A DNA stretch of 64,000 bases from Planctomycetota bacterium (GTDB lineage: Bacteria > Planctomycetota > Phycisphaerae > Phycisphaerales > UBA1924), in the NCBI GenBank assembly GCA_033763975.1, contig JANRJM010000013.1, positions 312,603-376,602 on the forward strand, written 5' to 3'. Made by a program: the position numbers and the translations under genes. Below, piece by piece: positions 1 through 64,000 of this stretch. Positions within the stretch are counted from its first letter, which is position 1, and each line of letters begins with the position of its first letter. The notes under the pieces are model-generated. The model worked only from the letters and a program-made list of their open reading frames with translations. It had not been told where the DNA came from and did no database searches.

Positions 1-1810
1 CCGCGTCGTACACGCCCTTGGCCCACTCCTCCACGCCCCGCATGTCCCGGCGCGCCTGCGCCAGCCCCGCGCCGCCCGTCGTCTCCAGGAACGCCCGCTG
101 CACGCGGCGCAGACGCGCCGACGCCGCCTCGCGGATCGCGGCCGCCGACCCCGGACCCTCCGCCGCGGGCGCGCTCCACGCCTCGATCGCCGCCGCGATC
201 TGCCGCTCAACGCCCGATCGCGACTCGCTCGACGCCTTCTTGACCAGGTCGACGAACTCGGTGACGCGCGTCGCCAGCGGCTTCTGCCCCTCCTCGGGGC
301 GCACGAGTTCTTTCACACGACGACGATTCGCCTCGCGCTGCTCCGCGCCCGCCATCAGGTCCGGCTGCCCGTCCGCGCCCGTGGGCGGAGTCGGGCTCCA
401 CTCCACCGCCGCGGCCTCGTCGATCTCCTTGAACAACGCCGCCTGCTGCTCGGCCATCTTCGCCAGCGCCGCGTCGCCCTCTCCCCCGCCGTCGCTCATC
501 TCCGCCTGGGCGCGGCTGAAGGCGTCGGTCGCCCGCGCTCGCAGGCGCTGCGCCCAGACGTCCGGGCGCCCGCCGCGCGGGTCGTCCTCCGCCGTCGGCG
601 TCTTGAGGGCCCCCTCGAGCGACTTCACCCCCTGAAATGTCAGCCGAAACGTCTCGCCAAGCGTCCGCGTCTCCGAGTCGACCGCGAGCTGACGGGCGGG
701 CAGGTCGGGCGTGACGTCCTCCGGCCAGGGCACGCCCCGGTGCGCACGCACGCGCTCCACCGCCACATTGAACGCCGCCACCGCCTCGTCCCACTTCTTC
801 GTGTCCTCTTCCGAGAACACCTTGACGCTGGTCTCGACCTGCTCGTTCACGCGCTTCACGATGGACGAGGCTTCCAGTTCCTCTTTCTCGAGCCACTGCG
901 CGGCCGTCGCGACGCCCGCCTCCAGGTCGAGGCGTCGATCCGGGATCGTCCGAACTCCGTTCTCTTGGGTTCCTCCCAGGAAGAAGTACGCCCCCGCGCC
1001 CCCGCCCAGCAGCACGACCGCCGCGATGACCGCGATGAGCGCCTTGGGCGTGCCCTTGGGGGCGCCCTTGGCCTTGAGGCACTCGCGCAGGCGGGCGCGC
1101 ATGTCCGCCGGCGTCGGCAGGGGCGTGCCCGGGGCGGTGTTCAGCCACTGCTCGCACAACACCCGCAGCGCCTCGCCCTGCCCGCCCATGCGCGACCAGT
1201 CGTCGCTGCGCTCCACCGCGCCCGCGCGCGGGGCGGGCCGGTGGGTCACGATCTGGTGCATGAACCCGGCGAGTTGGCGGACGTCGTCGACGGGCGAGTT
1301 GGCGTCCAGCTGCCCCGGGGCCGCCGGGTCGGCCAGCAGCACGCCGACACCCTCGAGCGCGTCGCCCCCGCCGGCGAGCATGACGTTCCCGCCCTTGATC
1401 GCCCCGTGCGGGCGTCCGTCCAGGTCGCCCAGCGCGTCCGCGACGCCCCCGACCACGTCCACGATGGCCCGGGCCGTCAGCTCGCGCCGCGAATCCACCA
1501 GACGCTGCCCGGTCAGTTCGTAGCGATCGGTGACGTAGTACGCGTGCGTCTCGGTGCGCCCGGCCTCGTGCACCGGCGCCCAGCGCTCGGGCGATTTCTT
1601 CGCCAGTTCCGCCTGGCGGCGCGCCCGCTGCAGGAAGAACTCCGCCTCGCGCTCGACGACCTCGGGGTCGGCGAACTCGCTCAGCGTCTGGAAGGTCTTG
1701 ACGACAAACCGGGGCGGGCCGGATTCACCCGCGGGGCGCGCGGCGTGGACCTCGACCTGGCCGGCCGAGGCCAGTTCGTCTACAGACTCGAACCGGCCGA
1801 ACCCAGCCAT
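1..1810 (-). CDS. Membrane-anchored Ser/Thr kinase-like (probable pseudokinase) protein; 3' end runs off the window
   Basis: Absent from the ORF track; translated by hand from ATG at 1810 (MAGFGRFESVDELASAGQVEVH...). Has VVK (beta3 Lys), catalytic-loop variant HGAIKGGNVML, LADP at the DFG position, a TM helix ALIAVIAAVVLLGGGAGAYFFL, then a long helical region open to position 1. Confidence 0.75.
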   Translation of the reverse strand, partial: MAGFGRFESVDELASAGQVEVHAARPAGESGPPRFVVKTFQTLSEFADPEVVEREAEFFLQRARRQAELAKKSPERWAPVHEAGRTETHAYYVTDRYELTGQRLVDSRRELTARAIVDVVGGVADALGDLDGRPHGAIKGGNVMLAGGGDALEGVGVLLADPAAPGQLDANSPVDDVRQLAGFMHQIVTHRPAPRAGAVERSDDWSRMGGQGEALRVLCEQWLNTAPGTPLPTPADMRARLRECLKAKGAPKGTPKALIAVIAAVVLLGGGAGAYFFLGGTQENGVRTIPDRRLDLEAGVATAAQWLEKEELEASSIVKRVNEQVETSVKVFSEEDTKKWDEAVAAFNVAVERVRAHRGVPWPEDVTPDLPARQLAVDSETRTLGETFRLTFQGVKSLEGALKTPTAEDDPRGGRPDVWAQRLRARATDAFSRAQAEMSDGGGEGDAALAKMAEQQAALFKEIDEAAAVEWSPTPPTGADGQPDLMAGAEQREANRRRVKELVRPEEGQKPLATRVTEFVDLVKKASSESRSGVERQIAAAIEAWSAPAAEGPGSAAAIREAASARLRRVQRAFLETTGGAGLAQARRDMRGVEEWAKGVYDA

Positions 1811-1855
1811 GCCCGCCCCCGCTCTCGCGCGATCTCGCGCCGCAACGCAGTCCGC

Positions 1856-2401
1856 CTACTTCACGACCTTCATCGGGGTCGTGCAGTCGACCTTGCCCGA
1901 GGTGACGACGATCTCCAGCCGACGCGTGCTGCTGTCCCACTTGTCCGTGGTCAGCGGGATCATCTTCTTGCGGAAGTCGGCCCCGGGCGCGAACTGCATC
2001 GTCCGCGAGTTCGCCATCACGAACAGCGTCGTCACCCCGCGGTCCTGCCACACCTTCCACATCGGATCCGACGCGGGGATCACCTTCGTGCCCGCGTCGT
2101 CGTTGCTGAACCGCAGCGTGTGCGTGTACGACGCCGCCGAGCGACGCAGCTGATCCTCGCCCGAGAAATAGCGGCTCACGTCGTACGCCTGCCACTGCCC
2201 CACGTCCGACTCCGCCACGCCCACGAGGTCCACCTCGACCAGCGGCATGCGCCCGCCCTCGCGGAGCGTCGAATCGGGCGTCACCCCCAGGTCGTACCGG
2301 CCCATGCGCAGCTTCTGCTGGCACCCGCCCAGACCCGCCGAGAGCGCCGCGATCAGCCCGATGACGAGGAACGTGAGCGTGCGTGCAGCCGTCCGGTTCA
2401 T
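1856..2401 (-). CDS. Lipoprotein, possibly TssJ-like
   Basis: 181 aa, lipobox LGGC (Cys27), SD-like AGGGGA upstream; PLVEVDLVGV...YDVSRYFSGEDQL loosely recalls the TssJ beta-sandwich. Confidence 0.7.
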   Translation of the reverse strand: MNRTAARTLTFLVIGLIAALSAGLGGCQQKLRMGRYDLGVTPDSTLREGGRMPLVEVDLVGVAESDVGQWQAYDVSRYFSGEDQLRRSAASYTHTLRFSNDDAGTKVIPASDPMWKVWQDRGVTTLFVMANSRTMQFAPGADFRKKMIPLTTDKWDSSTRRLEIVVTSGKVDCTTPMKVVK

Positions 2402-2431
2402 TGCGTGTCCCCTGATGAGAGAAAGGCCTGC

Positions 2432-4402
2432 CTAGCGTGCCGCGACCATGCACTCGCGCACGATCGCCCGAATCTCGGAGTTGAGCCGGTGGTCCGCCAC
2501 GATGAGCGTGCGGCAGCCGGCCAAGAGAGCGTACAGGTCGTCCATGAGCCCGTCAAAGACCCGGTGCAGCCCGCCCGGGGGCGCATCGCCGAAGTCGCGG
2601 CATCGAGCGTCCGGGCCCAGGCCCGTGAAGCAGCGGATCGCCATCGCGATCACACCCATCCACAGCCGGGGAGGGATCACCGCCGACGCCTCCGCCGCGC
2701 GCAGGCCCGTCGCCGCCAGCATGTGCGGGCCGAGCGACTCCGCCCACCGAGGCTCGGCTGCGAACGCCCGCTCCAGGCGCGAGACGAGTTCTTCGCCCGA
2801 CGACGCCTCCTGCGCGACGCGCCCCGCGAGGCTGAGCAGTTCGTCCATCGCCACCGGCAGCGACACGCCCTTGCCGGTGAGCAGCGTGCGCGTCGCGAGC
2901 ACGCCCACCGCGTAGAGATCGCAGGGCGAGGACAGCATCGGCAGGATCTCGAACGTCACGTCCTGGATGGGCACGCCCAGCGCGCCCTTGAGGCGGGCCG
3001 CCACGTCCGCGGGCATCCGGCGCGGGATGGTCCGCACGCGCACCTCGCCGGGCGACATCGTCCCGCGCGAGTCGATGGTCGCGTACTGGTCCAGCCGCTC
3101 GCCCCCGACGGAGAACCGCAGCCACAGCAGGTCGCTGGGCCCGGGCATGACGCGGTCCTGGGTCGACAGCGTCGCTTCGAGGATGATCCCGCTGGCGTCG
3201 TCGCTCACCACGTTGCGCAGGCGCAGGCGCCCGCGCCCGCCCCCGCCCTGCGCCATCCCCGACGGCGCGTAGATCGACACCGCCCCGCCCCGCCCGCCGA
3301 CGTAGTACCGCACGTCGGTGCCGGGGATCGTGAGCTCAAGCCCCTCGCCCGGCTCGACGAGCGCGACGCGCGCCGACCACCACAGCGGGGCCGCCGCACC
3401 GCCCCCCGAGAGCGTGACGCGGAAGCTCGAGGCCGACACGTTCAGCATCGGGGCCTGGCCCGAGGCGATCGCCGCACGCACCGCCGAGACCGCCCCGCCC
3501 AGCGCCATGAGTTTCAGGTGCAGCGCTTCGACGAGCCTCGCCGCCGGGCTCTGGCCCGCGGCCGAGGCGCTGAGCATGAGCCACCCCGCGCCGGGCACGA
3601 ACTGCTCGCCGCTCGCCGTCGCCGCGATCGACTCGAGCAGCGGGTCGCCCTCGCCCTCGCCGGCGTCCAGCCCGGTCAGCGCGTCCACGTACTGCTCGTA
3701 CGACAGCGGGCAGTACCGCTCGACGCGCATGAGCCCGCCCCCGAGGTTGAGCGCGAGCGCGGGCTCGGGGATGCCCATCGCCGCGGGCGTGGCGTCCTCG
3801 ACGGGCAGGGGCGTCGCCTCGTCGCCCAGTTCGGGCTGGTAGAGGTGGCGCGCCAGCGTCGTGCCGTACGGGGCGGCCCCGCGGCGCGTCAGCAGCCCGT
3901 CGTCGGTGCAGAGCGTCCAGGTCGCGCCCGTCCGCCGGTCCTTGGGCTCGATCGCGCGCAGCGCCCGCGGGTCGATCAGGATCGGCGCGGGGTGCTCACG
4001 CTCCAGCCCCGTCCGCAGCACGCACGAAGCCCCGAGCGCGTGCGGCGCCTGGTCGAGCTTCTCGGCCTCTGCGAACCGCGCGACCCACCGCGCGTCCAAC
4101 GCCGCGTTGCTCAGCCCCTCGCGGTAGATCGCCGGCGCCTGCGCGATGCCCGACAGGTCCTGCACCCACAGCTCGAGCCACTCGTGCACGCGCCCGCCCG
4201 CGTCGGCCAGGCAGCCCAGCCACACCCGGGCGTCGACCGTGTCGCGCAGGTGCACGAGTTTGGCCGCGTTCCCGCCCCGCAGCACGACGCACAGGCGCAC
4301 GACGCCCGTCTCGGTCGGCAGGATCGGCGCCGCCGCGTAGCCGGGCGGCAAGGCCGCCGGCAGTCCTCCGTACACGAATGTCGAGACCGCGTCGCCGGCC
4401 AT
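2432..4402 (-). CDS. 656-aa hypothetical protein with degenerate kinase-like C-terminal motifs
   Basis: Long ORF with normal amino-acid composition; PCDLYAVGVLATRTLL resembles kinase subdomain IX. Confidence 0.75.
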   Translation of the reverse strand: MAGDAVSTFVYGGLPAALPPGYAAAPILPTETGVVRLCVVLRGGNAAKLVHLRDTVDARVWLGCLADAGGRVHEWLELWVQDLSGIAQAPAIYREGLSNAALDARWVARFAEAEKLDQAPHALGASCVLRTGLEREHPAPILIDPRALRAIEPKDRRTGATWTLCTDDGLLTRRGAAPYGTTLARHLYQPELGDEATPLPVEDATPAAMGIPEPALALNLGGGLMRVERYCPLSYEQYVDALTGLDAGEGEGDPLLESIAATASGEQFVPGAGWLMLSASAAGQSPAARLVEALHLKLMALGGAVSAVRAAIASGQAPMLNVSASSFRVTLSGGGAAAPLWWSARVALVEPGEGLELTIPGTDVRYYVGGRGGAVSIYAPSGMAQGGGGRGRLRLRNVVSDDASGIILEATLSTQDRVMPGPSDLLWLRFSVGGERLDQYATIDSRGTMSPGEVRVRTIPRRMPADVAARLKGALGVPIQDVTFEILPMLSSPCDLYAVGVLATRTLLTGKGVSLPVAMDELLSLAGRVAQEASSGEELVSRLERAFAAEPRWAESLGPHMLAATGLRAAEASAVIPPRLWMGVIAMAIRCFTGLGPDARCRDFGDAPPGGLHRVFDGLMDDLYALLAGCRTLIVADHRLNSEIRAIVRECMVAAR

Positions 4403-4487
4403 CTTCGCGCCCCCACCAGTTCGGATCGAGTCGGGCAGTCTAGCAGACGCCCGCCCCGCCTGTCCCGCCCGCCCCGCGCGGCGTTGC

Positions 4488-5195
4488 CTACCCGTGCCCG
4501 AGGTACACCTTGCGCACCTCGTCGCTCGCCGCCAGCGACGCGGCGTCCCCTTCCATCACGACCCGCCCCACCTCCAGCACGTGCGCGCGGTGCGCCACGC
4601 GCAGCGCCATGGAAGCGTTCTGCTCCACCAGCAGGATGGTCGTCCCCGCCGCGTTGATCTCCCGGATCACCCGGAAGATGACCTGCACGATCTGCGGCGC
4701 CAGCCCCAGACTGGGCTCGTCCAGCAGCAGCAGGCGCGGGCGCGTGAGCATCGCCCGCGCGATCGCCACCATCTGCTGCTCGCCCCCCGAGAGCGTGCCC
4801 GCCCGCTGCGTCAGGCGCTCCTTGATCCGCGGGAAGAGCGTCAGCACCTTTTCGCGGTCCGCGCGGATGCCCTCGCGATCTCGCCGGATGTAGGCCCCCA
4901 TCGCCAGGTTCTCGTCCACCGTCAGGTTCGCGAAGATGCCTCGCCCCTCGGGCGCCTGCACCACGCCCAGGCGCACGATCTCGTGGGGCTTCATCCCGCG
5001 CAGCGGACGCCCCTCGAACGTGATCGATCCCTCGCTCGCCTTCGCCAGGCCCGAGATCGCCCGGAGCGTCGTGCTCTTGCCCGCCCCGTTGCACCCGATG
5101 AGCGTCACGATCTGCCCGGCCTCGACCTTCAGCGACACCCCGTGCAGCGCCCGGATCGCCCCGTAGTTCACGTGCAGGTTCCTCACTTCAAGCAC
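4488..5195 (-). CDS. livF: Branched-chain amino acid ABC transporter ATPase
   Basis: Walker A GCNGAGKST, signature LSGGEQQ, Walker B LLLLDEPSLGLAP. Confidence 0.93.
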   Translation of the reverse strand: MLEVRNLHVNYGAIRALHGVSLKVEAGQIVTLIGCNGAGKSTTLRAISGLAKASEGSITFEGRPLRGMKPHEIVRLGVVQAPEGRGIFANLTVDENLAMGAYIRRDREGIRADREKVLTLFPRIKERLTQRAGTLSGGEQQMVAIARAMLTRPRLLLLDEPSLGLAPQIVQVIFRVIREINAAGTTILLVEQNASMALRVAHRAHVLEVGRVVMEGDAASLAASDEVRKVYLGHG

Positions 5196-6108
5196 GGGGC
5201 GCCTCCTGTCCCGCGGGGCGGGGCGCCGGCTCCTCGTCGGCCGGCAGGCCCAGGTACGCCTCGATGACCTTGGGGTTGCCCTGCACCTCGCGGGGCGTGC
5301 CCACCGCGATCGTCACCCCGTAGTCCAGCACGGTGATCTGCTCGCAGATCTCCATCACCAGCCCCATGTCGTGCTCGATGAGCAGGATCGTGAGGTCGAA
5401 CGCGTCGCGGATCGACCGGATCATCCGCGCCAGCCCCTTGGTCTCCTGCGGGTTCATCCCCGCCGCCGGCTCGTCGAGCAGCAGCACGCGGGGCTCGGTC
5501 GCCAGCGCCCGCGCGATCTCCAGCCGGCGCTGGTCGCCGTAGGGCAGGTTCCGGGCCTGCTCGTCAGCGCGGTCGCCCAGCGCGAGGGTGTCGAGCAGGT
5601 GGGCCGCTCGCTCGCGGATCGCCCGTTCCTGCCCCACGTACGACGACGACCGCGTCAGCGTGCCCCACAGCGAGTGTCGCCCGCGCACGTGGCACCCCAG
5701 GCGCACGTTGTCGAGCACGGTGAGGTCGCCGAAGAGCCGGATGTTCTGGAAGGTGCGTGACAGCCCCGCCGCCGCGATCTGGTGGGGCTTGAGCCCGTCC
5801 ACCCGCAGCCCGTCGAGCGTGATCGACCCCGTCTGCGTGCGATAGACGCCCGTCAGCAGGTTGAAGCACGTCGTCTTGCCCGCGCCGTTGGGGCCGATGA
5901 GCCCGTACAGCCCCCCGCGCGGGATCGCCAGGCTGAAGTTCTGCACCGCCTTCAGCCCGCCGAAGGCGATCGAGATCCCGCGCACGTCCAGCAGGGGCGG
6001 GGCGCTCACCGCCGAGGGGCCCTGCCCTTCCGACGCACGGCGGCCGTCCGGCGCGCCGCCCGCGCCCGGCGCGGGCGAGCCCGGATTGTCCGGTCGGGGC
6101 GCGCCCAT
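5188..6108 (-). CDS. livG: Branched-chain amino acid ABC transporter ATPase
   Basis: GPNGAGKTT, RTFQNIRLF, LPYGDQRRLEIARAL, LLDEPAAG; start re-placed at ATG 6108, overlapping the livM stop (TGATG). Confidence 0.92.
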   Translation of the reverse strand: MGAPRPDNPGSPAPGAGGAPDGRRASEGQGPSAVSAPPLLDVRGISIAFGGLKAVQNFSLAIPRGGLYGLIGPNGAGKTTCFNLLTGVYRTQTGSITLDGLRVDGLKPHQIAAAGLSRTFQNIRLFGDLTVLDNVRLGCHVRGRHSLWGTLTRSSSYVGQERAIRERAAHLLDTLALGDRADEQARNLPYGDQRRLEIARALATEPRVLLLDEPAAGMNPQETKGLARMIRSIRDAFDLTILLIEHDMGLVMEICEQITVLDYGVTIAVGTPREVQGNPKVIEAYLGLPADEEPAPRPAGQEAPRA

Positions 6109-7250
6109 CACGACTTGTCCTCCCCGCGGAGCAGCCGGCGCAGCACGCCCAGCTCCCACGCCTCGCGCAGCCCGAAGAGGCCCTGCGGCCGCACGATCAT
6201 CATGAGCACGAGCAGCAGCGCATAGATGATCAGCCGGTACTGCGCCAAGCCCCGCAGCGCCTCGGGCAAGATCGACAGCACCACCGCCGCCAGCACCGCC
6301 CCCGACACCGAGCCCATCCCGCCCAGCACCACCATGATGATGATGTCGAACGAGCGCTGGAACCCGCCGTCGAGCGGGTTCATCGCGCCGATGTCCATCG
6401 CGTACATCGCTCCCGCCACCCCGGCGAAGAAGCTCGCGATGACGAACGCCCGCACCTTGTACCGCGTCACGTCCACGCCCATCGCCTGCGACGCGATCTC
6501 GTCCTCGCGGATCGACAGGAACGCCCGCCCCGACGAGCTCGTCTTCAGCCGGTACGCCGCCAGCAGCGTGATCGTCACCCACATCCACACCCAGAACAGC
6601 GTCGTGTACGTCGGGAGCAGGTTGAAGCCCTGCGGCCCGCCCAGGCGCAGCGCCAGCTCCCACGCCGGCGTCGACTGCACCTCCGCCACCTTCCAGGGCT
6701 GGAGCTGGTCGCCCGTGCCCTGCAGCAGCACCCGCACGATCTCGCCGAAGCCCAGCGTCACGATCGCCAGGTAATCACCCCGCAGGCGCAAGCTCGGCAG
6801 CCCGACGACGTACCCCGCCCCGGCCGCGAACAGCCCGCCCGCGATCGTCGCGACCAGGAACAGCACGTCGCCGCGCCCGATGAGCCCGCGCGATTCGGCG
6901 CCCTGCGTGAGCGAGAGCGCCCCGCCCTGGAACTCACCCGTGCCGAACAGGCGCATGCTGCCGTAGAGCACGATCGCCGCCGCCACGTACCCGCCGATCG
7001 CCATGAACGCCGCGTGCCCCATCGAGAACTGCCCGGTGAAGCCGTTCACGATCGTCAGCGACACCGCCAGGATCACGTTGATCCCGATGATCAGCATGAT
7101 CTTGCTCGCGAAGCTCCCCAGCAGCGGGCCGATCGCCAGGTAGCACACCAGCCCCACCACCACCGCCACGAGGACCGGCCAGCACGCCGACACCAGCCCC
7201 CGCCACGCGGGGGGACGCAACGCCGCGGCCTGTCGCCGGATGATCGACAC
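6108..7250 (-). CDS. livM: Branched-chain amino acid ABC transporter permease
   Basis: GFTGQFSMGHAAF, LRLRGDYLAIVTLGFGEI, GRAFLSIREDE, VVLGGMGS; GTG start overlaps the livH stop (TAGTG). Confidence 0.92.
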   Translation of the reverse strand: MSIIRRQAAALRPPAWRGLVSACWPVLVAVVVGLVCYLAIGPLLGSFASKIMLIIGINVILAVSLTIVNGFTGQFSMGHAAFMAIGGYVAAAIVLYGSMRLFGTGEFQGGALSLTQGAESRGLIGRGDVLFLVATIAGGLFAAGAGYVVGLPSLRLRGDYLAIVTLGFGEIVRVLLQGTGDQLQPWKVAEVQSTPAWELALRLGGPQGFNLLPTYTTLFWVWMWVTITLLAAYRLKTSSSGRAFLSIREDEIASQAMGVDVTRYKVRAFVIASFFAGVAGAMYAMDIGAMNPLDGGFQRSFDIIIMVVLGGMGSVSGAVLAAVVLSILPEALRGLAQYRLIIYALLLVLMMIVRPQGLFGLREAWELGVLRRLLRGEDKS

Positions 7251-8185
7251 TACACCTTCTCCGTCACGGCCTTGCCCAGCACGCCCTCGGGCTTGAACAG
7301 GAGCACCAGGATCAGGATCGCAAAGACGTACGCGTCGCGGTACTGGTCGGAGAGGTACTGCACCCCGAAGAACTCGATCAGCCCGATCAGCAGGCCCCCC
7401 AGCACCGCCCCGCGCACGTTGCCGATGCCCCCGACCACCGCCGCCACGAACGCCCGCAGCCCGAGCATGACCCAGACCGAGTCGGCCGACTGCTTCATCT
7501 GCCCTTCGTAGTACACCCCGTAGAGGAACCCGCCCGCCGCCGCCAGCATCGAGCCGACGACAAACGTGAACGAGATGATGCGATCCACGTTGATGCCCAT
7601 CAGCGAGGCGTGGCGCGGGCTGAAGGACACCGCCCGCATCGCCGCGCCCACCTTGGTCCGGAAGATCAGCGCGTTGAGCCCGACCATCAGCGCGACCGCC
7701 GTGCCCAGCACCGCGCCGTGCACCAGCCGGAACTTCACCCCGCCCGTCTCGAACAGCACCTCGTTCGGCACCAGTTGGGGCCAGGGTTTGGGATACGGCC
7801 CGAAGATCGCAGGCAACTGCCCCGCGTTCTGCAACAGCAGGGACACCCCGATCGCCGTGATCAGCACGTTCAGGCGCGGGGCGCTCCGCAGGGGCCTGTA
7901 CGCCAGTCGCTCGATCACGAACCCGATCGCCCCGCACGCCGCCATCACCAGCACCAGCACCAGCCCGCCCATGTACCACGGGGCAGCCTCGGTCACGCCC
8001 AGGGCCTTGATGCCCAGCACCGACGCGATCACGATCGACAGGTGCACGCCCAGCGCGAAGACGTCGGAATGGGCGAAGTTGATGAACTTCAGGATCCCGT
8101 AGACCATCGTGTAGCCGAGCGCGATGAGGGCGTAGAGCATGCCCACGGTCACGCCGTCGGTCAGGGTTTGCAGGAACTCCGTCAT
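7250..8185 (-). CDS. livH: Branched-chain amino acid ABC transporter permease
   Basis: YALIALGYTMVYGILKFINFAH, AFVAAVVGGIGNVRGA, KPEGVLG. Confidence 0.93.
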   Translation of the reverse strand: MTEFLQTLTDGVTVGMLYALIALGYTMVYGILKFINFAHSDVFALGVHLSIVIASVLGIKALGVTEAAPWYMGGLVLVLVMAACGAIGFVIERLAYRPLRSAPRLNVLITAIGVSLLLQNAGQLPAIFGPYPKPWPQLVPNEVLFETGGVKFRLVHGAVLGTAVALMVGLNALIFRTKVGAAMRAVSFSPRHASLMGINVDRIISFTFVVGSMLAAAGGFLYGVYYEGQMKQSADSVWVMLGLRAFVAAVVGGIGNVRGAVLGGLLIGLIEFFGVQYLSDQYRDAYVFAILILVLLFKPEGVLGKAVTEKV

Positions 8186-8336
8186 GCGGGGGAGCGGATG
8201 CTACCCGCCCCGACGGATCGGGGAAGGCCGTCCGTCCTTCGTGGTGGACCGTCGTGCCGGCCCGCTCTCGGGGCTCTTCGCGCGTGCCCGGAGACGCGCG
8301 CACGCCAGCCCCCACCGGCACCTTTGCAGTTTTCCC

Positions 8337-8366
8337 TTGGCGCGACCCCGACCGCGCGACTAGACT
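8337..8366 (+). promoter_or_regulatory. Putative sigma70-type promoter of the PEP-CTERM gene
   Basis: TTGGCG (8337-8342), 18-nt spacer, TAGACT (8361-8366); SD GAGGAG follows. Confidence 0.45.
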
Positions 8367-8404
8367 TGCCGTGCCGGTCACATCCGGCACGAGGAGAGAG
8401 ACTT

Positions 8405-9328
8405 ATGAACCGCCGAGTTGTTGGTGCGGGCATTGCCTGCCTTTTCGTTTCCTCTGCCGCCGGGCAGGTGATTGATCCCTTCTACGCCGGCTCGTACACG
8501 TACACGGATCTTGGCTCCGCGCCGGACGTGCCGCCGCTCTACGGCGGGCTCACCGTCCTGGCCGGATCTCCCAACACGCTGCTCCTTGGCGGGAACGCCA
8601 ACGGCGCTCTGGGCGCGTTGTACGCCGTGGGCGTCACCCGCGATGGCGCCGGGCACATCACCGGTTTCACCGGCACGACCACGCTCTTCGCGTCCGCCGA
8701 GTACAACGATGGCGGCGTCTGCTACGGGCCCAACGGCGTTCTCTTCGCCTCGCGCTGGCCGGTGAACGAGCTCGGGCAGTATCTACCCGGCAGCACCACC
8801 CCGGACAAGGTGATCAACCTCGCACCGCTCGGTATCGCCCAATCCCACGCCTCCATTCAGTTCGTCCCCGCCGGATACTCCGGTGCGGGTCGCATGAAGC
8901 TTGCTTCCTGGTCTGGCGGGGAGTTCTACGACGCCACGTACACCCCTGACGGCATGGGCACCTTCGACATCGTTTCGGCCGTGCAGACCGCCACGCTCCC
9001 CGGGGGGCCGGAAGGGTTCGTGTACGTGCCCCTGGGCTCCCCCCTCTTCAGCGGGCCCTCGATGCTCGTCTCGGAGTTCTCCGCGGGCAACGTCGCCGTC
9101 TACGACGTCGACGCCAACGGCGACCCGATCGTCGGATCACGGCGCGACTTCATCACCGGGCTGAGCGGGGCCGAAGGTGCCCACATCGATCCGTACACCG
9201 GCGACTTCCTGTTCTCAACTTTCGGCGGGGGCGATCGCGTCATCGTCGTGCAGGGCTTCGTCCCCGCGCCCGGCGCCCTGGGCATCGCCTGCGGCGCGGG
9301 CCTGCTGGCCTTCCGCCGTCGGCGCTGA
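8405..9328 (+). CDS. PEP-CTERM (VPAPG) exosortase-targeted surface protein, probable beta-propeller
   Basis: Signal peptide MNRRVVGAGIACLFVSSAAG; C-terminus VPAPGALGIACGAGLLAFRRRR; GAGGAG SD upstream of ATG 8405. Confidence 0.88.
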   Translation: MNRRVVGAGIACLFVSSAAGQVIDPFYAGSYTYTDLGSAPDVPPLYGGLTVLAGSPNTLLLGGNANGALGALYAVGVTRDGAGHITGFTGTTTLFASAEYNDGGVCYGPNGVLFASRWPVNELGQYLPGSTTPDKVINLAPLGIAQSHASIQFVPAGYSGAGRMKLASWSGGEFYDATYTPDGMGTFDIVSAVQTATLPGGPEGFVYVPLGSPLFSGPSMLVSEFSAGNVAVYDVDANGDPIVGSRRDFITGLSGAEGAHIDPYTGDFLFSTFGGGDRVIVVQGFVPAPGALGIACGAGLLAFRRRR

Positions 9329-9357
9329 ACACGCGGCCAGTCCATCCGGCAAACCAC

Positions 9358-9390
9358 AGGCGGGGCTCGACGCCCCGCTTGTTTCGTTTT
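9358..9390. terminator. Intrinsic terminator, probably bidirectional
   Basis: GCGGGGC-TCGAC-GCCCCGC stem followed by TTGTTTCGTTTT, between convergent genes. Confidence 0.75.
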
Positions 9391-9412
9391 GGACGCACCC
9401 CGGCGGCGCGGG

Positions 9413-10669
9413 CTAGCGCCGGGACTTGGCCTTTTTGGCCGTCTTCTTGGCGGCGGTCTTCGTGTGTGCGGGCTTCTTGGCCGCTGTCTTCGTGACGGCT
9501 GTCTTCTTGCCGCTGGCACTCTTCGCCGGCGGGGCGCCCCAGCCCGCGGGGATGCCCTGCGTCCAGGTGTCCATCGAGCGCGACTCGGGGTTGAAGCCGT
9601 CGCCCGGGATCGGGTGCGAGCCCTTGGTGAAGGTGCTCACGCTGCTGAGGTGCGCCGTCTTCGGCGTGTACTTCTGCGTGAACTGGTCGTAGATCCAGCG
9701 GAAGGTCTTCTCCATGCCGTCACGCAGGCGCGTGTCGGGCTCCCAGCCCAGGTACTGGTTGATCTTGGTGTTGTCGCTGTTGCGTCCCGCGACGCCCCGC
9801 GGCGCGTCGAGCTTGTACGTGCGCTCGAGCTTCACGCCCGCGATCTCCTCGGCGATGTCCACGAGCTGGTTGATGCTCACGAGCTCGCTGCTGCCGAGGT
9901 TGATGGGCTCCAGGATGTCCGAGTGCGTGATGCGGTCGATGCCCTTCACGCAGTCGTCGATGTACATGAACGAGCGGGTCTGCGTCCCGTCGCCCCAGAT
10001 CTCGATCTCGTGCTTGCCCGAGACCTTCGCCGCGATCACCTTGCGGCAGATGGCGGCGGGGGCCTTCTCGCGCCCGCCCTCCCACGTCCCGTGCGGGCCG
10101 TACACGTTGTGGAAGCGCGCCACGCGCGCGTGCAGCCCGAAGTCCTCGCGGAAGTGGCGGCACATGCGCTCGCTGAAGAGCTTCTCCCAGCCGTAGCCGT
10201 CCTCGGGCAGCGCGGGGTACGCGTCCGCTTCCTTGAGCGCCACGATGTTCGGGTCCTTCTGCTTGTCCGCGTTGTACACGCACGCCGAACTCGCGTAGAA
10301 GAACCGCGACACGCCGGCCTCCTGCGCCGCCAGGATCATGTGCGTGTTCGTCAGCACGCTCAGCATGCACAGGGCCTTGTTGTTCTCGATGAACCCCATG
10401 CCCCCCATGTCCGCCGCGAGCTGGTACACCTCCGACGCCCCGCGGCACAGGGCGCGACAGACCTTGAAGTCGCGACAGTCGCCCCCCAGCTTCGTCGTCG
10501 AGCCCGGCCCGGCGTAGTTCTCCGCGTGCCGGTGCACCTGGTACCACTCGTCCAGCGGCTTGACGTCCGCCGCCCGGACGTGGTGCCCCTGCTCCAGCAG
10601 CCGGGCCACCAGGTGCCCGCCGATGAACCCGCCCGCGCCCGTGACGACGATGATGTTGCCCTTCGCCAT
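9413..10669 (-). CDS. GDP-mannose 3,5-epimerase-like NAD-dependent epimerase with a Lys/Ala/Thr-rich C-terminal tail
   Basis: TGAGGFIG, LAADMGGMGFI, FYASSACVY, YGWEKLFSE, GREKAPAAICRK; SD GGAGAGG before ATG 10669. Confidence 0.88.
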   Translation of the reverse strand: MAKGNIIVVTGAGGFIGGHLVARLLEQGHHVRAADVKPLDEWYQVHRHAENYAGPGSTTKLGGDCRDFKVCRALCRGASEVYQLAADMGGMGFIENNKALCMLSVLTNTHMILAAQEAGVSRFFYASSACVYNADKQKDPNIVALKEADAYPALPEDGYGWEKLFSERMCRHFREDFGLHARVARFHNVYGPHGTWEGGREKAPAAICRKVIAAKVSGKHEIEIWGDGTQTRSFMYIDDCVKGIDRITHSDILEPINLGSSELVSINQLVDIAEEIAGVKLERTYKLDAPRGVAGRNSDNTKINQYLGWEPDTRLRDGMEKTFRWIYDQFTQKYTPKTAHLSSVSTFTKGSHPIPGDGFNPESRSMDTWTQGIPAGWGAPPAKSASGKKTAVTKTAAKKPAHTKTAAKKTAKKAKSRR

Positions 10670-10813
10670 GACCTCTCCCGCCGGCGCCACGACGCCGCTG
10701 CTCGGTGTGTGTTCAGCCCCGCGCCCCGCCCGCCGGGGGCAGAATCGTACGTTCCCGGACCCGACGCCGGTTCGCGGAGCGGCCCGGAGCATCGGCGCGG
10801 AATCGCGCCGACT

Positions 10814-11797
10814 TCACGTTCCGCCCCGCACATCGCCCGCATTCGCCCGGTACCACGCCACCGTCCGGGCCAGGCCTTCCTCCAGCGTCACCCGGGGCGA
10901 CCACCCCAGCATGGCCGCGGCCCGCGCCCCGTCAAGGCTCCGCCGCGCCTGCCCGTCGCCCTTGCTCGTGTCCCACACCGTCTCGCCCTTGAAGCCCGCC
11001 AGCCCCGCGACGATTCCCGCCAGTTCGCGGATCGACACCTCGCGCCCGCCCGTCAGGTTGATCGGCGTCCCGTCCGACACGACTTCCGCCGCCCGCAGCA
11101 GCCCCTCCGCGGCGTCGTCGATGTACAGCAGGTCGCGCAGCGGCGCGCCCGAGCCCCAGTTCACGACCCGCGCCGCGCCCGCGCGGGCCGCGTCGACGTA
11201 CTTCTTCGTCAATGCACCCGCGACGTGCGAGGTCGCCGGGTTCGTGTTATCCCCGGGCCCGAAGAACCCCGTCGGGATGACGTACGCGAAGCGCAGGGCG
11301 TGCTCCAGCCGGTACGACTCCAGCAGTTGGTGGGTCGCGAGCTTGGCCACGCCGTAGCTGGCGATCTCGGCGTCGGGCCGGCCCCGCCACAAGTCATCTT
11401 CGCGGTACGGGCACGGGGCGTCGGCCGGGTACGAGCACATCGTCCCCACCTGCACGAACGTCAAGCCCCCCAGCAGCCCCGCGGCCCGGCAGGCCTCGAC
11501 CAGGTGCAGCGTCATGACCAGGTTGTCGTGGAAGAACCGCGACGGCCATTGGCGGTTCGCCCCCAGCCCGCCCACAAACCCCGCGAGGTGCAGGATCAGC
11601 GTCGGGCCCCGCCCCTCGAAGCACGCGCCGACGAGCCGCTCTGCCTGGTCCTGACGTGTCAGGTCGCACGCGCCGCGCGTCGGGGCGAGGATCGCGTGCG
11701 CGGGCACGCCCCGGAGGTTGAGCGCGTGCCGCACCGCACGGCCCAGAAACCCCGAGCCCCCGGTGAGCAGGATCCGCTGGTCTGCGAGGTCGAGCAT
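10814..11797 (-). CDS. fcl: GDP-L-fucose synthase family epimerase/reductase
   Basis: TGGSGFLG, CDLTRQ, HLAGFVGGLGAN, YGVAK, SHV, WGSGAPLRDLLY, DGQARRSLD. Confidence 0.82.
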   Translation of the reverse strand: MLDLADQRILLTGGSGFLGRAVRHALNLRGVPAHAILAPTRGACDLTRQDQAERLVGACFEGRGPTLILHLAGFVGGLGANRQWPSRFFHDNLVMTLHLVEACRAAGLLGGLTFVQVGTMCSYPADAPCPYREDDLWRGRPDAEIASYGVAKLATHQLLESYRLEHALRFAYVIPTGFFGPGDNTNPATSHVAGALTKKYVDAARAGAARVVNWGSGAPLRDLLYIDDAAEGLLRAAEVVSDGTPINLTGGREVSIRELAGIVAGLAGFKGETVWDTSKGDGQARRSLDGARAAAMLGWSPRVTLEEGLARTVAWYRANAGDVRGGT

Positions 11798-11802
11798 GCG
11801 CG

Positions 11803-11861
11803 AGCGTAGCGTGGGCCGTCACGGGTTTTCGCGCGTGCCGGGCCGATCGGGCCGATAGGGT
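11803..11861. promoter_or_regulatory. Divergent leaderless-type -10 boxes (fcl / GT4)
   Basis: TACGCT (-) 11808-11803, 5 nt before the fcl ATG; TAGGGT (+) 11856-11861, 6 nt before the GT4 ATG. Confidence 0.6.
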
Positions 11862-11867
11862 TGGCCG

Positions 11868-13148
11868 ATGCACGTCGCCATCTTCGAGCCCAACAACGAC
11901 GGGCACCGGTACACGCACATCAAGCGTCTGCTGCCGGTGCTCCACGAGGCCACGCGCCAGGCCGGCGCGCGCCTCACGTTTGTCACCAGCCGCGAGGGGG
12001 CGGCGTCGCCCGAGTACGCCGCCCAGATCAAGGGCGTCGAACACCTGGCCAGCGTCGACGCGACCATGCCGTTCGTCAAGGCGGCGGACATGAACGTCAC
12101 GCTCGCGTCGTTCGCCACGCACCTGCGCCGCGTCGCGCACGACCTCAAGGCCGACCACATCCTGATGCCCTACGCCGACGGCACGATCCAGACCGTCGGC
12201 ATGCGCCGCCTCACGGGGCGGTTCTCCGTTCCCCGCGGGTGCGAGATCGAGGGCCTGATGATGCGGGGCAGTTTCGCGTACGAGCAGGGCGGCGGGCTCA
12301 AGGCGGCCCTGCGCCCGCGCGCGTGGCTCGCGCTCACCGCCGCCGCTCCCTTCCGCGTGATCCATCACATGGACCCGATCGTCGTGCGAGCCCTCGAGCG
12401 CCGAGCGCCCTCGCTCGCGCGCCGGGTGCGGCTCATCCCCGACCCCGTCGAGCCGTTCGACCCGCCCGCGCACGCCGACGCTCGGCGCTCGCTGGGCATT
12501 CCCGAGGACGGGCGGTACGTCGGGTGCGTGGGGTACCAGGATCGTCGCAAGGGGATCGACCTCCTGATCCGCGCGTTCCTGAAGGCCGACCTGGGCCCGT
12601 CGAACCGGCTGCTCCTCGCGGGCAAGCAGGAACAGGCGATCAAGGACCTGCTGGCGGGCGACGCGGCCGGGGCGGTGCGCGATGGGCGGATCGTCTGTCT
12701 CGCGCGGTACATCAGCGACGAGGAACTGCGCCTGGGCGTGGCGGCATTGGACGTCGTGTGCACGCCCTACCCGCCCGGCGCGGGGCACAGCGGGAGTTCG
12801 TCGATCGTCATCCACGCCGCCGGGCAGGGCAGGCCCAGCCTCGGCACCGATCACGGGTGGGTGGGCGACGCCATCACGCGATTCGGGCTCGGCTGGACGT
12901 GCGACGTGATGGACAACGCCGCGTTCGGGAGCGCGATCCGCCGGTCGATGGAGGCGGCCCCGCAGTTCCGGCTTCCCGAGCGCGGGCGGCGGTTCGTCGA
13001 GTTCCACCGCCCGGACAACTTCGGGGCGTGCTTCACGCGCCGACTGCGCGAGCGGCTGAACCTCCCGCCGGTGCAGAACCTGCGCGACTGGGCCTGGGTG
13101 ATGGAAACCGCCGCGCAGGCCCCGGCCGACGCGAACACGCGGGCGTAG
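11868..13148 (+). CDS. Glycosyltransferase, GT4-like
   Basis: HVAIFEPNNDGHRYTH N-terminus; CVGYQDRRKGIDLLIRAF; DVVCTPY...SSIVIHAAGQGRP. Confidence 0.82.
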   Translation: MHVAIFEPNNDGHRYTHIKRLLPVLHEATRQAGARLTFVTSREGAASPEYAAQIKGVEHLASVDATMPFVKAADMNVTLASFATHLRRVAHDLKADHILMPYADGTIQTVGMRRLTGRFSVPRGCEIEGLMMRGSFAYEQGGGLKAALRPRAWLALTAAAPFRVIHHMDPIVVRALERRAPSLARRVRLIPDPVEPFDPPAHADARRSLGIPEDGRYVGCVGYQDRRKGIDLLIRAFLKADLGPSNRLLLAGKQEQAIKDLLAGDAAGAVRDGRIVCLARYISDEELRLGVAALDVVCTPYPPGAGHSGSSSIVIHAAGQGRPSLGTDHGWVGDAITRFGLGWTCDVMDNAAFGSAIRRSMEAAPQFRLPERGRRFVEFHRPDNFGACFTRRLRERLNLPPVQNLRDWAWVMETAAQAPADANTRA

Positions 13149-13237
13149 TCGGCCGATGAACATTTTTCGGGTTCCGGACGTCGTGTCGGTGTAGCCTTGA
13201 AGGCACGGGATTCTCGGACGCTGGCCTCGCACGCACG

Positions 13238-13270
13238 ACCAGACGCCTTACCAGACGCCCCACGAGACGC
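13238..13270 (+). repeat. Three 12-bp-periodic direct repeats ACCAGACGC/ACGAGACGC directly upstream of the FkbM start
   Basis: ACCAGACGCCTT ACCAGACGCCCC ACGAGACGC-ATG read directly. Confidence 0.6.
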
Positions 13271-14014
13271 ATGAGCCGCAAACTCCACAAGGTGCTGAAC
13301 GCCGCGCTCCCCATGGGCGTGCGCAAGGGGCTGAAGGAATCGGCCAAGGCGTTCATCCCGACGCTGCGCCACCTCGACATGCCGGTGCGCCTGCGCCACC
13401 TGGCGTCGCGGGGGTTCGCGCCGGGGGTGATCTACGACGTGGGGGCGGCGACGGGCGAGTGGTCGCGGATGGCGCACGAGATCTGGCCGCAGGCGAGGAT
13501 CGTGGGCTTCGAGCCCAACGCCCGCGAGGTGCCCCACCTCGACGCGACGAAGCGCGACGTGCCCGGGTTCGACTACCGCCGGTGCTTCCTGGGTCGCGCG
13601 CGCGGCACGGTGGAGTACTTCGACAACGACACGCAGACGAGCCTGCTCGACGACAGCGCCCGGGGCGTCAAGACGACCGCCGAGATGCTCGTGCTCGACG
13701 AACTGATCGCCTCGGGCGACATCCCGGCGCCGCAGTTCGTCAAGCTCGACGTGCAGGGCTACGAGCTGGAAGTGCTGTCCGGGGGCGAGGCGGCGATGCG
13801 CGGCGCGCAGGCGCTGCTGCTCGAGGTGAGCTTCATCCCGTTCCACCCGGGGTTGCCGATCGTGCGCGACGTGGTGGAGTTCATGCACGCGCGCGGGTTT
13901 GTGTGGTTCGACGTGCTGGGGCTGCTGCGCCGGGCCTCCGACGACGCGCTCCTGCAGATGGACGTGCTGTTCGTGCGGGGCGACAGCCCGCTGCGCGCCG
14001 GGGGGGCGGCCTAG
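13271..14014 (+). CDS. FkbM family methyltransferase
   Basis: IYDVGAATGEW, GFEPN, FVKLDVQGYELEVLSGG, LLLEVS. Confidence 0.88.
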   Translation: MSRKLHKVLNAALPMGVRKGLKESAKAFIPTLRHLDMPVRLRHLASRGFAPGVIYDVGAATGEWSRMAHEIWPQARIVGFEPNAREVPHLDATKRDVPGFDYRRCFLGRARGTVEYFDNDTQTSLLDDSARGVKTTAEMLVLDELIASGDIPAPQFVKLDVQGYELEVLSGGEAAMRGAQALLLEVSFIPFHPGLPIVRDVVEFMHARGFVWFDVLGLLRRASDDALLQMDVLFVRGDSPLRAGGAA

Positions 14015-14947
14015 ATGTCCAACGCGATGCCGAGCGTCCGCGACCAGTCCTCGATGGCCCTGACCCCGGCCGAGCTGCGCCTGCTGGACCAGCGTGCGAA
14101 GCTGGCGACGGGCTCGGCGATCCAGAAGGTGCTGTCGCGCCCCGCGCCGACGCTGGTGTCGAAGGTGATGGAGCGCTGGTGCCGCGCCCGGGGCCGGGCC
14201 TACCCCACGCTGGCGACGACGTTCTGGGGCGCGCCGATGCACGTCGTGGTTCCGGACCGCGTGTCGCTGACGATCATGCGGTACGGGTTCTTCGAGGACG
14301 ACCTGACGAAGGTCTTCGCGCTGGTGCTGCGCCCGGGGATGGTGTTCTTCGACGTGGGGTCGCACTTCGGGTACTTCTCGCTGCTGGCCTCGCACCTGGT
14401 GGGCCCGAGCGGGCAGGTGCACGCCTTCGAGCCCACGCCCAGCACGTACGAGGTGGTGTCGAAGAACCTGGCCCCGCTGGCGCACGCGCGGGCGAACAAC
14501 GTCGCGGTGTGGCGCGAGGACAGCGAGATGACGTTCCGGGATTTCGGGGTCGAGTTCAGCGCGTTCAACTCGCTGGGGGCGAGCAAGCTGACGCAGGCCG
14601 AGCTGGCGCGTGCGCGGGTGCGCGAGGTGAAGGTCCGGGCCCGCTCGCTGGATTCGTACGTCGCCGAGACGGGCGTGGCGCCCGACTTCCTGAAGATCGA
14701 CACGGAGGGCGCGGAGCTCGACGTGCTGCGCGGGATGGAGCGTCTGCTCGCCGAGAAGCGTCCGGCGCTCACGCTGGAGGTGGGGGACGTGGGCACGCAG
14801 GCCGGCGATCGCGAGAGCCGGCGCGTGGTCGACCACATGCTCGCGCGCGGGTACGACGCGTTCGAGCTCGCCGGCGACCGGCTTGTCCCGCACACGCCCC
14901 GGGAGCGGTATGACTACGGGAACATCCTGTTCGGCCCCCGCGCCTGA
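14015..14947 (+). CDS. FkbM family methyltransferase
   Basis: FFDVGSHFGYFS, VHAFEPTP, FLKIDTEGAELDVLRG. Confidence 0.9.
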   Translation: MSNAMPSVRDQSSMALTPAELRLLDQRAKLATGSAIQKVLSRPAPTLVSKVMERWCRARGRAYPTLATTFWGAPMHVVVPDRVSLTIMRYGFFEDDLTKVFALVLRPGMVFFDVGSHFGYFSLLASHLVGPSGQVHAFEPTPSTYEVVSKNLAPLAHARANNVAVWREDSEMTFRDFGVEFSAFNSLGASKLTQAELARARVREVKVRARSLDSYVAETGVAPDFLKIDTEGAELDVLRGMERLLAEKRPALTLEVGDVGTQAGDRESRRVVDHMLARGYDAFELAGDRLVPHTPRERYDYGNILFGPRA

Positions 14948-14963
14948 GGCGCCGGCCCCCGCG

Positions 14964-16499
14964 ATGGGGCGCGCGGTAGCGCACGGCTCGTTCTGGATGG
15001 TCGTCAACACCGGCATCACCCGGGCCGCCAGCCTCGGCGCCACCATCATCCTCGGACGCCTCCTCGACGACCACGCCTGGGGCATCTACGCCCTGGCGAT
15101 GTCCGCCGCCGCCATCGCCGGCACGTTCCGTGACGGGGGCGTGCGCCACCTCCTGATGCAGCGCCAGAAGGAGTACGAGACGCTCATCGGGCCGGTCTTC
15201 TGGCTCGCGCTCGCCTTCAACCTCGCCTGCGGCGGGGCGCTCGCGCTCGCCGCCCCGCTCATCGCGCGCGCGGTCGCCGAGCCCGAGGCCACGCCCCTCA
15301 TGCTCGTGATCGCCGCCTCGCTCCCCCTCAGCACGCCCGGCGTCATCATGCAGGCCAGGCTCTCGATCGACCTGCGCTTCCGCGAGGTCGGGTACATCAT
15401 GGGCGCCAGCGGCGTGGTCCGCTTCGGCGGCGCGATCATCCTCGCGCTCCTGGGCGTGGGGCCCTTGGCCTTCGTGCTCCCGCTGCTGGCGTGCGCGCTG
15501 CTCGAATGGGCGCTGTCATGGCGCATCACGCGCGAGCGCCTCTGGACCCGCCCCGCGCACGCGTCGCGCTGGCCCGCGATGATCGGCGCGAGCGCGTGGA
15601 TCATGCTGGGCGCGCTGGGCGTCTCGGTCATCAACTGGGGCGGGAATCTCTCCGTCAAGCCCTTCGTCGAGACCGAGATCGTCGGCGCCTACTTCTTCGC
15701 CTTTCAGATCGTCGTGCAGGTGGGGATCCTGCTCTCCAGCAACCTCAACGCCGTGCTCTTCCCGGCGCTCGCGAAGATCGCCAACGAGCCGGCGCGCCTC
15801 GCGCAGGCCTCGGCGCGGGCGCTGCGTCAGGTCATGCTCCTGGCGGCCCCGATGAGCGTGGGGCTGGGCGTCACGTTCCCCGCCATCGAGGCGCTGCTCT
15901 TCGCGGGCAAGAAGAGCGAGAGCGTCACCGCCGTGCTCATCCAGGGCGCGACGTACGCCTTCGCGGTGCTGCTCGCCGTCCCCCTCTCCGTGCAGCAGGC
16001 GCGCGGGCGGTTCCGGTCGTGGGCCATCGGGCTCACGCTCACCGGGCTCGCCGGGCTCGTCGCCGCCGCGGGCGGGGCGGCGATGCACGGCACGCCCGCG
16101 GGCATCGCCGCGTGGGCCGGCGGGTTCACCGCGCTCAGCGGCGTCGCGTACGCGCTCGTCACGCTGCGCCGCATCGGCGTGCCGATCTCCGACACGCTCG
16201 CCAGCGCGCTGCCCGGCTGGGCCGCGGCCGTCGCCTGCGGCGCGCTCGCCTGGTGGGTGGACTCGCGCCTCGCCGGGCTGGGCGTCGGCGTCGTCCCGTC
16301 GCTCGTGCCCGAGGGCCTCCGCCGGTACGTGTTCGAGTGCGTGCGGCTTGTCATCGTCGGGAGCGTCTTTGGCGCGTCGTTCACGCTCGTCGCGCGCGTG
16401 CTGCTGGCCGGGCACGTGCGCGAAGCGCTCGCGCTCGTCCCCGCCCGCCTGCGCGGGCATGCCGAGCGCCTGCTGCGCCTGCGGAGCGCGCCAACGTGA
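14964..16499 (+). CDS. wzx: Wzx-type oligosaccharide flippase
   Basis: Multi-TM protein; LGRLLDDHAWGIYALA, ARLSIDLRFREVG, AYFFAFQI, VLFPALAKI. Confidence 0.8.
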   Translation: MGRAVAHGSFWMVVNTGITRAASLGATIILGRLLDDHAWGIYALAMSAAAIAGTFRDGGVRHLLMQRQKEYETLIGPVFWLALAFNLACGGALALAAPLIARAVAEPEATPLMLVIAASLPLSTPGVIMQARLSIDLRFREVGYIMGASGVVRFGGAIILALLGVGPLAFVLPLLACALLEWALSWRITRERLWTRPAHASRWPAMIGASAWIMLGALGVSVINWGGNLSVKPFVETEIVGAYFFAFQIVVQVGILLSSNLNAVLFPALAKIANEPARLAQASARALRQVMLLAAPMSVGLGVTFPAIEALLFAGKKSESVTAVLIQGATYAFAVLLAVPLSVQQARGRFRSWAIGLTLTGLAGLVAAAGGAAMHGTPAGIAAWAGGFTALSGVAYALVTLRRIGVPISDTLASALPGWAAAVACGALAWWVDSRLAGLGVGVVPSLVPEGLRRYVFECVRLVIVGSVFGASFTLVARVLLAGHVREALALVPARLRGHAERLLRLRSAPT

Positions 16500-17743
16500 G
16501 CGACGATGCGACGCAGCCAGACGGCGCGCCTCCGTCCCGCGGGCGGGGCGGTGGGGCCCTGCGGCGCGCCGTCGGCGCGCTCGGCGCGCTGGGGTGCGCC
16601 GTGTCGGTGCTCGTGTGGGCGATCGGGGCCCTGCTGAGCGACCGCGCCCACTGGTCGCAGTACGCGGCGTGGGTGCCGACGTGGGCCAGCCTCGGCGGGG
16701 CGGGCGTGCTGTGGGGCGTGTGGGGCTTCGCCCGGCGGGCCGGCTCGCGCTGGGAACGTGCCACAGGCAGGCCGCGCCGGAGACGGGCGTGGGGCCTGTA
16801 CGCGTTCGCGCTCGTCATCGCGGCGGGGCTCGCGTGGATGGTCGTGGTCGAGTGGCGCGTGCCGCGTGGGTTCGTGACGCACGCGACCAGCCCACGCGGG
16901 GCGCGCGTGCTGGTGTGGAACCCGTCGTGGGAGCGCATGTCGGCGTTCCACGCGCGCCTGCTCGAGCACGACCCGGACGTCGTGCTGGTCTCGAACCCGC
17001 ACCCGCACGCCGACTGGAGCGCGCTCCACGCCGGCATGGGCGACCGCACCTACGCGCTGCGCCAGGGCATGCTGGTCGTCGTGAGCCGCTTTCCCATCCG
17101 GCGGTTCGGCTGGACGGGGCTGCGGGTGGCGCCCGAGCCGGGGCGGCCGTCGTGGTGGAAGGCGCCGCGCACGTCGGCCTCGGGCGGCGAGGCGCTGTTC
17201 GTGCAGCTCGACGCGCCCGCGCTGACGGGCAACACGCCGGGCGCGTTTGACGCCGTTGCCCCCCCCGCGCCGCTGACGATCTGGTTCGTCGACCTGCCGT
17301 CGGACATGTGGATCCATCGCGAGCGCATGCTGCGCGAGGCGCGCCGGGCGATCGACGCGTTCCGGGGGCCCGTGCTGCGCCGATCCGACGACGGGCTGGA
17401 CGTGCCCGAGCAGACGCTGCGGCTGGGCCCGCTGCTGCCGGGCGGGGGCCTGACGGTCGACGGGGCCGAGCCCGCGGCCGGGTTCCCGCCGCCGGATTTG
17501 GTGGTCGGCGATCTCAACACCCCGCGCGGCAGCCGCTCGCTGCGGCACCTGGGCGCGGGGCTCACGCACGCGCACGACCAGGCGGGGCTGGGCCCGGGGG
17601 TGACGTACCCGCGCCCGCTGCCGGTGGTCGCGATCGACCACGTCTTCGTCGGGCCACGCCTGCGAGCGGCACGGTTTCTGACGGCGGACCTGGGCGTGAG
17701 CCGCCACCTGGCGCAGGTGGTGGATGTGGAGGCGGCGAACTGA
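16496..17743 (+). CDS. Membrane-anchored endonuclease/exonuclease/phosphatase (EEP) family protein
   Basis: Three N-terminal TM helices; VLVWNP, DPDVVLVSN, LVVGDLNTP, IDHVFV, SRHLAQVVDV; GTGA overlap with wzx. Confidence 0.78.
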   Translation: MSDDATQPDGAPPSRGRGGGALRRAVGALGALGCAVSVLVWAIGALLSDRAHWSQYAAWVPTWASLGGAGVLWGVWGFARRAGSRWERATGRPRRRRAWGLYAFALVIAAGLAWMVVVEWRVPRGFVTHATSPRGARVLVWNPSWERMSAFHARLLEHDPDVVLVSNPHPHADWSALHAGMGDRTYALRQGMLVVVSRFPIRRFGWTGLRVAPEPGRPSWWKAPRTSASGGEALFVQLDAPALTGNTPGAFDAVAPPAPLTIWFVDLPSDMWIHRERMLREARRAIDAFRGPVLRRSDDGLDVPEQTLRLGPLLPGGGLTVDGAEPAAGFPPPDLVVGDLNTPRGSRSLRHLGAGLTHAHDQAGLGPGVTYPRPLPVVAIDHVFVGPRLRAARFLTADLGVSRHLAQVVDVEAAN

Positions 17744-17747
17744 CCGG

Positions 17748-18800
17748 CTACTCGTGCCGTCGGTCGGAGAGCTTGTGCCCGGCGTCGCGCAGGGTCTTCT
17801 CGCGCTGCGCCAGTTCCATGTCGTGCTCGACCATCATCTTCACGAGGTCGTCGAAGCTGGTCGTCGGCACCCAGCCGAGCTTGCCTTTGGCCTTGGCATA
17901 GTCGCCCAGCAGCAGGTCGACCTCCGCGGGGCGCAGGTAGCGCGGGTCGAAGGCGACGAAGTCGCGGTAGTCCATCCCCGCGTGGGCGAAGGCCTTCTCG
18001 GCGAAGTCGCGCACCGACCACGTCTGGTTCGTCGCGATCACGTAGTCGTCGGGCTTGTCCTGCTGCAGCATCAGCCACATCGCCTTGACGTAGTCGCCCG
18101 CGAAGCCCCAGTCGCGCTTGCTGTCGAGGTTGCCCAGGTGCACCTTGTCCTGCAGGCCCATCTTGATCCGCCCGACCGCCCGGGTGATCTTCCGCGTCAC
18201 GAACGTCTCGCCCCGCCGGGGCGACTCGTGGTTGAACAAAATCCCGCACGACGCGTGCAGGTCGTAGCTCTCGCGGTAGTTCACCGTCGCCCAGTGCGCC
18301 ATCACCTTCGCGCACGCATAAGGCGAGCGCGGGTAGAACGGCGTCGTCTCGGTCTGCGGCGTCTCGATCACCTTGCCGAACTGCTCCGAGCTGCTCGCCT
18401 GGTAGAACCGCACCTGCTGCCCCGACTCCTGCTGGAACTCGCGGATCGCCTCCAGGCAGCGCATCGCCCCCATCGCCACCGTGTCGGCGGTGAACAGGGG
18501 CATGTCGAACGACACCCGCACGTGGCTCTGCGCGCCCAGGTTGTACACCTCGTGCGGACGCACCTTGCGCATCAGGTCCGCCAGCACGCTCGCGTCGCAC
18601 AGGTCGCCGTAGTGCAGGCGCAGCCGCGCCGCCGAGTAGTGCGGGTCTTGGTAGATCGGGTCGATCCGCGCCGTGTTGAACGACGACGAGCGACGGATGA
18701 TCCCGTGCACCTCGTACCCCTTGGCGAGCAGGAACTCGGCCAGGTACGACCCGTCCTGCCCGGTGATGCCCGTGATCAGCGCACGCCGCGTCGTCGTCAT
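17748..18800 (-). CDS. gmd: GDP-mannose 4,6-dehydratase
   Basis: [60 protein letters not shown]. Confidence 0.96.
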
Positions 18801-18825
18801 GGCGGAAACTTCCTCTCCGGCGCCC

Positions 18826-20436
18826 TCACGGTGCGCGGTTCTCGGACCCGGGGCCCACCGGCCCACCCTCAAGTGTCGATTGTCGGCCATCGTAGACGGG
18901 TGTTTGACCTCCACCGGCCGGATCCGCCGACGCGCCCGCGTCCGGCGGCGGCTCGATGTTCCCGGGCGTGAACCCGTGGTCCGTCGCCGGCGCCCCCTTC
19001 GCCAGCGACAGCAGCGTCACCAGCCCCAGCAGCCCCGCGAGCGTCAGCGGCCCGAGCACCCGGGCCGCGCCCATTGGCCGATCGAATCTCGATGACGCCG
19101 GCAACGTGCCGGCGGGCGCCCCGTTGGACAGCGCCACGGCGAACGCGCACCAGATGAGCACGAACGGCTCGTGGTACCGCTGCCACAACTGCTCGCTCGC
19201 GCACTGGGCCGCCGCGAACCCCGCCAGGGCCGCGAGCATGATCCAGCGCCGTCGCCGGTCCATCCCGCCCAGCCACAAGACGACGCACGCCGCCCCCAGC
19301 GGCGCGAGCGCGAGCAGCACGACCGACGTGCGCCCGCCCAGCACCGGCCCCGCGCGAACGCCCGTCCAGATGCCGGAGAACCGTCCGGCCTCGAAGCTGT
19401 ACGTGGTCTCGGGGATCCCCGCCGCCAGCACGCCCAGCCCGACCGCCACGACCAGCGCGACGCGGTGCGCGCGCCACGCGTGCCCCGCCAGCGGCCAGAG
19501 CCAGCCCGCGTGGAACACGCCCACGATCCCCACCAGCGACAGCACGAACGCCGGCGTCGCCCACTGGATGCCCGGCGAATACCACCCCACGAACGTCGGG
19601 GGCGTCAGATGCCCGCCCCACAGTTGGTAGAACCACCCGAGCAGCGCGGCCGCCGGCACGGTGGCCCCGAACCCCAGCGCGACGCGCCCCAGCCACGCAC
19701 GCGCACGCTCCGGCAGCAGGTCGGCCGGGTGGAACAACGCCGCACGTTCATCCGCCGGGGCCGGCGTGCCGGCGCGAACAAGCGAACCCGAGACCCACGC
19801 CGCGGCCCAGACAACCCCCGCCGCCCACACGTGGATCTGACGGAACATCACGAGCGCGACGAGCACCGCACCGGCGGCGATGATCGTGCCGCGCGACCCC
19901 GAACGCAGCAGCAGGGCGAGCAGTGCTGCGACGCACAGCCACGCCGCGTTGTCGGGGAGCAGCCAGACGCCCGCGCTCACGACGTAGAGCGAGCAGACCA
20001 GCGGGAGCGCGAGCAGCACGCCCCGGCGGGCACTGCCCGTCCACGAGGCGCCGCACCCGGCGACGAGCGCGACGAGCCCCAGCGTGAACAGCGAGCCGGC
20101 GAGTTGGAGCGCGACCCGCCCGTCGGAGAGCACGCGCGCGACGCCGGCGAGCAGGACGTGGTAGCCGGGCGTGGTGGCGGAGAGGTAGTCCGAGAAGTCC
20201 GGCGCGGGGAGTTGCTCGGCGAATGTTCGGATGACCTTCTCGTGGTAGTTCACCTGGTCGCTGGCACCGCGCCCGCGCATGGACTGCGAGAGGACCAGGG
20301 GCCAGCAGGCCGCCGCGGCGAGGGCAACGCCGAACCCCGCCGCCCGGAGCGGGGTAGAGTGACCGGACCGGACGTCCGATAGACGTTTGTCCGGGGTCGA
20401 AGCATCGGGCGTCGGGTTGGTCGGGGTCGATGACAT
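18826..20436 (-). CDS. GT-C fold integral membrane glycosyltransferase, ALG10/DIE2-like
   Basis: About 12 TM helices; SDQVNYH...[19 protein letters not shown] and QRYHEPF parallel recalled ALG10 motifs; start re-placed at ATG 20436. Confidence 0.68.
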
Positions 20437-20523
20437 CGGCGGGCCGGTGCAACTGTCGGCGATCGGGGGTCGGTGACTGGAAGCGGGCGGCGGAAGGAAC
20501 ACCACGGGAGGCGCGGAGCGCTG

Positions 20524-21207
20524 ATGCTGGGCCGACTCATGCGAGCGATGCACGCGCCGGTCTACCGCCGACGGCTCGAGGTGCTCGTGCGGGAGATTCT
20601 CCCCGCCCTGCGCCCGAACGACCGCGTGCTCGACGTCGGGTGCGGGAACGGCACGCTGGGGCGGGCGCTGCTCGACGCCCCGGGCGCGCCGCCCGGGCTG
20701 GTGGTCGAGGGTCTGGAACGCGTCCGCCGGGGGAACGAGCCGATCGCCGTGCATGCGTACGACGGCGGGGCCATCCCGTTCGCCGCCCGCGCGTACGACG
20801 TGCTCATCGTCGCCGACGTGCTGCACCACGAGCGCGCGCCCGAGGCGCTCCTGCGCGAGTGTGCGCGGGTGGCGGGGCGGCTCGTCATCGTCAAGGACCA
20901 TCGCGTCGAGGGGTGGTTCTCCCAGGCGCGAGTGTCGTTCATGGACTGGGCGGCGAACGCGCCGTACGGCGTGCCGTGCCTGTACGAATACCCGTCGCGG
21001 GCCGGCTGGACCGAGCGGGCACGCCGCTCCGGGCTGCGGGCGGAGCGCGAACTGCACCGCATGGACCTCTACCCGCCGGGCTGGAACCTCGTGTTCGGCG
21101 GCCGGTTGCAGTACATGGCGTTCCTGACGCCCGAATCGCAAGCGCCCGCGGGCATCAACGCGCCCGCGGACGTGACGGCGGCCCGGGGCGAGGCGGTGCG
21201 GGCATGA
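20524..21207 (+). CDS. Class I SAM-dependent methyltransferase
   Basis: RVLDVGCGNG, YDGGAIPF, DVLHH, LLRECARV. Confidence 0.88.
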   Translation: MLGRLMRAMHAPVYRRRLEVLVREILPALRPNDRVLDVGCGNGTLGRALLDAPGAPPGLVVEGLERVRRGNEPIAVHAYDGGAIPFAARAYDVLIVADVLHHERAPEALLRECARVAGRLVIVKDHRVEGWFSQARVSFMDWAANAPYGVPCLYEYPSRAGWTERARRSGLRAERELHRMDLYPPGWNLVFGGRLQYMAFLTPESQAPAGINAPADVTAARGEAVRA

Positions 21208-22214
21208 CGCAGATCGACCCGCTGGCACGCCCGGCGCACGACCCGACCGCCGATGCGCCCCCGCGGGGGGGCCTGCGCGCCTGGATCAAGCTCGCCCGTC
21301 CTCATCAGTGGGCCAAGAGCGCGTTCGTCGTGGTCGGTCCGGTGTTCGCCTACGCCGACGGTAACATCCGGGATTCGGCGCTCCTGTGGGCCGCGGGGGC
21401 CGCGGCGGGCGCGTTCTCGCTCGCGTCCAGCGCCTCGTACATCGTGAACGACGTGCTCGACGCGCCGCACGACCGCATGCACCCGCGCAAGCGCCGACGC
21501 CCGGTGGCGAGCGGGGCGATCGCGCCGGGGGCCGCGCTCGCCGGCGCGGGGGTGCTGGCGGCCCTGGCGCTCGTCTGCCTGGTGTTCGTGCCGGCGGCGT
21601 TCCGGTTCTGGACCGGGGCGGCGGTCGTCGTGTACGTCGCGAACGTCATGGCCTACTCGCTGTGGCTCAAGCACCGCGTGATCGCCGACGTCGTGTGCCT
21701 TTCCATGGGATTCGTCATCCGCGTGCTGGGCGGGTGCGCGGCGGTGGGCATCTCGCCCACGACGTGGCTGCTCAACGTCACGTTCTTCATCGCCATGTTC
21801 CTCGCGTTCGGGAAGCGCCTCGGCGAGCGGCGATCGATGGGGGGTGAGGCGGCGGCGGCGGCCCGGAAGGTGCAGGCCGGGTACACCGACGACATGCTCC
21901 GCCTCGCGGTGGTCGTGACGGGCGTCGTCGCGCTCGTGGCGTACGCCGGGTACGTGCTCTCGCAGGACGCCAAGTACACGTTCGGGTTCAACCTGCTGTG
22001 GGTCACCATCCTGCCGGCAACCTACGGGCTGCTGCGCGCGATCGTGCTGCTGGAGCGCGGCACGTACGACGACCCGACCGAGATGGTCATCCGCGACCGG
22101 GGGTTCCTCGCGGCGGCGGGCGCCTTCGGCGCGTGCGTGGCGGCGCTGATGGCCGCCCGGCACCTCGGGCTCATCGGCGTCCCGCCACCCGAGGTCCTTG
22201 TGCCGGCCATCTGA
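21204..22214 (+). CDS. UbiA family prenyltransferase, decaprenyl-phosphate phosphoribosyltransferase-like
   Basis: RPHQWAKS, YIVNDVLD..HDRMHPRKRRRPVASG, YSLWLKH, IRVLGG, AFGKR; ATGA overlap with the upstream methyltransferase. Confidence 0.85.
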   Translation: MTQIDPLARPAHDPTADAPPRGGLRAWIKLARPHQWAKSAFVVVGPVFAYADGNIRDSALLWAAGAAAGAFSLASSASYIVNDVLDAPHDRMHPRKRRRPVASGAIAPGAALAGAGVLAALALVCLVFVPAAFRFWTGAAVVVYVANVMAYSLWLKHRVIADVVCLSMGFVIRVLGGCAAVGISPTTWLLNVTFFIAMFLAFGKRLGERRSMGGEAAAAARKVQAGYTDDMLRLAVVVTGVVALVAYAGYVLSQDAKYTFGFNLLWVTILPATYGLLRAIVLLERGTYDDPTEMVIRDRGFLAAAGAFGACVAALMAARHLGLIGVPPPEVLVPAI

Positions 22215-22403
22215 GGCGCCGGGCGGACGGGCGAATCGGGCGAGCGCCCTCGACGGGGATCGCCACGCCGGGCATCATGGTGTAGAGTGTCCCTGTTCGG
22301 GCCCCGTGCGTCGGGGCTTCGGGGACGGTTTCGCTCGCGCGGACGAACGGCGCGTGCGGACATCTGGACGGAGGCCCTGACCGGCCTATTCAGGAGTCGT
22401 GCC

Positions 22404-25286
22404 ATGACGATGCGCCGAGCGTGGACGTTGGCCGCCGCGATGACCGCGGTGTGCGGGTGTGCCGGGGGCGTGCTCGCCCAGGAGGGCACCGAGAAAAAGG
22501 ACGACTTCAAGCCCTGGGCCGAGGTGTCCAAGGACTACTCGCAGGTGGTCTCGACCGCCGGGGGCGAGTCGAGCCTGTACGGCGTGTGGAAGCGCGACAA
22601 GGACGGGCAGATGCTCGCCGAACTCCCGCGCAACTGGTCGAGCCAGCGCCACTTCATCGCGATGACCGTGCCGACCGGCGAGGTCTTCGCCGGGCTGCAG
22701 GCCCAGGACATGTACGTGTACTGGAAGCGCTTCGACAAGCGCATGGCGCTGGTGATGCCCAACGTCGAGGTGCGCTCCACGGGCGACAAGGAGAGCAAGG
22801 ACTCGATCAAGAACCACTTCGTGGATCGCGTGATCATCGACGTGCCGATCGTGGCGATGGGCCCGAGCGGGCAGCCGGTGATCGACCTGGACGAGCTGCT
22901 CGTGCAGAACGCGACGACGTTCTACGGCGCCATGGCGCAGGGCCTCAACTCGCGCCTCGTCACGCTCGACTCGGTGAAGGCCTTCCCGGAGAACGTCGAG
23001 GTGACGTTCACGGCGCCCGCGGCGGGCGGACGCCTCAAGAGCTTCCACTACTCGATCTCGCTCATCAAGGACGACCCGGAGTACAAGCCCCGCGCCGCCG
23101 ACGAGCGCGTCGGGTACTTCACGACCGAGTACCGCGACCTGGGCAAGTTCCAGGACGACAAGGTCAGCACCCGCTACATCAACCGCTGGAAGCTCGAGAA
23201 GGCCGATCCCAACCTCAAGCTCAGCCCGCCCAAGGAACCCATCATCTACTACGTCGAGCACACCGTGCCGACGCGGTACCGGCGCTGGGTGAAGGACGGC
23301 ACGCTGTACTGGAACGCGGCGTTCGAGAAGGTCGGCATCCGCGACGCCGTCGAGGTGTACTACCAGGACAAGACGACCGGGGCCCACATGGACAAGGACC
23401 CCGAGGACGTGCGGTACAACTTCATCCGCTGGCTGAGCAACGACATCGGGACGGCCATCGGGCCGAGCCGCGCCCACCCGATCACCGGGCAGATCCTCGA
23501 CGCCGACATCGTGCTGACAGACGGCTGGATCCGGCACTTCTGGTACCAGGCCAACGAGTACGCCCCGAGCATCGCGATGGAGGGCATGAGCCCCGAGACG
23601 CTCGCGTGGCTCGAGAGCCGCCCCCAGTGGGACCCGCGCGTCCGCCTGGCGCCCCCCTCGCAGCGTGAGCGCATCATGCACGAACGCCTGATGGACCGCG
23701 CCCGCCGGGGCGTGACGGCGTACGGCGGGGCGGGCGTGCCCATGACCGACGTCAGCGTGTCGAACTCGCCCGAACTGCGGGCGATCAGCGACGTCCTGGG
23801 CCCCCGCTACGGGCTGTGCATGGCGAGCGAGGGCATGGCGCGCGACATGGCCGTCATGGGCCTGTACCTCGACGTCGCCGGGCTGCTCGACGACCCGCCC
23901 AGCGGCGGGAAGGACGGCGACAAGGCCGACAAGAAGGACAAGAAGGACGAGCCCGACCGCCTGGACGGGATCCCCGAGTGGTTCGTCGGGCCGGCGCTGG
24001 CGCACCTGACGGTGCACGAGGTCGGGCACACGCTGGGCCTGCGCCACAACTTCAAGGCGTCCGCGCAGTACACCTTCGCCGAGATCAACAGCGAGGCGAT
24101 GAAGGGCAAGCCCTACATCGCGTCGGTGATGGACTACACGCCCGTGAACATCAACATGGACGACAAGCTCGTCCAGGGCGACCACCACATGATCGGCGTG
24201 GGCAAGTACGACATGTGGGCGATCGAGTACGGCTACACCCTGGGCGACACCAAGGACGTGCTGAAGCGCGTGGGCGAGCCCGGGCACGAGTACCTGACGG
24301 ACGAGGACACGGGCGGGCCCGACCCGCTGGCCCGCCGGTACGACTTCGGCAAGGACCCGCTCACCTACGCCAAGAACCTGCTCAGGCTGGCCGAGTACTC
24401 GCGCGGGCGGATCCTCGACTCGTTCGTCAAGGACGGGGAGCCGTGGAGCAAGGCCCGTCGCGGGTACGAGATCACGCTCAACACGCAGAGCACCGCCGTG
24501 AACATCATGGCGAACTGGATCGGCGGGGCGCACGTGAACCGCGATCGCAAGGGCGACAAGGACGCGCGCCCGCCGCTGGAGCCCGTCTCGGCCGGGGCGC
24601 AGCGCGACGCGCTGGAGTTCGTCATCGACTACACCTTCCGCGACGAGGCGTTCGGGCTCACGCCCGAGCTGCTCACGAAGATGGTGGTGAACAAGGACGA
24701 GAACGCCAGCGCCGACCCCGCCTGGGCGGTGCACGACCGCATCTCGGGCATCCAGGCGAGCGTGCTCACGCAGCTCATGAACCCCGGCAAGCTCCGGCGC
24801 GTGTACGACAACGAGTTCTTCACCCCCGCCGACCAGGACCAACTCACCCTCCCCGAACTGCTGAACACCGTCAGCGACGCGGTGTGGACCGAGCTCGACA
24901 AGGGCGTGACGCAGAAGTACACCCCCCGCAAGCCGATGATCTCCAGCCTCCGGCGCGCCCTGCAGCGCGAGCACGCCGAACGCCTCATCGACCTCACGCT
25001 CGACTCGGGGTACAACGTCGCCAACAAGGCCATCGCCAACCTCGCCACCGACAAGCTCCGCGAGATCCAGTCCAAGGTCACCAAGACGCTCGACAAGGGC
25101 GACTCGAACATCGATCCCTACACCAAGGCGCACCTCTCGGAACTCAAGCTCCGCATCACCAAGGCGCTCGACGCCTCGTACATCTACAACGCCCAGGCCG
25201 GCGGCGCCGCCGACTTCCCCTTCTGGCTCTTCATGGGGCAGCAGCAGCCCGCCCCGGCCGCTCCCGCGCCCGCCTCGGGCGAGTAA
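22404..25286 (+). CDS. Exported metzincin zinc metalloprotease (DUF5117/DUF4953-type)
   Basis: Signal peptide; PRAADERVGYF, KEPIIYYV, WNAAFEKVG, HEVGHTLGLRHNF, Met-turn SVMDY; SD AGGAG. Confidence 0.9.
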   Translation: MTMRRAWTLAAAMTAVCGCAGGVLAQEGTEKKDDFKPWAEVSKDYSQVVSTAGGESSLYGVWKRDKDGQMLAELPRNWSSQRHFIAMTVPTGEVFAGLQAQDMYVYWKRFDKRMALVMPNVEVRSTGDKESKDSIKNHFVDRVIIDVPIVAMGPSGQPVIDLDELLVQNATTFYGAMAQGLNSRLVTLDSVKAFPENVEVTFTAPAAGGRLKSFHYSISLIKDDPEYKPRAADERVGYFTTEYRDLGKFQDDKVSTRYINRWKLEKADPNLKLSPPKEPIIYYVEHTVPTRYRRWVKDGTLYWNAAFEKVGIRDAVEVYYQDKTTGAHMDKDPEDVRYNFIRWLSNDIGTAIGPSRAHPITGQILDADIVLTDGWIRHFWYQANEYAPSIAMEGMSPETLAWLESRPQWDPRVRLAPPSQRERIMHERLMDRARRGVTAYGGAGVPMTDVSVSNSPELRAISDVLGPRYGLCMASEGMARDMAVMGLYLDVAGLLDDPPSGGKDGDKADKKDKKDEPDRLDGIPEWFVGPALAHLTVHEVGHTLGLRHNFKASAQYTFAEINSEAMKGKPYIASVMDYTPVNINMDDKLVQGDHHMIGVGKYDMWAIEYGYTLGDTKDVLKRVGEPGHEYLTDEDTGGPDPLARRYDFGKDPLTYAKNLLRLAEYSRGRILDSFVKDGEPWSKARRGYEITLNTQSTAVNIMANWIGGAHVNRDRKGDKDARPPLEPVSAGAQRDALEFVIDYTFRDEAFGLTPELLTKMVVNKDENASADPAWAVHDRISGIQASVLTQLMNPGKLRRVYDNEFFTPADQDQLTLPELLNTVSDAVWTELDKGVTQKYTPRKPMISSLRRALQREHAERLIDLTLDSGYNVANKAIANLATDKLREIQSKVTKTLDKGDSNIDPYTKAHLSELKLRITKALDASYIYNAQAGGAADFPFWLFMGQQQPAPAAPAPASGE

Positions 25287-25334
25287 CCCGCTGACCCCGG
25301 GCCGGCGTTGAGCCGCCCGCCTCGACCACACCAC

Positions 25335-25368
25335 GACCCCGGCTCGCCCGAGCCGGGGTCTTTTCGTT
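25335..25368 (+). terminator. Intrinsic terminator
   Basis: GACCCCGGCTC-GCCC-GAGCCGGGGTC perfect 11-bp stem followed by TTTTCGTT. Confidence 0.88.
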
Positions 25369-25465
25369 TCCGCGGCACACTCGCTCCCTGAGGCCGTTGC
25401 AACCCGCGTAGTGGCCATGCGGGCATGCCTGCGGCCCTGCGGCCCTGCGCTACCCGCCCCGCTTC

Positions 25466-27232
25466 TCACGCCCCCGCGCAGTACCCCCGCCACATCGCGC
25501 GCAGCGCCCCATCGAAGCGTGCCGCGAACGCGGCCGCGTCGCACACGGGCGATCCGCGCAGCTTCTCGCGCAGCGTGGATCGGTACGACGCGAGCCGCGG
25601 GGCATCTGCCACCAGCGACGAAGCGAGGTCGACGTACGCGTCTTCGCTGTGCGCGATCAACTCGGGCGCGCCCGCGTTCGTGAGCAGCGACACGCCCACC
25701 CGCCCCGCGTGCGTGCGCCCCGCGAGCGTCACCACCGGCACGCCCATCCAGAGCGCCTCGCACGTCGTCGTCGTGCCGTGGTACGGGAACGCGTCGAGCG
25801 CGACGTCCATGCGCGCGTAGAGCGCCAGGTGGTCGGCCAGCGTCGGCGTCGCCGCGAGGAACGCGAGGCGTGCGGCGTCGACGCCCAGGCGCACGAACTC
25901 CTCGCGGATGCGGTCCGCCGCCCCGCGCGACGCGAAGTCGAAGCTCTTCAGGATCAGCGTCGAACCCGGCACGCGCGTCAGCAGGCGCGTCCACAGCGCG
26001 ATGAGTCCGCGGTTGATCTTGCGGCTCGCGTTGAAACTGCCGAAGACGGGCCCGGGAAACGCGGCATCGCGCGATGGCGCGGGCGCACCTTCCAGCGGGC
26101 GATAGCACAGGAAGCACGGGTCGAGCCGGCACAGCCGCTCGGCCGCGTGCGCGTCGACCTCGGGCGTGGGCGGGTCGGTGAGGGAATCGACGATGCGGTA
26201 GTCGATCTCCGACAGGCCCGTGGTGTCGGGGTAGCCGCAGTACGTCGCCTGCACGGGCGCGGGGCGGAGCGCGAACGCCGGCAGGTTGTTGCCCAGCGTG
26301 TGCCCCGCGAGGTCCAGGGCGATGTCGAGCCGGTCGGCGTGCATGAGGCGCGCGAGCTCGATGTCCGTGAGGTTCGGGCAGTCGCGCCACAGCGACGCGT
26401 GCGGGCGCAGGCGATTCGTCACGCGGTCGGGCGAACGCGTCGTCGAGTACGCGATCAGTTCAATGCGCGACCGGTCGTGACGCTCGAAGAAGGGCTCGAC
26501 AAAGAACGAGACCGAGTGCTGGCGCAGGTCCGGCGAGACGACGCCCACCCGCAGGCGCCTCTCCGGATCGCGCGGGGCCGTGTGCTCGAAGCGCAGCCCG
26601 GGCGGGCGCTGGCGGCGCAGCAGGGCGGCGTACGCCCGGTGCGTCGACGCGATCTCCGCGGGGTCGGCGCCGTACTGGTACGTCAGCGCCACGGGCAGCC
26701 CGGCGACGAGCATCGGCTCGTCGGGGTACAGCCGGATGGCCTCGCGCGTGAACGCGACCGTCTCTTCGATCTTGCCCATCGTCAGCAGCGCGCCCGCGTA
26801 CGACACGCTCAGTTGCGGGTCGGCGCGGCGGGCGAGCGCACGCTCGAGCAGCGCCGCCGCCGCCGGCGAGTCGTGCCCGTCCATCAGCGCGTTCGCCAGC
26901 GCCAGGCACGCGCCGGGATCGTCGGGATCTGTCTCGACCGCCCGGCGCAGCAGCGCCAGCGCGTCGGCCGGCTTCTGGCGCGCGTGCAGCACCGTGGCGA
27001 GCGCGACCATGAGCGGCGCGCTCGCGGGCTCGGCCTGCAGGGCGCGCCCCGCGTAATACTCCGCCTGCTCGTACCGCCCCATGCGCAGCAGGATCGACGC
27101 CATCAGGCTGTTCAGCCCGGGGTCGCCCGGTCCCTTGGGCAGCAGGCGCTGCGCGATCGCCAGCGCCTCGGGCGCCTTGCCGTCGCGGAGCAACTGCTCG
27201 GCCTGCTGCACCTTCGCGAGGATCTGGCTCAT
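25466..27232 (-). CDS. TPR + GT41 (SPINDLY/OGT-like) glycosyltransferase 1
   Basis: N-terminal TPR-like helices; LRVGVVSPDLRQHSV, DLAGHT, APVQATYCGYPDTTGL, FGSFNASRKI, DAFPYHGTTTTCEALWMGVP. Confidence 0.92.
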   Translation of the reverse strand: MSQILAKVQQAEQLLRDGKAPEALAIAQRLLPKGPGDPGLNSLMASILLRMGRYEQAEYYAGRALQAEPASAPLMVALATVLHARQKPADALALLRRAVETDPDDPGACLALANALMDGHDSPAAAALLERALARRADPQLSVSYAGALLTMGKIEETVAFTREAIRLYPDEPMLVAGLPVALTYQYGADPAEIASTHRAYAALLRRQRPPGLRFEHTAPRDPERRLRVGVVSPDLRQHSVSFFVEPFFERHDRSRIELIAYSTTRSPDRVTNRLRPHASLWRDCPNLTDIELARLMHADRLDIALDLAGHTLGNNLPAFALRPAPVQATYCGYPDTTGLSEIDYRIVDSLTDPPTPEVDAHAAERLCRLDPCFLCYRPLEGAPAPSRDAAFPGPVFGSFNASRKINRGLIALWTRLLTRVPGSTLILKSFDFASRGAADRIREEFVRLGVDAARLAFLAATPTLADHLALYARMDVALDAFPYHGTTTTCEALWMGVPVVTLAGRTHAGRVGVSLLTNAGAPELIAHSEDAYVDLASSLVADAPRLASYRSTLREKLRGSPVCDAAAFAARFDGALRAMWRGYCAGA

Positions 27233-29028
27233 GCGCCCTGTCCCCACGCGCGCGCCGCGCCCGGCCCGGCGCGCCCGCACCACGCGCGCCAGAGATCACG
27301 CAGCGCGCCCTCGAACCCGCGCGCGTGGGCCGCGTGGTCGCCGATCGGCCCGTGGCGCACCGCGTCGCGCAGCGTGCGACGCAGCGACGCGAGGCGCGCG
27401 CGGTCCTGCGCCAGCGCCGCGGCCCGGGCGACGTACGTCGCATCGTCCGGCGCCACCAGGTCCGCCAGCCCCGCGCTGCCGAGCAGCGATGCGCCGACCC
27501 GCGACCGGTGGGTGCCCCCATCGCGCGTGACGACGGGCACGCCCATCAGCAGCGACTCGACGGTGCTCGTGGTGCCCGCGTACGGGAAGGGGTCGAGCGA
27601 GACGTCGGCGTGGTGGTACGCCGCCAGGTGCGCACGCGGGTCGGGCTCGAAGGGCGTGAAGACCAGCGCGGCGGGCGTGCCGCCCGCGTTGGTCCACGCC
27701 CGGCGCACGAGCGCGTCGAGCCCGGGCGTGGGCTCGGTCTTCATGAGCAGGCGCGCGCCGGGCAGCGACGCGAGCACCCTCGCCCACAGGCCCAGCACGC
27801 GCGGGTTGGTCTTCGCGACGCGGTTGAAGCACGCGAACGTCGGCGCCCCGGCGTGCCCGCGCAGGTACGCGCTGGGCGCGGGCTCGGGCACGTCGGGCAT
27901 CACCGCGTACGACAGGAAGCAGCCCGGCAGGCGCACGACGCGCTCGCTGCACTGCGCCTCCGCGCCGGGCGGGTCGGTGACGGCGTCGACCAGGCGCGCG
28001 TCCATCGCGGGCAGGCCCGTGGTGTTCGGGTAGCCCAGGTACGTGCACTGCACCGGCGCGAGCCGCCGGGCGAACGCGCGCAGGCGGTGCTCTCCGGTCC
28101 AGCCGTTGCAGTCGACGAGCACGTCGACGCCGTCGGCGCGCACGAGGTCTTCGAGATCGTCGTCGCGCAACGTGCGGATCTCGCGCAGCGGCGCGATCGA
28201 CGCGAGGTTGGCCGTCGTCTCGTCGGGCTCGTTGTTCGCGTAGAGGATCGGCTGCGCCCGCGCGGGGTCGAGCGACGCCACCAGCCCCGCCAGGAAGAAC
28301 GCGCACGCGTGGAACCGCAGGTCGCCCGACACGAACCCCACGCGCAGCGGGCGCTCGGGGTCGCGCGTGTTCGCGAACGGCAGGATGGCGCCCGGCCCCA
28401 TCGCGGTTACGACCTCGCCCAGGCGCCGGTGCAGCGCCGCGTGCTCGGCGGCGTCGGTCGCCGGGTCGAAGTTCATCACGTAGCACAGCGTCTCGAGGAT
28501 GTCGGGGTCGTCGGGCAGTCGCCCCAGCGCCCGGCGCAGCAACGCCACGCCCTCGGGCGCCTGGCCCAGTTGCGCGTGCATCGCGCCCGCGCGGCAGTGG
28601 GCGCCGGGCGCGTCGGGCGCCGCCCGCGTCATCCCTTCCAACGCCGCCCGCACGCCCTCGGGGCGATCGAGCGCCAACATCGCGCGTGCGCGGCATTCGA
28701 ACGCGAGCGCGTCGTGCGCCGGCGCTCGATCGAGGATCGCCAGCGCGTCGTCGGGTGCGCCCGCGAGCACGAGCGCGTCCGCCGCGTCGCGCTGCAGGGC
28801 GGCGTCGTCCGGGTACGCGCCCGCCGCCCGGCGGAGCACGTCGGCGCCCGCCGCCTGCTCGCCCAGCAGCGCGTGCACGCGCGCAAGCGTGCGCAGCAGG
28901 TCGCCGTCGCGGGGCGACGCCCTGAGCCCTTCGACAAGGATGGCCTTCGCCCGTGCGGCGTCCCCGCCCTGGAACGCGCGGGCGGCGGCGTCGATCACGC
29001 GGGAAGCGGCTGGCGCGGGCTGGCTCAT
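27229..29028 (-). CDS. TPR + GT41 (SPINDLY/OGT-like) glycosyltransferase 2
   Basis: LRVGFVSGDLRFHA, DCNGWT, APVQCTYLGYPNTTGL, FNRVAKT, DPFPYAGTTSTVESLLMGVP. Confidence 0.92.
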   Translation of the reverse strand: MSQPAPAASRVIDAAARAFQGGDAARAKAILVEGLRASPRDGDLLRTLARVHALLGEQAAGADVLRRAAGAYPDDAALQRDAADALVLAGAPDDALAILDRAPAHDALAFECRARAMLALDRPEGVRAALEGMTRAAPDAPGAHCRAGAMHAQLGQAPEGVALLRRALGRLPDDPDILETLCYVMNFDPATDAAEHAALHRRLGEVVTAMGPGAILPFANTRDPERPLRVGFVSGDLRFHACAFFLAGLVASLDPARAQPILYANNEPDETTANLASIAPLREIRTLRDDDLEDLVRADGVDVLVDCNGWTGEHRLRAFARRLAPVQCTYLGYPNTTGLPAMDARLVDAVTDPPGAEAQCSERVVRLPGCFLSYAVMPDVPEPAPSAYLRGHAGAPTFACFNRVAKTNPRVLGLWARVLASLPGARLLMKTEPTPGLDALVRRAWTNAGGTPAALVFTPFEPDPRAHLAAYHHADVSLDPFPYAGTTSTVESLLMGVPVVTRDGGTHRSRVGASLLGSAGLADLVAPDDATYVARAAALAQDRARLASLRRTLRDAVRHGPIGDHAAHARGFEGALRDLWRAWCGRAGPGAARAWGQGA

Positions 29029-29082
29029 CGGCGGTGCTTCCGGCTCCTCGCGGCGTCGGCTCGTGCGGTCGGGCGCATGCGG

Positions 29083-30852
29083 CTAGGCCCCGCTCCGGCA
29101 CCACTCGCGCCAGAGCTCCCGCAGCGTGCCCTCGAACCGGCGCGCAAAGCCCGACGCATCGACCAAGGGCGACGCGGCCATGCGCTGGCGAGACGTCGCG
29201 TGGTACGCCGCCAGGCGCGCCGGATCGCGCGCCAGATCGACCGCGATGCGCACGTACTCGTCGGGCGTGGGGGCGATGAGTTCGGGCGAGCCCAGCGTCG
29301 CGAGCAGCGACGCCCCGACGCGGGCGCGGTGGGTGTCGCCCGCGAGCGCCACGACGGGCACGCCCATCCACGTGCACTCGCACGTGGTCGTCGTGCCGTT
29401 GTACGGGAAGCTGTCGAGCGCGATGTCCATGAGGCGGTAGTTGGGGAAGTGCTCGCCGGGCTTCTTCGACCACGGCGCGCTGCGGATGCGCGCGGGATCA
29501 ACGCCGTGCTCCGCGAAGCGGGCGGCGAACGCCGGGGCCACCTCGTCGGCCGCCACCTGGATCTTGATCAGCAGCGTGCTGCCGGGCACCTCGCGCAGGA
29601 TGCGGGCCCACGTCGCGACGGCCGTCGGGCCGACCTTCATCACGCGGTTGAACGAGCCGAACGTGACACCCGCTGCCCCGGGGCTCGCGCTCGGCGGCGT
29701 GGGGTCGAACTGCGCCGGCGCCTCGGGCGGGGGCTGGTAGCACAGGAAGCACCCCGGCAGCCGCGCGAGACGCTCCGTGCAGTGCGCGTCGGCGATCGGC
29801 GCGGGGTCGGTGACGGCGTCGACGAGCCGGTGCCCCACGCTCGCCAGCCCCGTCGTGTTCGGGTAGCCCAGGTACGTGCACTGCACGGGCGCCAGGCGCC
29901 GGGCCGCGGCGTGCATCACGCGGCGTTCCGTCCAGCCGCAGCACTCGACGACCACGTCGATCGCGTCGGCGTGCATCATGGCGGCGATCTCGTCGGGCGT
30001 GCGCCCGTTGCAGTCGCGCCACTCGCCCAGCGTGCGGAACCGCGCGGTGAACTCGTCGTCGCGCGTGGGCAGCGCGTACAGGTACGGCACAAGGCGGGCC
30101 CGGTCGAACTCGCGCAGCGGGCCCAGCAGGAAGAACGCGCACGCGTGGAAGTAGAAGTCCGCCGAGAGGAACGCCACGCGCAGCGGACGCTCCGGATCGC
30201 GCACGTTCGCGAAGGGCGCCGCGGGGGCGGCGGGCAGCGTGCGCCCCAGCGCGGCGTGCTCGTCGCGGTGCGCGATGGGGTCGACGCCGTCGGCGAAGTT
30301 GCGGTAGTACGCGAGGAACTCCAGCAGCGAGGCGTCGCCGGGGATGCGCGCCAGCCCGCGCTCGGCGACGCGCAGGGCCGCGTCGATCCGCCCGATCAGC
30401 GCGAGCGACACGCCCATGCGGAAGTAGAGGTCCGGGTTGTCGGGCGCGACCCTGAGCCCCGCCTCGTACGCCTCCATCGAGCGGTCGTACTCGCCCAGCC
30501 CCAAGAGGCACTTGCCCAGCCCGTCGTGCGCCTCCAGGTTGGCGGGGTTCAGCTTCGCCGCGGCGGTGTACGCCCGCACGCCGTCCTTGTACCGGCGCAG
30601 GATCGTGCACACGTTGCCCAGCATGAACTGGATCTCGGCGTCGTTCGGCGCCGCGAGGGCGGCCCGCGCGATGAACACGTACGCCTGCTCGTCCTCGTGC
30701 AGCGCGCCGTGGATCATCGCCAGCACCTTGTTCGCCTGCGCGTCCTGCGGCGCGCGCTGCAGCGTCTGGCGGAGCGTCGCCTTCGCCTGCTCGGCCTTCC
30801 CGCCCTCGAAGAGCGCGATGGCGTTCTGGATGGCAGCGGCGGCTCGCGACAC
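29083..30852 (-). CDS. TPR + GT41 (SPINDLY/OGT-like) glycosyltransferase 3
   Basis: TPRs; LRVAFLSADFYFHA, ECCGWT, GYPNTTGL, FGSFNRVMKV, DSFPYNGTTTTCECTWMGVP. Confidence 0.92.
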   Translation of the reverse strand: MSRAAAAIQNAIALFEGGKAEQAKATLRQTLQRAPQDAQANKVLAMIHGALHEDEQAYVFIARAALAAPNDAEIQFMLGNVCTILRRYKDGVRAYTAAAKLNPANLEAHDGLGKCLLGLGEYDRSMEAYEAGLRVAPDNPDLYFRMGVSLALIGRIDAALRVAERGLARIPGDASLLEFLAYYRNFADGVDPIAHRDEHAALGRTLPAAPAAPFANVRDPERPLRVAFLSADFYFHACAFFLLGPLREFDRARLVPYLYALPTRDDEFTARFRTLGEWRDCNGRTPDEIAAMMHADAIDVVVECCGWTERRVMHAAARRLAPVQCTYLGYPNTTGLASVGHRLVDAVTDPAPIADAHCTERLARLPGCFLCYQPPPEAPAQFDPTPPSASPGAAGVTFGSFNRVMKVGPTAVATWARILREVPGSTLLIKIQVAADEVAPAFAARFAEHGVDPARIRSAPWSKKPGEHFPNYRLMDIALDSFPYNGTTTTCECTWMGVPVVALAGDTHRARVGASLLATLGSPELIAPTPDEYVRIAVDLARDPARLAAYHATSRQRMAASPLVDASGFARRFEGTLRELWREWCRSGA

Positions 30853-30929
30853 GGGCGTGCCGATCGTAGTCGATTTCCCTCGCGGATCCCCCGCCCCCTG
30901 GTACGATTTCAGGCGTTGGGAGGTCCACC

Positions 30930-31778
30930 ATGCGGGCGATCATCGCGACGGGCGCGTGCGTGCTGCTGGCGATCGGCGCCCAGGCCGCGGGCGGGCGACA
31001 GCCCGACGCGCGTCCGCCGCTCTCCGGGCCGGTCGTCCCCCCGCGTCTGGCCCCGGCCCTCTCGCTCGTCGAGCGCGCGTTCGACGGATCCGTCAGGGCG
31101 CCGGACCGTCCGCCGGAAGAGGCCGCCCTCGACGCGCTCGGGCTCACCGCCCCGGACGCAACCCCCGCGCAGCGCGCCGCGTGGGAGGCGGCGTCGGGCG
31201 TGCTCGCCGAGCGGGCCCGGATGCTCGACCACGCGGTGGGCACGAACATCGACCTGCTCGTGATGCTGAGCGTCGCGGAGGGCACGGACGACGGGCTCGA
31301 CAAGCTCATGCTCGGGCTCAAGGCCTACGAGGTGCTGGCGCCCCTGCGCGCCAAGGGCACGCTGCGCGCCCAGATCGCGGGCGTGCTGCCCGAGCCCGAA
31401 CGCGCCGAGTTCGAGCGCCTGCTCGACGAGTACTGGGGCTCGCTCGTCCGCGACCGGCGCGCGCAGCCCAAGCCCGACGGCGGGCGGCCGGCACGCGGCG
31501 AGATCATCCTGGCGGCCCGGGGCGAGTCCTTCGGGCGCGAGGTCGAACGGTCGTTCCAGCGCCTCGTCAAGTCCGGCGAACTCATCTACCGCTACGCGAC
31601 GCGCGGCATCCGCCTGAGCGTCCCGCAGCAGCGCCGGCTGCGCGAGCTCGCCGCCGACCACGCTGCCAAGGGCGACAACGCGAGCGAAGAGGACAACCGG
31701 CGCCTGTTCCTGGGCGCGCTGCGCACGCTGCACGTGTGGCAGCGTCCGCGCTTCGTCCGGAACCTGCAGGGGACCTAG
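30930..31778 (+). CDS. Exported helical hypothetical protein
   Basis: GGAGG SD; signal peptide MRAIIATGACVLLAIGAQA; 282 aa of natural composition. Confidence 0.72.
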   Translation: MRAIIATGACVLLAIGAQAAGGRQPDARPPLSGPVVPPRLAPALSLVERAFDGSVRAPDRPPEEAALDALGLTAPDATPAQRAAWEAASGVLAERARMLDHAVGTNIDLLVMLSVAEGTDDGLDKLMLGLKAYEVLAPLRAKGTLRAQIAGVLPEPERAEFERLLDEYWGSLVRDRRAQPKPDGGRPARGEIILAARGESFGREVERSFQRLVKSGELIYRYATRGIRLSVPQQRRLRELAADHAAKGDNASEEDNRRLFLGALRTLHVWQRPRFVRNLQGT

Positions 31779-32413
31779 GCGGGGGAATGCCCCGCGGACG
31801 GGCCGCCGGCGCGCCGGGCGGCGCGGGCCTCATCCACGTGGCGCAGGCAGAGCCCGATCGCCTCCTCGAGGCGTTCGTTGACGACGAAGACGTTGTACAC
31901 GCCGGACTCTCGGGCCTGGGCGATCTCGCGCCGCGCCGCCGCGAACCGCTTCTGGATCTGCTCTTCGCCCTCGCGCTTGCGTTCACGGAGGCGCGAGAGG
32001 AGCACGTCCTCGGAGGGGGGCAGGATGAACACGGCGAACGCGTCGGCCACGCGCTGCTTCACCTGGATCGCGCCCTGCACGTCGATCTCGAGGATGACGA
32101 CGCGTCCGCGCGCGAGCTGCTCGAAGACCCACGCGCGGGGCGTGCCGTACTTCTTGCCGTAGACCCCGGCGGACTCGAGAAACCCGTCCTCGCGGCGCAT
32201 CTGCTCGAAGGCGTCGTCGGAGACAAAGTGGTAGTCGACGCCCTCGACATCGGCGGGGGTGGGGGCACGGGTCGTCCACGAGACCGAGAAGACCGCGTCG
32301 GGGATCGACCGCTCGACGCCGCGGGTGATGGTGGTTTTTCCCACGCCGCTGGGCCCGCTGATGATCAGCAGGAGCCCGTCGTCGGTGTCGGTGGGAAGGC
32401 GTCGGTGCGACAT
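31775..32413 (-). CDS. gmk: Guanylate kinase
   Basis: IISGPSGVGKTT, SVSWTTR, GVDYHFV, YGTP, ILEIDVQGA, FILPPS. Confidence 0.96.
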   Translation of the reverse strand: MSHRRLPTDTDDGLLLIISGPSGVGKTTITRGVERSIPDAVFSVSWTTRAPTPADVEGVDYHFVSDDAFEQMRREDGFLESAGVYGKKYGTPRAWVFEQLARGRVVILEIDVQGAIQVKQRVADAFAVFILPPSEDVLLSRLRERKREGEEQIQKRFAAARREIAQARESGVYNVFVVNERLEEAIGLCLRHVDEARAARRAGGPSAGHSPA

Positions 32414-32419
32414 CCGGGG

Positions 32420-32452
32420 AGGATACCCGCCGGGCCCCGGACTGGATACCGT
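32420..32452. promoter_or_regulatory. Back-to-back leaderless-type -10 boxes (gmk / DAGK) in a 47-bp gap
   Basis: TATCCT (-) 32425-32420, 6 nt before the gmk ATG; TACCGT (+) 32447-32452, 8 nt before the DAGK ATG. Confidence 0.6.
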
Positions 32453-32460
32453 CAGGGTCC

Positions 32461-33414
32461 ATGCGCGTGGTCCTGGTGGGGAATCCGAAGTCCGGGCGTG
32501 GGCGTGCCGCCCGCGTGCTCGAGGAAACCGCGCACGCGCTGCGGACCGCCGGGCACGAGTGCACGGTGCTGACCGACCTCTGCGCGACCGACGGCCCGTG
32601 CTCGGCCTGGGCCGGCGGGGGCGACGCGGTGGTCGTCGCCGGGGGCGACGGCACGATCCACTCGCTCCTCCCGGCCTTGCGGAACGAATCGGTCGGCATC
32701 CACCACGCCCCGCTGGGCACCGAGAACCTCTTCGCGCGCGAGTTTGGCATGCGTGCGGACGGGGCGTTCGTCGCCCGGGCCGCCAAGAAGGGCGTCTTCG
32801 ACCGCGTTGACCTGGGCCTCATCCGACACGCCGAGGCCGAGATTCCCTTCGCCATCATGTGCAGCATCGGGCCCGACGCGGGCGTGATCCGGCGTCTGCA
32901 CGCCGTCCGCAACGGCCCGATCTCGCACGCGTCCTACGCCATGCCGGTGATGCGCGAGACCTTCCGCCCGGCGCTCCCGCGCCTCACCATCGAGGCCGAC
33001 GGTCGCACGCTGTGCGACGCGGAACGAGGCCTGCTGGTCGTCGCGAACATGCGCCAGTACGCGCTCCGCGCCGACCCGGCGTGGCGCGCCGACCCCCGCG
33101 ACGGGCTGCTCGACCTCGTGTTCATGCCCTGCGCCAGCGCGCTGGGCGCGGGCGTCCGCCTGCTCGAGGCGCGCCTCCGCCGGCATCGGCGCGACGTGCT
33201 CCACGTCCGGGCGAGCACCGTCCGCGTGCGCACCCTCGACGACGCCCCCGTGCAGGTCGACGGCGAGTGCCTCCAGCTCGCCCCGGGCGGGCTCGACATC
33301 TCGTTCGGCGTCGCGCCCCTCGCGCTGCGCGTGCTCATGCCCGATCAGGGCGCGACGGTCGTCGCGGGCGCCGCGGCGTCCGGCGGCGTCGCCGCCTTGC
33401 GGGCCACCGTGTAG
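32461..33414 (+). CDS. Diacylglycerol kinase family (YegS/DgkB-like) lipid kinase
   Basis: VGNPKSGRG, VVAGGDGTIH, PLGTENLFAR, PVQVDGE. Confidence 0.9.
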   Translation: MRVVLVGNPKSGRGRAARVLEETAHALRTAGHECTVLTDLCATDGPCSAWAGGGDAVVVAGGDGTIHSLLPALRNESVGIHHAPLGTENLFAREFGMRADGAFVARAAKKGVFDRVDLGLIRHAEAEIPFAIMCSIGPDAGVIRRLHAVRNGPISHASYAMPVMRETFRPALPRLTIEADGRTLCDAERGLLVVANMRQYALRADPAWRADPRDGLLDLVFMPCASALGAGVRLLEARLRRHRRDVLHVRASTVRVRTLDDAPVQVDGECLQLAPGGLDISFGVAPLALRVLMPDQGATVVAGAAASGGVAALRATV

Positions 33415-34511
33415 AGCGCGAACAGGTCCGACTCCAGGTGCATCGGCGACGGTCCCTTGTCCCAGCCCAGCGCCTTGCCCAGCGCCCGCGCCGCCTCGTC
33501 GTCGCTCGCGTCGAACACCAGCACCTCGAGCCCCGCCGCCGCGAGCATCTCGCGCGGGAACGGGCAGCGCCCGTCGGCCCACGGGATCCACTCGTCGGGG
33601 TTCTGCTTCTGCGCCGGGCTGAGGTTGTAGATCAGGAAGATCCCGCCGGGGAGCAGCGCGTCGGCGACGCCCTTGACGAACGCCTCGTTCGGCACGCCCA
33701 GGTCCACCAGCATCCGCTTGTCGACCTCGCGCTCCGGGTTGATGTACCCGTTCTTGAGCGTGTTCTTGCTCATGATGAGGTCGAACCCGCCGCCCACCGT
33801 CGCCGCCACCTCCGCGTCCGCCGGCCAGCGCCCGTGCGCCAGCGACACCGTCCCGTCCGGGCAGGTGTCGGACATCAGCACGATCCCGGGGATCGTGCCC
33901 GTGTCCTCCGGGCGGCTGTACAACGCCGGCAGACGCGGATCGACATCGACGCCCACGCTGTGCACACCGATGCTCGCCAGCAGGCGCAGGTGCCCGACCG
34001 TGCCGTAGCCGAAGTCCAGCACGCGACGCGACCGCAGGGGCGACTGACCCGTGAAGTACTGGCACGCGAGCTCCAGCGGCCTCGCATACGCCAGGGGCGA
34101 GCCGTACCGCGTGTAGTAGTAGTCCTTGGACGTGAACGTCACCGGCTGGAAGGTCTCACGCGCCTCGGGCGCCAGGCGTTCGAACTCCTCGGGCGTCAGC
34201 GCCGCGCGCGTCTCGCGGCTCCAGTGCAGCACCCGATCTTCCGGGATGGGCAGGAAGCTCGTCGCGATGAGAAACCGCCGGACATCCACGCAGCGCACGC
34301 TCGGCAGCACCGCCGCCGCCTCGCTCCGTAACTCCTCTACAACGCTCGGCTTGTACGGATCCTCGGCGGGCGCCTCCGGCGCCGGTTCGGTAGCGGCAGG
34401 GTTCGTGGGGGGCGCCGGGGGCGTTGCGGGCGGGGTCGAGTCCTGCGCCCACGACGCTCCGCCCGCCAGAACACTCGCGAACACCGCCGCCGCGATCACG
34501 CGTTGACCCAT
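33345..34511 (-). CDS. Exported protein with a class I methyltransferase-like fold
   Basis: Signal peptide MGQRVIAAAVFASVLAGGASWA, Pro-rich linker, VLDFGYG, VGVDVD, FDLIMSKNTL. Confidence 0.7.
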   Translation of the reverse strand: MGQRVIAAAVFASVLAGGASWAQDSTPPATPPAPPTNPAATEPAPEAPAEDPYKPSVVEELRSEAAAVLPSVRCVDVRRFLIATSFLPIPEDRVLHWSRETRAALTPEEFERLAPEARETFQPVTFTSKDYYYTRYGSPLAYARPLELACQYFTGQSPLRSRRVLDFGYGTVGHLRLLASIGVHSVGVDVDPRLPALYSRPEDTGTIPGIVLMSDTCPDGTVSLAHGRWPADAEVAATVGGGFDLIMSKNTLKNGYINPEREVDKRMLVDLGVPNEAFVKGVADALLPGGIFLIYNLSPAQKQNPDEWIPWADGRCPFPREMLAAAGLEVLVFDASDDEAARALGKALGWDKGPSPMHLESDLFALYTVARKAATPPDAAAPATTVAP

Positions 34512-34634
34512 GAATGATGACTCCCAGAGCGCAGCCGCGCCGCGCGGAACGATATGACCACCCGGGACCATCACCCGAAAGCCGGGCCCGCGGCTTCCCA
34601 ACCGGTCCGGTGTAGACTGTCGCCCGAGTTGAGC

Positions 34635-35243
34635 ATGACCCCCGACCCGTCCGAGCCCCCGCCCCCGGCCATGCCGCCCATCCCCGCGGCGCCCCCCGTG
34701 CGCCCCGGCGTGGTCGGGGCCCCGCCCCGCCCGCCGGTCTGGCCGACGGTGCTCGGGGTCATCGGCATCGCGCTGGGCGCGCTGGGCGCCCTCGGCTCGG
34801 CGTGGGGCATCATCGCGCCGTTCCTGATGGACTTCATCGCAGAATACATGCCCCAGGGCGAGCAGGGCGTGGCGGCGTTCAAGGAGCACGCGCTGCACTC
34901 GGCGATCTATTCATTCGTCGCGCTGTGCCTGTCGGTGCTGCTCCTGGTCGGATCGGCCGCGCTGGTCCGCCGGCGGCGATCGTCGGCCCGCACGCTGCGC
35001 GTGTACGCGCTCCTGAAGATCCCCGAGGCGCTGTGGGGCGTGTGGCTCACGTATCTGGCCCAGACGTCGCAGATGCGGGCGCTCGAGGGCCAGCCCGGCG
35101 CCCCGCCCCCCGCGCTCGTCGACATGATCGGCATGCTCACCGTGGCCGTCGCGCTGGTCTGGTCGCTGTCCCTGCCCGTATTCCTGCTCGCATGGTTCTC
35201 CCGCGAGCGCATCAAGAGCGACATCGAGCGCTGGTTCGCATGA
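34635..35243 (+). CDS. Membrane protein with Pro-rich N-terminus
   Basis: Four TM helices; ATGA-coupled to the next gene. Confidence 0.75.
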   Translation: MTPDPSEPPPPAMPPIPAAPPVRPGVVGAPPRPPVWPTVLGVIGIALGALGALGSAWGIIAPFLMDFIAEYMPQGEQGVAAFKEHALHSAIYSFVALCLSVLLLVGSAALVRRRRSSARTLRVYALLKIPEALWGVWLTYLAQTSQMRALEGQPGAPPPALVDMIGMLTVAVALVWSLSLPVFLLAWFSRERIKSDIERWFA

Positions 35244-36355
35244 ACTGCAAGTCCTGCGACTACCCCCTCTGGAACCTGCGCGGGCGCGAATGCCCCGAGT
35301 GCGGCACGCCGTTCCGACCCTCCGACTTTGACTTCACCCTCAACGCCGTCCGCTTCTGCTGCCCGCACTGCGGCCAGGACTACTACGGCACGGGCGATCG
35401 CGGGCACCTCGTCCCCGACTCGTTCGCCTGCGTCTCGTGCGCACGCCCCATCACCATGGACGAGTGCCTGCTCCTCCCCACCGCCGGCGTGCGCGAGGAG
35501 CAGACCCGCCCCGACGACATGCCCTGGCTCGAACGCCGGCGCCACGGCGTCATCAGCGCGTGGTTCAAGACCATCGGACGCGCCATGGTCACGCCCGGAC
35601 GCCTCATGGACGCGATTCCCGCGGAGGGGCCCAGCGGGTTCGTGTTCGGCGCGGTCACCACCAGCATTTTCCTCCTCGTCTCCGTCGCCCCGCTCTTCGT
35701 GTTCATCCTCGTGATGGGCGCGGGCGTCGGCGGACGTCCCAGCATGAACGCCGTCGCGGGCATCGCCGGCGGCGGGGGTGCCACCATCCTCGGGGCCATC
35801 GTCGGCATCATCATGTTCCTCGGGCTCTGGATCGTCTGCACCCACGGCACGCTCCGCATCACCGGCGGCGCACCCTACCCCATCAAGCGCACCTGCCAGG
35901 CCCTCTGCTACAGCAGCGGGGCGAACGTTCTCACCGCGCTCCCGTGCTTGGGGATGTACTTCGGGTTCCTCTTCGTCATCTGGTGGATTGTCGCCGCGTG
36001 CATCATGGTCGCACGCGGGCACCGCATCAGCGGCGGGCGCGCCACCCTCGCCGTGCTCGCCCTCCCCATCCTGCTCGCCGTCGTCGGGGGCGGGTGGCTG
36101 ACATACGGCATCGTCACCGCGATGAACACGATCAATGCCGCAAACCCGGGCGGGACGGGGACGACGACGTACTCGCCCGCGATGCCGCCTCCCCCGCCAC
36201 CGACCCCGCCGATACCCTTCCAAGTCAACCCGCCCGCGGAGCCAGCGCCGACGGACGAGACCGGCGACCCCGACCAGCCCGACGCGCCCGCGAGTGACGC
36301 GCCCGTTGAAGAACCGCCCACCGCAGAGCCGCCCGCGCGGGTGGATCCTCAATAG
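35240..36355 (+). CDS. Zinc-ribbon + YIP1-like membrane protein
   Basis: CKSC, CPEC, CCPHC, CVSC; PWLERR...AWFKTIGRAMVTPGRL; 4-5 TM helices; Pro/acidic tail. Confidence 0.78.
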   Translation: MNCKSCDYPLWNLRGRECPECGTPFRPSDFDFTLNAVRFCCPHCGQDYYGTGDRGHLVPDSFACVSCARPITMDECLLLPTAGVREEQTRPDDMPWLERRRHGVISAWFKTIGRAMVTPGRLMDAIPAEGPSGFVFGAVTTSIFLLVSVAPLFVFILVMGAGVGGRPSMNAVAGIAGGGGATILGAIVGIIMFLGLWIVCTHGTLRITGGAPYPIKRTCQALCYSSGANVLTALPCLGMYFGFLFVIWWIVAACIMVARGHRISGGRATLAVLALPILLAVVGGGWLTYGIVTAMNTINAANPGGTGTTTYSPAMPPPPPPTPPIPFQVNPPAEPAPTDETGDPDQPDAPASDAPVEEPPTAEPPARVDPQ

Positions 36356-36361
36356 CCCGCG

Positions 36362-36367
36362 TACGCT
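36362..36367 (+). promoter_or_regulatory. Leaderless-type -10 box
   Basis: TACGCT 5 nt before ATG 36373. Confidence 0.55.
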
Positions 36368-36372
36368 CGCGC

Positions 36373-37701
36373 ATGACGCGTGCCCGCCGCTCGTCGTTCA
36401 TCGGTCCGCTCGTTCCGCTCGCCGCGCTCGTGTGCCTTTCGCCCATCGTTGCGGCACAGGGCATCACGCCCCGCACGCAGCCTGATTCTGAGCCACCGGC
36501 GTCGCCCGCGCCGTCGGACCCCGCGCCGCCCGTGCCAACACCGCCCGCGCCGTCGGACCCCGCGCCCCCGCCGCCCGATGCCCCGCTCGAGTTCCGCGAG
36601 TTCACCGCGCGCGACGGGCGCACCGTCCGCTTTCTGCTCCGCCTGCCCACGTCGCCCGACGAACGCCGCCCGTCGCCCATGGTCGTCGCGCTGCCCCCGG
36701 GCAAGGGCGACGAGGCCATGGTCCGCCGGGGCGTGCAGTTGTACTGGAGCGGCGACGCGTTCCGTCGCTCGTGGATCCTCCTCAGCCCCGCGGCTCCCGC
36801 CCGCGCCGCCTGGGCCGACGAGCCCCGCCTGCTCGCCGAACTGCTCGACCACGTCGCGACGATCACCCGGTGGGAGAACGGCCTGGCGCACCTCGCCGGC
36901 GTGAGCGCGGGCGGGCTCGCCGCGTTCACCGCCGCGACCGAAGACCCCGGGCGCTTCGCCTCGCTCACCGTGCTGCCCGGGGCCCCCGCGAACGACGACG
37001 TCCTGCTCCGCCTTGATCGCCTGCGCACCGTGCCCGTCACGATCTTCGTCGGCGCCGACGACGCGGAGTTCTGGCTGCCCCAGGCCCGCCGTGCGGCGGC
37101 ACGCCTGCGCGAGGTCGGCGCGTCCTGCGACCTGCGCGTGCTCGAGGGGCAGGCCCACGTGCTCGCCCTCGACGGCCCCACGCTGCACGACGCGCTCGAG
37201 TCCAGGCGCCCATCGCGCCGGGGCGTCATCGCCCCGCACGAACTCGCCCGGCGCGCCGTGGACGGCGTGCTGACCGACTTCCACGACGCCGCCGCCAAGG
37301 CCGACGAGGTCCGCTACTTCGAGCACTTCGCGCCCGACGCGGTCTTCCTGGGCACCGACGCGACCGAACGCTGGACGCTTCCCCAGTTCCGCGCGTTCGC
37401 CCTGCCCTACTTCCAGCGCGAGAGCGCGTGGACCTACGTCGCCACCGCCCGGCGCATCTCCGTCTCGCCCTCGGGCGATACCGCGTGGTTCGACGAGATG
37501 CTGCAGAACGCCAAGCTCGGCACGTGCCGCGGCTCGGGCGTGCTCGTCCGCACCGACGACCGAGGCGAGCGGCGGTGGCGCATCGCGCAGTACAACCTCA
37601 GCATCCCCGTGCCCAACGCCCTCGCCGAACAGGTGGTCGGGCTCATCCGGGGCGCGCAGGCTCCGGCCGATCCGCCCCGCACGCCCCCGCCAGCGCCATG
37701 A
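36373..37701 (+). CDS. Exported alpha/beta-hydrolase-like domain fused to a SnoaL/NTF2-like domain
   Basis: Signal peptide; HLAGVSAGG (GxSxG), FVGADD, GQAH; C-terminal DFHDAAAKAD..RYF...FLGTDATERW...AWFDE...WRIAQYNLS. Confidence 0.8.
   Translation: MTRARRSSFIGPLVPLAALVCLSPIVAAQGITPRTQPDSEPPASPAPSDPAPPVPTPPAPSDPAPPPPDAPLEFREFTARDGRTVRFLLRLPTSPDERRPSPMVVALPPGKGDEAMVRRGVQLYWSGDAFRRSWILLSPAAPARAAWADEPRLLAELLDHVATITRWENGLAHLAGVSAGGLAAFTAATEDPGRFASLTVLPGAPANDDVLLRLDRLRTVPVTIFVGADDAEFWLPQARRAAARLREVGASCDLRVLEGQAHVLALDGPTLHDALESRRPSRRGVIAPHELARRAVDGVLTDFHDAAAKADEVRYFEHFAPDAVFLGTDATERWTLPQFRAFALPYFQRESAWTYVATARRISVSPSGDTAWFDEMLQNAKLGTCRGSGVLVRTDDRGERRWRIAQYNLSIPVPNALAEQVVGLIRGAQAPADPPRTPPPAP
36504..36566 (+). 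repeat. 24-bp exact direct repeat (period 39) encoding PAPSDPAP twice
   Basis: GCCCGCGCCGTCGGACCCCGCGCC at 36504 and 36543. Confidence 0.7.
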
Positions 37702-38398
37702 CCCGCGCCCGCGTCTGCTCGGCGATCCGCGTCCACCCCTCGCGCTCGTCGGGCACGTCGTCGAACCGCAGCGCGGGGCCAACGATGATCGTGAGGCGTC
37801 GCGGGCGCGGCACGCGCGATCCCGGCGGCATCGCGCTGAACGCCCCGTCGATGTAGCACGGCACCACCGGCACGCCCGTGCCCGCGACGAGCATCCCCAG
37901 CCCGGCCCGGAAGGCCTGCACGCCCCCGTCGCGCGTGCGCGAGCCCTCGGGGAACAGGATGAACCCGCTGCGACCTTCCAGCAGGCGCGTGCGAAGATCG
38001 GCCATCGCGTGCGTCGTCACTTTCTTTCGCCACAGCGGCACCGCGTTGATGAACGTGGCCGAGAGCGCACTCAGGAGGACGCTGTTGAAGAAGGCATCGC
38101 CCGCGGCGATGGGGAACGCGAACGACCGGGCCGTGCGGGGCAGCACGCACGCGAGCGCCAGCGAGTCGAGGTGGCTGGCGTGGTTCGAGATCACCACGAA
38201 GGGCGGGGCGAGCGGGAGGTGCTCGGCCCCGATCACCCGCAGACGGTGGCACACCCCGAAGTACGCGCGCAGCACGCCCAGGCTGGCCCGGTGCCCAAGC
38301 CACGAGAACAGCCCCTGCTCGCGGCGCACGCTCCGCCAGCGCTCCTCGGGCGGGAGCATGAGATCCGACGCGGGCGAGTAGGTCCAGCGCTTCGTCAT
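37643..38398 (-). CDS. Lysophospholipid acyltransferase (PlsC-like)
   Basis: NHASHLD (HxxxxD), FPEGSRTRDG, PVVPCYIDGA. Confidence 0.9.
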   Translation of the reverse strand: MTKRWTYSPASDLMLPPEERWRSVRREQGLFSWLGHRASLGVLRAYFGVCHRLRVIGAEHLPLAPPFVVISNHASHLDSLALACVLPRTARSFAFPIAAGDAFFNSVLLSALSATFINAVPLWRKKVTTHAMADLRTRLLEGRSGFILFPEGSRTRDGGVQAFRAGLGMLVAGTGVPVVPCYIDGAFSAMPPGSRVPRPRRLTIIVGPALRFDDVPDEREGWTRIAEQTRARVMALAGACGADRPEPARPG

Positions 38399-38412
38399 GA
38401 ACGACGATGAGC

Positions 38413-39402
38413 CTAGTGCGACGTGAAGACACGCGCCGCGCGTCCTGCGCCCAGGTCGACGAACGTGTTGATCATGTGGAACGCCGCCGGCGCCACGAGC
38501 AGAAGCGAGTTGCAGCGGTCGGTGAACCCGCCGTGCCCGGGCAGGCTCGTCGCGAGGTCCTTGACGCCCAGGTCCCGCTTGATCGAGCTCAGCACGAGGT
38601 CGCCCAGCTGCGCACCCGCCCCCACCAGCAGCCCCAGCGCCAGCAGCAGCACCGTGCGGTCCAGGGGCGTGTTGGGCCAGATCAGGTGCGCCAGGAAGGC
38701 GAACGTCGGCGCCACCGCCAGCAGCGCGCCCAGATGCCCGCCGAGCGTCTTGCGCGGGCTGGTGTTCGGGAAGACCCGGCGCCGGCCGAACAGCTTCCCG
38801 CAGACGTACGCCAGGATGTCCCCGCCCTGCACGCACAGCACGAGCGCGCACAGGATGGGCCGGAAGTCCGCGTCGTTCGCCAGGAAGGCCAGGTGCGCCA
38901 GCCCCGCCCCGAAGAGCAGATACGCCATGCACGCCAGCGAGACCCGCTGCAGGTACCCCTCGGGCCGGTCCTCCAGCACGCCCAGCCCCGCGATCAGCAC
39001 CACCGTGAGGGGCGGCACCGCCACGAACAGCCCGTACCAGTTGTCCGCGCACGCGAAGACCGTCGCGACGATCGCGCACGCCACCGCGCCCGAGAGCAGC
39101 CGGTCGCGGAACAGCCCCGTCGCCCGCGCGAACTCGCGGAAGCACAGCAGCGAGAGCACCAGCACCAGGCCCATCGCCGTCGCCGCGCACGCCAGGATCG
39201 GCACGAGCGCGCCCGGCGCGATCACCAGCCACGTGCGGTACCGCGTCCAGACGTCCGCGCGCGTGCGGGGCGACATCTTGCCCATCCCGCGGAATGTCAC
39301 GATCGCGAGGGGGGTAAACAGCAGCGCCCCCGCCACCACGCCCAGACACCAGCGCGTCACCACGTGGTCGAATGCCCCGCGCGCCGAGAACAGGTGCTCC
39401 AC
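38413..39402 (-). CDS. Phosphatidate cytidylyltransferase (CdsA/YnbB-like)
   Basis: DILAYVCGKLFG, SPRKTLGG, GDLVLSSIKRDLGVKD..LPGHGGFTDRCNS; start uncertain (GTG 39402). Confidence 0.88.
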   Translation of the reverse strand: MEHLFSARGAFDHVVTRWCLGVVAGALLFTPLAIVTFRGMGKMSPRTRADVWTRYRTWLVIAPGALVPILACAATAMGLVLVLSLLCFREFARATGLFRDRLLSGAVACAIVATVFACADNWYGLFVAVPPLTVVLIAGLGVLEDRPEGYLQRVSLACMAYLLFGAGLAHLAFLANDADFRPILCALVLCVQGGDILAYVCGKLFGRRRVFPNTSPRKTLGGHLGALLAVAPTFAFLAHLIWPNTPLDRTVLLLALGLLVGAGAQLGDLVLSSIKRDLGVKDLATSLPGHGGFTDRCNSLLLVAPAAFHMINTFVDLGAGRAARVFTSH

Positions 39403-39536
39403 GCGTCGTCCGCTCCTCTGGCCCCACGCCCCCGGGGCACGCCCGCCCAGCGGCGCGCCGCAGCTCGGGCGCGCCGCCCGACGCACACTGTACCGGCGAA
39501 GAACGCCCGCGCCGGGCGATCAGTTTGGATCGCGCG

Positions 39537-42509
39537 TCAGCGAGGCGTCGCGCCGGGCTTGTCCTTCAGCAGTTGCATCAGCAGGTCGATCTTCGCCTCC
39601 AGCGCGCGCACACGATCCTCCAGCGCCTGGATGCGCCCCGCGTCCGCCGCCGGCGCCGACGCCGCCGCGGCCCGGGCCTGCTCCTCCTTCGCGCGCGCCT
39701 CCCATTCGGCCCGCTGCGCGAGTTCCCGGCGCTGCTGCTCCTCCTGGTCCTTGGCGAGCTGCGCGAGCACCGGCTCGACCGGCACGTCGATGAACACCTG
39801 GTACGCGATCCCCGCCGTCTGCGACGAACGGTCCTTCGCCGCGAGCGACACCTGCACGACGACGGGTATCCCCGCCGGCGACTTGCCCGACACCGCCGTG
39901 AACAACGCCGCGTTCTGCCCGGCGAGTTCGTCGATCCGCCGGCGACGTTCATCGACCATCCGCCCGGACCCCTCGGGCATCGGGACCATGCCCCCCGCGT
40001 AGCCGATCTGCGACTTCACCTGCTGCGATGCCTGGTCGAACGCGGCACGGTTGTCCACGCGGATCGTCCCGCTCGCCGAGTCCAGCGTCATCCAGGAATA
40101 GCCCCCGAGCAGCTCGAACTCCACCGGCGCCGTCCCGCCGCGCGTCTCATGCCGCAGGAGTGTCTCGCCGTCCTTGCCGAGCACGAACGCGCTCTGCGTG
40201 GGCACGATCTCCAGCGGCGGGGCCGCGTGGGTGCACTGCGCATCTGTCACGGTCACGTCGTACAGCCGCGACCGATCGATGGCGACAACCCGGTCGCCCG
40301 CCGCCGCGATCACGGACCCGCCGTACGAAGGCGACTCGTACCCGCTCAAGGGGCCCAGGTCCTCCTTCGACAGCACGATCGGCGACTGGCCCGCGGCGCC
40401 GGTGAGCAGTTCACGCAGCACGATCTGGACCGTGCGGTCCTTGGTGCGGCCTGATCCGTCGGCCCGGTCCAGCACGAGCGATGCCACGACCGGTCGGGTG
40501 GTTAGCAACACCGACCCCTGCGCCTGGAAGTTGCCGCCCACGCTCGACGCGCCGTTGGGCAGCGAGATCTGCGTGCCCGAGACGCGCCGGCCCCACGCCG
40601 CCGGCACGTACTCCGCGCCCAGGCCGCCGCGCTGTCCTTCGCCGCTCAGCACCACCCCGCCGCGACCAAGGCTCGTCAGCAGGCGTGGCGTCTTCATCGA
40701 CTCGTCGTACACCACCCCCTCGTACAGCCAGCCGCCCGGCAGCCGCACGAGTTGTTCGCCCAACCGGCCGAACCGTCGCATGTGATCGGCTTCCCGCCTC
40801 ACGCCGGGCGGGAGTTCGCCGGCCTTGGCCTCGACGAACCCCGGCGTCGCGAGCACCGTGCTCTGCCCGTTGCCCTCGACGAACACCAGTCGCCCGTCCA
40901 CCGGCGTGATCGTCCGCGCGTCGTGCTTGAGAAACACGCGGTGCTTTTCCCCAAGGTTCGCGAGGTCGAGCGCCGCGACCACGTTCCCCTCGTTGAACGC
41001 CACGTACACGTACGTCCCGTCCACGCTCGCCGCCGTGATCCCCTGCACGAACGACGTCTCCGCCAGCACCTTCCGGGCGACAAGGTCCACCACGCACAGG
41101 CGCGACGAAGGCCCGTCCCGCCGCCCGTGGTCCTGCTCGAACCGCCACGCCACCGCCCGCCTGCCGTCGGGGCTGATTGCCACGGCCTTGGCCACGAACG
41201 GCAGGTCCACGCCGTCACGCACCACGCGGGCTTCGAACTGCTGTGTCCGGACACCCGCGCCCGCGCGCAGCGTCAGCGTGACCGCATGGTCTCCCACCTG
41301 GTCCAGCCCGGGCGTCCAGCGGATCTGCGACCCCGACAGCGTCATGCCCTCCGGCGCGCCCGTGAGTTCCACCTTCACCGACGCGTCCGCGCGCGTCAGC
41401 GCGATCGTCGCCGCCTTCCCCGCCACCAGCGATCCCGTCGGGCCCACCGCTACGCCCAGCACGGGCTCCTTCTTCGCCGCGTTCATCGCCGCCAGCGGCA
41501 CGACCCTCGCGTTCGCCCCCTGCACCAGAATCACCCGATCGTTCGACGCGTCCGCGAACCCCAGCACACGCGCCTGCCCCGACGAGCCACGCCGACGCCC
41601 CCCTTCAACGCTTCCCCACCCGCACGCCGCGGGGAGCGCGGCCTGCCCGAGCGTCTCCATCGTGTTCGCCGAAACCGCCGTCGCCACCGCGTCCTGCACG
41701 CAGATAACCAGCGGCCGATCGCGGAAGGCCGCCGCCGCACGCCCCGGCAGCACGCCCGCCGGCGCCTGCAACTGCCCGTCGTACAGGGTCGTTCCCGCGC
41801 CGACGAACTGCCCCCAGCCGTCCACCACCGGCACGCCCTCCGGCTCGCGCTCCCGCCGCTCCGGTCGCTGCGTGCTCAGCCGCCACGCGTGCTCGCCCTC
41901 GCCGGGCGCCAGGCGCAGCGCCGTCGGGTTCGGCGTTGTGTCAGAGGCACGCCACGCGAACACCCACGCGCCGTCGGCGGACGCTTCGATCGCCGAATCA
42001 CCCAGGTAGTTGTCCGCCTGCACCAGCGACTCGACGCGGAGCGTGCGCCCGTTCACCCGCGCCAGGCTCGCGCTGCCGTCCGTAAGCCGCGCGCTCGCAT
42101 AGAAGGTCCCGTCGGCCGTGGGCGTTGACAGATCCGTCACGCCCTGCTCGCCCGGCAGCGCCAGGGCCGGCGCCTTCTCCTTCAGCGTCTGCGCGTCCAG
42201 CACCACCATGGAGCTGCGCTCGCCGAGCCCCACGACGAACACGTCGCCCTCCGGACGCGCGACGAACGTCACGCACCGGGGCTTGCCGTCCAGACGCACC
42301 GGCCCCACCGCCGTCGCGCCCGCCGCCGAATCGAGGAACGCCTTGGGGAACAGCGTGATCGACGCGCCGTCCACCACCGCCAGCGCCCCCCGCGACGTGT
42401 CCAGCGCCGCGTCCGTCGGCGTCACCGGCAGCGGCACGCACCGCACATCCGACTGCGCCAGCGCCACCCCCGCCCCAACCACCACGCCCATCGCCACCAG
42501 CATGCGCAT
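39537..42509 (-). CDS. Large exported protein: two beta-propeller-like regions, Ig-like domains and a C-terminal coiled coil
   Basis: Signal peptide MRMLVAMGVVVGAGVALA; GAPEGMTLSGSQIRWTP (He_PIG-like); AVAISPDGRRA; IQALEDRVRALEAKIDLL. Confidence 0.78.
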   Translation of the reverse strand: MRMLVAMGVVVGAGVALAQSDVRCVPLPVTPTDAALDTSRGALAVVDGASITLFPKAFLDSAAGATAVGPVRLDGKPRCVTFVARPEGDVFVVGLGERSSMVVLDAQTLKEKAPALALPGEQGVTDLSTPTADGTFYASARLTDGSASLARVNGRTLRVESLVQADNYLGDSAIEASADGAWVFAWRASDTTPNPTALRLAPGEGEHAWRLSTQRPERREREPEGVPVVDGWGQFVGAGTTLYDGQLQAPAGVLPGRAAAAFRDRPLVICVQDAVATAVSANTMETLGQAALPAACGWGSVEGGRRRGSSGQARVLGFADASNDRVILVQGANARVVPLAAMNAAKKEPVLGVAVGPTGSLVAGKAATIALTRADASVKVELTGAPEGMTLSGSQIRWTPGLDQVGDHAVTLTLRAGAGVRTQQFEARVVRDGVDLPFVAKAVAISPDGRRAVAWRFEQDHGRRDGPSSRLCVVDLVARKVLAETSFVQGITAASVDGTYVYVAFNEGNVVAALDLANLGEKHRVFLKHDARTITPVDGRLVFVEGNGQSTVLATPGFVEAKAGELPPGVRREADHMRRFGRLGEQLVRLPGGWLYEGVVYDESMKTPRLLTSLGRGGVVLSGEGQRGGLGAEYVPAAWGRRVSGTQISLPNGASSVGGNFQAQGSVLLTTRPVVASLVLDRADGSGRTKDRTVQIVLRELLTGAAGQSPIVLSKEDLGPLSGYESPSYGGSVIAAAGDRVVAIDRSRLYDVTVTDAQCTHAAPPLEIVPTQSAFVLGKDGETLLRHETRGGTAPVEFELLGGYSWMTLDSASGTIRVDNRAAFDQASQQVKSQIGYAGGMVPMPEGSGRMVDERRRRIDELAGQNAALFTAVSGKSPAGIPVVVQVSLAAKDRSSQTAGIAYQVFIDVPVEPVLAQLAKDQEEQQRRELAQRAEWEARAKEEQARAAAASAPAADAGRIQALEDRVRALEAKIDLLMQLLKDKPGATPR

Positions 42510-42608
42510 GCCTACGGCCCCCCTTCGCGATGTCCGCCCGTTCGCCCCGCTCACGCTACCTCCCGCCCGGTCGGTGCGTCAACACCACGCCGTGCGGTCG
42601 AACCTCGC

Positions 42609-43964
42609 CTACCGCGGCGTCGTCACGCTCGTCGCCGCACCCGGCGACACCGGCGCCGCGGACAGCACGCGCTGCACATGGTCGAGCGCGAGGTCGACCT
42701 CCCCCGGGCTCGTGTAGTGCAGCGGGCTGATGCGGACCACGCCGTCGTCGGGGTCGATGCCCAGCTCGATCGCCAGGCGGCGCGAGTAGAAGCTGCCGAA
42801 GCGGATGCCGATCCCGCGCAGGTTCGCCGAGCGCGCCACCGACGCCGACGTCGCGCCCGCCGCGGTGAAGCTCACCGTGCTCACCCGCCGGGCGTCGGCG
42901 ACGGGCGACCCCACAAGGCGCACGCGGGGCACCGTCGAGAGCCCGTCGAGCAGGCGGCGGGTGAGGTCGTGCTCGAGGCGACCCAGGTACGCGAACGCCC
43001 GCTCGAAGACCTCGCGCTCGATCGCCTGCGAGGGGTCCCGGCGCGCGATGTAGCACGCGTACTCCCACAGCCCCAGGATCATCGCGCACGCCTCGTGCGC
43101 CACCCCGCCCACCTCGTAGACGCGGGGCACGTCGTGGCGCGGGATGAACTCGTGGTTGGGCCCGTCGAGCTCCGCCAGCGCCTCGTGCGAGCCGTACAGC
43201 ACGCCCGCGTGCGGGCCCATGACCTTGTACGACGAGTAGACGTACCAATCGCAGCGGTATGCCCGCACGTCCGGGGCGGCGTGCGGCGCGAACGCCACGC
43301 CATCCACCACGCTGCGCGCGCCGTGCCGGCGCACCACCTCGCACACCTCGGCCACGTCCCACACCTGCCCGAGGATGTTCGACACCTGCGGGAACGCGAC
43401 GACCCGCGTCCGCGCCGAAATCAGCCGCTCCAGCGTCCCCACGCGCGGGCGCCACAGCCCCTCATCATCGATCTCCGTCGGCCAGAGCGTCACCTTCCAG
43501 CCGCGCTCCGCCAGGCGCAGCCACGGGCCGATGTTCGCCTCGTGCCCCGCGGTCGCGACGATCACCTCGTCGCGCACCGGGCGCGACGCCCCGCTCCCCG
43601 CCGCCGCCTGGCGCGCCCGGTCCGCGGCGGACGCGTAGCACGACGCAAGCAGGTGGCACAACGCCGTGCTCGAATGCCCGATGATCACGCTCCCGCTGGT
43701 CTCCTCCGCGGGCGCAAACTCCCGGGGCGAGGCGTGCACGAAGACCTTCGCGACCTCGTGCGCCCGGCGCAGGTTCTGCGACGCCGCCAGCGACGGGGCG
43801 TAGTCGCCCCCGAGCTGCGCGTACGTCTCGCGCAGGCAGCGCGCCGCCTGCGCGATCACGCAGCGGGGCAGCTGCGACCCGCCCGCGTTGTCCAGGTACA
43901 CCGTCCCGGCGTCGAGCGCGGGGAACTGCGAGCGGATCTCGTCGAGCGTGGGCGGGGTCGGCAT
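42609..43964 (-). CDS. Aminotransferase class V (cysteine desulfurase-like, lacking the catalytic Cys motif)
   Basis: YLDNAGGSQ, HEANIGPW, VDGVAFAPH, SSYKVMGPH; RFGSFY where desulfurases carry G-x-x-C. Confidence 0.88.
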   Translation of the reverse strand: MPTPPTLDEIRSQFPALDAGTVYLDNAGGSQLPRCVIAQAARCLRETYAQLGGDYAPSLAASQNLRRAHEVAKVFVHASPREFAPAEETSGSVIIGHSSTALCHLLASCYASAADRARQAAAGSGASRPVRDEVIVATAGHEANIGPWLRLAERGWKVTLWPTEIDDEGLWRPRVGTLERLISARTRVVAFPQVSNILGQVWDVAEVCEVVRRHGARSVVDGVAFAPHAAPDVRAYRCDWYVYSSYKVMGPHAGVLYGSHEALAELDGPNHEFIPRHDVPRVYEVGGVAHEACAMILGLWEYACYIARRDPSQAIEREVFERAFAYLGRLEHDLTRRLLDGLSTVPRVRLVGSPVADARRVSTVSFTAAGATSASVARSANLRGIGIRFGSFYSRRLAIELGIDPDDGVVRISPLHYTSPGEVDLALDHVQRVLSAAPVSPGAATSVTTPR

Positions 43965-44026
43965 CGCGCCATCCTCTCACATGCCCCGCCCCGCCGCAAT
44001 GCCTCTCGATACCACCGCGGCCGGGC

Positions 44027-45031
44027 CTACGCCACGCCCAGCGACGACAGCACCGTCGCCGGGTTGAGCTTCGACGCCTGCTCGCGGATCTGCGGCAGGT
44101 GCGACGCGTACGCCTGCTTGGCCGTCGTCAACTCGCGCCCGAACAGCCCCCGCAGGTCGATCGCCCCGAAGGTCCGCCCGCCCGCGTAGTACTGGGCCGC
44201 CACACGCCCGAGCGCGTACGTCGTCGCGAAGCTCATCCCCACGCCCAAAGCCCCCGGCGCGAGCGAGCCGACCCACCCGCCCACCGACCCGCCCAGCATG
44301 CTCTTCGCCGCACGCTCGAGAAATCCGCCGACGATCTTGCGCGCGTACCCCTCGACGATCTGCGACGTCGCGCCCACGCCCACCGTCGCCAGGAAGTCCG
44401 TGATGTGCCCGCGATCCAGCGAGTAGCCGTACTTCGACCCGATCGAGTACACCATCTTCATCTGGATGGGGATGATCGCGGCGCTCGCCAGGCCCTGCGG
44501 CAGCAGTTCCAGCGCGCCGCACAGTACCGCGTGCGTCATGATCGTCGAATCCACCTCGCGCCGCACCGGGTCGGCCCCCGGCGCGGACGCCGCCGGCACG
44601 GGCGTCACCGGCACGGGCAAGGCCGCGGGCGTCCGCACATCAGCGCTCGCGGCGTTCTCCGCGGCACGCCGGATCGCCCCCGCGTCCGCCGCGGGAATCT
44701 CCAGCGCCCGCGCCAACTCGTCCAGGAACGTCCCCTCGTCGCGCGAGGTCGTGTCGTCGGCGTCGCAGACCGCGACCGCCATCTCGTACGCCGCCCGGCG
44801 CACCGCCGGGGTCCGCAGCGCCGACGCCTCGCGCGCCGCGGTCGTCCGCTTCGTCAGCGCCCGCTCGTACACGCCCGCCAGGTCGAGCTCCGACGGCGCC
44901 AGCCCGTCGAGCGTCGCCTTCACGCGCTCGCGTTCGGCGTCGGATTTGCTCCCGTCCGCCATCGCCGCCAGCAGCGCGATCGCCAGCACCGCCTCGCGCT
45001 CGCCCGTCGTCATCACCATGTCGTCGCTCAT
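44027..45031 (-). CDS. TerB-like + DUF697-like protein
   Basis: LLAAMADGSKSDAERERV, MAVAVCDADD..E..FLDELARAL; then IIPIQMKMVYSIGSKYG, FATTYALG; GGAGGAG SD. Confidence 0.75.
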   Translation of the reverse strand: MSDDMVMTTGEREAVLAIALLAAMADGSKSDAERERVKATLDGLAPSELDLAGVYERALTKRTTAAREASALRTPAVRRAAYEMAVAVCDADDTTSRDEGTFLDELARALEIPAADAGAIRRAAENAASADVRTPAALPVPVTPVPAASAPGADPVRREVDSTIMTHAVLCGALELLPQGLASAAIIPIQMKMVYSIGSKYGYSLDRGHITDFLATVGVGATSQIVEGYARKIVGGFLERAAKSMLGGSVGGWVGSLAPGALGVGMSFATTYALGRVAAQYYAGGRTFGAIDLRGLFGRELTTAKQAYASHLPQIREQASKLNPATVLSSLGVA

Positions 45032-45103
45032 CGTCGAACTCCTCCGTCGGCGTCACCCGCCGCCCGAACCCCTCGTTGGAGGTTTCCCGCCGCCGGTTGC
45101 AGC

Positions 45104-46336
45104 CTACACGCCTTCGAGCGCCCGCATCACCGCCGCGGCGGCCGCGTCCTCGCCCCGCGCAGGCCGCTCCACCTCGATGTCGGGCTTCACCCCCACGCCC
45201 TCCGGGCGCTCCCCGCCCCGCGTGATGTAGTCCGACACCGGGACCTGCACGACGAACCCGTGCGGCAGGGGCAGGTACCGCGACACGAGCAGCGCCCCCG
45301 CGCTCGTCCGCCCCACGAGCACCGCCCCGCGCAGGTCGCGTAAGGCCGCGCTCGTCACCTCCGACGCGCTCGCCGACCCGCCATCGATCAGCACGCCCAA
45401 TCGCCCCGGGTACGGCGCGCTTTCGTTCGGCGGCACGCGCAGGTGGTCCGTCGACCACGCCGCCACCGCCCGCGCGTCCGACGGGTCTCCCCCCGTCGCC
45501 TCGACGAACCGCGCCGCCAGTTCGTTCGTCACGGGTGTCCCGAACGCCTCGCCCTCGGGCGCCAGCAGCGACATCAGGTGCAGCAGGTTCGAGACCTTCC
45601 CCCCGCCGTTGCCCCGCAGATCGATCACCAGCCCCGGCTTCCAGAACGCGCGCGCCACCAGTTCCTCGATCTCGAACGGGTCGTAGCCCTGGTTGAACGT
45701 CGGGATCCGGATGAGCGCCGTCCGCTCGCTCAACTCGCGGTACTCCGCGGGCTGGCGCCGCTCGGTCAGCACGCGCTCCACGCGGATCTCGCGCGTCTCG
45801 CCGCTCAGTTTGCGCACGCGCAGCACCGCGACCGAGCCGCTGTCGCCCTCGAGCGCCTCGGGCGTGGTCGCGCGCTCGCCGTCCACATGCGTAATGACAT
45901 CGCCCGGCTGCAGGCCCCGCTCACCCGCCGCGGACTCTGGGCTCAGCCCCAGCACGCGCAGCCCGCCCTGCGCAGGCCGCACCTCGGCCCCGATCCCGAT
46001 GCGGATGGTCCGTCGCATCGTCGACGCGGCCTCGGGCGGGATGAGCGCCACGTGGCTGATGCCGAACCGGCCCAGCGCCCGCCCCACCTGGATGGCGAAC
46101 GCCGTCGCGTTGGGCGCCCGGTCGATCGCATCGCGGCTTGCCTCCAGATACTCGGGCCACCGCCGAAAGTCCACGCCCCCCACGTACGCCTGGCGCGCGA
46201 GGTGCTCGGTCAGGGCGTGCAGCACCTCGTTCTTCGCCGCGGCGTCGATCTCCTGCGCCCGCGCGGCCGTCGACGCCACCGCGCACGCCACCAGCGCGCA
46301 CACCCACGCCGCCGCCCGCCACCACGCCCCGCGCAT
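45104..46336 (-). CDS. S41 family C-terminal processing peptidase with PDZ domain
   Basis: Signal peptide; GLQPGDVITHVDG, VIDLRGNGGG, GGSASASEV, VGRTSAG, EGVGVKPDI. Confidence 0.9.
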   Translation of the reverse strand: MRGAWWRAAAWVCALVACAVASTAARAQEIDAAAKNEVLHALTEHLARQAYVGGVDFRRWPEYLEASRDAIDRAPNATAFAIQVGRALGRFGISHVALIPPEAASTMRRTIRIGIGAEVRPAQGGLRVLGLSPESAAGERGLQPGDVITHVDGERATTPEALEGDSGSVAVLRVRKLSGETREIRVERVLTERRQPAEYRELSERTALIRIPTFNQGYDPFEIEELVARAFWKPGLVIDLRGNGGGKVSNLLHLMSLLAPEGEAFGTPVTNELAARFVEATGGDPSDARAVAAWSTDHLRVPPNESAPYPGRLGVLIDGGSASASEVTSAALRDLRGAVLVGRTSAGALLVSRYLPLPHGFVVQVPVSDYITRGGERPEGVGVKPDIEVERPARGEDAAAAAVMRALEGV

Positions 46337-46338
46337 CG

Positions 46339-47187
46339 TCAGACCCCCGCCCACGACGCCTCGTCCTTCTCGATGATGCCCCGCGCGTACGCCTCGCGCA
46401 GGAACCTCGCCAGCCCCGCGCGCGCCCGCTCGTCGAGGTCGTACCGCAGCAGGTCGCCCAGGTACCGCGCCGCCAGAGCCTCATCCCAGCGCGCCAGGGG
46501 CGCGCGTCGCGCGACGATCCACCCCAGTCGCGCCAGGTTCCGCCGTCGCTGACGATCCAGCAGCGCCGCCGCCATCCGGATCCGCTCGTCGTTCGCCTCC
46601 GCCGCGCGGCACATCCACGCCGCGTACACAAACCCCAGCCCCGTCCACGCCTTCCACGCCTCGCCCAGATCCAACTGGTGCGGGTACCGCGCGGCCGGGG
46701 GCGGGTCGGTCGCCACCTTGTCGCCGATCAGCAGCACCGTCGCGGGCCAACTGTCATCCAGCGTTTCCGCGACCTGGGCCGCGCCGCCGCCGCGCTGCAC
46801 CCGCTCGCGCGCGTCGAACGCCGCCACGTCCACCCGGCGCCCGTACAGCGCGTCGAGCAGCACCCGCGCCAGCACCACCGACGTGTGGCTGTCGGTGTCG
46901 GCGTGCAGCGTCCGCACCTCGCCCCACGGCACGCTCGAGAACACCCGCACCGTCAGCGTCGGCCCGTCGCACCCGATCATCCCGCTCGCCAGCAGGCGCA
47001 GCGGCACGTCCGATCGCACCGCATCTACCACCGACGCCAGCCCGATGTCCGCCTCGCCGGACGCCAGCAGGTCGACGATCCCCGACGGCACCGCCGGGAC
47101 GAGCTCCAGCCCGTCCACGCCGTCAAGCCCCTCGACCAGCGGGGCGGTGTTCAAGTACCGGACGCACGCGACGCGGACTGGACCCAT
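46339..47187 (-). CDS. mqnA: Chorismate dehydratase (futalosine menaquinone pathway)
   Basis: CVRYLNTAPL, IGCDGPTLTVRVFS, DSHTSVVLARVLL, LLIGDK, DLGEAWKAWTGLGFVYAAW. Confidence 0.88.
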   Translation of the reverse strand: MGPVRVACVRYLNTAPLVEGLDGVDGLELVPAVPSGIVDLLASGEADIGLASVVDAVRSDVPLRLLASGMIGCDGPTLTVRVFSSVPWGEVRTLHADTDSHTSVVLARVLLDALYGRRVDVAAFDARERVQRGGGAAQVAETLDDSWPATVLLIGDKVATDPPPAARYPHQLDLGEAWKAWTGLGFVYAAWMCRAAEANDERIRMAAALLDRQRRRNLARLGWIVARRAPLARWDEALAARYLGDLLRYDLDERARAGLARFLREAYARGIIEKDEASWAGV

Positions 47188-47192
47188 GCCGC

Positions 47193-47244
47193 AGGGTATG
47201 AGCACCGCTGTCGCCTCCCCAGTGCCCAGTGCCTCTGCTACGCT
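47193..47244. promoter_or_regulatory. Divergent leaderless-type -10 boxes (mqnA / acetyltransferase)
   Basis: TACCCT (-) 47198-47193, 5 nt before the mqnA ATG; TACGCT (+) 47239-47244, 7 nt before ATG 47252. Confidence 0.6.
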
Positions 47245-47251
47245 CGCGCCC

Positions 47252-47875
47252 ATGGACGACCGCGAACTCGTGCTCATCGGCGGCGGCGGGCACGCCCTGG
47301 TCGTCGCCGAGTCCATCGGCGACGCCGCCACCATCCTGGGTTTCTTCGACGACGACCCCCACGCCCGCCTCGCGCGCCTGGGGTTCGAGCACCTCGGGCC
47401 CTTCGCCCGCCTCACGACCGACTTTGACGCCCACGCGATGCTCGGCCTGGGCGACATCGCGCTGCGCCGGGCGCTGCTCACGCGCCTGCCGGCCATGCGC
47501 AGCGTCGGCATCACGCACCGCACCGCGTACGTCTCGCCCACCGCGTCCCTCGGGCGGGGCGTCTTCATCGCGCCCCACGCCGTCGTCCACACGCTCGCCT
47601 CGGTCCTCGACCACGCGATCATCAACACCGGCGCGATCATCGAGCACGAGTGCGTCATCGGCGAGAACGTGCACGTCGCGCCCGGGGCCGTCCTCGCGGG
47701 GAACGTCCGCGTCGGGCACGACACGCTCGTGGGCGTGGGGGCGCGCGTCAACCCGAACATCCGCATCGGCGTGGGGTGCAAGATCGGCGCCGGGGCCGTC
47801 GTCGTGCGCGACGTGCCCGACGGCGTGATCGCCGTGGGCGTGCCCGCCCGCCCCGTCACGCCCCCCGCCCGGTGA
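47252..47875 (+). CDS. NeuD/PglD/PerB-like sugar acetyltransferase (hexapeptide repeat)
   Basis: LIGGGGHA, FFDDD, IINTGAIIEHEC, HVAPGA.LAG.V, GAGAVVVRDVP..GVPAR. Confidence 0.9.
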   Translation: MDDRELVLIGGGGHALVVAESIGDAATILGFFDDDPHARLARLGFEHLGPFARLTTDFDAHAMLGLGDIALRRALLTRLPAMRSVGITHRTAYVSPTASLGRGVFIAPHAVVHTLASVLDHAIINTGAIIEHECVIGENVHVAPGAVLAGNVRVGHDTLVGVGARVNPNIRIGVGCKIGAGAVVVRDVPDGVIAVGVPARPVTPPAR

Positions 47876-47882
47876 TCCGCCC

Positions 47883-49349
47883 TCAGTCCGTCAACTGCCC
47901 GAACACGACCAGCACGAGCGTCATGATCGTCGCGTTGTGCAGCGAGTGCGCCACGATCGGCCCGATCAGGCTGCCGCGCCATTCGCGCATCAGCGCGAAC
48001 ACGAAGCCGATGGTGATCACCGGCATCAGCAGCAGCACGTCGTACCCGTGCATCACGCCGAACACCAGCGCCGACACCGCCGCCGCCACCAGCACCCCCA
48101 CCCGCGAGCGCAGGTGCCGGTACAGCGCCCCCCGGAACACGAGCTCCTCCGCCAGCGGCGCCCACACCGTCGCGAGCAGGAACAGCAGCACCAACTGGGC
48201 CGTCCCCGCGCCGCCGATGATCTCCACGATCGGGTTCTTGGGCGGCTCGGCGTCGGGCCCGGCGATGAACTGCCGCACGATCACCACCACCATCGACACC
48301 ACCAGCGCCGCCCCCAGCAGCGGCAGGCCCGCCAGGTACCCCACCACGCCCGCGCCGATCTCGCGCAGCACGCCCTGTCCCGAGTGCCAGCCGATCAGCG
48401 TCGCGTGCTCCCGCCACGTCACCCCGCGCAGCAGCGGGTACAGCGGCACCAGCAGCAGCAGCCACTGCCCGGCCAGCGCCGCCGTCATCGCCCACGCCGG
48501 CGGATCGCCCGCGCCCGCCACCAGCGACACCACCACGCCCATCCCCACCTTGAACACCAGGAACGCGCCCACAAACACCGCCAGCATCTCGAGATACACG
48601 CTCCCCCCGGGCGCCGGCGGCACGAACGCCCTGCGCACCTGCCCGTTCGACAGGCGCACGATGGCAATGATGAACAGCACCAGCCCAAGCAGCATGGCGC
48701 ACACCGCCGCCAACCCGAACCCGCCCAGCACCGCGATCAGCAGCAGCCCGCCCCCGACCACGTCCGCACGGGCGGCGCTCGACGCCGGCTCATCATGCAC
48801 CAGCAGCAGCCGCGCGAACCACCCGTGCCGGTCGAGCAGGCGCTGCCGCGCCGTGTCGTCGAGCGCCGCCGCACCCTCCGCGTAGACCCGCCGCGCCTGC
48901 TCGATGTCCTCCGCCAGCCCCTCGGGCGCCAAGTGCGCTTCGTGTCCTTCGCCGATCTGCTCATCCAACTGGTCCAGCCGCTCCAGCGCCTTCTCCTCGC
49001 CCTGGATTTCTCCCGCCGCGACCGCCGCCCGGAACATGTCCACGGGCGTCTTGGCCGATTGGTCGACCTGCTGCATCGCCGTCACCCGATCCGACGCCTG
49101 CATGGGCAACGCGTTGGCGAACTTCACCCACAGACGGGCCGCCATGCTCCCCGGATCGAGCCCCGGCGGCGTCACTTCCGCCGCGGGCGTCTGGGGCGCC
49201 GGGGGCGATAGATAGTGCTCCGCCTGGTTCAGCCCGATGACCAGCAGCACGAGCACCGTCGACGCCACCCACGCCCACCGCGCCCACGTACGATTGCCGG
49301 GGTCCGGGGTCCGAACAGAGTGCTGGTCCATGGGGCCATCATCGGCCAC
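47883..49349 (-). CDS. CPBP/Abi family intramembrane glutamic endopeptidase
   Basis: APLAEELVFRGALY, FGVMH, HSLHN; extracytoplasmic helical N-terminal domain; start uncertain. Confidence 0.87.
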   Translation of the reverse strand: MADDGPMDQHSVRTPDPGNRTWARWAWVASTVLVLLVIGLNQAEHYLSPPAPQTPAAEVTPPGLDPGSMAARLWVKFANALPMQASDRVTAMQQVDQSAKTPVDMFRAAVAAGEIQGEEKALERLDQLDEQIGEGHEAHLAPEGLAEDIEQARRVYAEGAAALDDTARQRLLDRHGWFARLLLVHDEPASSAARADVVGGGLLLIAVLGGFGLAAVCAMLLGLVLFIIAIVRLSNGQVRRAFVPPAPGGSVYLEMLAVFVGAFLVFKVGMGVVVSLVAGAGDPPAWAMTAALAGQWLLLLVPLYPLLRGVTWREHATLIGWHSGQGVLREIGAGVVGYLAGLPLLGAALVVSMVVVIVRQFIAGPDAEPPKNPIVEIIGGAGTAQLVLLFLLATVWAPLAEELVFRGALYRHLRSRVGVLVAAAVSALVFGVMHGYDVLLLMPVITIGFVFALMREWRGSLIGPIVAHSLHNATIMTLVLVVFGQLTD

Positions 49350-49405
49350 GCGCCCGCGCGCAGCAAGCCACGCCCCCCCGGATTCCGACCCCCGCCGGCA
49401 CCCGC

Positions 49406-49434
49406 TTGTCGCGCCGATCTCGCCCGCCTAGCAT
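49406..49434 (+). promoter_or_regulatory. sigma70-type promoter of rplM-rpsI
   Basis: TTGTCG (49406-49411), 17-nt spacer, TAGCAT (49429-49434). Confidence 0.6.
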
Positions 49435-49623
49435 CCCCCCTGTCCGAGTTTGAGCGGCCAAGGGATGGCCGCCACAGTCCGCGACAACGTTTGCCGCCCG
49501 CGCGTTCGGAGAACTCGCACGCGGCCCGCCCCGCCCGGTAGGCGGCGATCTGGATCGGCCCCGCGGGGTTCGGTCGGCGGCCTTGCCGTCGCACTTCCCC
49601 CCGCAGCGCCGAGGAGGCTCTCG

Positions 49624-50067
49624 ATGTCCCGCCGTCAAACCTACCTCGCCAAGACCGGCGAAATGACCAAGACCTGGCGCATCGTCGACGCCGAAGGCGT
49701 GCCCCTGGGCCGCCTCGCCGCCGAAATCGCCATGGTCCTCATGGGCAAGCACCGCCCCGAGTACACCCCCCACGTCGACACCGGCGAGGGCGTGATCGTC
49801 ACGAACGCGACGAAGGTGGTCCTCACCGGGCGCAAGGCCGAGCAGCGCGTGTACATGTGGTACACCAAGTACCCCGGCGGTCACAAGGCCCGCTCGTACG
49901 GGCACCTGCGCGAGCACACCCCCGAGCTGCTCATCCAGAACGCCGTCCGCCGCATGCTGCCCAAGAATCGCCTGTCGCGCGTCATGATGAAGAACCTCCG
50001 CGTCGCCGCCGGCGCCGAGCACGAGTTCGCCAACCTCAGCCCCAGCGAACTCAAGGTGAACGCCTGA
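49624..50067 (+). CDS. rplM: 50S ribosomal protein L13
   Basis: WRIVDAEGVPLGRLA, GKHRPEYTPHVDTG, YPGG, MLPKNRL; SD GAGGAGG. Confidence 0.97.
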   Translation: MSRRQTYLAKTGEMTKTWRIVDAEGVPLGRLAAEIAMVLMGKHRPEYTPHVDTGEGVIVTNATKVVLTGRKAEQRVYMWYTKYPGGHKARSYGHLREHTPELLIQNAVRRMLPKNRLSRVMMKNLRVAAGAEHEFANLSPSELKVNA

Positions 50068-50114
50068 AGTGTGAACACCCGCCGCTTCCCGCGGCGTGAA
50101 AGGGACCGGTCCGA

Positions 50115-50618
50115 ATGAGCACGATTCCGTCCATCCAGATGCCCGGCTTGACGCCCACGGAACCACCGGCATCCACTCGCCCGCCCAAGGTCGCCAAGCC
50201 CGCCGACAAGCGCGGTTGGTGGTGGGGCACGGGGCGTCGCAAGACCGCGGTCGCCCGCGTCCGCATCCGGCCGGCCTCCGGCCAGCCGGTGTTCGAGATC
50301 CTCGGCACCGCCGGCAAGAAGAAGACCCCCGAGGTCTTCTTCTGCGAGGAGCGCGACCGCGCCGATTGCTACGCCGCCTTCAAGGTCGCCAACATGGAAG
50401 GCAAGTTCGAGGTCCAGGCCACCGTCCACGGCGGGGGCTTCATGGGCCAGGCGCAGGCCATCCGCCTCGGCATCGCCCGCGCCCTGCGCGATTACGACCC
50501 CTCCGTCGAGGGGGCGCTCCGCGACGCCGGGTTCCTCACCCGCGACTCGCGCGAGGTCGAACGCAAGAAGTACGGCCAGGCCGGCGCCCGCCGCCGCTTC
50601 CAGTTCAGCAAGCGCTGA
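50115..50618 (+). CDS. rpsI: 30S ribosomal protein S9
   Basis: GTGRRKTAVARV, VHGGGFMGQAQAIRLGIARAL, TRDSREVERKKYG..GARRRFQFSKR. Confidence 0.97.
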   Translation: MSTIPSIQMPGLTPTEPPASTRPPKVAKPADKRGWWWGTGRRKTAVARVRIRPASGQPVFEILGTAGKKKTPEVFFCEERDRADCYAAFKVANMEGKFEVQATVHGGGFMGQAQAIRLGIARALRDYDPSVEGALRDAGFLTRDSREVERKKYGQAGARRRFQFSKR

Positions 50619-50656
50619 TCAGAGGCCACCCGCCTCATCCCTAATCCGTCGCACGC

Positions 50657-50684
50657 AACGCCCCGCACCCGCGGGGCGTTTTTC
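50657..50684 (+). terminator. Intrinsic terminator of rplM-rpsI
   Basis: AACGCCCCGC-ACCC-GCGGGGCGTT followed by TTT. Confidence 0.88.
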
Positions 50685-50735
50685 ATTCCCCGCGTCTCCA
50701 CTTCCCCCTCCCGACCTCCTTGCTTTCTTCATGCC

Positions 50736-50823
50736 TTGCCTCCCTGCCTCGCTGTCTCGGTGTCTCCCTGCCTCGCTGTCTCCCTGCCTCACTGCCTCGC
50801 TGTCTCGCTGTCTCGCTTCTCTC
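50736..50823 (+). repeat. Intergenic 8-bp tandem repeat, consensus CTG(C/T)CTC(G/C), about 11 copies
   Basis: TTGCCTCC CTGCCTCG CTGTCTCG GTGTCTCC CTGCCTCG CTGTCTCC CTGCCTCA CTGCCTCG CTGTCTCG CTGTCTCG CTTCTCTC. Confidence 0.92.
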
Positions 50824-50829
50824 ACGCCG

Positions 50830-50835
50830 TACCAT
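50830..50835 (+). promoter_or_regulatory. Leaderless-type -10 box of lptB
   Basis: TACCAT 6 nt before ATG 50842. Confidence 0.55.
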
Positions 50836-50841
50836 GTCGCC

Positions 50842-51612
50842 ATGCCCCTCCTGCACGCCCAGCACCTGCGCAAGACCTACGGCGGGCGGGTGGTGGTCGA
50901 CGACGTGTCCTTCGGCGTGGATCGTGCCGAGGTCATGGGCATCCTGGGGCGCAACGGCGCGGGCAAGACCACGTCGTTCCGCATGACGATCGGCATGATC
51001 GACCCCGACCCGGGCGACACCAAGGTCTACTTCGACGGGCGCGACGTCTCGCGCCTGCCCATGTACAAGCGGGCGCGCCTCGGGATGGGGTACTTGAGCC
51101 AGGAGCCCAGCGTGTTCGGGCGGCTGTCATGCCGCGAGAACCTGCTGGCCATTCTCGAGACGCTGCCCCTCAACCGGCGAGACCGCCTCGCGCGGGCCGA
51201 CGCGCTGCTCGAGCAGTTCGCGCTCTCGCACAAGTCGCGTCACGCGGCCCGGACGTGCTCGGGGGGCGAACGGCGCAAGCTCGAGATCGCCCGCGCCCTC
51301 GTCACCGAGCCGCGACTGATCCTGCTCGACGAGCCGTTCAGCGGCGTGGACCCCATCGCCGTCGAGGACCTGCAGGCCGAGGTGCGCCGACTCGCCGACC
51401 GGGGCATCGCGTTCCTCATCACCGACCACAACGTGCAGCAGACGCTGCGCGTGTGCGATCGCGCGGTGATCATCGACGCCGGGCGCACGCTCGCCGAGGG
51501 CACGCCCCGCGCGCTCATCAACGACCCGCTCGTGCGTCGCGCCTACCTCGGAAACCTCTTCCGGGGCGATGAGTTCGACGACCTCGTGGGCATGCAGCGG
51601 GAGCGGGCATGA
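50842..51612 (+). CDS. lptB: LPS export ABC transporter ATP-binding protein
   Basis: GRNGAGKTTSFRM, LPMYKRARLGMGYLSQEPSVF, SGGERRKLEIARAL, LDEPFSGVDPIAV, LITDHNV. Confidence 0.92.
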   Translation: MPLLHAQHLRKTYGGRVVVDDVSFGVDRAEVMGILGRNGAGKTTSFRMTIGMIDPDPGDTKVYFDGRDVSRLPMYKRARLGMGYLSQEPSVFGRLSCRENLLAILETLPLNRRDRLARADALLEQFALSHKSRHAARTCSGGERRKLEIARALVTEPRLILLDEPFSGVDPIAVEDLQAEVRRLADRGIAFLITDHNVQQTLRVCDRAVIIDAGRTLAEGTPRALINDPLVRRAYLGNLFRGDEFDDLVGMQRERA

Positions 51613-52070
51613 GCATGGCCAGACGCCTGGTCGACGTGCGTACCCGTGCGCGTCCGCGTGCACGCGCCGTCGCGTGCGTGCTGGCGGTGTGCGCCGCCGG
51701 CGGGTGCATGCGGCGCACGATCGTCGTCACGTCCGACCCTCCGGGCGCCACGGTCGTGCTGAGCGACGTCGAGGTCGGACGCACGCCCGTCGAGGCCGAG
51801 TTCCTCTACTACGGCACGTACGACGTGCTCCTCACCAAGGACGGGTTCGAGCCCCTGCGCACCGCGGCCCGGGCATCGCCCCCCGTGTACGACATCCCGC
51901 CGCTGGATCTTCCGGCGAGCGCCGTGCCGGGCGCACGCTCCACCATCCGCTGGCACTTCACGCTCGAGCCCGCGCTCGAGTCTCGCCTGCCCAAGGCGGA
52001 GCTCGAGGCCGGCGTGCTCGATCGGGCCCGCGCATTGCGATCTGCCGAGCCCGCCCCGCGCACGCCGTGA
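51609..52070 (+). CDS. PEGA-domain lipoprotein
   Basis: Lipobox AGGC; TSDPPGATV...VGRTPV...YGTYDVLLTKDGFEP; ATGA overlap with lptB. Confidence 0.8.
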   Translation: MSMARRLVDVRTRARPRARAVACVLAVCAAGGCMRRTIVVTSDPPGATVVLSDVEVGRTPVEAEFLYYGTYDVLLTKDGFEPLRTAARASPPVYDIPPLDLPASAVPGARSTIRWHFTLEPALESRLPKAELEAGVLDRARALRSAEPAPRTP

Positions 52071-52116
52071 GCCCCGCTTCATGTCTACGTAGTCCTGCGC
52101 AAACCCCCGGGATGCA

Positions 52117-52122
52117 TAGGAT
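52117..52122 (+). promoter_or_regulatory. Leaderless-type -10 box of the MarR gene
   Basis: TAGGAT 5 nt before GTG 52128. Confidence 0.55.
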
Positions 52123-52127
52123 TCTCC

Positions 52128-52655
52128 GTGACACGGCATCCGACTGAAGTTGACACGCGGTCGCCGTTGGCGAAGGCAATTCACAAGACGACCGACTTCT
52201 CAAGCCCCGAGCAGGAAGCGTATCTCAACCTCATCCGCACCGCGGCCCAGTTCTCAATCTCGTTCGAACGCCTGTTCAAGTCGCACGGGCTGAGCGAGTC
52301 GACGTACAACATCCTGCGCATCCTGCGCGGCACCGGAGGCCGCGGACTTTCGTGCGGCCAGATCGGCGCTCGCATGGTCGCGCGCGTCCCCGACCTCACG
52401 CGGCTCATCGACCGCCTCGAACGCGCCGGGCTCGCCGAACGGGCACGCGACGCGTCCGATCGACGCATCGTGCTGGCCACCATCACGCCCGGAGGCCTTC
52501 AGACGCTCGCCCGGCTCGACCAGCCCGTGCTCGACCTGCACCGACAGCAGTTGAGTCACATGTCGGATGAAGATCTCGGAACACTCAACCGCCTCCTTGT
52601 GGCGGCACGGCGCGAAGGCGACGCAACGCCCGCTGCATCCGACGGCGAACTCTGA
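52128..52655 (+). CDS. MarR family transcriptional regulator
   Basis: GLSESTYNILRILRG, PDLTRLIDRLERAGLAER, DRRIVLATIT. Confidence 0.92.
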   Translation: MTRHPTEVDTRSPLAKAIHKTTDFSSPEQEAYLNLIRTAAQFSISFERLFKSHGLSESTYNILRILRGTGGRGLSCGQIGARMVARVPDLTRLIDRLERAGLAERARDASDRRIVLATITPGGLQTLARLDQPVLDLHRQQLSHMSDEDLGTLNRLLVAARREGDATPAASDGEL

Positions 52656-52810
52656 CGAACGAAGTGTCGGGCTGACCGTCCCGCTTCGTCGGGCCGCCAA
52701 AAATCCGCTACAACGCCCGTGAACACACAGGTCGTTGAAACAGTATTATGATCAGCTCGCGAGCGGGCTGGCCGGAGAAAACGCCGCTCGCGACGCGTGG
52801 AGGGTCTGTC

Positions 52811-53509
52811 ATGGTGACCGTTCGTTCGTCGGAGGCTCGCGGGGCGTTCAACTTCGGATGGCTTGACACGAAGCACACGTTCAGTTTCGGTGAATATCAC
52901 GACCCGGAGCACATGCGGTTCTCGGCGCTGCGCGTCATCAACGAGGACGTCGTGGCGCCGGGGCAGGGCTTCGGGCGTCATCCGCACCGCGAGATGGAGA
53001 TCATCACCTACGTGCTCTCGGGCGCGCTGCGCCACGAAGATTCCAGCGGCGGGGGCGGGGTGATGCGCCCGGGCGACGTGCAGCGCATGTCCGCCGGCAC
53101 CGGCGTGACCCACAGCGAGTTCAACGACAGCGACACCGAGCCCGTGCACCTGCTGCAGATCTGGATCCGCCCGAACGTCCGCGACGTGCCGCCCCGCTAC
53201 GGACAGATTTCGGTCCCCGAGCACGAGCGCCAGGGACGCCTGCGCGTCGTCGCCTCGCCCGACGGACGCGAGGGATCGCTGCCCATCTACCAGGACGCCA
53301 CGGTCATGGCGACGCTGCTGGCGCCGGGAGAGTCGGTCACGCACAATCTGCCCGACCGGCGCAGCGCCTGGGTGCAGGTGGCGCGGGGCGAGGTCACGCT
53401 CAACGGGCAGACGCTGCGGGCGGGCGACGGGGCCGGGCTGACCGGCGAGCGCGCCGTGACGCTGCGCGCCGTGGCGCCGGCCGAGGTGCTGGTGTTCGAC
53501 CTGCCGTAG
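52811..53509 (+). CDS. Pirin family protein (YhhW-like)
   Basis: GWLDTKHTFSF, LRVINED, GFGRHPHREMEIITYV, QRMSAGTGVTHSE, LLQIWI. Confidence 0.94.
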   Translation: MVTVRSSEARGAFNFGWLDTKHTFSFGEYHDPEHMRFSALRVINEDVVAPGQGFGRHPHREMEIITYVLSGALRHEDSSGGGGVMRPGDVQRMSAGTGVTHSEFNDSDTEPVHLLQIWIRPNVRDVPPRYGQISVPEHERQGRLRVVASPDGREGSLPIYQDATVMATLLAPGESVTHNLPDRRSAWVQVARGEVTLNGQTLRAGDGAGLTGERAVTLRAVAPAEVLVFDLP

Positions 53510-53539
53510 GCGTCCGCGGCGTTCTCGCGGGCGTCGGGG

Positions 53540-53545
53540 TACGCT
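53540..53545 (+). promoter_or_regulatory. Leaderless-type -10 box of the DedA-like gene
   Basis: TACGCT 6 nt before GTG 53552. Confidence 0.55.
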
Positions 53546-53551
53546 CCGGGC

Positions 53552-54415
53552 GTGAACGACGCTCCGTCTCCGCACACGCCGCCGGCCACGTCTGACGAGG
53601 CTTCCGCTTCGGCCCGCGCGTCCGGCCACACGTTTGACGACACGCCGGCACAGGCCTCGGCGCCGACGCCGGGCATGCCCGACGAGCGGACGCTGATGGA
53701 GAAGTTGGGGGCCGCCGGGCCGCTGGCGATCGCGTCGGCGATCCTGCCGTTGCTCGGCTCGCTCGTGCTGTTCGCGAACGCCGACGCCGTGCGCGATGCG
53801 CTGCGGGCGCAGGGCGAGCTCGGGTGGGCGACGTTCGTGATCGGGTTCGCGGTGCTGTCGGGGCTGGCGCTGCTGCCGACGTACGCGCAGTCGGGGATGG
53901 CGGGGTACATCTTCGGGGCGGCGTGGGGGGCGGCCGGGGCGGTGCTGGGGTGCGTGGGCGGCGCGCTCATCGGGTACGTCGTCGCGCGGACGGTCGCGGG
54001 CGAGCGTGTGAAGCGGGCGGTGCACGAGAACCCCAAGTGGAAGGCCGCGAGCGAGGCGCTGCTGGGCGAGTCGCACTCGTTGCGGCGCACGACGGGGATG
54101 GTGTCGCTGATCCGCCTGCCGCCGAACTCGCCGTTCGCCATCACGAACCTGGCGATGGCGGGGCTGCGGGTACGCCCGGACGCGTACATGATCGGGACGC
54201 TGGTGGGCATCACGCCCCGCACGGTGCTGGCGGCGTTCATCGGCGCGGGCGTGCAGGAGACGTTCACGCGCGAATCGTGGAGCCAGGCCATGCCGCCGGT
54301 CGTGTTCTACGGCGCCATCGGGCTGGGCCTGGTGGTCGTGTTCATCATCGGGCGGATCGCGATGCGGGCCGTGGACCGGGCGGCCCAGCAGGCCGGCGGC
54401 ACGCCTAGTACCTAG
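53552..54415 (+). CDS. TVP38/TMEM64 (DedA/VTT) family membrane protein
   Basis: AGYIFGAAWG, LIRLPPNSPFAITN, YMIGTLVGITP. Confidence 0.85.
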   Translation: MNDAPSPHTPPATSDEASASARASGHTFDDTPAQASAPTPGMPDERTLMEKLGAAGPLAIASAILPLLGSLVLFANADAVRDALRAQGELGWATFVIGFAVLSGLALLPTYAQSGMAGYIFGAAWGAAGAVLGCVGGALIGYVVARTVAGERVKRAVHENPKWKAASEALLGESHSLRRTTGMVSLIRLPPNSPFAITNLAMAGLRVRPDAYMIGTLVGITPRTVLAAFIGAGVQETFTRESWSQAMPPVVFYGAIGLGLVVVFIIGRIAMRAVDRAAQQAGGTPST

Positions 54416-54457
54416 CCCCTAGTGCCGAATGCCTCATGCCTGATGCCGACTGCCTGA
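54402..54457 (+). repeat. 7-bp tandem repeat, consensus TGCCT(A/G)(G/A), 8 copies
   Basis: CGCCTAG TACCTAG CCCCTAG TGCCGAA TGCCTCA TGCCTGA TGCCGAC TGCCTGA. Confidence 0.82.
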
Positions 54458-54477
54458 CCCCGGGTAAGCCGTCCCGG

Positions 54478-55218
54478 CTACTCGGGCATGCGCCAGACGC
54501 GCCCGCACTCCGGGCAGCGCTTCATGCCCAGGTCGGCGGGCGTGCCCCGGATGTCGTAGCGGCATGCGGGGCACACGCCCCGGCGGAGCGTGCCGGCCCG
54601 GCGGGCCCGCCACGCAGACACCACGGCGAACGGGATGTTCGAGATGGCCCACAACGCCACGAGCGCGAACAGCACGTCGTGCGCCGGGCCCCAGTAGGTG
54701 GGCGAGCGCCGGTCGTAGTCGGGCGCGGCACAGTCGGCGGCGAGGTCCGCATGCCCCTGCGCGCCCAGCCACGTGCACATGATGCGCCGCGCCCGGTCGA
54801 TATCCGCCGGGGTGGCCGGCGTGGTGTCGCCCACGCGCTCGACCCACAGCCGCCGCCCGTCGAACTCGTTCCACGGCGCGACGTACCCGGTGCGGCGTGT
54901 GTAGACGACGTACCACACGCGCAGCACGCGGTCGGGGTTCTGGCTGATGGCCTCCGCGATCTCGCCCGCGCTCCCGTCGGGGTACATCACGACCTCGCGC
55001 CCGTCGGCCCACGCCACCACCGTGATATCGAAGGTGCTCTCGCGCGGGCGGTACCGCACCGCGAGACCATCAAGGATCACGCGCCCGGCGATGCTGTCGT
55101 GCCGGAACGCCGCCGTCATCAACGTGACGTCGAGCGCGAGCAGCGCCAGCACCACGCCCGCGCCCACGGGGCGGCGCCCCCACGCGATGATCCCCCGGAT
55201 GACGCGCCGCGTGTTCAC
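54478..55218 (-). CDS. Two-TM membrane protein with C-terminal zinc ribbon
   Basis: Two hydrophobic helices; CPACRYDIRG...RCPECG; TAGCCT box 6 nt before GTG. Confidence 0.75.
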   Translation of the reverse strand: MNTRRVIRGIIAWGRRPVGAGVVLALLALDVTLMTAAFRHDSIAGRVILDGLAVRYRPRESTFDITVVAWADGREVVMYPDGSAGEIAEAISQNPDRVLRVWYVVYTRRTGYVAPWNEFDGRRLWVERVGDTTPATPADIDRARRIMCTWLGAQGHADLAADCAAPDYDRRSPTYWGPAHDVLFALVALWAISNIPFAVVSAWRARRAGTLRRGVCPACRYDIRGTPADLGMKRCPECGRVWRMPE

Positions 55219-55224
55219 GCGAAC

Positions 55225-55294
55225 AGGCTACGGGGCTCCCCCGTCGCGGGTTCGCCCTGCGCCGGGGCGGTGCGCCCCGCGCGCCGGGTACACT
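55225..55294. promoter_or_regulatory. Divergent leaderless-type -10 boxes (zinc-ribbon gene / gatC)
   Basis: TAGCCT (-) 55230-55225, 6 nt before GTG 55218; TACACT (+) 55289-55294, 5 nt before the gatC ATG. Confidence 0.6.
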
Positions 55295-55299
55295 CGCTC

Positions 55300-55605
55300 A
55301 TGGGCGAGTTCACCCCGCAGTACCTCGAACGCCTCGCGGCCCTGGCGCGCCTGCGCATCTACCCGGCCGAGCGCGACGGGCTGCGCGAGTCGCTCGACGC
55401 CATCGTCGCGTACGTCGACCGCCTGCGCGAGGCCGACCTCGCGGGCGTCGAGCCCCTCACGCACGTCGGGGGCGGGGAAAGCCGCCTCGCCGATGACACG
55501 CCCGACGAGCCGCTCCCCGCGAGCGTCCTGCTCGCCATGGCCCCGCAGACCTACGACCAGTTTGTCCGCGTGCCCAAGGTGCTCGGCGACGGGGGCGGGG
55601 CGTGA
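55300..55605 (+). CDS. gatC: Asp/Glu-tRNA amidotransferase subunit C
   Basis: RLAALARL...LDAIVAYVDRLREAD..GVEPLTH...FVRVPKVL; GTGA overlap with gatA. Confidence 0.9.
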   Translation: MGEFTPQYLERLAALARLRIYPAERDGLRESLDAIVAYVDRLREADLAGVEPLTHVGGGESRLADDTPDEPLPASVLLAMAPQTYDQFVRVPKVLGDGGGA

Positions 55606-57152
55606 GCGGGGCCGGACACAGGGACGACGCCGTGCACGCCGGGGGCGTGCACGACCCCGCGACGCGCCTCGCGGCCGACGTGCGGTCCGGGCGACGGCGC
55701 GCGGTCGATGTCGTGAACGCCACGCTCGACGCCATCGACCGCGAGAACCCGCGCGTCAACGCCATCGTCCAGACGCTCCGCGAGCGAGCGCTCCGGTGCG
55801 CCGCCGACGTCGACGCCCGCGTCGCGCGGGGCGAGGACCTGCCCCTCGCGGGCGTTCCGGTCGCGATCAAGGACAACCTCTGCACAGGGCCCGACGGGCG
55901 CACGCCCGGCGACGGGCTCGGCCCCGGCGGGTTCACCACGTGCGCGTCGCGCTTCTTGGAGCACTACCAGTCGCCCTTCACCGCGACGTGCGCGCAGCGC
56001 CTGCTCGACGCCGGCGCGATCGTCGTCGGGAAGGCCAACCTCGACGAGTTCGCCATGGGCTCGTCCACCGAACGCTCGATCTTCGGCCCCACGCGCAACC
56101 CGCACGACCCCACGCGCGTGCCGGGCGGCTCGTCGGGCGGGTCGGCCGCGGCGGTCGCGCTGGGCGTGGTCCCCCTCGCGCTCGGCTCGGACACCGGCGG
56201 CTCGATCCGCCAGCCCGCCTCGCACTGCGGCGTCGTGGGCCTCAAGCCCACCTACGGGCGCGTCTCGCGCTTCGGGCTCGTGGCGTACGCCAGTTCGCTC
56301 GACCAGGTCGGCCCGCTCACGCGCAGCGTGCGCGACGCCGCCCTCGCGCTCGCCGTCATCGCCGGCCCGGACCCGCGCGACGCGACCAGCGACGCCCGAC
56401 CCGTGGGCGACCTGCTCGCCGACCTCGACACGCCCCTCGCGGGCCTGCGCGTGGGCGTCGTGCGCCAGGCGCGCGGGGCGGGTGTGTCGGCGGAGGTCGC
56501 GCTCGCGTACGCGACGGCCGCGGAACGCCTCGCGCCCGACCCTGCCGCGCGCGTCGAGATCGACCTGCCCTCGATCGACCACGCCATCGCCGCGTACTAC
56601 ATCGTCGCGACGGCCGAGGCGTCGTCGAACCTCGCGCGGTTCGACGGCGTGCGCTACGGGCGGCGGGCGGCCCTGTCGCCGGGCGACGGGCTCGAGGACC
56701 TCTACCGCGCAAGCCGCACCGAGGGCTTCGGGCCCGAGGTCCGCCGGCGCATCCTGCTCGGCACGCACGTGCTGAGCGCCGGGTACGCCGACGCGTACTA
56801 CACCACCGCGCTCAAGGTCCGCCGGCGCGTGCTCGAGGAGTTCAACGGCGCGTTCGAGCGCTGCGACGTCGTGCTCATGCCCGCGGCCCCGGGCCCGGCG
56901 TTCCGCGCGGGCGAGAAGATCAACGACCCGCTCGCCATGTACCTGGAGGACGTGTTCACCGTCGGCGTCAACCTGGCCGGGCTGCCCGCCATCTGCGTGC
57001 CCGTCGCCGGGCCCGGCGCGGGGGGCTCCGTCGCCGGCCCAACCGCGTCCGACGCGGGGCTGCCCATCGGTGTGCAGATCATCGCGCCCGCGTTCCAGGA
57101 ATCCCGCCTGCTGCGCGCGGCGGCGATGCTCGAACGCGCGATGCGCGGCTGA
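55602..57152 (+). CDS. gatA: Asp/Glu-tRNA amidotransferase subunit A
   Basis: IKDN, GKANLDEFAMGSS, PGGSSGGSAAAV, GSDTGGSIRQPA, NLARFDGVRYG, EVRRRILLGT. Confidence 0.96.
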   Translation: MSGAGHRDDAVHAGGVHDPATRLAADVRSGRRRAVDVVNATLDAIDRENPRVNAIVQTLRERALRCAADVDARVARGEDLPLAGVPVAIKDNLCTGPDGRTPGDGLGPGGFTTCASRFLEHYQSPFTATCAQRLLDAGAIVVGKANLDEFAMGSSTERSIFGPTRNPHDPTRVPGGSSGGSAAAVALGVVPLALGSDTGGSIRQPASHCGVVGLKPTYGRVSRFGLVAYASSLDQVGPLTRSVRDAALALAVIAGPDPRDATSDARPVGDLLADLDTPLAGLRVGVVRQARGAGVSAEVALAYATAAERLAPDPAARVEIDLPSIDHAIAAYYIVATAEASSNLARFDGVRYGRRAALSPGDGLEDLYRASRTEGFGPEVRRRILLGTHVLSAGYADAYYTTALKVRRRVLEEFNGAFERCDVVLMPAAPGPAFRAGEKINDPLAMYLEDVFTVGVNLAGLPAICVPVAGPGAGGSVAGPTASDAGLPIGVQIIAPAFQESRLLRAAAMLERAMRG

Positions 57153-57195
57153 GGCCCGCCGCCCGCGATCCCGCGGGCGCGTCGGGCGCGCCCCG

Positions 57196-57201
57196 TACAC
57201 T
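57196..57201 (+). promoter_or_regulatory. Leaderless-type -10 box of the PilC/GspF-like gene
   Basis: TACACT 7 nt before ATG 57209. Confidence 0.55.
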
Positions 57202-57208
57202 TGTCGCG

Positions 57209-58414
57209 ATGTCCTCCGCTCCGCGCGAGACCCGCACGGCCTATCTCGCCGCCCGACCCGACGGCGGGCGACGCGTCGGGCTCATCCGCGCCCGCGACGC
57301 GCGCCACCTCGCCGAACAACTCCGACGCGAGCGCCTCGTGCCGCTGCGCACCTGGACGCTGCCCGACTGGGCGCCGGGAGGGTCCGGCTCGGTGCGACTC
57401 AAGGACCAGTGCGAGGTGCACACGCAGCTCGCCCAGCTCCTCAACCGGGGCGTCCCGCTCGTCGAAGCGCTCGACGTCGTGCGGGCGGCGGTGGCGCCGG
57501 GCGCGCGACCGAAGGTCGACCGCATGCGCGAACTCGTGGCGGGTGGCAGCTCGTTCGCCGACGCCTGCCGCAGCGTCGGCATCTTCGACATCGTCACGAT
57601 CGCGGTGTATCGCGCGTCGGAGCGGACGGGCGACCTGGGCGGGGCGGCCAAGCAACTGGCGCTGACGACGCGCCGGCAACTGGCGATCTCCGGAAAGGCC
57701 GGCACGCTGCTCATCTACCCCGCGGTGGTGCTGAGCATCAGCATCTGCGTGGCGTTCGGGATGATCACGTACGTCGTGCCGCTGGTCGCCAAGTCGCTGA
57801 CCGACAACAACCAGGAGATCCCGCTCATCACGCGGGTGCTGGTGGACGTCGGGCTGTTCCTGCGGGGCAACCTGCCGCTGGTCGCCCTCGTGGTGCTGGG
57901 GCTCGTCACGGGCGGGGTGTTCGCGCGCAAGCGCATCGGCGCGCTGGTGCAGCGGGCGGCGCGCCGCGTGCCGCTGATGCGCGACGTCATGCTGGCGCAG
58001 GAGTCGGCCCGGTTCTTCACGGTGATGGCCGCCATGACGCGCAGCGGGATCACCCTCGCCGACGCGCTGGGCGTGGCGATCGGCGTGATCAACTACCCCG
58101 TGCTGAAGGCGCAGCTGCAGACGCTGCGGACGCGCCTGATCGAGGGCGGCGTGCTGCGCCAGCTCATCGACGCGGTCGACGCGCTCCCGCTCTCGACGCG
58201 CCGCCTGCTCATCGCCGCCGAGCGCGCGGGCGACCTCGAGAGCGCGTTCGACACGCTCGCGACCGACACGGCCGACGAGCTCGATCGCCGTTCGCAGCGC
58301 CTGCTGGCGGCGCTCGAACCCCTGCTCATCGTCTTCCTGTTCGCGATCATCGGGACGCTGCTGCTGTCGATCATGATCCCGATCATCCAGGCCAGCGCCG
58401 GGGCCGCGGGGTAG
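57209..58414 (+). CDS. Type II secretion / type IV pilus platform protein (GspF/PilC family)
   Basis: QLAQLLNRGVPLVEAL, ERTGDL, LLIYP, RSGITLADAL, AERAGDL, LEPLLIV..IIG.LLLSIMIP. Confidence 0.9.
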   Translation: MSSAPRETRTAYLAARPDGGRRVGLIRARDARHLAEQLRRERLVPLRTWTLPDWAPGGSGSVRLKDQCEVHTQLAQLLNRGVPLVEALDVVRAAVAPGARPKVDRMRELVAGGSSFADACRSVGIFDIVTIAVYRASERTGDLGGAAKQLALTTRRQLAISGKAGTLLIYPAVVLSISICVAFGMITYVVPLVAKSLTDNNQEIPLITRVLVDVGLFLRGNLPLVALVVLGLVTGGVFARKRIGALVQRAARRVPLMRDVMLAQESARFFTVMAAMTRSGITLADALGVAIGVINYPVLKAQLQTLRTRLIEGGVLRQLIDAVDALPLSTRRLLIAAERAGDLESAFDTLATDTADELDRRSQRLLAALEPLLIVFLFAIIGTLLLSIMIPIIQASAGAAG

Positions 58415-58418
58415 CACG

Positions 58419-59639
58419 ATGATCGACCTCGACCACAACGCGACGACACGCCCCACCCCGGGCGTGGTCGAGGGCGTGCTGCACGCCCTGCGCGAGGCGT
58501 GGCACAACCCCTCGAGCGTGCACCGGGGCGGGCAGGCCGCCCGGGCCCGGGTCGAGCTCGCGCGCGAACAGATCGCGGCGTTGCTGGCGGCCCACGCGCG
58601 GGAGGTCACGTTCACCGGCTCGGGCACCGAGAGCATCGACCTGGCCATCCGCGGGACGCTGGCCCGCCTGCCCGCGCCCAAGCGCGTGCTGGTGACGACG
58701 CCCGTGGAGCACGCCGCCGTGCGCGACCTCGCGTCGGAACTCGCCAAGGCCGAGGGCGTCGAGGTGCGCCCGCTGCCGGTGGATCCCGGCGGGCTGGTCG
58801 ATCCCGCGGACGTCGCGCGCCTCGCCCAGGGCGCGGGGCTCGTGAGCGTGCAGTGGGCGAACAACGAGACGGGCGCGATCCAGCCGATCCGCGAGATCGC
58901 CGAGGCGGCCCGGCGCGCCGGCTGCGTCGTGCACGTCGACGCCACGCAATGGGTGGGCAAGGAGCCCGCCGACGTCGGCCAGGGGTCGGGCGCCTGGTGC
59001 GACCTGCTGACCTGCTCGGCGCACAAGTTTCACGGGCCCAAGGGCGTGGGCGTGCTGTGGGCGCGGAGCGGGCTGGGCCTGCGCCCGAGACTGCTGGGCA
59101 CGCAGGAACTCGGACGCCGCGGCGGCACGGAGAACGTCCCTGGCATCGTCGGCGCTGGGCTCGCCGCCGATGAGGCGCGGGCATGGTTGGCCGACCCCGC
59201 ACTGCGAGCCGCCCAGCGTGGGCTGCGCGACCTGTTCGAGTCGCGCGTGCTTGCCGGGGCGCCGGGGTTGCGGGTGAACGGGCCGCCCGACGCGGGGCGA
59301 CGCCTGTGGAACACGACCAACATCGCCTTCCCGCGCCTCGAGGCCGAGGCGGTCCTGCTGCTGCTGAGCGAGCGGGGGGTGAACGCCTCGGCTGGGGCGG
59401 CGTGCAGTTCGGGCTCGCTCGAGCCCTCGCCAGTGCTGCTGGCGATGGGGGTGCCCCCCGAGTACGCGCACGGGTCGGTGCGCTTCAGCCTCTCGCGCGA
59501 GACCACCCGCGACGAGATCGAGCACGCAGCGACGATCGTGGCGCAGGGTGTGCGCACGCTGGCGGCGGGCGTGCCCCCGGCGCGAGAAGCGACAGTCGCC
59601 ACGCGAACGCCCGGACAGGCTGATATCCTCGGGCCATGA
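58419..59639 (+). CDS. iscS: Cysteine desulfurase, IscS/NifS group I
   Basis: DLDHNATT, FTGSGTES, VEHAAV, WANNETG, SAHKFHGPKG, SAGAACSSG, SVRFSL. Confidence 0.9.
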   Translation: MIDLDHNATTRPTPGVVEGVLHALREAWHNPSSVHRGGQAARARVELAREQIAALLAAHAREVTFTGSGTESIDLAIRGTLARLPAPKRVLVTTPVEHAAVRDLASELAKAEGVEVRPLPVDPGGLVDPADVARLAQGAGLVSVQWANNETGAIQPIREIAEAARRAGCVVHVDATQWVGKEPADVGQGSGAWCDLLTCSAHKFHGPKGVGVLWARSGLGLRPRLLGTQELGRRGGTENVPGIVGAGLAADEARAWLADPALRAAQRGLRDLFESRVLAGAPGLRVNGPPDAGRRLWNTTNIAFPRLEAEAVLLLLSERGVNASAGAACSSGSLEPSPVLLAMGVPPEYAHGSVRFSLSRETTRDEIEHAATIVAQGVRTLAAGVPPAREATVATRTPGQADILGP

Positions 59640-60364
59640 CCACTTTCCCTCAGCCGGGGTTCGACGTCGCGCCCGCCCAGCCCACGCGCACGAGCATCGC
59701 CGCGATCCTCTCGCTGGTGTGCGGCGTGCTGGGGCTCATCGCCTGCTGCATCCCCGTCGTGTCGCCCGCGCTGGGCGTCGTCGGGCTGCTCTTCGCGGTG
59801 TTCGCGTTCCTGTCGATCGGACGCTCGAACGGCGCCGTGGGCGGGCGGGGCATCGCGGTGGGCGGGCTGGTCTGCTCCATCGTCACGGTCGTGCTGGGCA
59901 TCTTCATGGTGTTCGGCATGAACATGGTCGTGAACATGATCGGGGCGTACGGGAAGGTCGTCGAGATGGCGCAGTCCGACGACACCACCGGGCTGTCCGA
60001 GGCGCTCTCGTCGGGCACCGCGAGCGCCATCACGCCCGAGGACATCGAGAACTTCAAGGCCGAGTCCGGCGGCTCGCTGGGCAAGTACCAGCGCGTCACC
60101 CCGGGCATGATGGCGCTCTTCGGCTCGTTCGGAAAGCTCGGCCCCATCGCCGGGTCGATCCCCTCGCAGTACCAGCAGGGGGGCTCGGGGTACACCATGC
60201 TCCCCATGCCCGGCGAGTTCGAGAAGGGCAAGGGCCTCATCATCGTGGTCGTCAACCAGGGCGAGCAGACGCCCCAGTGGCAGATGGGCAAGGTCGTCAA
60301 CATCGGCGTCGCGCCCGACGGCGGGCCGATCACCTGGCTCGTCGACCCCGCGTCGCTCCCCTGA
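59636..60364 (+). CDS. DUF4190-like membrane protein
   Basis: TSIAAILSLVCGVLG...GGRGIAVGGLVCS; ATGA overlap upstream and TGATG overlap downstream. Confidence 0.75.
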   Translation: MTTFPQPGFDVAPAQPTRTSIAAILSLVCGVLGLIACCIPVVSPALGVVGLLFAVFAFLSIGRSNGAVGGRGIAVGGLVCSIVTVVLGIFMVFGMNMVVNMIGAYGKVVEMAQSDDTTGLSEALSSGTASAITPEDIENFKAESGGSLGKYQRVTPGMMALFGSFGKLGPIAGSIPSQYQQGGSGYTMLPMPGEFEKGKGLIIVVVNQGEQTPQWQMGKVVNIGVAPDGGPITWLVDPASLP

Positions 60365-61101
60365 TGCGCGACGCCCGCACCCTTCACCCCGCGAGCTGCC
60401 CCGCCGTGACCACCGACCACGCCTGGATCCACGCGCTCCGCGGGCGCTTCGTCGCGTTCGAAGGGGCCGACGGCTCGGGCAAGAGCACCCAGCTCCGGCG
60501 CTTCATCGACCTGGCCCGCACCGCCGGCGTCGGCCTCTGCGAGGTGCGCGAGCCCGGCGGGACGCACGTCGGCGAACGCATCCGGGCCATCCTGCTCGAC
60601 AAGGCCTCCGACGGCATCACGCTCCGCTGCGAGATGCTGCTCTACATGGCCAGCCGCGCCCAACTGGTCGAAACCCGCATCCGCCCGGCGATCGCACGGG
60701 GCGAACTCGTCATCGCCGATCGCTTCGTGACATCGACGTACGCGTACCAGGGCAGCGCGGGGGGTCTGCCGGAGCCCGAGATCGACGCCGTCGCCCGCGT
60801 CGCCTGCGACCGCACCCTGCCGGACCTCATCATCATCTTCGATGTCGACGAGAAGACGGCGGCCCGTCGCACGGGCGTCGAGCCCGGCGGGCGCCAGCAC
60901 CCCCACGCCGGCCCGTCGCTCTTCGCCGATCGCATGGAAGATCGCGACGCGTCGTTCCGCACCGCCGTGCGCGCGGGGTACCTCGCCCAGGCCGCCCGCG
61001 ACCCCGCGCGCCACGCCGTCCTCGACGCCTCCGGCACGCCCGACGAGGTCTGGGCACGCCTGCTCGACGCCCTGCGCGCCTTCGCCGCCAGGCCCGCCTG
61101 A
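60364..61101 (+). CDS. tmk: Thymidylate kinase
   Basis: FEGADGSGKSTQ, REPGGT, LLYMASRAQLV, IADRFVTSTYAYQG. Confidence 0.96.
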   Translation: MRDARTLHPASCPAVTTDHAWIHALRGRFVAFEGADGSGKSTQLRRFIDLARTAGVGLCEVREPGGTHVGERIRAILLDKASDGITLRCEMLLYMASRAQLVETRIRPAIARGELVIADRFVTSTYAYQGSAGGLPEPEIDAVARVACDRTLPDLIIIFDVDEKTAARRTGVEPGGRQHPHAGPSLFADRMEDRDASFRTAVRAGYLAQAARDPARHAVLDASGTPDEVWARLLDALRAFAARPA

Positions 61102-61147
61102 ACACCCCGCGGGCGCACCCCACGCTCGCCGCCCGGAAGTCTCCCGC

Positions 61148-61882
61148 ATGCTCGTGCCCGTTCTGATCCTCGGCGCGCTCCTCGCCGGGTCCGTCCCCTT
61201 CGGGCTGCTCGTCGCCCGCGCCAAGGGCATCGACCTGCGCGCCCACGGCTCGGGGAACATCGGCGCCACCAACGCCGGACGAGTGCTCGGCGCCCGCTGG
61301 TTCGGCGTCGTCTTCGCCCTCGACTTCCTCAAGGGCTTCCTGCCCACCCTGGGCGCGGGGCTGCTGCTGGGCACGCTCGGCACGCTCGCCATCCCCCCGG
61401 CGGCGTCGCTCGCGTGGCTCAGCGTCGGCGTCGCCGCCGTGCTCGGGCACGTCTTCTCGCCCTGGCTGGGCTTCAAGGGGGGCAAGGGCGTCGCGACCGG
61501 CGCGGGCGTGCTGCTCGCCGCGTTCCCGGGTCTCACCGTCCCCGCGCTCGGCGGGGCGGTGGCGTTCTTTGTCGTGCTTCGCGTCGCGCGCTACATGAGC
61601 GTCGCGTCGATGGCCGCCGCGGCGTCGATCCCGCTGTTCGTCGGCGTGTGGTTCCACGCCGTCCACGAACGCTGGGTCACCGCGCGCTGGCTGGGCGCGC
61701 CGGCGCCGGGCGAGCCGCCCGTCGAGGTCGTGCACATGCTGGCGTTCCTGGGCGTCGCCGCGGCGTTGGCCGGGCTGGTCATCTGGGCACACCGCAGCAA
61801 CATCGCCCGCCTGCGCGCGGGCACCGAGCCCCGCTGGCCCCGACCTCGCCCCGACGGGCCCCGCGCGGACCGCCGCCCCTGA
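61148..61882 (+). CDS. plsY: Glycerol-3-phosphate acyltransferase
   Basis: GSVPFG, DLRAHGSGNIGATNAGR, LDFLKG, GHVFSPWLGFKGGKGVAT, HRSNIARL. Confidence 0.95.
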   Translation: MLVPVLILGALLAGSVPFGLLVARAKGIDLRAHGSGNIGATNAGRVLGARWFGVVFALDFLKGFLPTLGAGLLLGTLGTLAIPPAASLAWLSVGVAAVLGHVFSPWLGFKGGKGVATGAGVLLAAFPGLTVPALGGAVAFFVVLRVARYMSVASMAAAASIPLFVGVWFHAVHERWVTARWLGAPAPGEPPVEVVHMLAFLGVAAALAGLVIWAHRSNIARLRAGTEPRWPRPRPDGPRADRRP

Positions 61883-62060
61883 AGGTTCATCCTCAAAAAC
61901 TCACCCCGGGGCCAGGCACACGCCTGGGCCCAGCACACATCGGGGTGAGGGGAGACTGGTCCCACGAGACGGGCGGAACCATGACGGCGCGCAGGGCCGC
62001 CGCACCCGCAATGTCCGGCGGGGGTGCCGGCCTTGCACCGAGATCGAAATCGCGGCCGAC

Positions 62061-63812
62061 CTAGGACCGCACGCGGACCACGATGAGCGTCTTGTCGTCG
62101 GGCACTTGGGCGAGCCCGGCGAACTGCCGGACCTCCCACAGGATGTGCTCGAGCACGCTCGGCGCGGTCACCTCGCGCCCGCCGCGCAGGGCCGTCAGCA
62201 TCGCCTGGCGCAGGCGTGCCTTGCCGAAGCGTTCTCCGGCGAAGTTCACGGCGTCGCACACGCCGTCGGTGTACCCGACGAGGACGTCGCCGGGCGACAG
62301 ATCAAACACCGCCCGCTGGTAGCGCTGGCTGGGGTCGACACCCACGACCATCCCGCCAACGGAGAGTTCGTCGACGTCCGCGCTGCTGGGCGGGCGGTGG
62401 GTGGGCACGCGGACGATCATCGGGGGCTCGTGCCCGGCGGAACAGTACGTGAGGCGCCGGTTCGAGGGGTCGATCACGCCGTACCACAGGCTCGCGAACT
62501 CGTCGTCGCGCATGTCGCGGCAGAGCGCCTGGTTCACGCGCGCCACGACCTCGTCGAGGTCGTACACCTCGCGGGCGTGGGCCCGCAGGCTCGATCGGAC
62601 CGACGCCATGAGCAGCGCCGCGGCGATCCCCTTGCCCACGACGTCGCCGATCGCGATGCCCACGTGCCCGGAGAGCTCGATGAAGTCGTAGAAGTCGCCC
62701 CCGAGCTCGAAACTGGGGATGTACTTCGCGGCGAACTCGAGCTGCGGGCTGTTCGGCACGCCCCGGGGCAGCATCCGGCGCTGCACGTCGCCGGCGAGCT
62801 GCAACTGGCGCTGCACGCGCTGCTCTTCCTGCTCGAAGCGCAGCAGGCGCGACTGCTCGAGCGAGACCGCCGCCTGCTGCGCCAACGCCCCCAGCAGCCG
62901 CTTGTCCGCCTCGTCGAACCGGCGCACCCCGCGCGCGTACAGGCGGATGACCCCGAGCGTGCGCTCCTTGAACACCAGCCCCGCCTGGATCGCCGAGCGC
63001 AGCCCCTCGCGACGCACTTCCTCGCGGATGAACACCCGGTCGTCGAGCAGCAGGTCCTCCACCACGACCATCCGCCCCGCGATCACCGCGCGATCGAACT
63101 GGCGGTCCTTGCTCAGGGGCAGCGGGTTGTCCAGCCACTCGCGCGACAGCCCGCGGCTGGCCTTCAGCAGCACGTCCTCCTCCAGCGGCGCGATGCCCCC
63201 GTCGGGATCCTCGCGGAACAGCACGATCGACCCCGCGTCCAGCTCCAGCACGTCTAGCGCCGAATCGAGCGCGACCTTCAGCACCTTCTCGGGGCCCGCC
63301 GCCCGCACCATCAGCGAACTCATCCGCGACAACGCCGAGATCTCCCGGATCCGGTCGCGCAGCTCGGCCTCGTACTGCACGATCTCGCCCGTCGACTGCG
63401 CCAGTAGCGTCATCACCCGCTCGAGCCGGTCTCGCGCATCGGGCGCCAGCACCGGCTCGCCCGGCCCCAGCGTCAGCATCCCCACGCGCAGCCCGCCCAG
63501 CATGAGCGGGAACGTCGCGACCGGCGCCGGAATGTCCGCCGGGTCCGCCACCGCCCATCCCTCGCTCTGCGCCACGATCACGCGCCCGGCCGGGTCGCGC
63601 AGGTCCGCCCGCACCCCCGTGAGGCGCGTGAACTCCGCGCACAGGCGCGCGAGCGAGCCATCGGTCAGGAACTCGACGATCGACGCGTGCCGCGACGGCG
63701 CGCTCCGCGCCCCGCCGGCCCCGTCGGTCGCCGGCACGGGCGCGGCCCGATCGGTCGAGGTCGCGGGCGCTGGGCCGGCCCCGGAAGATGTCGCGCCCGG
63801 GCCCGCGTTCAC
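62061..63812 (-). CDS. PocR-like + GAF + PP2C (SpoIIE/RsbU-type) phosphatase
   Basis: RLTGVRADLRDPAG, GAF region, LGGDFYD, IGDVVGKG, CSAGHEPP, GYTDGV, DDKTLIVV; GTG start overlaps the upstream stop (GTGA). Confidence 0.9.
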   Translation of the reverse strand: MNAGPGATSSGAGPAPATSTDRAAPVPATDGAGGARSAPSRHASIVEFLTDGSLARLCAEFTRLTGVRADLRDPAGRVIVAQSEGWAVADPADIPAPVATFPLMLGGLRVGMLTLGPGEPVLAPDARDRLERVMTLLAQSTGEIVQYEAELRDRIREISALSRMSSLMVRAAGPEKVLKVALDSALDVLELDAGSIVLFREDPDGGIAPLEEDVLLKASRGLSREWLDNPLPLSKDRQFDRAVIAGRMVVVEDLLLDDRVFIREEVRREGLRSAIQAGLVFKERTLGVIRLYARGVRRFDEADKRLLGALAQQAAVSLEQSRLLRFEQEEQRVQRQLQLAGDVQRRMLPRGVPNSPQLEFAAKYIPSFELGGDFYDFIELSGHVGIAIGDVVGKGIAAALLMASVRSSLRAHAREVYDLDEVVARVNQALCRDMRDDEFASLWYGVIDPSNRRLTYCSAGHEPPMIVRVPTHRPPSSADVDELSVGGMVVGVDPSQRYQRAVFDLSPGDVLVGYTDGVCDAVNFAGERFGKARLRQAMLTALRGGREVTAPSVLEHILWEVRQFAGLAQVPDDKTLIVVRVRS

Positions 63813-64000
63813 TTGGCCTCCCCGCCCACCCACACCCCGCGCAGCAGTTCCGCGAGCGCGTCCGTGCCCGGGGCCGCCTGCCCCTTGAGGGTCGCCTCCG
63901 CCGCACGCTCGCGCTCGATGGTGTCCAGCCCGCGCATCATCAGCCCGGCGTCGTCGATCTGGAAGCCGACGTACGCCAGCAGCAGCGCCGCCTCGGGGCT
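63809..64000 (-). CDS. C-terminal fragment of a hypothetical protein (5' end outside the window)
   Basis: Open frame SPEAALLLAYVGFQIDDAGLMMRGLDT...VWVGGEAK-stop, coupled to the PP2C gene. Confidence 0.65.
   Translation of the reverse strand, partial: SPEAALLLAYVGFQIDDAGLMMRGLDTIERERAAEATLKGQAAPGTDALAELLRGVWVGGEAK

Follow-up and report, generated by a model that had tools for sequence, protein, structure and literature searches.

The locus described here raises the question of whether bacteria possess their own protein O-fucosylation enzymes, and whether three such enzymes encoded side by side differ in what they transfer or modify. In plants, Toxoplasma and Dictyostelium, SPY is an established protein O-fucosylating enzyme; the bacterial SPY-like group is presumably that of COG3914 ("SPINDLY family"). 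Bacterial SPY-like GT41 proteins already figure, biochemically uncharacterised, in the published list of the SPY-like clan (Kumar et al. 2023, Supplementary Table 2), and the SPY structure papers infer the same O-fucosylation for the bacterial genes; the literature searched contained neither a bacterial SPY-like enzyme of demonstrated activity nor an account of GT41 arrays in Planctomycetes. The window (the whole stretch of 64,000 nucleotides analysed, from a Planctomycetota bacterium) carries three such genes in tandem, here termed A, B and C.

The GT41 gene array

All three genes are intact and lie in the same orientation on the minus strand; the ORF coordinates bear out the sequence-only reading of three co-oriented TPR-GT41 paralogues near 590 aa in length, two of them 54 bp apart and two overlapping by 4 bp. 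The features of the array, with genes from the ORF list and the spacer read directly from the sequence, are:

30852 to 29083, minus strand: gene A, 589 aa, GTG start, TPR and GT41, first in the putative operon
29028 to 27229, minus strand: gene B, 599 aa, TPR and GT41, second copy of the HxC/GWT type
27232 to 25466, minus strand: gene C, 588 aa from the ATG at MSQIL, TPR and GT41
29029-29082, minus strand: A-B spacer, 54 bp
27229-27232, minus strand: four-base ATGA overlap, stop of gene B (HxC type) and start of gene C (HSV type)
30853-30929: divergent intergenic region of 77 bp between gene A and the secreted-protein gene
30930-31778, plus strand: secreted-protein gene, 282 aa with a signal peptide, divergent from gene A
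25335-25360: GC-rich perfect palindromic hairpin between gene C and a convergent Met-zincin gene

The spacer contains a Shine-Dalgarno-like GAGGAG about 15 nt 5' of the gene B ATG, and the ATGA overlap is read as a probable sign of translational coupling between genes B and C; an upstream GTG extension of gene C, to 27283, is possible. The divergent intergenic region presumably houses promoters for gene A and its neighbour; a sigma-70 promoter scan of the region found no consensus. The hairpin beyond gene C is terminator-like with its T-run on the plus strand, the operon being on the minus strand; it was the one terminator-like hairpin in the scan, which is no excess over chance expectation. 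The three genes are considered a putative single operon of Phycisphaerae (Planctomycetota).

Full-length pairwise identity among the three proteins is 38-43% (E 3e-87 to 1e-132), so they are old paralogues, neither recent duplicates nor chance resemblances; this divergence, together with a conserved orthologue for each copy, rules out recent duplication or an assembly artefact. Horizontal acquisition was likewise rejected, as the GC3 of the array (0.94-0.96) is that of the neighbouring genes. Gene B evolves fastest, with 64% identity to its orthologue in locus L004 versus 76-78% for genes A and C. An exact-sequence look-up with gene A returned no record, and a contig scan with the same gene gave TPR-only matches in unrelated MAGs and no orthologous genome.

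Placement within GT41

Membership of GT41 is indicated by the profile match, by a GT-B fold following helical repeats, and by equivalents of H495 (hOGT H498) and K665 (hOGT K842), which are present in all three proteins. Pfam Glyco_transf_41 (PF13844) matches gene A at 7e-42, gene B at about 8e-34 and gene C at 2e-42 (117-146 bits, cutoff 25), in each case behind N-terminal TPRs. No signal peptide was found in A, B or C, so the proteins are expected to be cytoplasmic, as the sequence-only reading had assumed.

Among solved structures, AtSPY (7y4i) is the best sequence relative of all three by phmmer, with E-values of 3e-101, 4e-74 and 9e-98 for A, B and C; gene A is 32-33% identical to it over about 545 residues. 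The bit scores for A/B/C are 343/253/332 against AtSPY, 206/235/267 against TtOGT, 205/136/181 against hOGT, 121/160/141 against XcOGT, and at most 40 against HMW1C. An AF2 model, made for gene A alone (pLDDT 95.8), shows about five TPRs and a GT-B fold of two Rossmann-like lobes; AtSPY fills the first eight places in its Foldseek ranking (E 1e-42 to 1e-44, query-normalised TM-score 0.75-0.79), OGTs follow at 1e-33 to 1e-35, and all matches are GT41. The intervening domain of metazoan OGT is absent: the alignment of the catalytic lobes with SPY is uninterrupted, and no such domain is seen in the gene A model. A catalytic-domain NJ tree, rooted on XcOGT with hOGT left out and few reference sequences, joins A, B and C with AtSPY to the exclusion of TtOGT in 70 of 100 bootstraps, a moderate level of support.

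The donor determinants, taken from Kumar 2023 and Zhu 2022 and given in AtSPY numbering, agree with this placement. The SPY-clan signature is K689, no Arg at 731, and Y744, whereas OGT/SEC has L/R/C (Kumar et al. 2023); the K/variable/Y signature also occurs in the POFUTs TgSPY and DdSPY, which are within the SPY-like clan (Kumar et al. 2023). Positions 689/731/744 read K/N/Y in gene A, K/A/Y in gene B and K/L/Y in gene C, so that Arg is never found at 731 and none of the OGT/SEC residues L866, R904 and C917 occurs; OGT/SEC membership is thereby rejected. Rhodospirillum rubrum YP_427939 (K/V/Y) and Burkholderia lata YP_367586 (K/A/Y) are TPR-GT41 proteins with the same kind of signature. TtOGT (5DJS) and XcOGT (2JLB), the second- and fourth-best solved groups, are likewise short-TPR bacterial GT41 proteins of 520-570 aa; however, TtOGT reads I/T/Y with Leu at 728, XcOGT reads L/R/Y, and both have HP after the catalytic His where A, B and C have HS or HA. 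XcOGT binds UDP-GlcNAc analogues, and TtOGT has no detectable activity in vitro.

HMW1C/NGT enzymes carry an all-alpha N-domain in place of TPRs and use UDP-glucose as donor. They share the GT41 fold (3Q3E, 8J30); however, their matches reach just E 1e-7 to 1e-9, and the window proteins attain 18-35 bits on the NGT equivalog model NF049992, whose cutoff is 1000, which rejects membership of that group. On the phmmer ranking, Foldseek for gene A, the NJ tree and the donor signature, A, B and C are assigned to the SPY-like clan of GT41 rather than to the OGT/SEC, intermediate or HMW1C groups, and the earlier impression that they stand closer to SPY than to OGT holds.

Two active-site subfamilies

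The motifs quoted in the sequence-only reading were all recovered in the three-protein alignment: FNxxxK (FNRVMK, FNRVAK and FNASRK in the three copies), GYPxTTG (GYPNTTG, GYPNTTG and GYPDTTG) and PYxGTT (PYNGTT, PYAGTT and PYHGTT). A, B and C all carry K665, K689, H728, Y744, T747, T748 and E752, and these residues recur in at least 233 of the 241 sequences aligned (K665 in 240 of 241); the alignment comprised 238 database homologues and the three window proteins, with reference segments of AtSPY and TtOGT. In AtSPY, activity is abolished by mutating H495, K665, K689, Y744 or E752.

The sugar pocket is more variable. The changes from HS to HA and from GHT to GWT were verified in the copies at 27229-29028 and 29083-30852, while the copy at 25466-27232 retains HS and GHT. 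Relative to AtSPY, genes A and B share S496A, V497C, H571W and A769R; gene A thus reads H-A-C at 495-497, G-W-T at 570-572 and R at 769. Gene C keeps H495-S496-V497 and G570-H571-T572. Position 592 (Ile in AtSPY) is Leu in A and B and Cys in gene C, and position 662 (Asn in AtSPY) is Arg in A and B and Ala in gene C. For the fucose-contact set S496/V497/I592/Y744/T747, gene C therefore has S,V,C,Y,T (four of five identical), and A and B both read A,C,L,Y,T (two of five identical, the rest conservative replacements). AtSPY S496A retains about 30% of activity; I592 forms the second wall of the methyl pocket, and its sole tested mutant, I592R, kills AtSPY.

By alignment, these differences define two subfamilies conserved in Phycisphaerae: gene C represents the canonical HSV/GHT type, and genes A and B represent the derived HxC/GWT type. 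In the same NJ tree the HxC genes form a monophyletic group in 86 of 100 bootstraps, and the approximately 98 members of this subfamily keep H495, K665, K689, Y744 and E752. Seven positions separate the subfamilies (423, 443, 496, 497, 531, 571 and 769). Two of them, 496 and 497, are fucose contacts; position 571 is close to fucose, flanked by the spy-12 site and the spy-13/14 sites. Most of the differences fall at the predicted fucose/acceptor site. The earlier suggestion of diversified donor or acceptor specificity fits such a picture, HA/GWT being a conserved subfamily trait at the putative sugar/acceptor pocket.

An HxC gene lies directly upstream of an HSV gene, with overlapping stop and start, in seven of ten related genome arrangements: the window, L004/5, L006, L008, L009, L010 and a six-gene array. 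The overlap is 4 bp in L004/5, L006, L008 and L009, 1 bp in L010, and called at 25 bp in the six-gene array. HxC-type genes stand alone in L012 and L013, so pairing is not a requirement for every member of the subfamily. The conserved overlap of the two types would be in keeping with a complex. The two-subfamily split and the coupled arrays of two to six genes are new, being undescribed in the papers found on bacterial SPY-like proteins.

The short TPR domain departs from that of AtSPY (7Y4I, 8DTF-8DTI), with which the proteins otherwise share the GT-B domain and the conserved residues listed above: AtSPY has 11 TPRs versus about five and an auto-fucosylated N-terminal peptide that the window proteins lack, and A, B and C differ further in forming a putative multi-paralogue operon. 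The Asn ladder in the TPR lumen of SPY and OGT binds the acceptor-peptide backbone, and its mutation abolishes AtSPY activity; in the alignment its positions (AtSPY N334, N367/368, N401/402 and N436) and R408 are occupied by non-Asn residues in A, B and C, and gene B has a single Asn within residues 1-195. The missing ladder suggests a narrower or different set of acceptors. The AtSPY dimer residues L320 and F324 align to R63 and A67; the interface is not conserved.

Donor, acceptor and functional readings

From these observations we infer the identity of the donor, the protein acceptor and the cooperation of the paralogues. The reading considered best, to which about an even chance is given, is that A, B and C form a cytoplasmic, short-TPR SPY-like operon moving a GDP-linked L-hexose onto Ser/Thr of proteins, with gene C and genes A/B differing in preference. 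Each enzyme would bind the donor in its C-terminal lobe, the guanine being held by K689, H728 and backbone atoms, the pyrophosphate by K665, the ribose by T748 and E752, and the sugar by Y744 and T747; a single sugar would then be moved onto Ser/Thr hydroxyls of acceptors presented by the TPR domain, whose recognition would be unlike that of SPY/OGT, the Asn ladder being absent. Gene C, which keeps S496, V497 and G-H-T at 570-572, with Cys for I592, is the likeliest of the three to be a true GDP-L-fucose:protein O-fucosyltransferase. The four substitutions shared by A and B may remodel the pocket for the fucose C6-methyl and the orientation of the acceptor; these enzymes probably have another sugar or acceptor preference, and the derived and coupled canonical types may act jointly or successively on common targets. 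Against this mechanism stand Cys592 in gene C, S496A and V497C in A and B, the Arg/Ala at N662 and the missing Asn ladder, as well as the in vitro inactivity of TtOGT (the nearest solved bacterial relative), the loss of L320/F324, the separate gmd/fcl cluster, the lone HxC genes and the moderate bootstraps.

The supply of GDP-sugars depends on a second group of genes:

17748-18914, minus strand: gmd, TIGR01472 533 bits against an equivalog cutoff of 415, 6.5 kb from the array
10814-11818, minus strand: fcl, NCBIfam 212 bits against an equivalog cutoff of 500, about 14 kb from the array
9413-10813, minus strand: GDP-mannose 3,5-epimerase homologue (E 7.5e-94), adjoining fcl
11859-13148, plus strand: GT1, polysaccharide cluster
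13160-14947, plus strand: two FkbM methyltransferases, polysaccharide cluster
about 14883-16499, plus strand: Wzx-type flippase, polysaccharide cluster
9413-19016: polysaccharide cluster supplying GDP-L-sugars, separate from the operon

The fcl call is reasonable despite its sub-cutoff NCBIfam score, since every one of the best solved relatives is a GDP-L-fucose synthase, matched along the entire protein (E 8e-56); with gmd at equivalog level, the genome is predicted to be capable of GDP-L-fucose synthesis. Of the two genes to which the sequence-only reading had tied the array, gmd is real and fcl is probable; however, they belong to a separate flippase-type cluster with at least three opposite-strand genes intervening, which excludes them from the array's transcription unit, and GDP-fucose genes occur near the array in only two of seven distinct flanking contexts. 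The link between the array and the nearby fucose-synthesis genes is therefore weak.

A use of GDP-sugars other than GDP-fucose by all three enzymes is less probable, though it is the strongest of the alternatives; GDP-mannose, GDP-L-galactose and GDP-6-deoxy-sugars are the candidate donors, and one dedicated exported acceptor may be modified prior to secretion, by possible analogy to HMW1C, which modifies a dedicated exported protein (HMW1) in the cytoplasm. The GDP-binding residues are kept while the sugar pocket varies (496/497/571 in A and B, 592 in gene C), the epimerase homologue beside fcl makes GDP-L-galactose probably available, and the missing ladder argues for a special acceptor; however, S496, V497, Y744 and T747 of gene C are the fucose-contacting set of AtSPY. 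The candidate acceptor is the 282-aa divergent neighbour, which has no family in Pfam or NCBIfam and no PDB sequence match at E <= 1. At five loci (the window, L004, L008, L009 and the distant L011) it stands next to the first GT41 gene in divergent orientation, but it is missing beside the arrays in L006, L010, L012, L013 and the six-gene array, and the protein is not Ser/Thr-rich; it may be a co-regulated partner, a candidate acceptor or mere synteny.

It is improbable that A and B are weakened or inactive paralogues serving as scaffold or regulatory subunits of a heteromer in which gene C is the sole active enzyme. The partial loss of activity in AtSPY S496A, the conserved overlap with a canonical partner, the faster evolution of gene B and the dimeric state of SPY and OGT would suit such an arrangement; however, HxC members keep the residues essential in AtSPY, some stand without a partner, and the variant residues are themselves conserved, which suggests changed function rather than decay. 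Similarly doubtful is a cytoplasmic two-enzyme module in Phycisphaerae in which an HSV/GHT O-fucosyltransferase is translationally coupled to an HxC/GWT/R769 paralogue whose remodelled C6 pocket would favour another GDP-L-sugar, e.g. GDP-L-galactose from the epimerase encoded in the window; as a heteromer or in sequence, the pair would modify a defined group of bacterial proteins. That the three are bacterial O-GlcNAc transferases using UDP-GlcNAc is very unlikely: most homologue annotations ("protein O-GlcNAc transferase", "SPINDLY family OGT"), the Pfam GT41 match and the overall OGT-like fold point that way, but those names are older than the reassignment of SPY as a POFUT, OGT matches score 100-150 bits below SPY matches (60-220 bits for TtOGT and XcOGT, with 18 for TtOGT against gene B), Lys689 (Leu866 in hOGT) makes a hydrogen bond to guanine and, by prediction, clashes with uridine, the uracil-binding Arg904 of hOGT has no equivalent, and Tyr744 clashes with the N-acetyl group.

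If A, B and C were inactive or ordinary OGT-like proteins, the locus would be one more annotated "SPINDLY family" paralogue cluster; the two-enzyme module, if true, would give bacteria their first O-fucose system and GT41 its first member with a new donor. The two conserved active-site versions make these SPY-like enzymes good candidates for testing bacterial protein O-fucosylation: they are compact, of about 590 aa, with all GDP-binding determinants and a natural variant pair at the sugar/acceptor pocket, so that bacterial O-fucosylation, the residues that set GT41 sugar specificity and acceptor choice without the Asn ladder become directly testable.

Structure of the tandem GT41 genes

Three GT41 genes lie in tandem on the minus strand of the window, where G+C is ~72%:

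30852->29083, minus: gene A, ORF of 589 aa
29028->27229, minus: gene B, ORF of 599 aa
27232->25466, minus: gene C, ORF of 588 aa from its ATG, with a GTG extension up to 27283

Each encodes N-terminal TPRs and a Glyco_transf_41 domain (Pfam, E 7e-34 to 2e-42); NCBIfam matches comprise TPR and NGT only, all sub-threshold. A 54-bp spacer separates genes A and B, with a GAGGAG element ahead of the gene B ATG, and genes B and C have an ATGA overlap in common; the co-oriented TPR-GT41 triplet of the sequence-only reading, with its 54-bp gap and 4-bp overlap, is thereby borne out by ORFs and Pfam. Full-length identity between the copies is 38–43% and their GC3 (0.94–0.96) equals that of neighbouring genes; the three are therefore old, native and intact paralogues.

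Convergent with gene C is the gene of a 999-aa DUF5117/DUF4953 Met-zincin (22287–25286, plus) with a HEVGHTLGLRHNF motif; a perfect GC-rich palindrome with an 11-bp stem (25335–25360) lies between the two, and the protease is syntenic at L004/5, a pair of GT41-carrying loci, and not in other relatives. Long high-GC3 ORFs of ~190–1000 aa at 2–4555, 33345–34910 and 39537–42578 (all minus) have no Pfam match at E <= 1e-4, and a GAF and SpoIIE (PP2C-type) phosphatase gene (62061–63998, minus), a Ser/Thr signalling component, is cut by the window end.

Family placement and the donor site

The closest solved relatives of A, B and C by sequence are the Arabidopsis SPINDLY (AtSPY) entries 7Y4I and 8DTF (E 3e-101, 4e-74 and 9e-98 respectively), followed by TtOGT (Thermobaculum), human and fly OGT, and XcOGT, with HMW1C/NGT far lower. 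An AlphaFold2 model of gene A from an alignment of 73 sequences (pLDDT 95.8) features 12 N-terminal helices (~5 TPRs and a connector), then a GT-B catalytic domain without an inserted domain; AtSPY structures take the first eight places among its Foldseek matches in the PDB (E 1e-42 to 1e-44; query-normalised TM-score 0.75–0.79), ahead of OGTs and TtOGT (1e-33 to 1e-35) and XcOGT (1e-30). The suggested GT41 phylogeny was run as a neighbour-joining tree (357 catalytic-domain columns, XcOGT as root, 100 bootstraps); A, B and C group with AtSPY, leaving TtOGT outside, in 70 replicates, and without AtSPY in 61.

The GDP-fucose site of AtSPY has been laid out by Zhu et al. 2022 (PMC9715652) and Kumar et al. 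2023 (PMC10027727). K689 hydrogen bonds to guanine N7/O6 and is L866 in hOGT, the uracil-binding R904 of hOGT is A731 in AtSPY, and Y744, which hydrogen bonds to fucose and clashes with GlcNAc, is C917 in hOGT; H495 is essential, activity is lost in K665A, K689A, E752A, Y744A, V497R and I592R, and residual activity is ~30% in S496A, 10% in T747A and 20% in T748A (PMC9715652, PMC10027727). These sites were mapped onto A, B and C through phmmer and MAFFT alignments (AtSPY numbering); K665, K689, H728, Y744, T747, T748 and E752 are retained in all three.

Further donor-site residues of AtSPY and the three genes.
AtSPY: 495–497 H-S-V; 570–572 G-H-T; 592 I; 662 N; 731 A; 769 A
Gene A: 495–497 H-A-C; 570–572 G-W-T; 592 L; 662 R; 731 N; 769 R
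Gene B: 495–497 H-A-C; 570–572 G-W-T; 592 L; 662 R; 731 A; 769 R
Gene C: 495–497 H-S-V; 570–572 G-H-T; 592 C; 662 A; 731 L; 769 A

The signature of the SPY-like clan at 689/731/744 is K/variable/Y (Kumar Supplementary Table 2); the clan takes in TgSPY (K/V/Y), Dictyostelium (K/Y/Y) and bacterial proteins, among them those of R. rubrum (K/V/Y) and B. lata (K/A/Y) (PMC10027727). With K689, a variable 731 and Y744, A, B and C therefore carry the published SPY-like signature and lack that of OGT/SEC, whereas TtOGT has I/T/Y and XcOGT L/R/Y. Every motif quoted in the sequence-only reading is found in the alignment, and its view that the enzymes are nearer SPY than OGT agrees with the phmmer ranking for all three, Foldseek for gene A and the K689/non-Arg731/Y744 signature.

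Two subfamilies and their arrays

Homologues with E <1e-30 number in the thousands, and those named are nearly all from Phycisphaerae, Phycisphaerales, Tepidisphaera and other Planctomycetota MAGs. In an alignment of 241 sequences (236 database homologues, A, B and C, and AtSPY and TtOGT reference segments), Y744 is conserved in 241, K665 and T748 in 240, T747 and E752 in 239, H728 in 237 and K689 in 233. Named by residues 495–497 and 570–572, the canonical HSV/GHT subfamily has ~129 sequences, gene C among them, and the derived HxC/GWT subfamily ~98, mostly HAC and including A and B; the latter forms a clade in 86 of the 100 bootstrap replicates. The HS-to-HA and GHT-to-GWT changes ascribed earlier to copies 2 and 3, counted along the plus strand, are those of genes A and B.

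Only seven positions (423, 443, 496, 497, 531, 571 and 769) are differentially fixed between the subfamilies. In AtSPY, 496 and 497 touch fucose and its methyl group, and G570 and T572, the spy-12 and spy-13/14 sites, are placed near fucose by Kumar et al. (PMC10027727); 571 falls between them. These locations argue that the divergence is a conserved remodelling of the sugar/acceptor pocket, not decay.

GT41 genes at loci in relatives.
L004/L005: gene C 76%; HAC-HAC-HSV triplet, flanks as in the window
L009: similarity 67%; HAC-HAC-HSV triplet
L008: similarity 66%; HAC-HSV doublet
L006 (Tepidisphaera): similarity 64%; HAC-HSV doublet
L010: similarity 52%; HAC-HSV doublet
JGI 27.7-kb contig: six GT41 genes in tandem, one HAC, then HSV types
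L011: HAC gene and HSV gene, small opposite-strand ORF in between
L012, L013: HxC-type genes, more distant, each alone

A 4-bp overlap marks the HxC-to-HSV junction of the window, L004/5, L006, L008 and L009; in L010 the overlap is 1 bp, and in the six-gene array the genes as called overlap by 25 bp. Each copy has one-to-one orthologues: identities to the successive genes of the L004 and L009 arrays are 78% and 61% for gene A (L004_g1, L009_g1), 64% and 53% for gene B, and 76% and 67% for gene C. Gene B is the fastest-evolving copy (64% against L004 8229–10004; A and C reach 76–78% between these two genomes). The six-gene array (JGI metagenome 3300047160, 27,678-bp contig) encodes TPR-GT41 proteins of 566, 608, 599, 615, 600 and 588 aa and is bordered by Rce1-like, L13 and S9 genes; this trio also occurs at window 47883–50618, ~17 kb off the triplet, so rearrangement between lineages has affected either the array or its flanks.

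Sugar supply, acceptor side and proposed function

Genes for GDP-sugar synthesis lie among those of a polysaccharide cluster (9413–19016):

9413–10813, minus: strong plant-type homologue of GDP-mannose 3,5-epimerase (GME), full length, E 7.5e-94, PDB 8SG0 and 2C59; adjoins fcl
10814–11818, minus: fcl, best match solved GDP-L-fucose synthases (E 8e-56), under the NCBIfam cutoff
11859–13148: GT1
13160–14947: two tandem FkbM-family methyltransferases
~14883–16499: Wzx-type flippase
17748–18914, minus: gmd, NCBIfam equivalog-level match

With gmd, fcl and the GME homologue flanking the GT1, methyltransferase and flippase genes, the cluster is predicted to be an ordinary exported-polysaccharide cluster and an obvious consumer of GDP-L-sugars, whose product is probably a methylated glycan with L-fucose and L-galactose. 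Gene content establishes a predicted capacity for GDP-L-fucose synthesis; the GME homologue beside fcl implies that this planctomycete synthesises GDP-L-galactose or GDP-L-gulose, and GDP-L-galactose can probably be made as well.

A UbiA-family gene and the Met-zincin gene, opposite strand, lie between gmd and the array. GDP-fucose genes occur <=10–15 kb from the array in two of seven distinct flanking contexts, namely the arrangement common to the window and L004/5 (gmd nearby) and L010 (fcl orthologue, 51% identity, 9 kb off); the flanking sequence available for the L008/L009, L006, L011/six-gene array, L012 and L013 contexts has none. An SDR gene near L008/L009 was rejected as Gmd, Fcl or GME at only 24–27% identity. 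By a rough, post-hoc estimate with no computed test the proximity is somewhat above chance; the association is neither conserved nor operonic. The proximity pointed out earlier thus stands in part: both genes are present and GDP-L-fucose can be made, but they belong to a separate polysaccharide cluster.

Mutation of the AtSPY Asn ladder abolishes activity; the ladder (N334, N367/368, N401/402, N436) and R408 align with non-Asn residues in A, B and C. The TPR region of gene B (residues 1–195) has one Asn, with catalytic residues all retained, and the AtSPY dimer-interface residues L320 and F324 are R63 and A67 in gene A; SPY acceptor binding and oligomeric state are therefore not transferable to these proteins. 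Divergent and upstream of gene A is the gene of a ~280-aa protein (30930–31778, plus; 282 aa) that carries a signal peptide and matches nothing in Pfam, NCBIfam or the PDB. This gene also lies divergent beside the first GT41 gene at L004 (5500–6381), L008 (7279–8097), L009 (5502–6320) and L011 (4982–5827; 39% identity, E 1e-54, other flanks different), five loci with the window, and was not found beside the arrays at the remaining loci; on synteny alone the protein may be a partner or acceptor of the GT41 enzymes, by analogy with HMW1 and HMW1C.

With such a neighbour and a GME homologue present, use of another GDP-sugar as donor, or of a dedicated exported acceptor, is the alternative that survives best and is itself considered unlikely. 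That A and B, with Ala at 496, are weakened subunits is distinctly improbable; the conserved differences at 496, 497 and 571 argue against decay of the HxC subfamily. UDP-GlcNAc, the donor according to annotation, is very improbable given K689, Y744 and a residue other than Arg at 731.

Bacterial SPY-like sequences with the K/x/Y signature have been tabulated before (PMC10027727), and "SPINDLY family" is a routine annotation of bacterial proteins; relative to the literature found, the two-subfamily structure, the clustering of subfamily differences at the fucose/acceptor site, and the conserved coupled HxC-to-HSV arrays of 2–6 genes in Phycisphaerae with Asn ladder loss appear to be new. The best-supported reading is that A, B and C form an operon whose products are cytoplasmic GT41 enzymes of the SPY clan and would use a GDP-linked L-hexose. 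The leading candidate for a bacterial protein O-fucosyltransferase is gene C, whose sugar site is the most SPY-like; A and B would represent a conserved derived subfamily with an altered sugar or acceptor pocket, the derived type being co-expressed with its canonical partner, probably by translational coupling.
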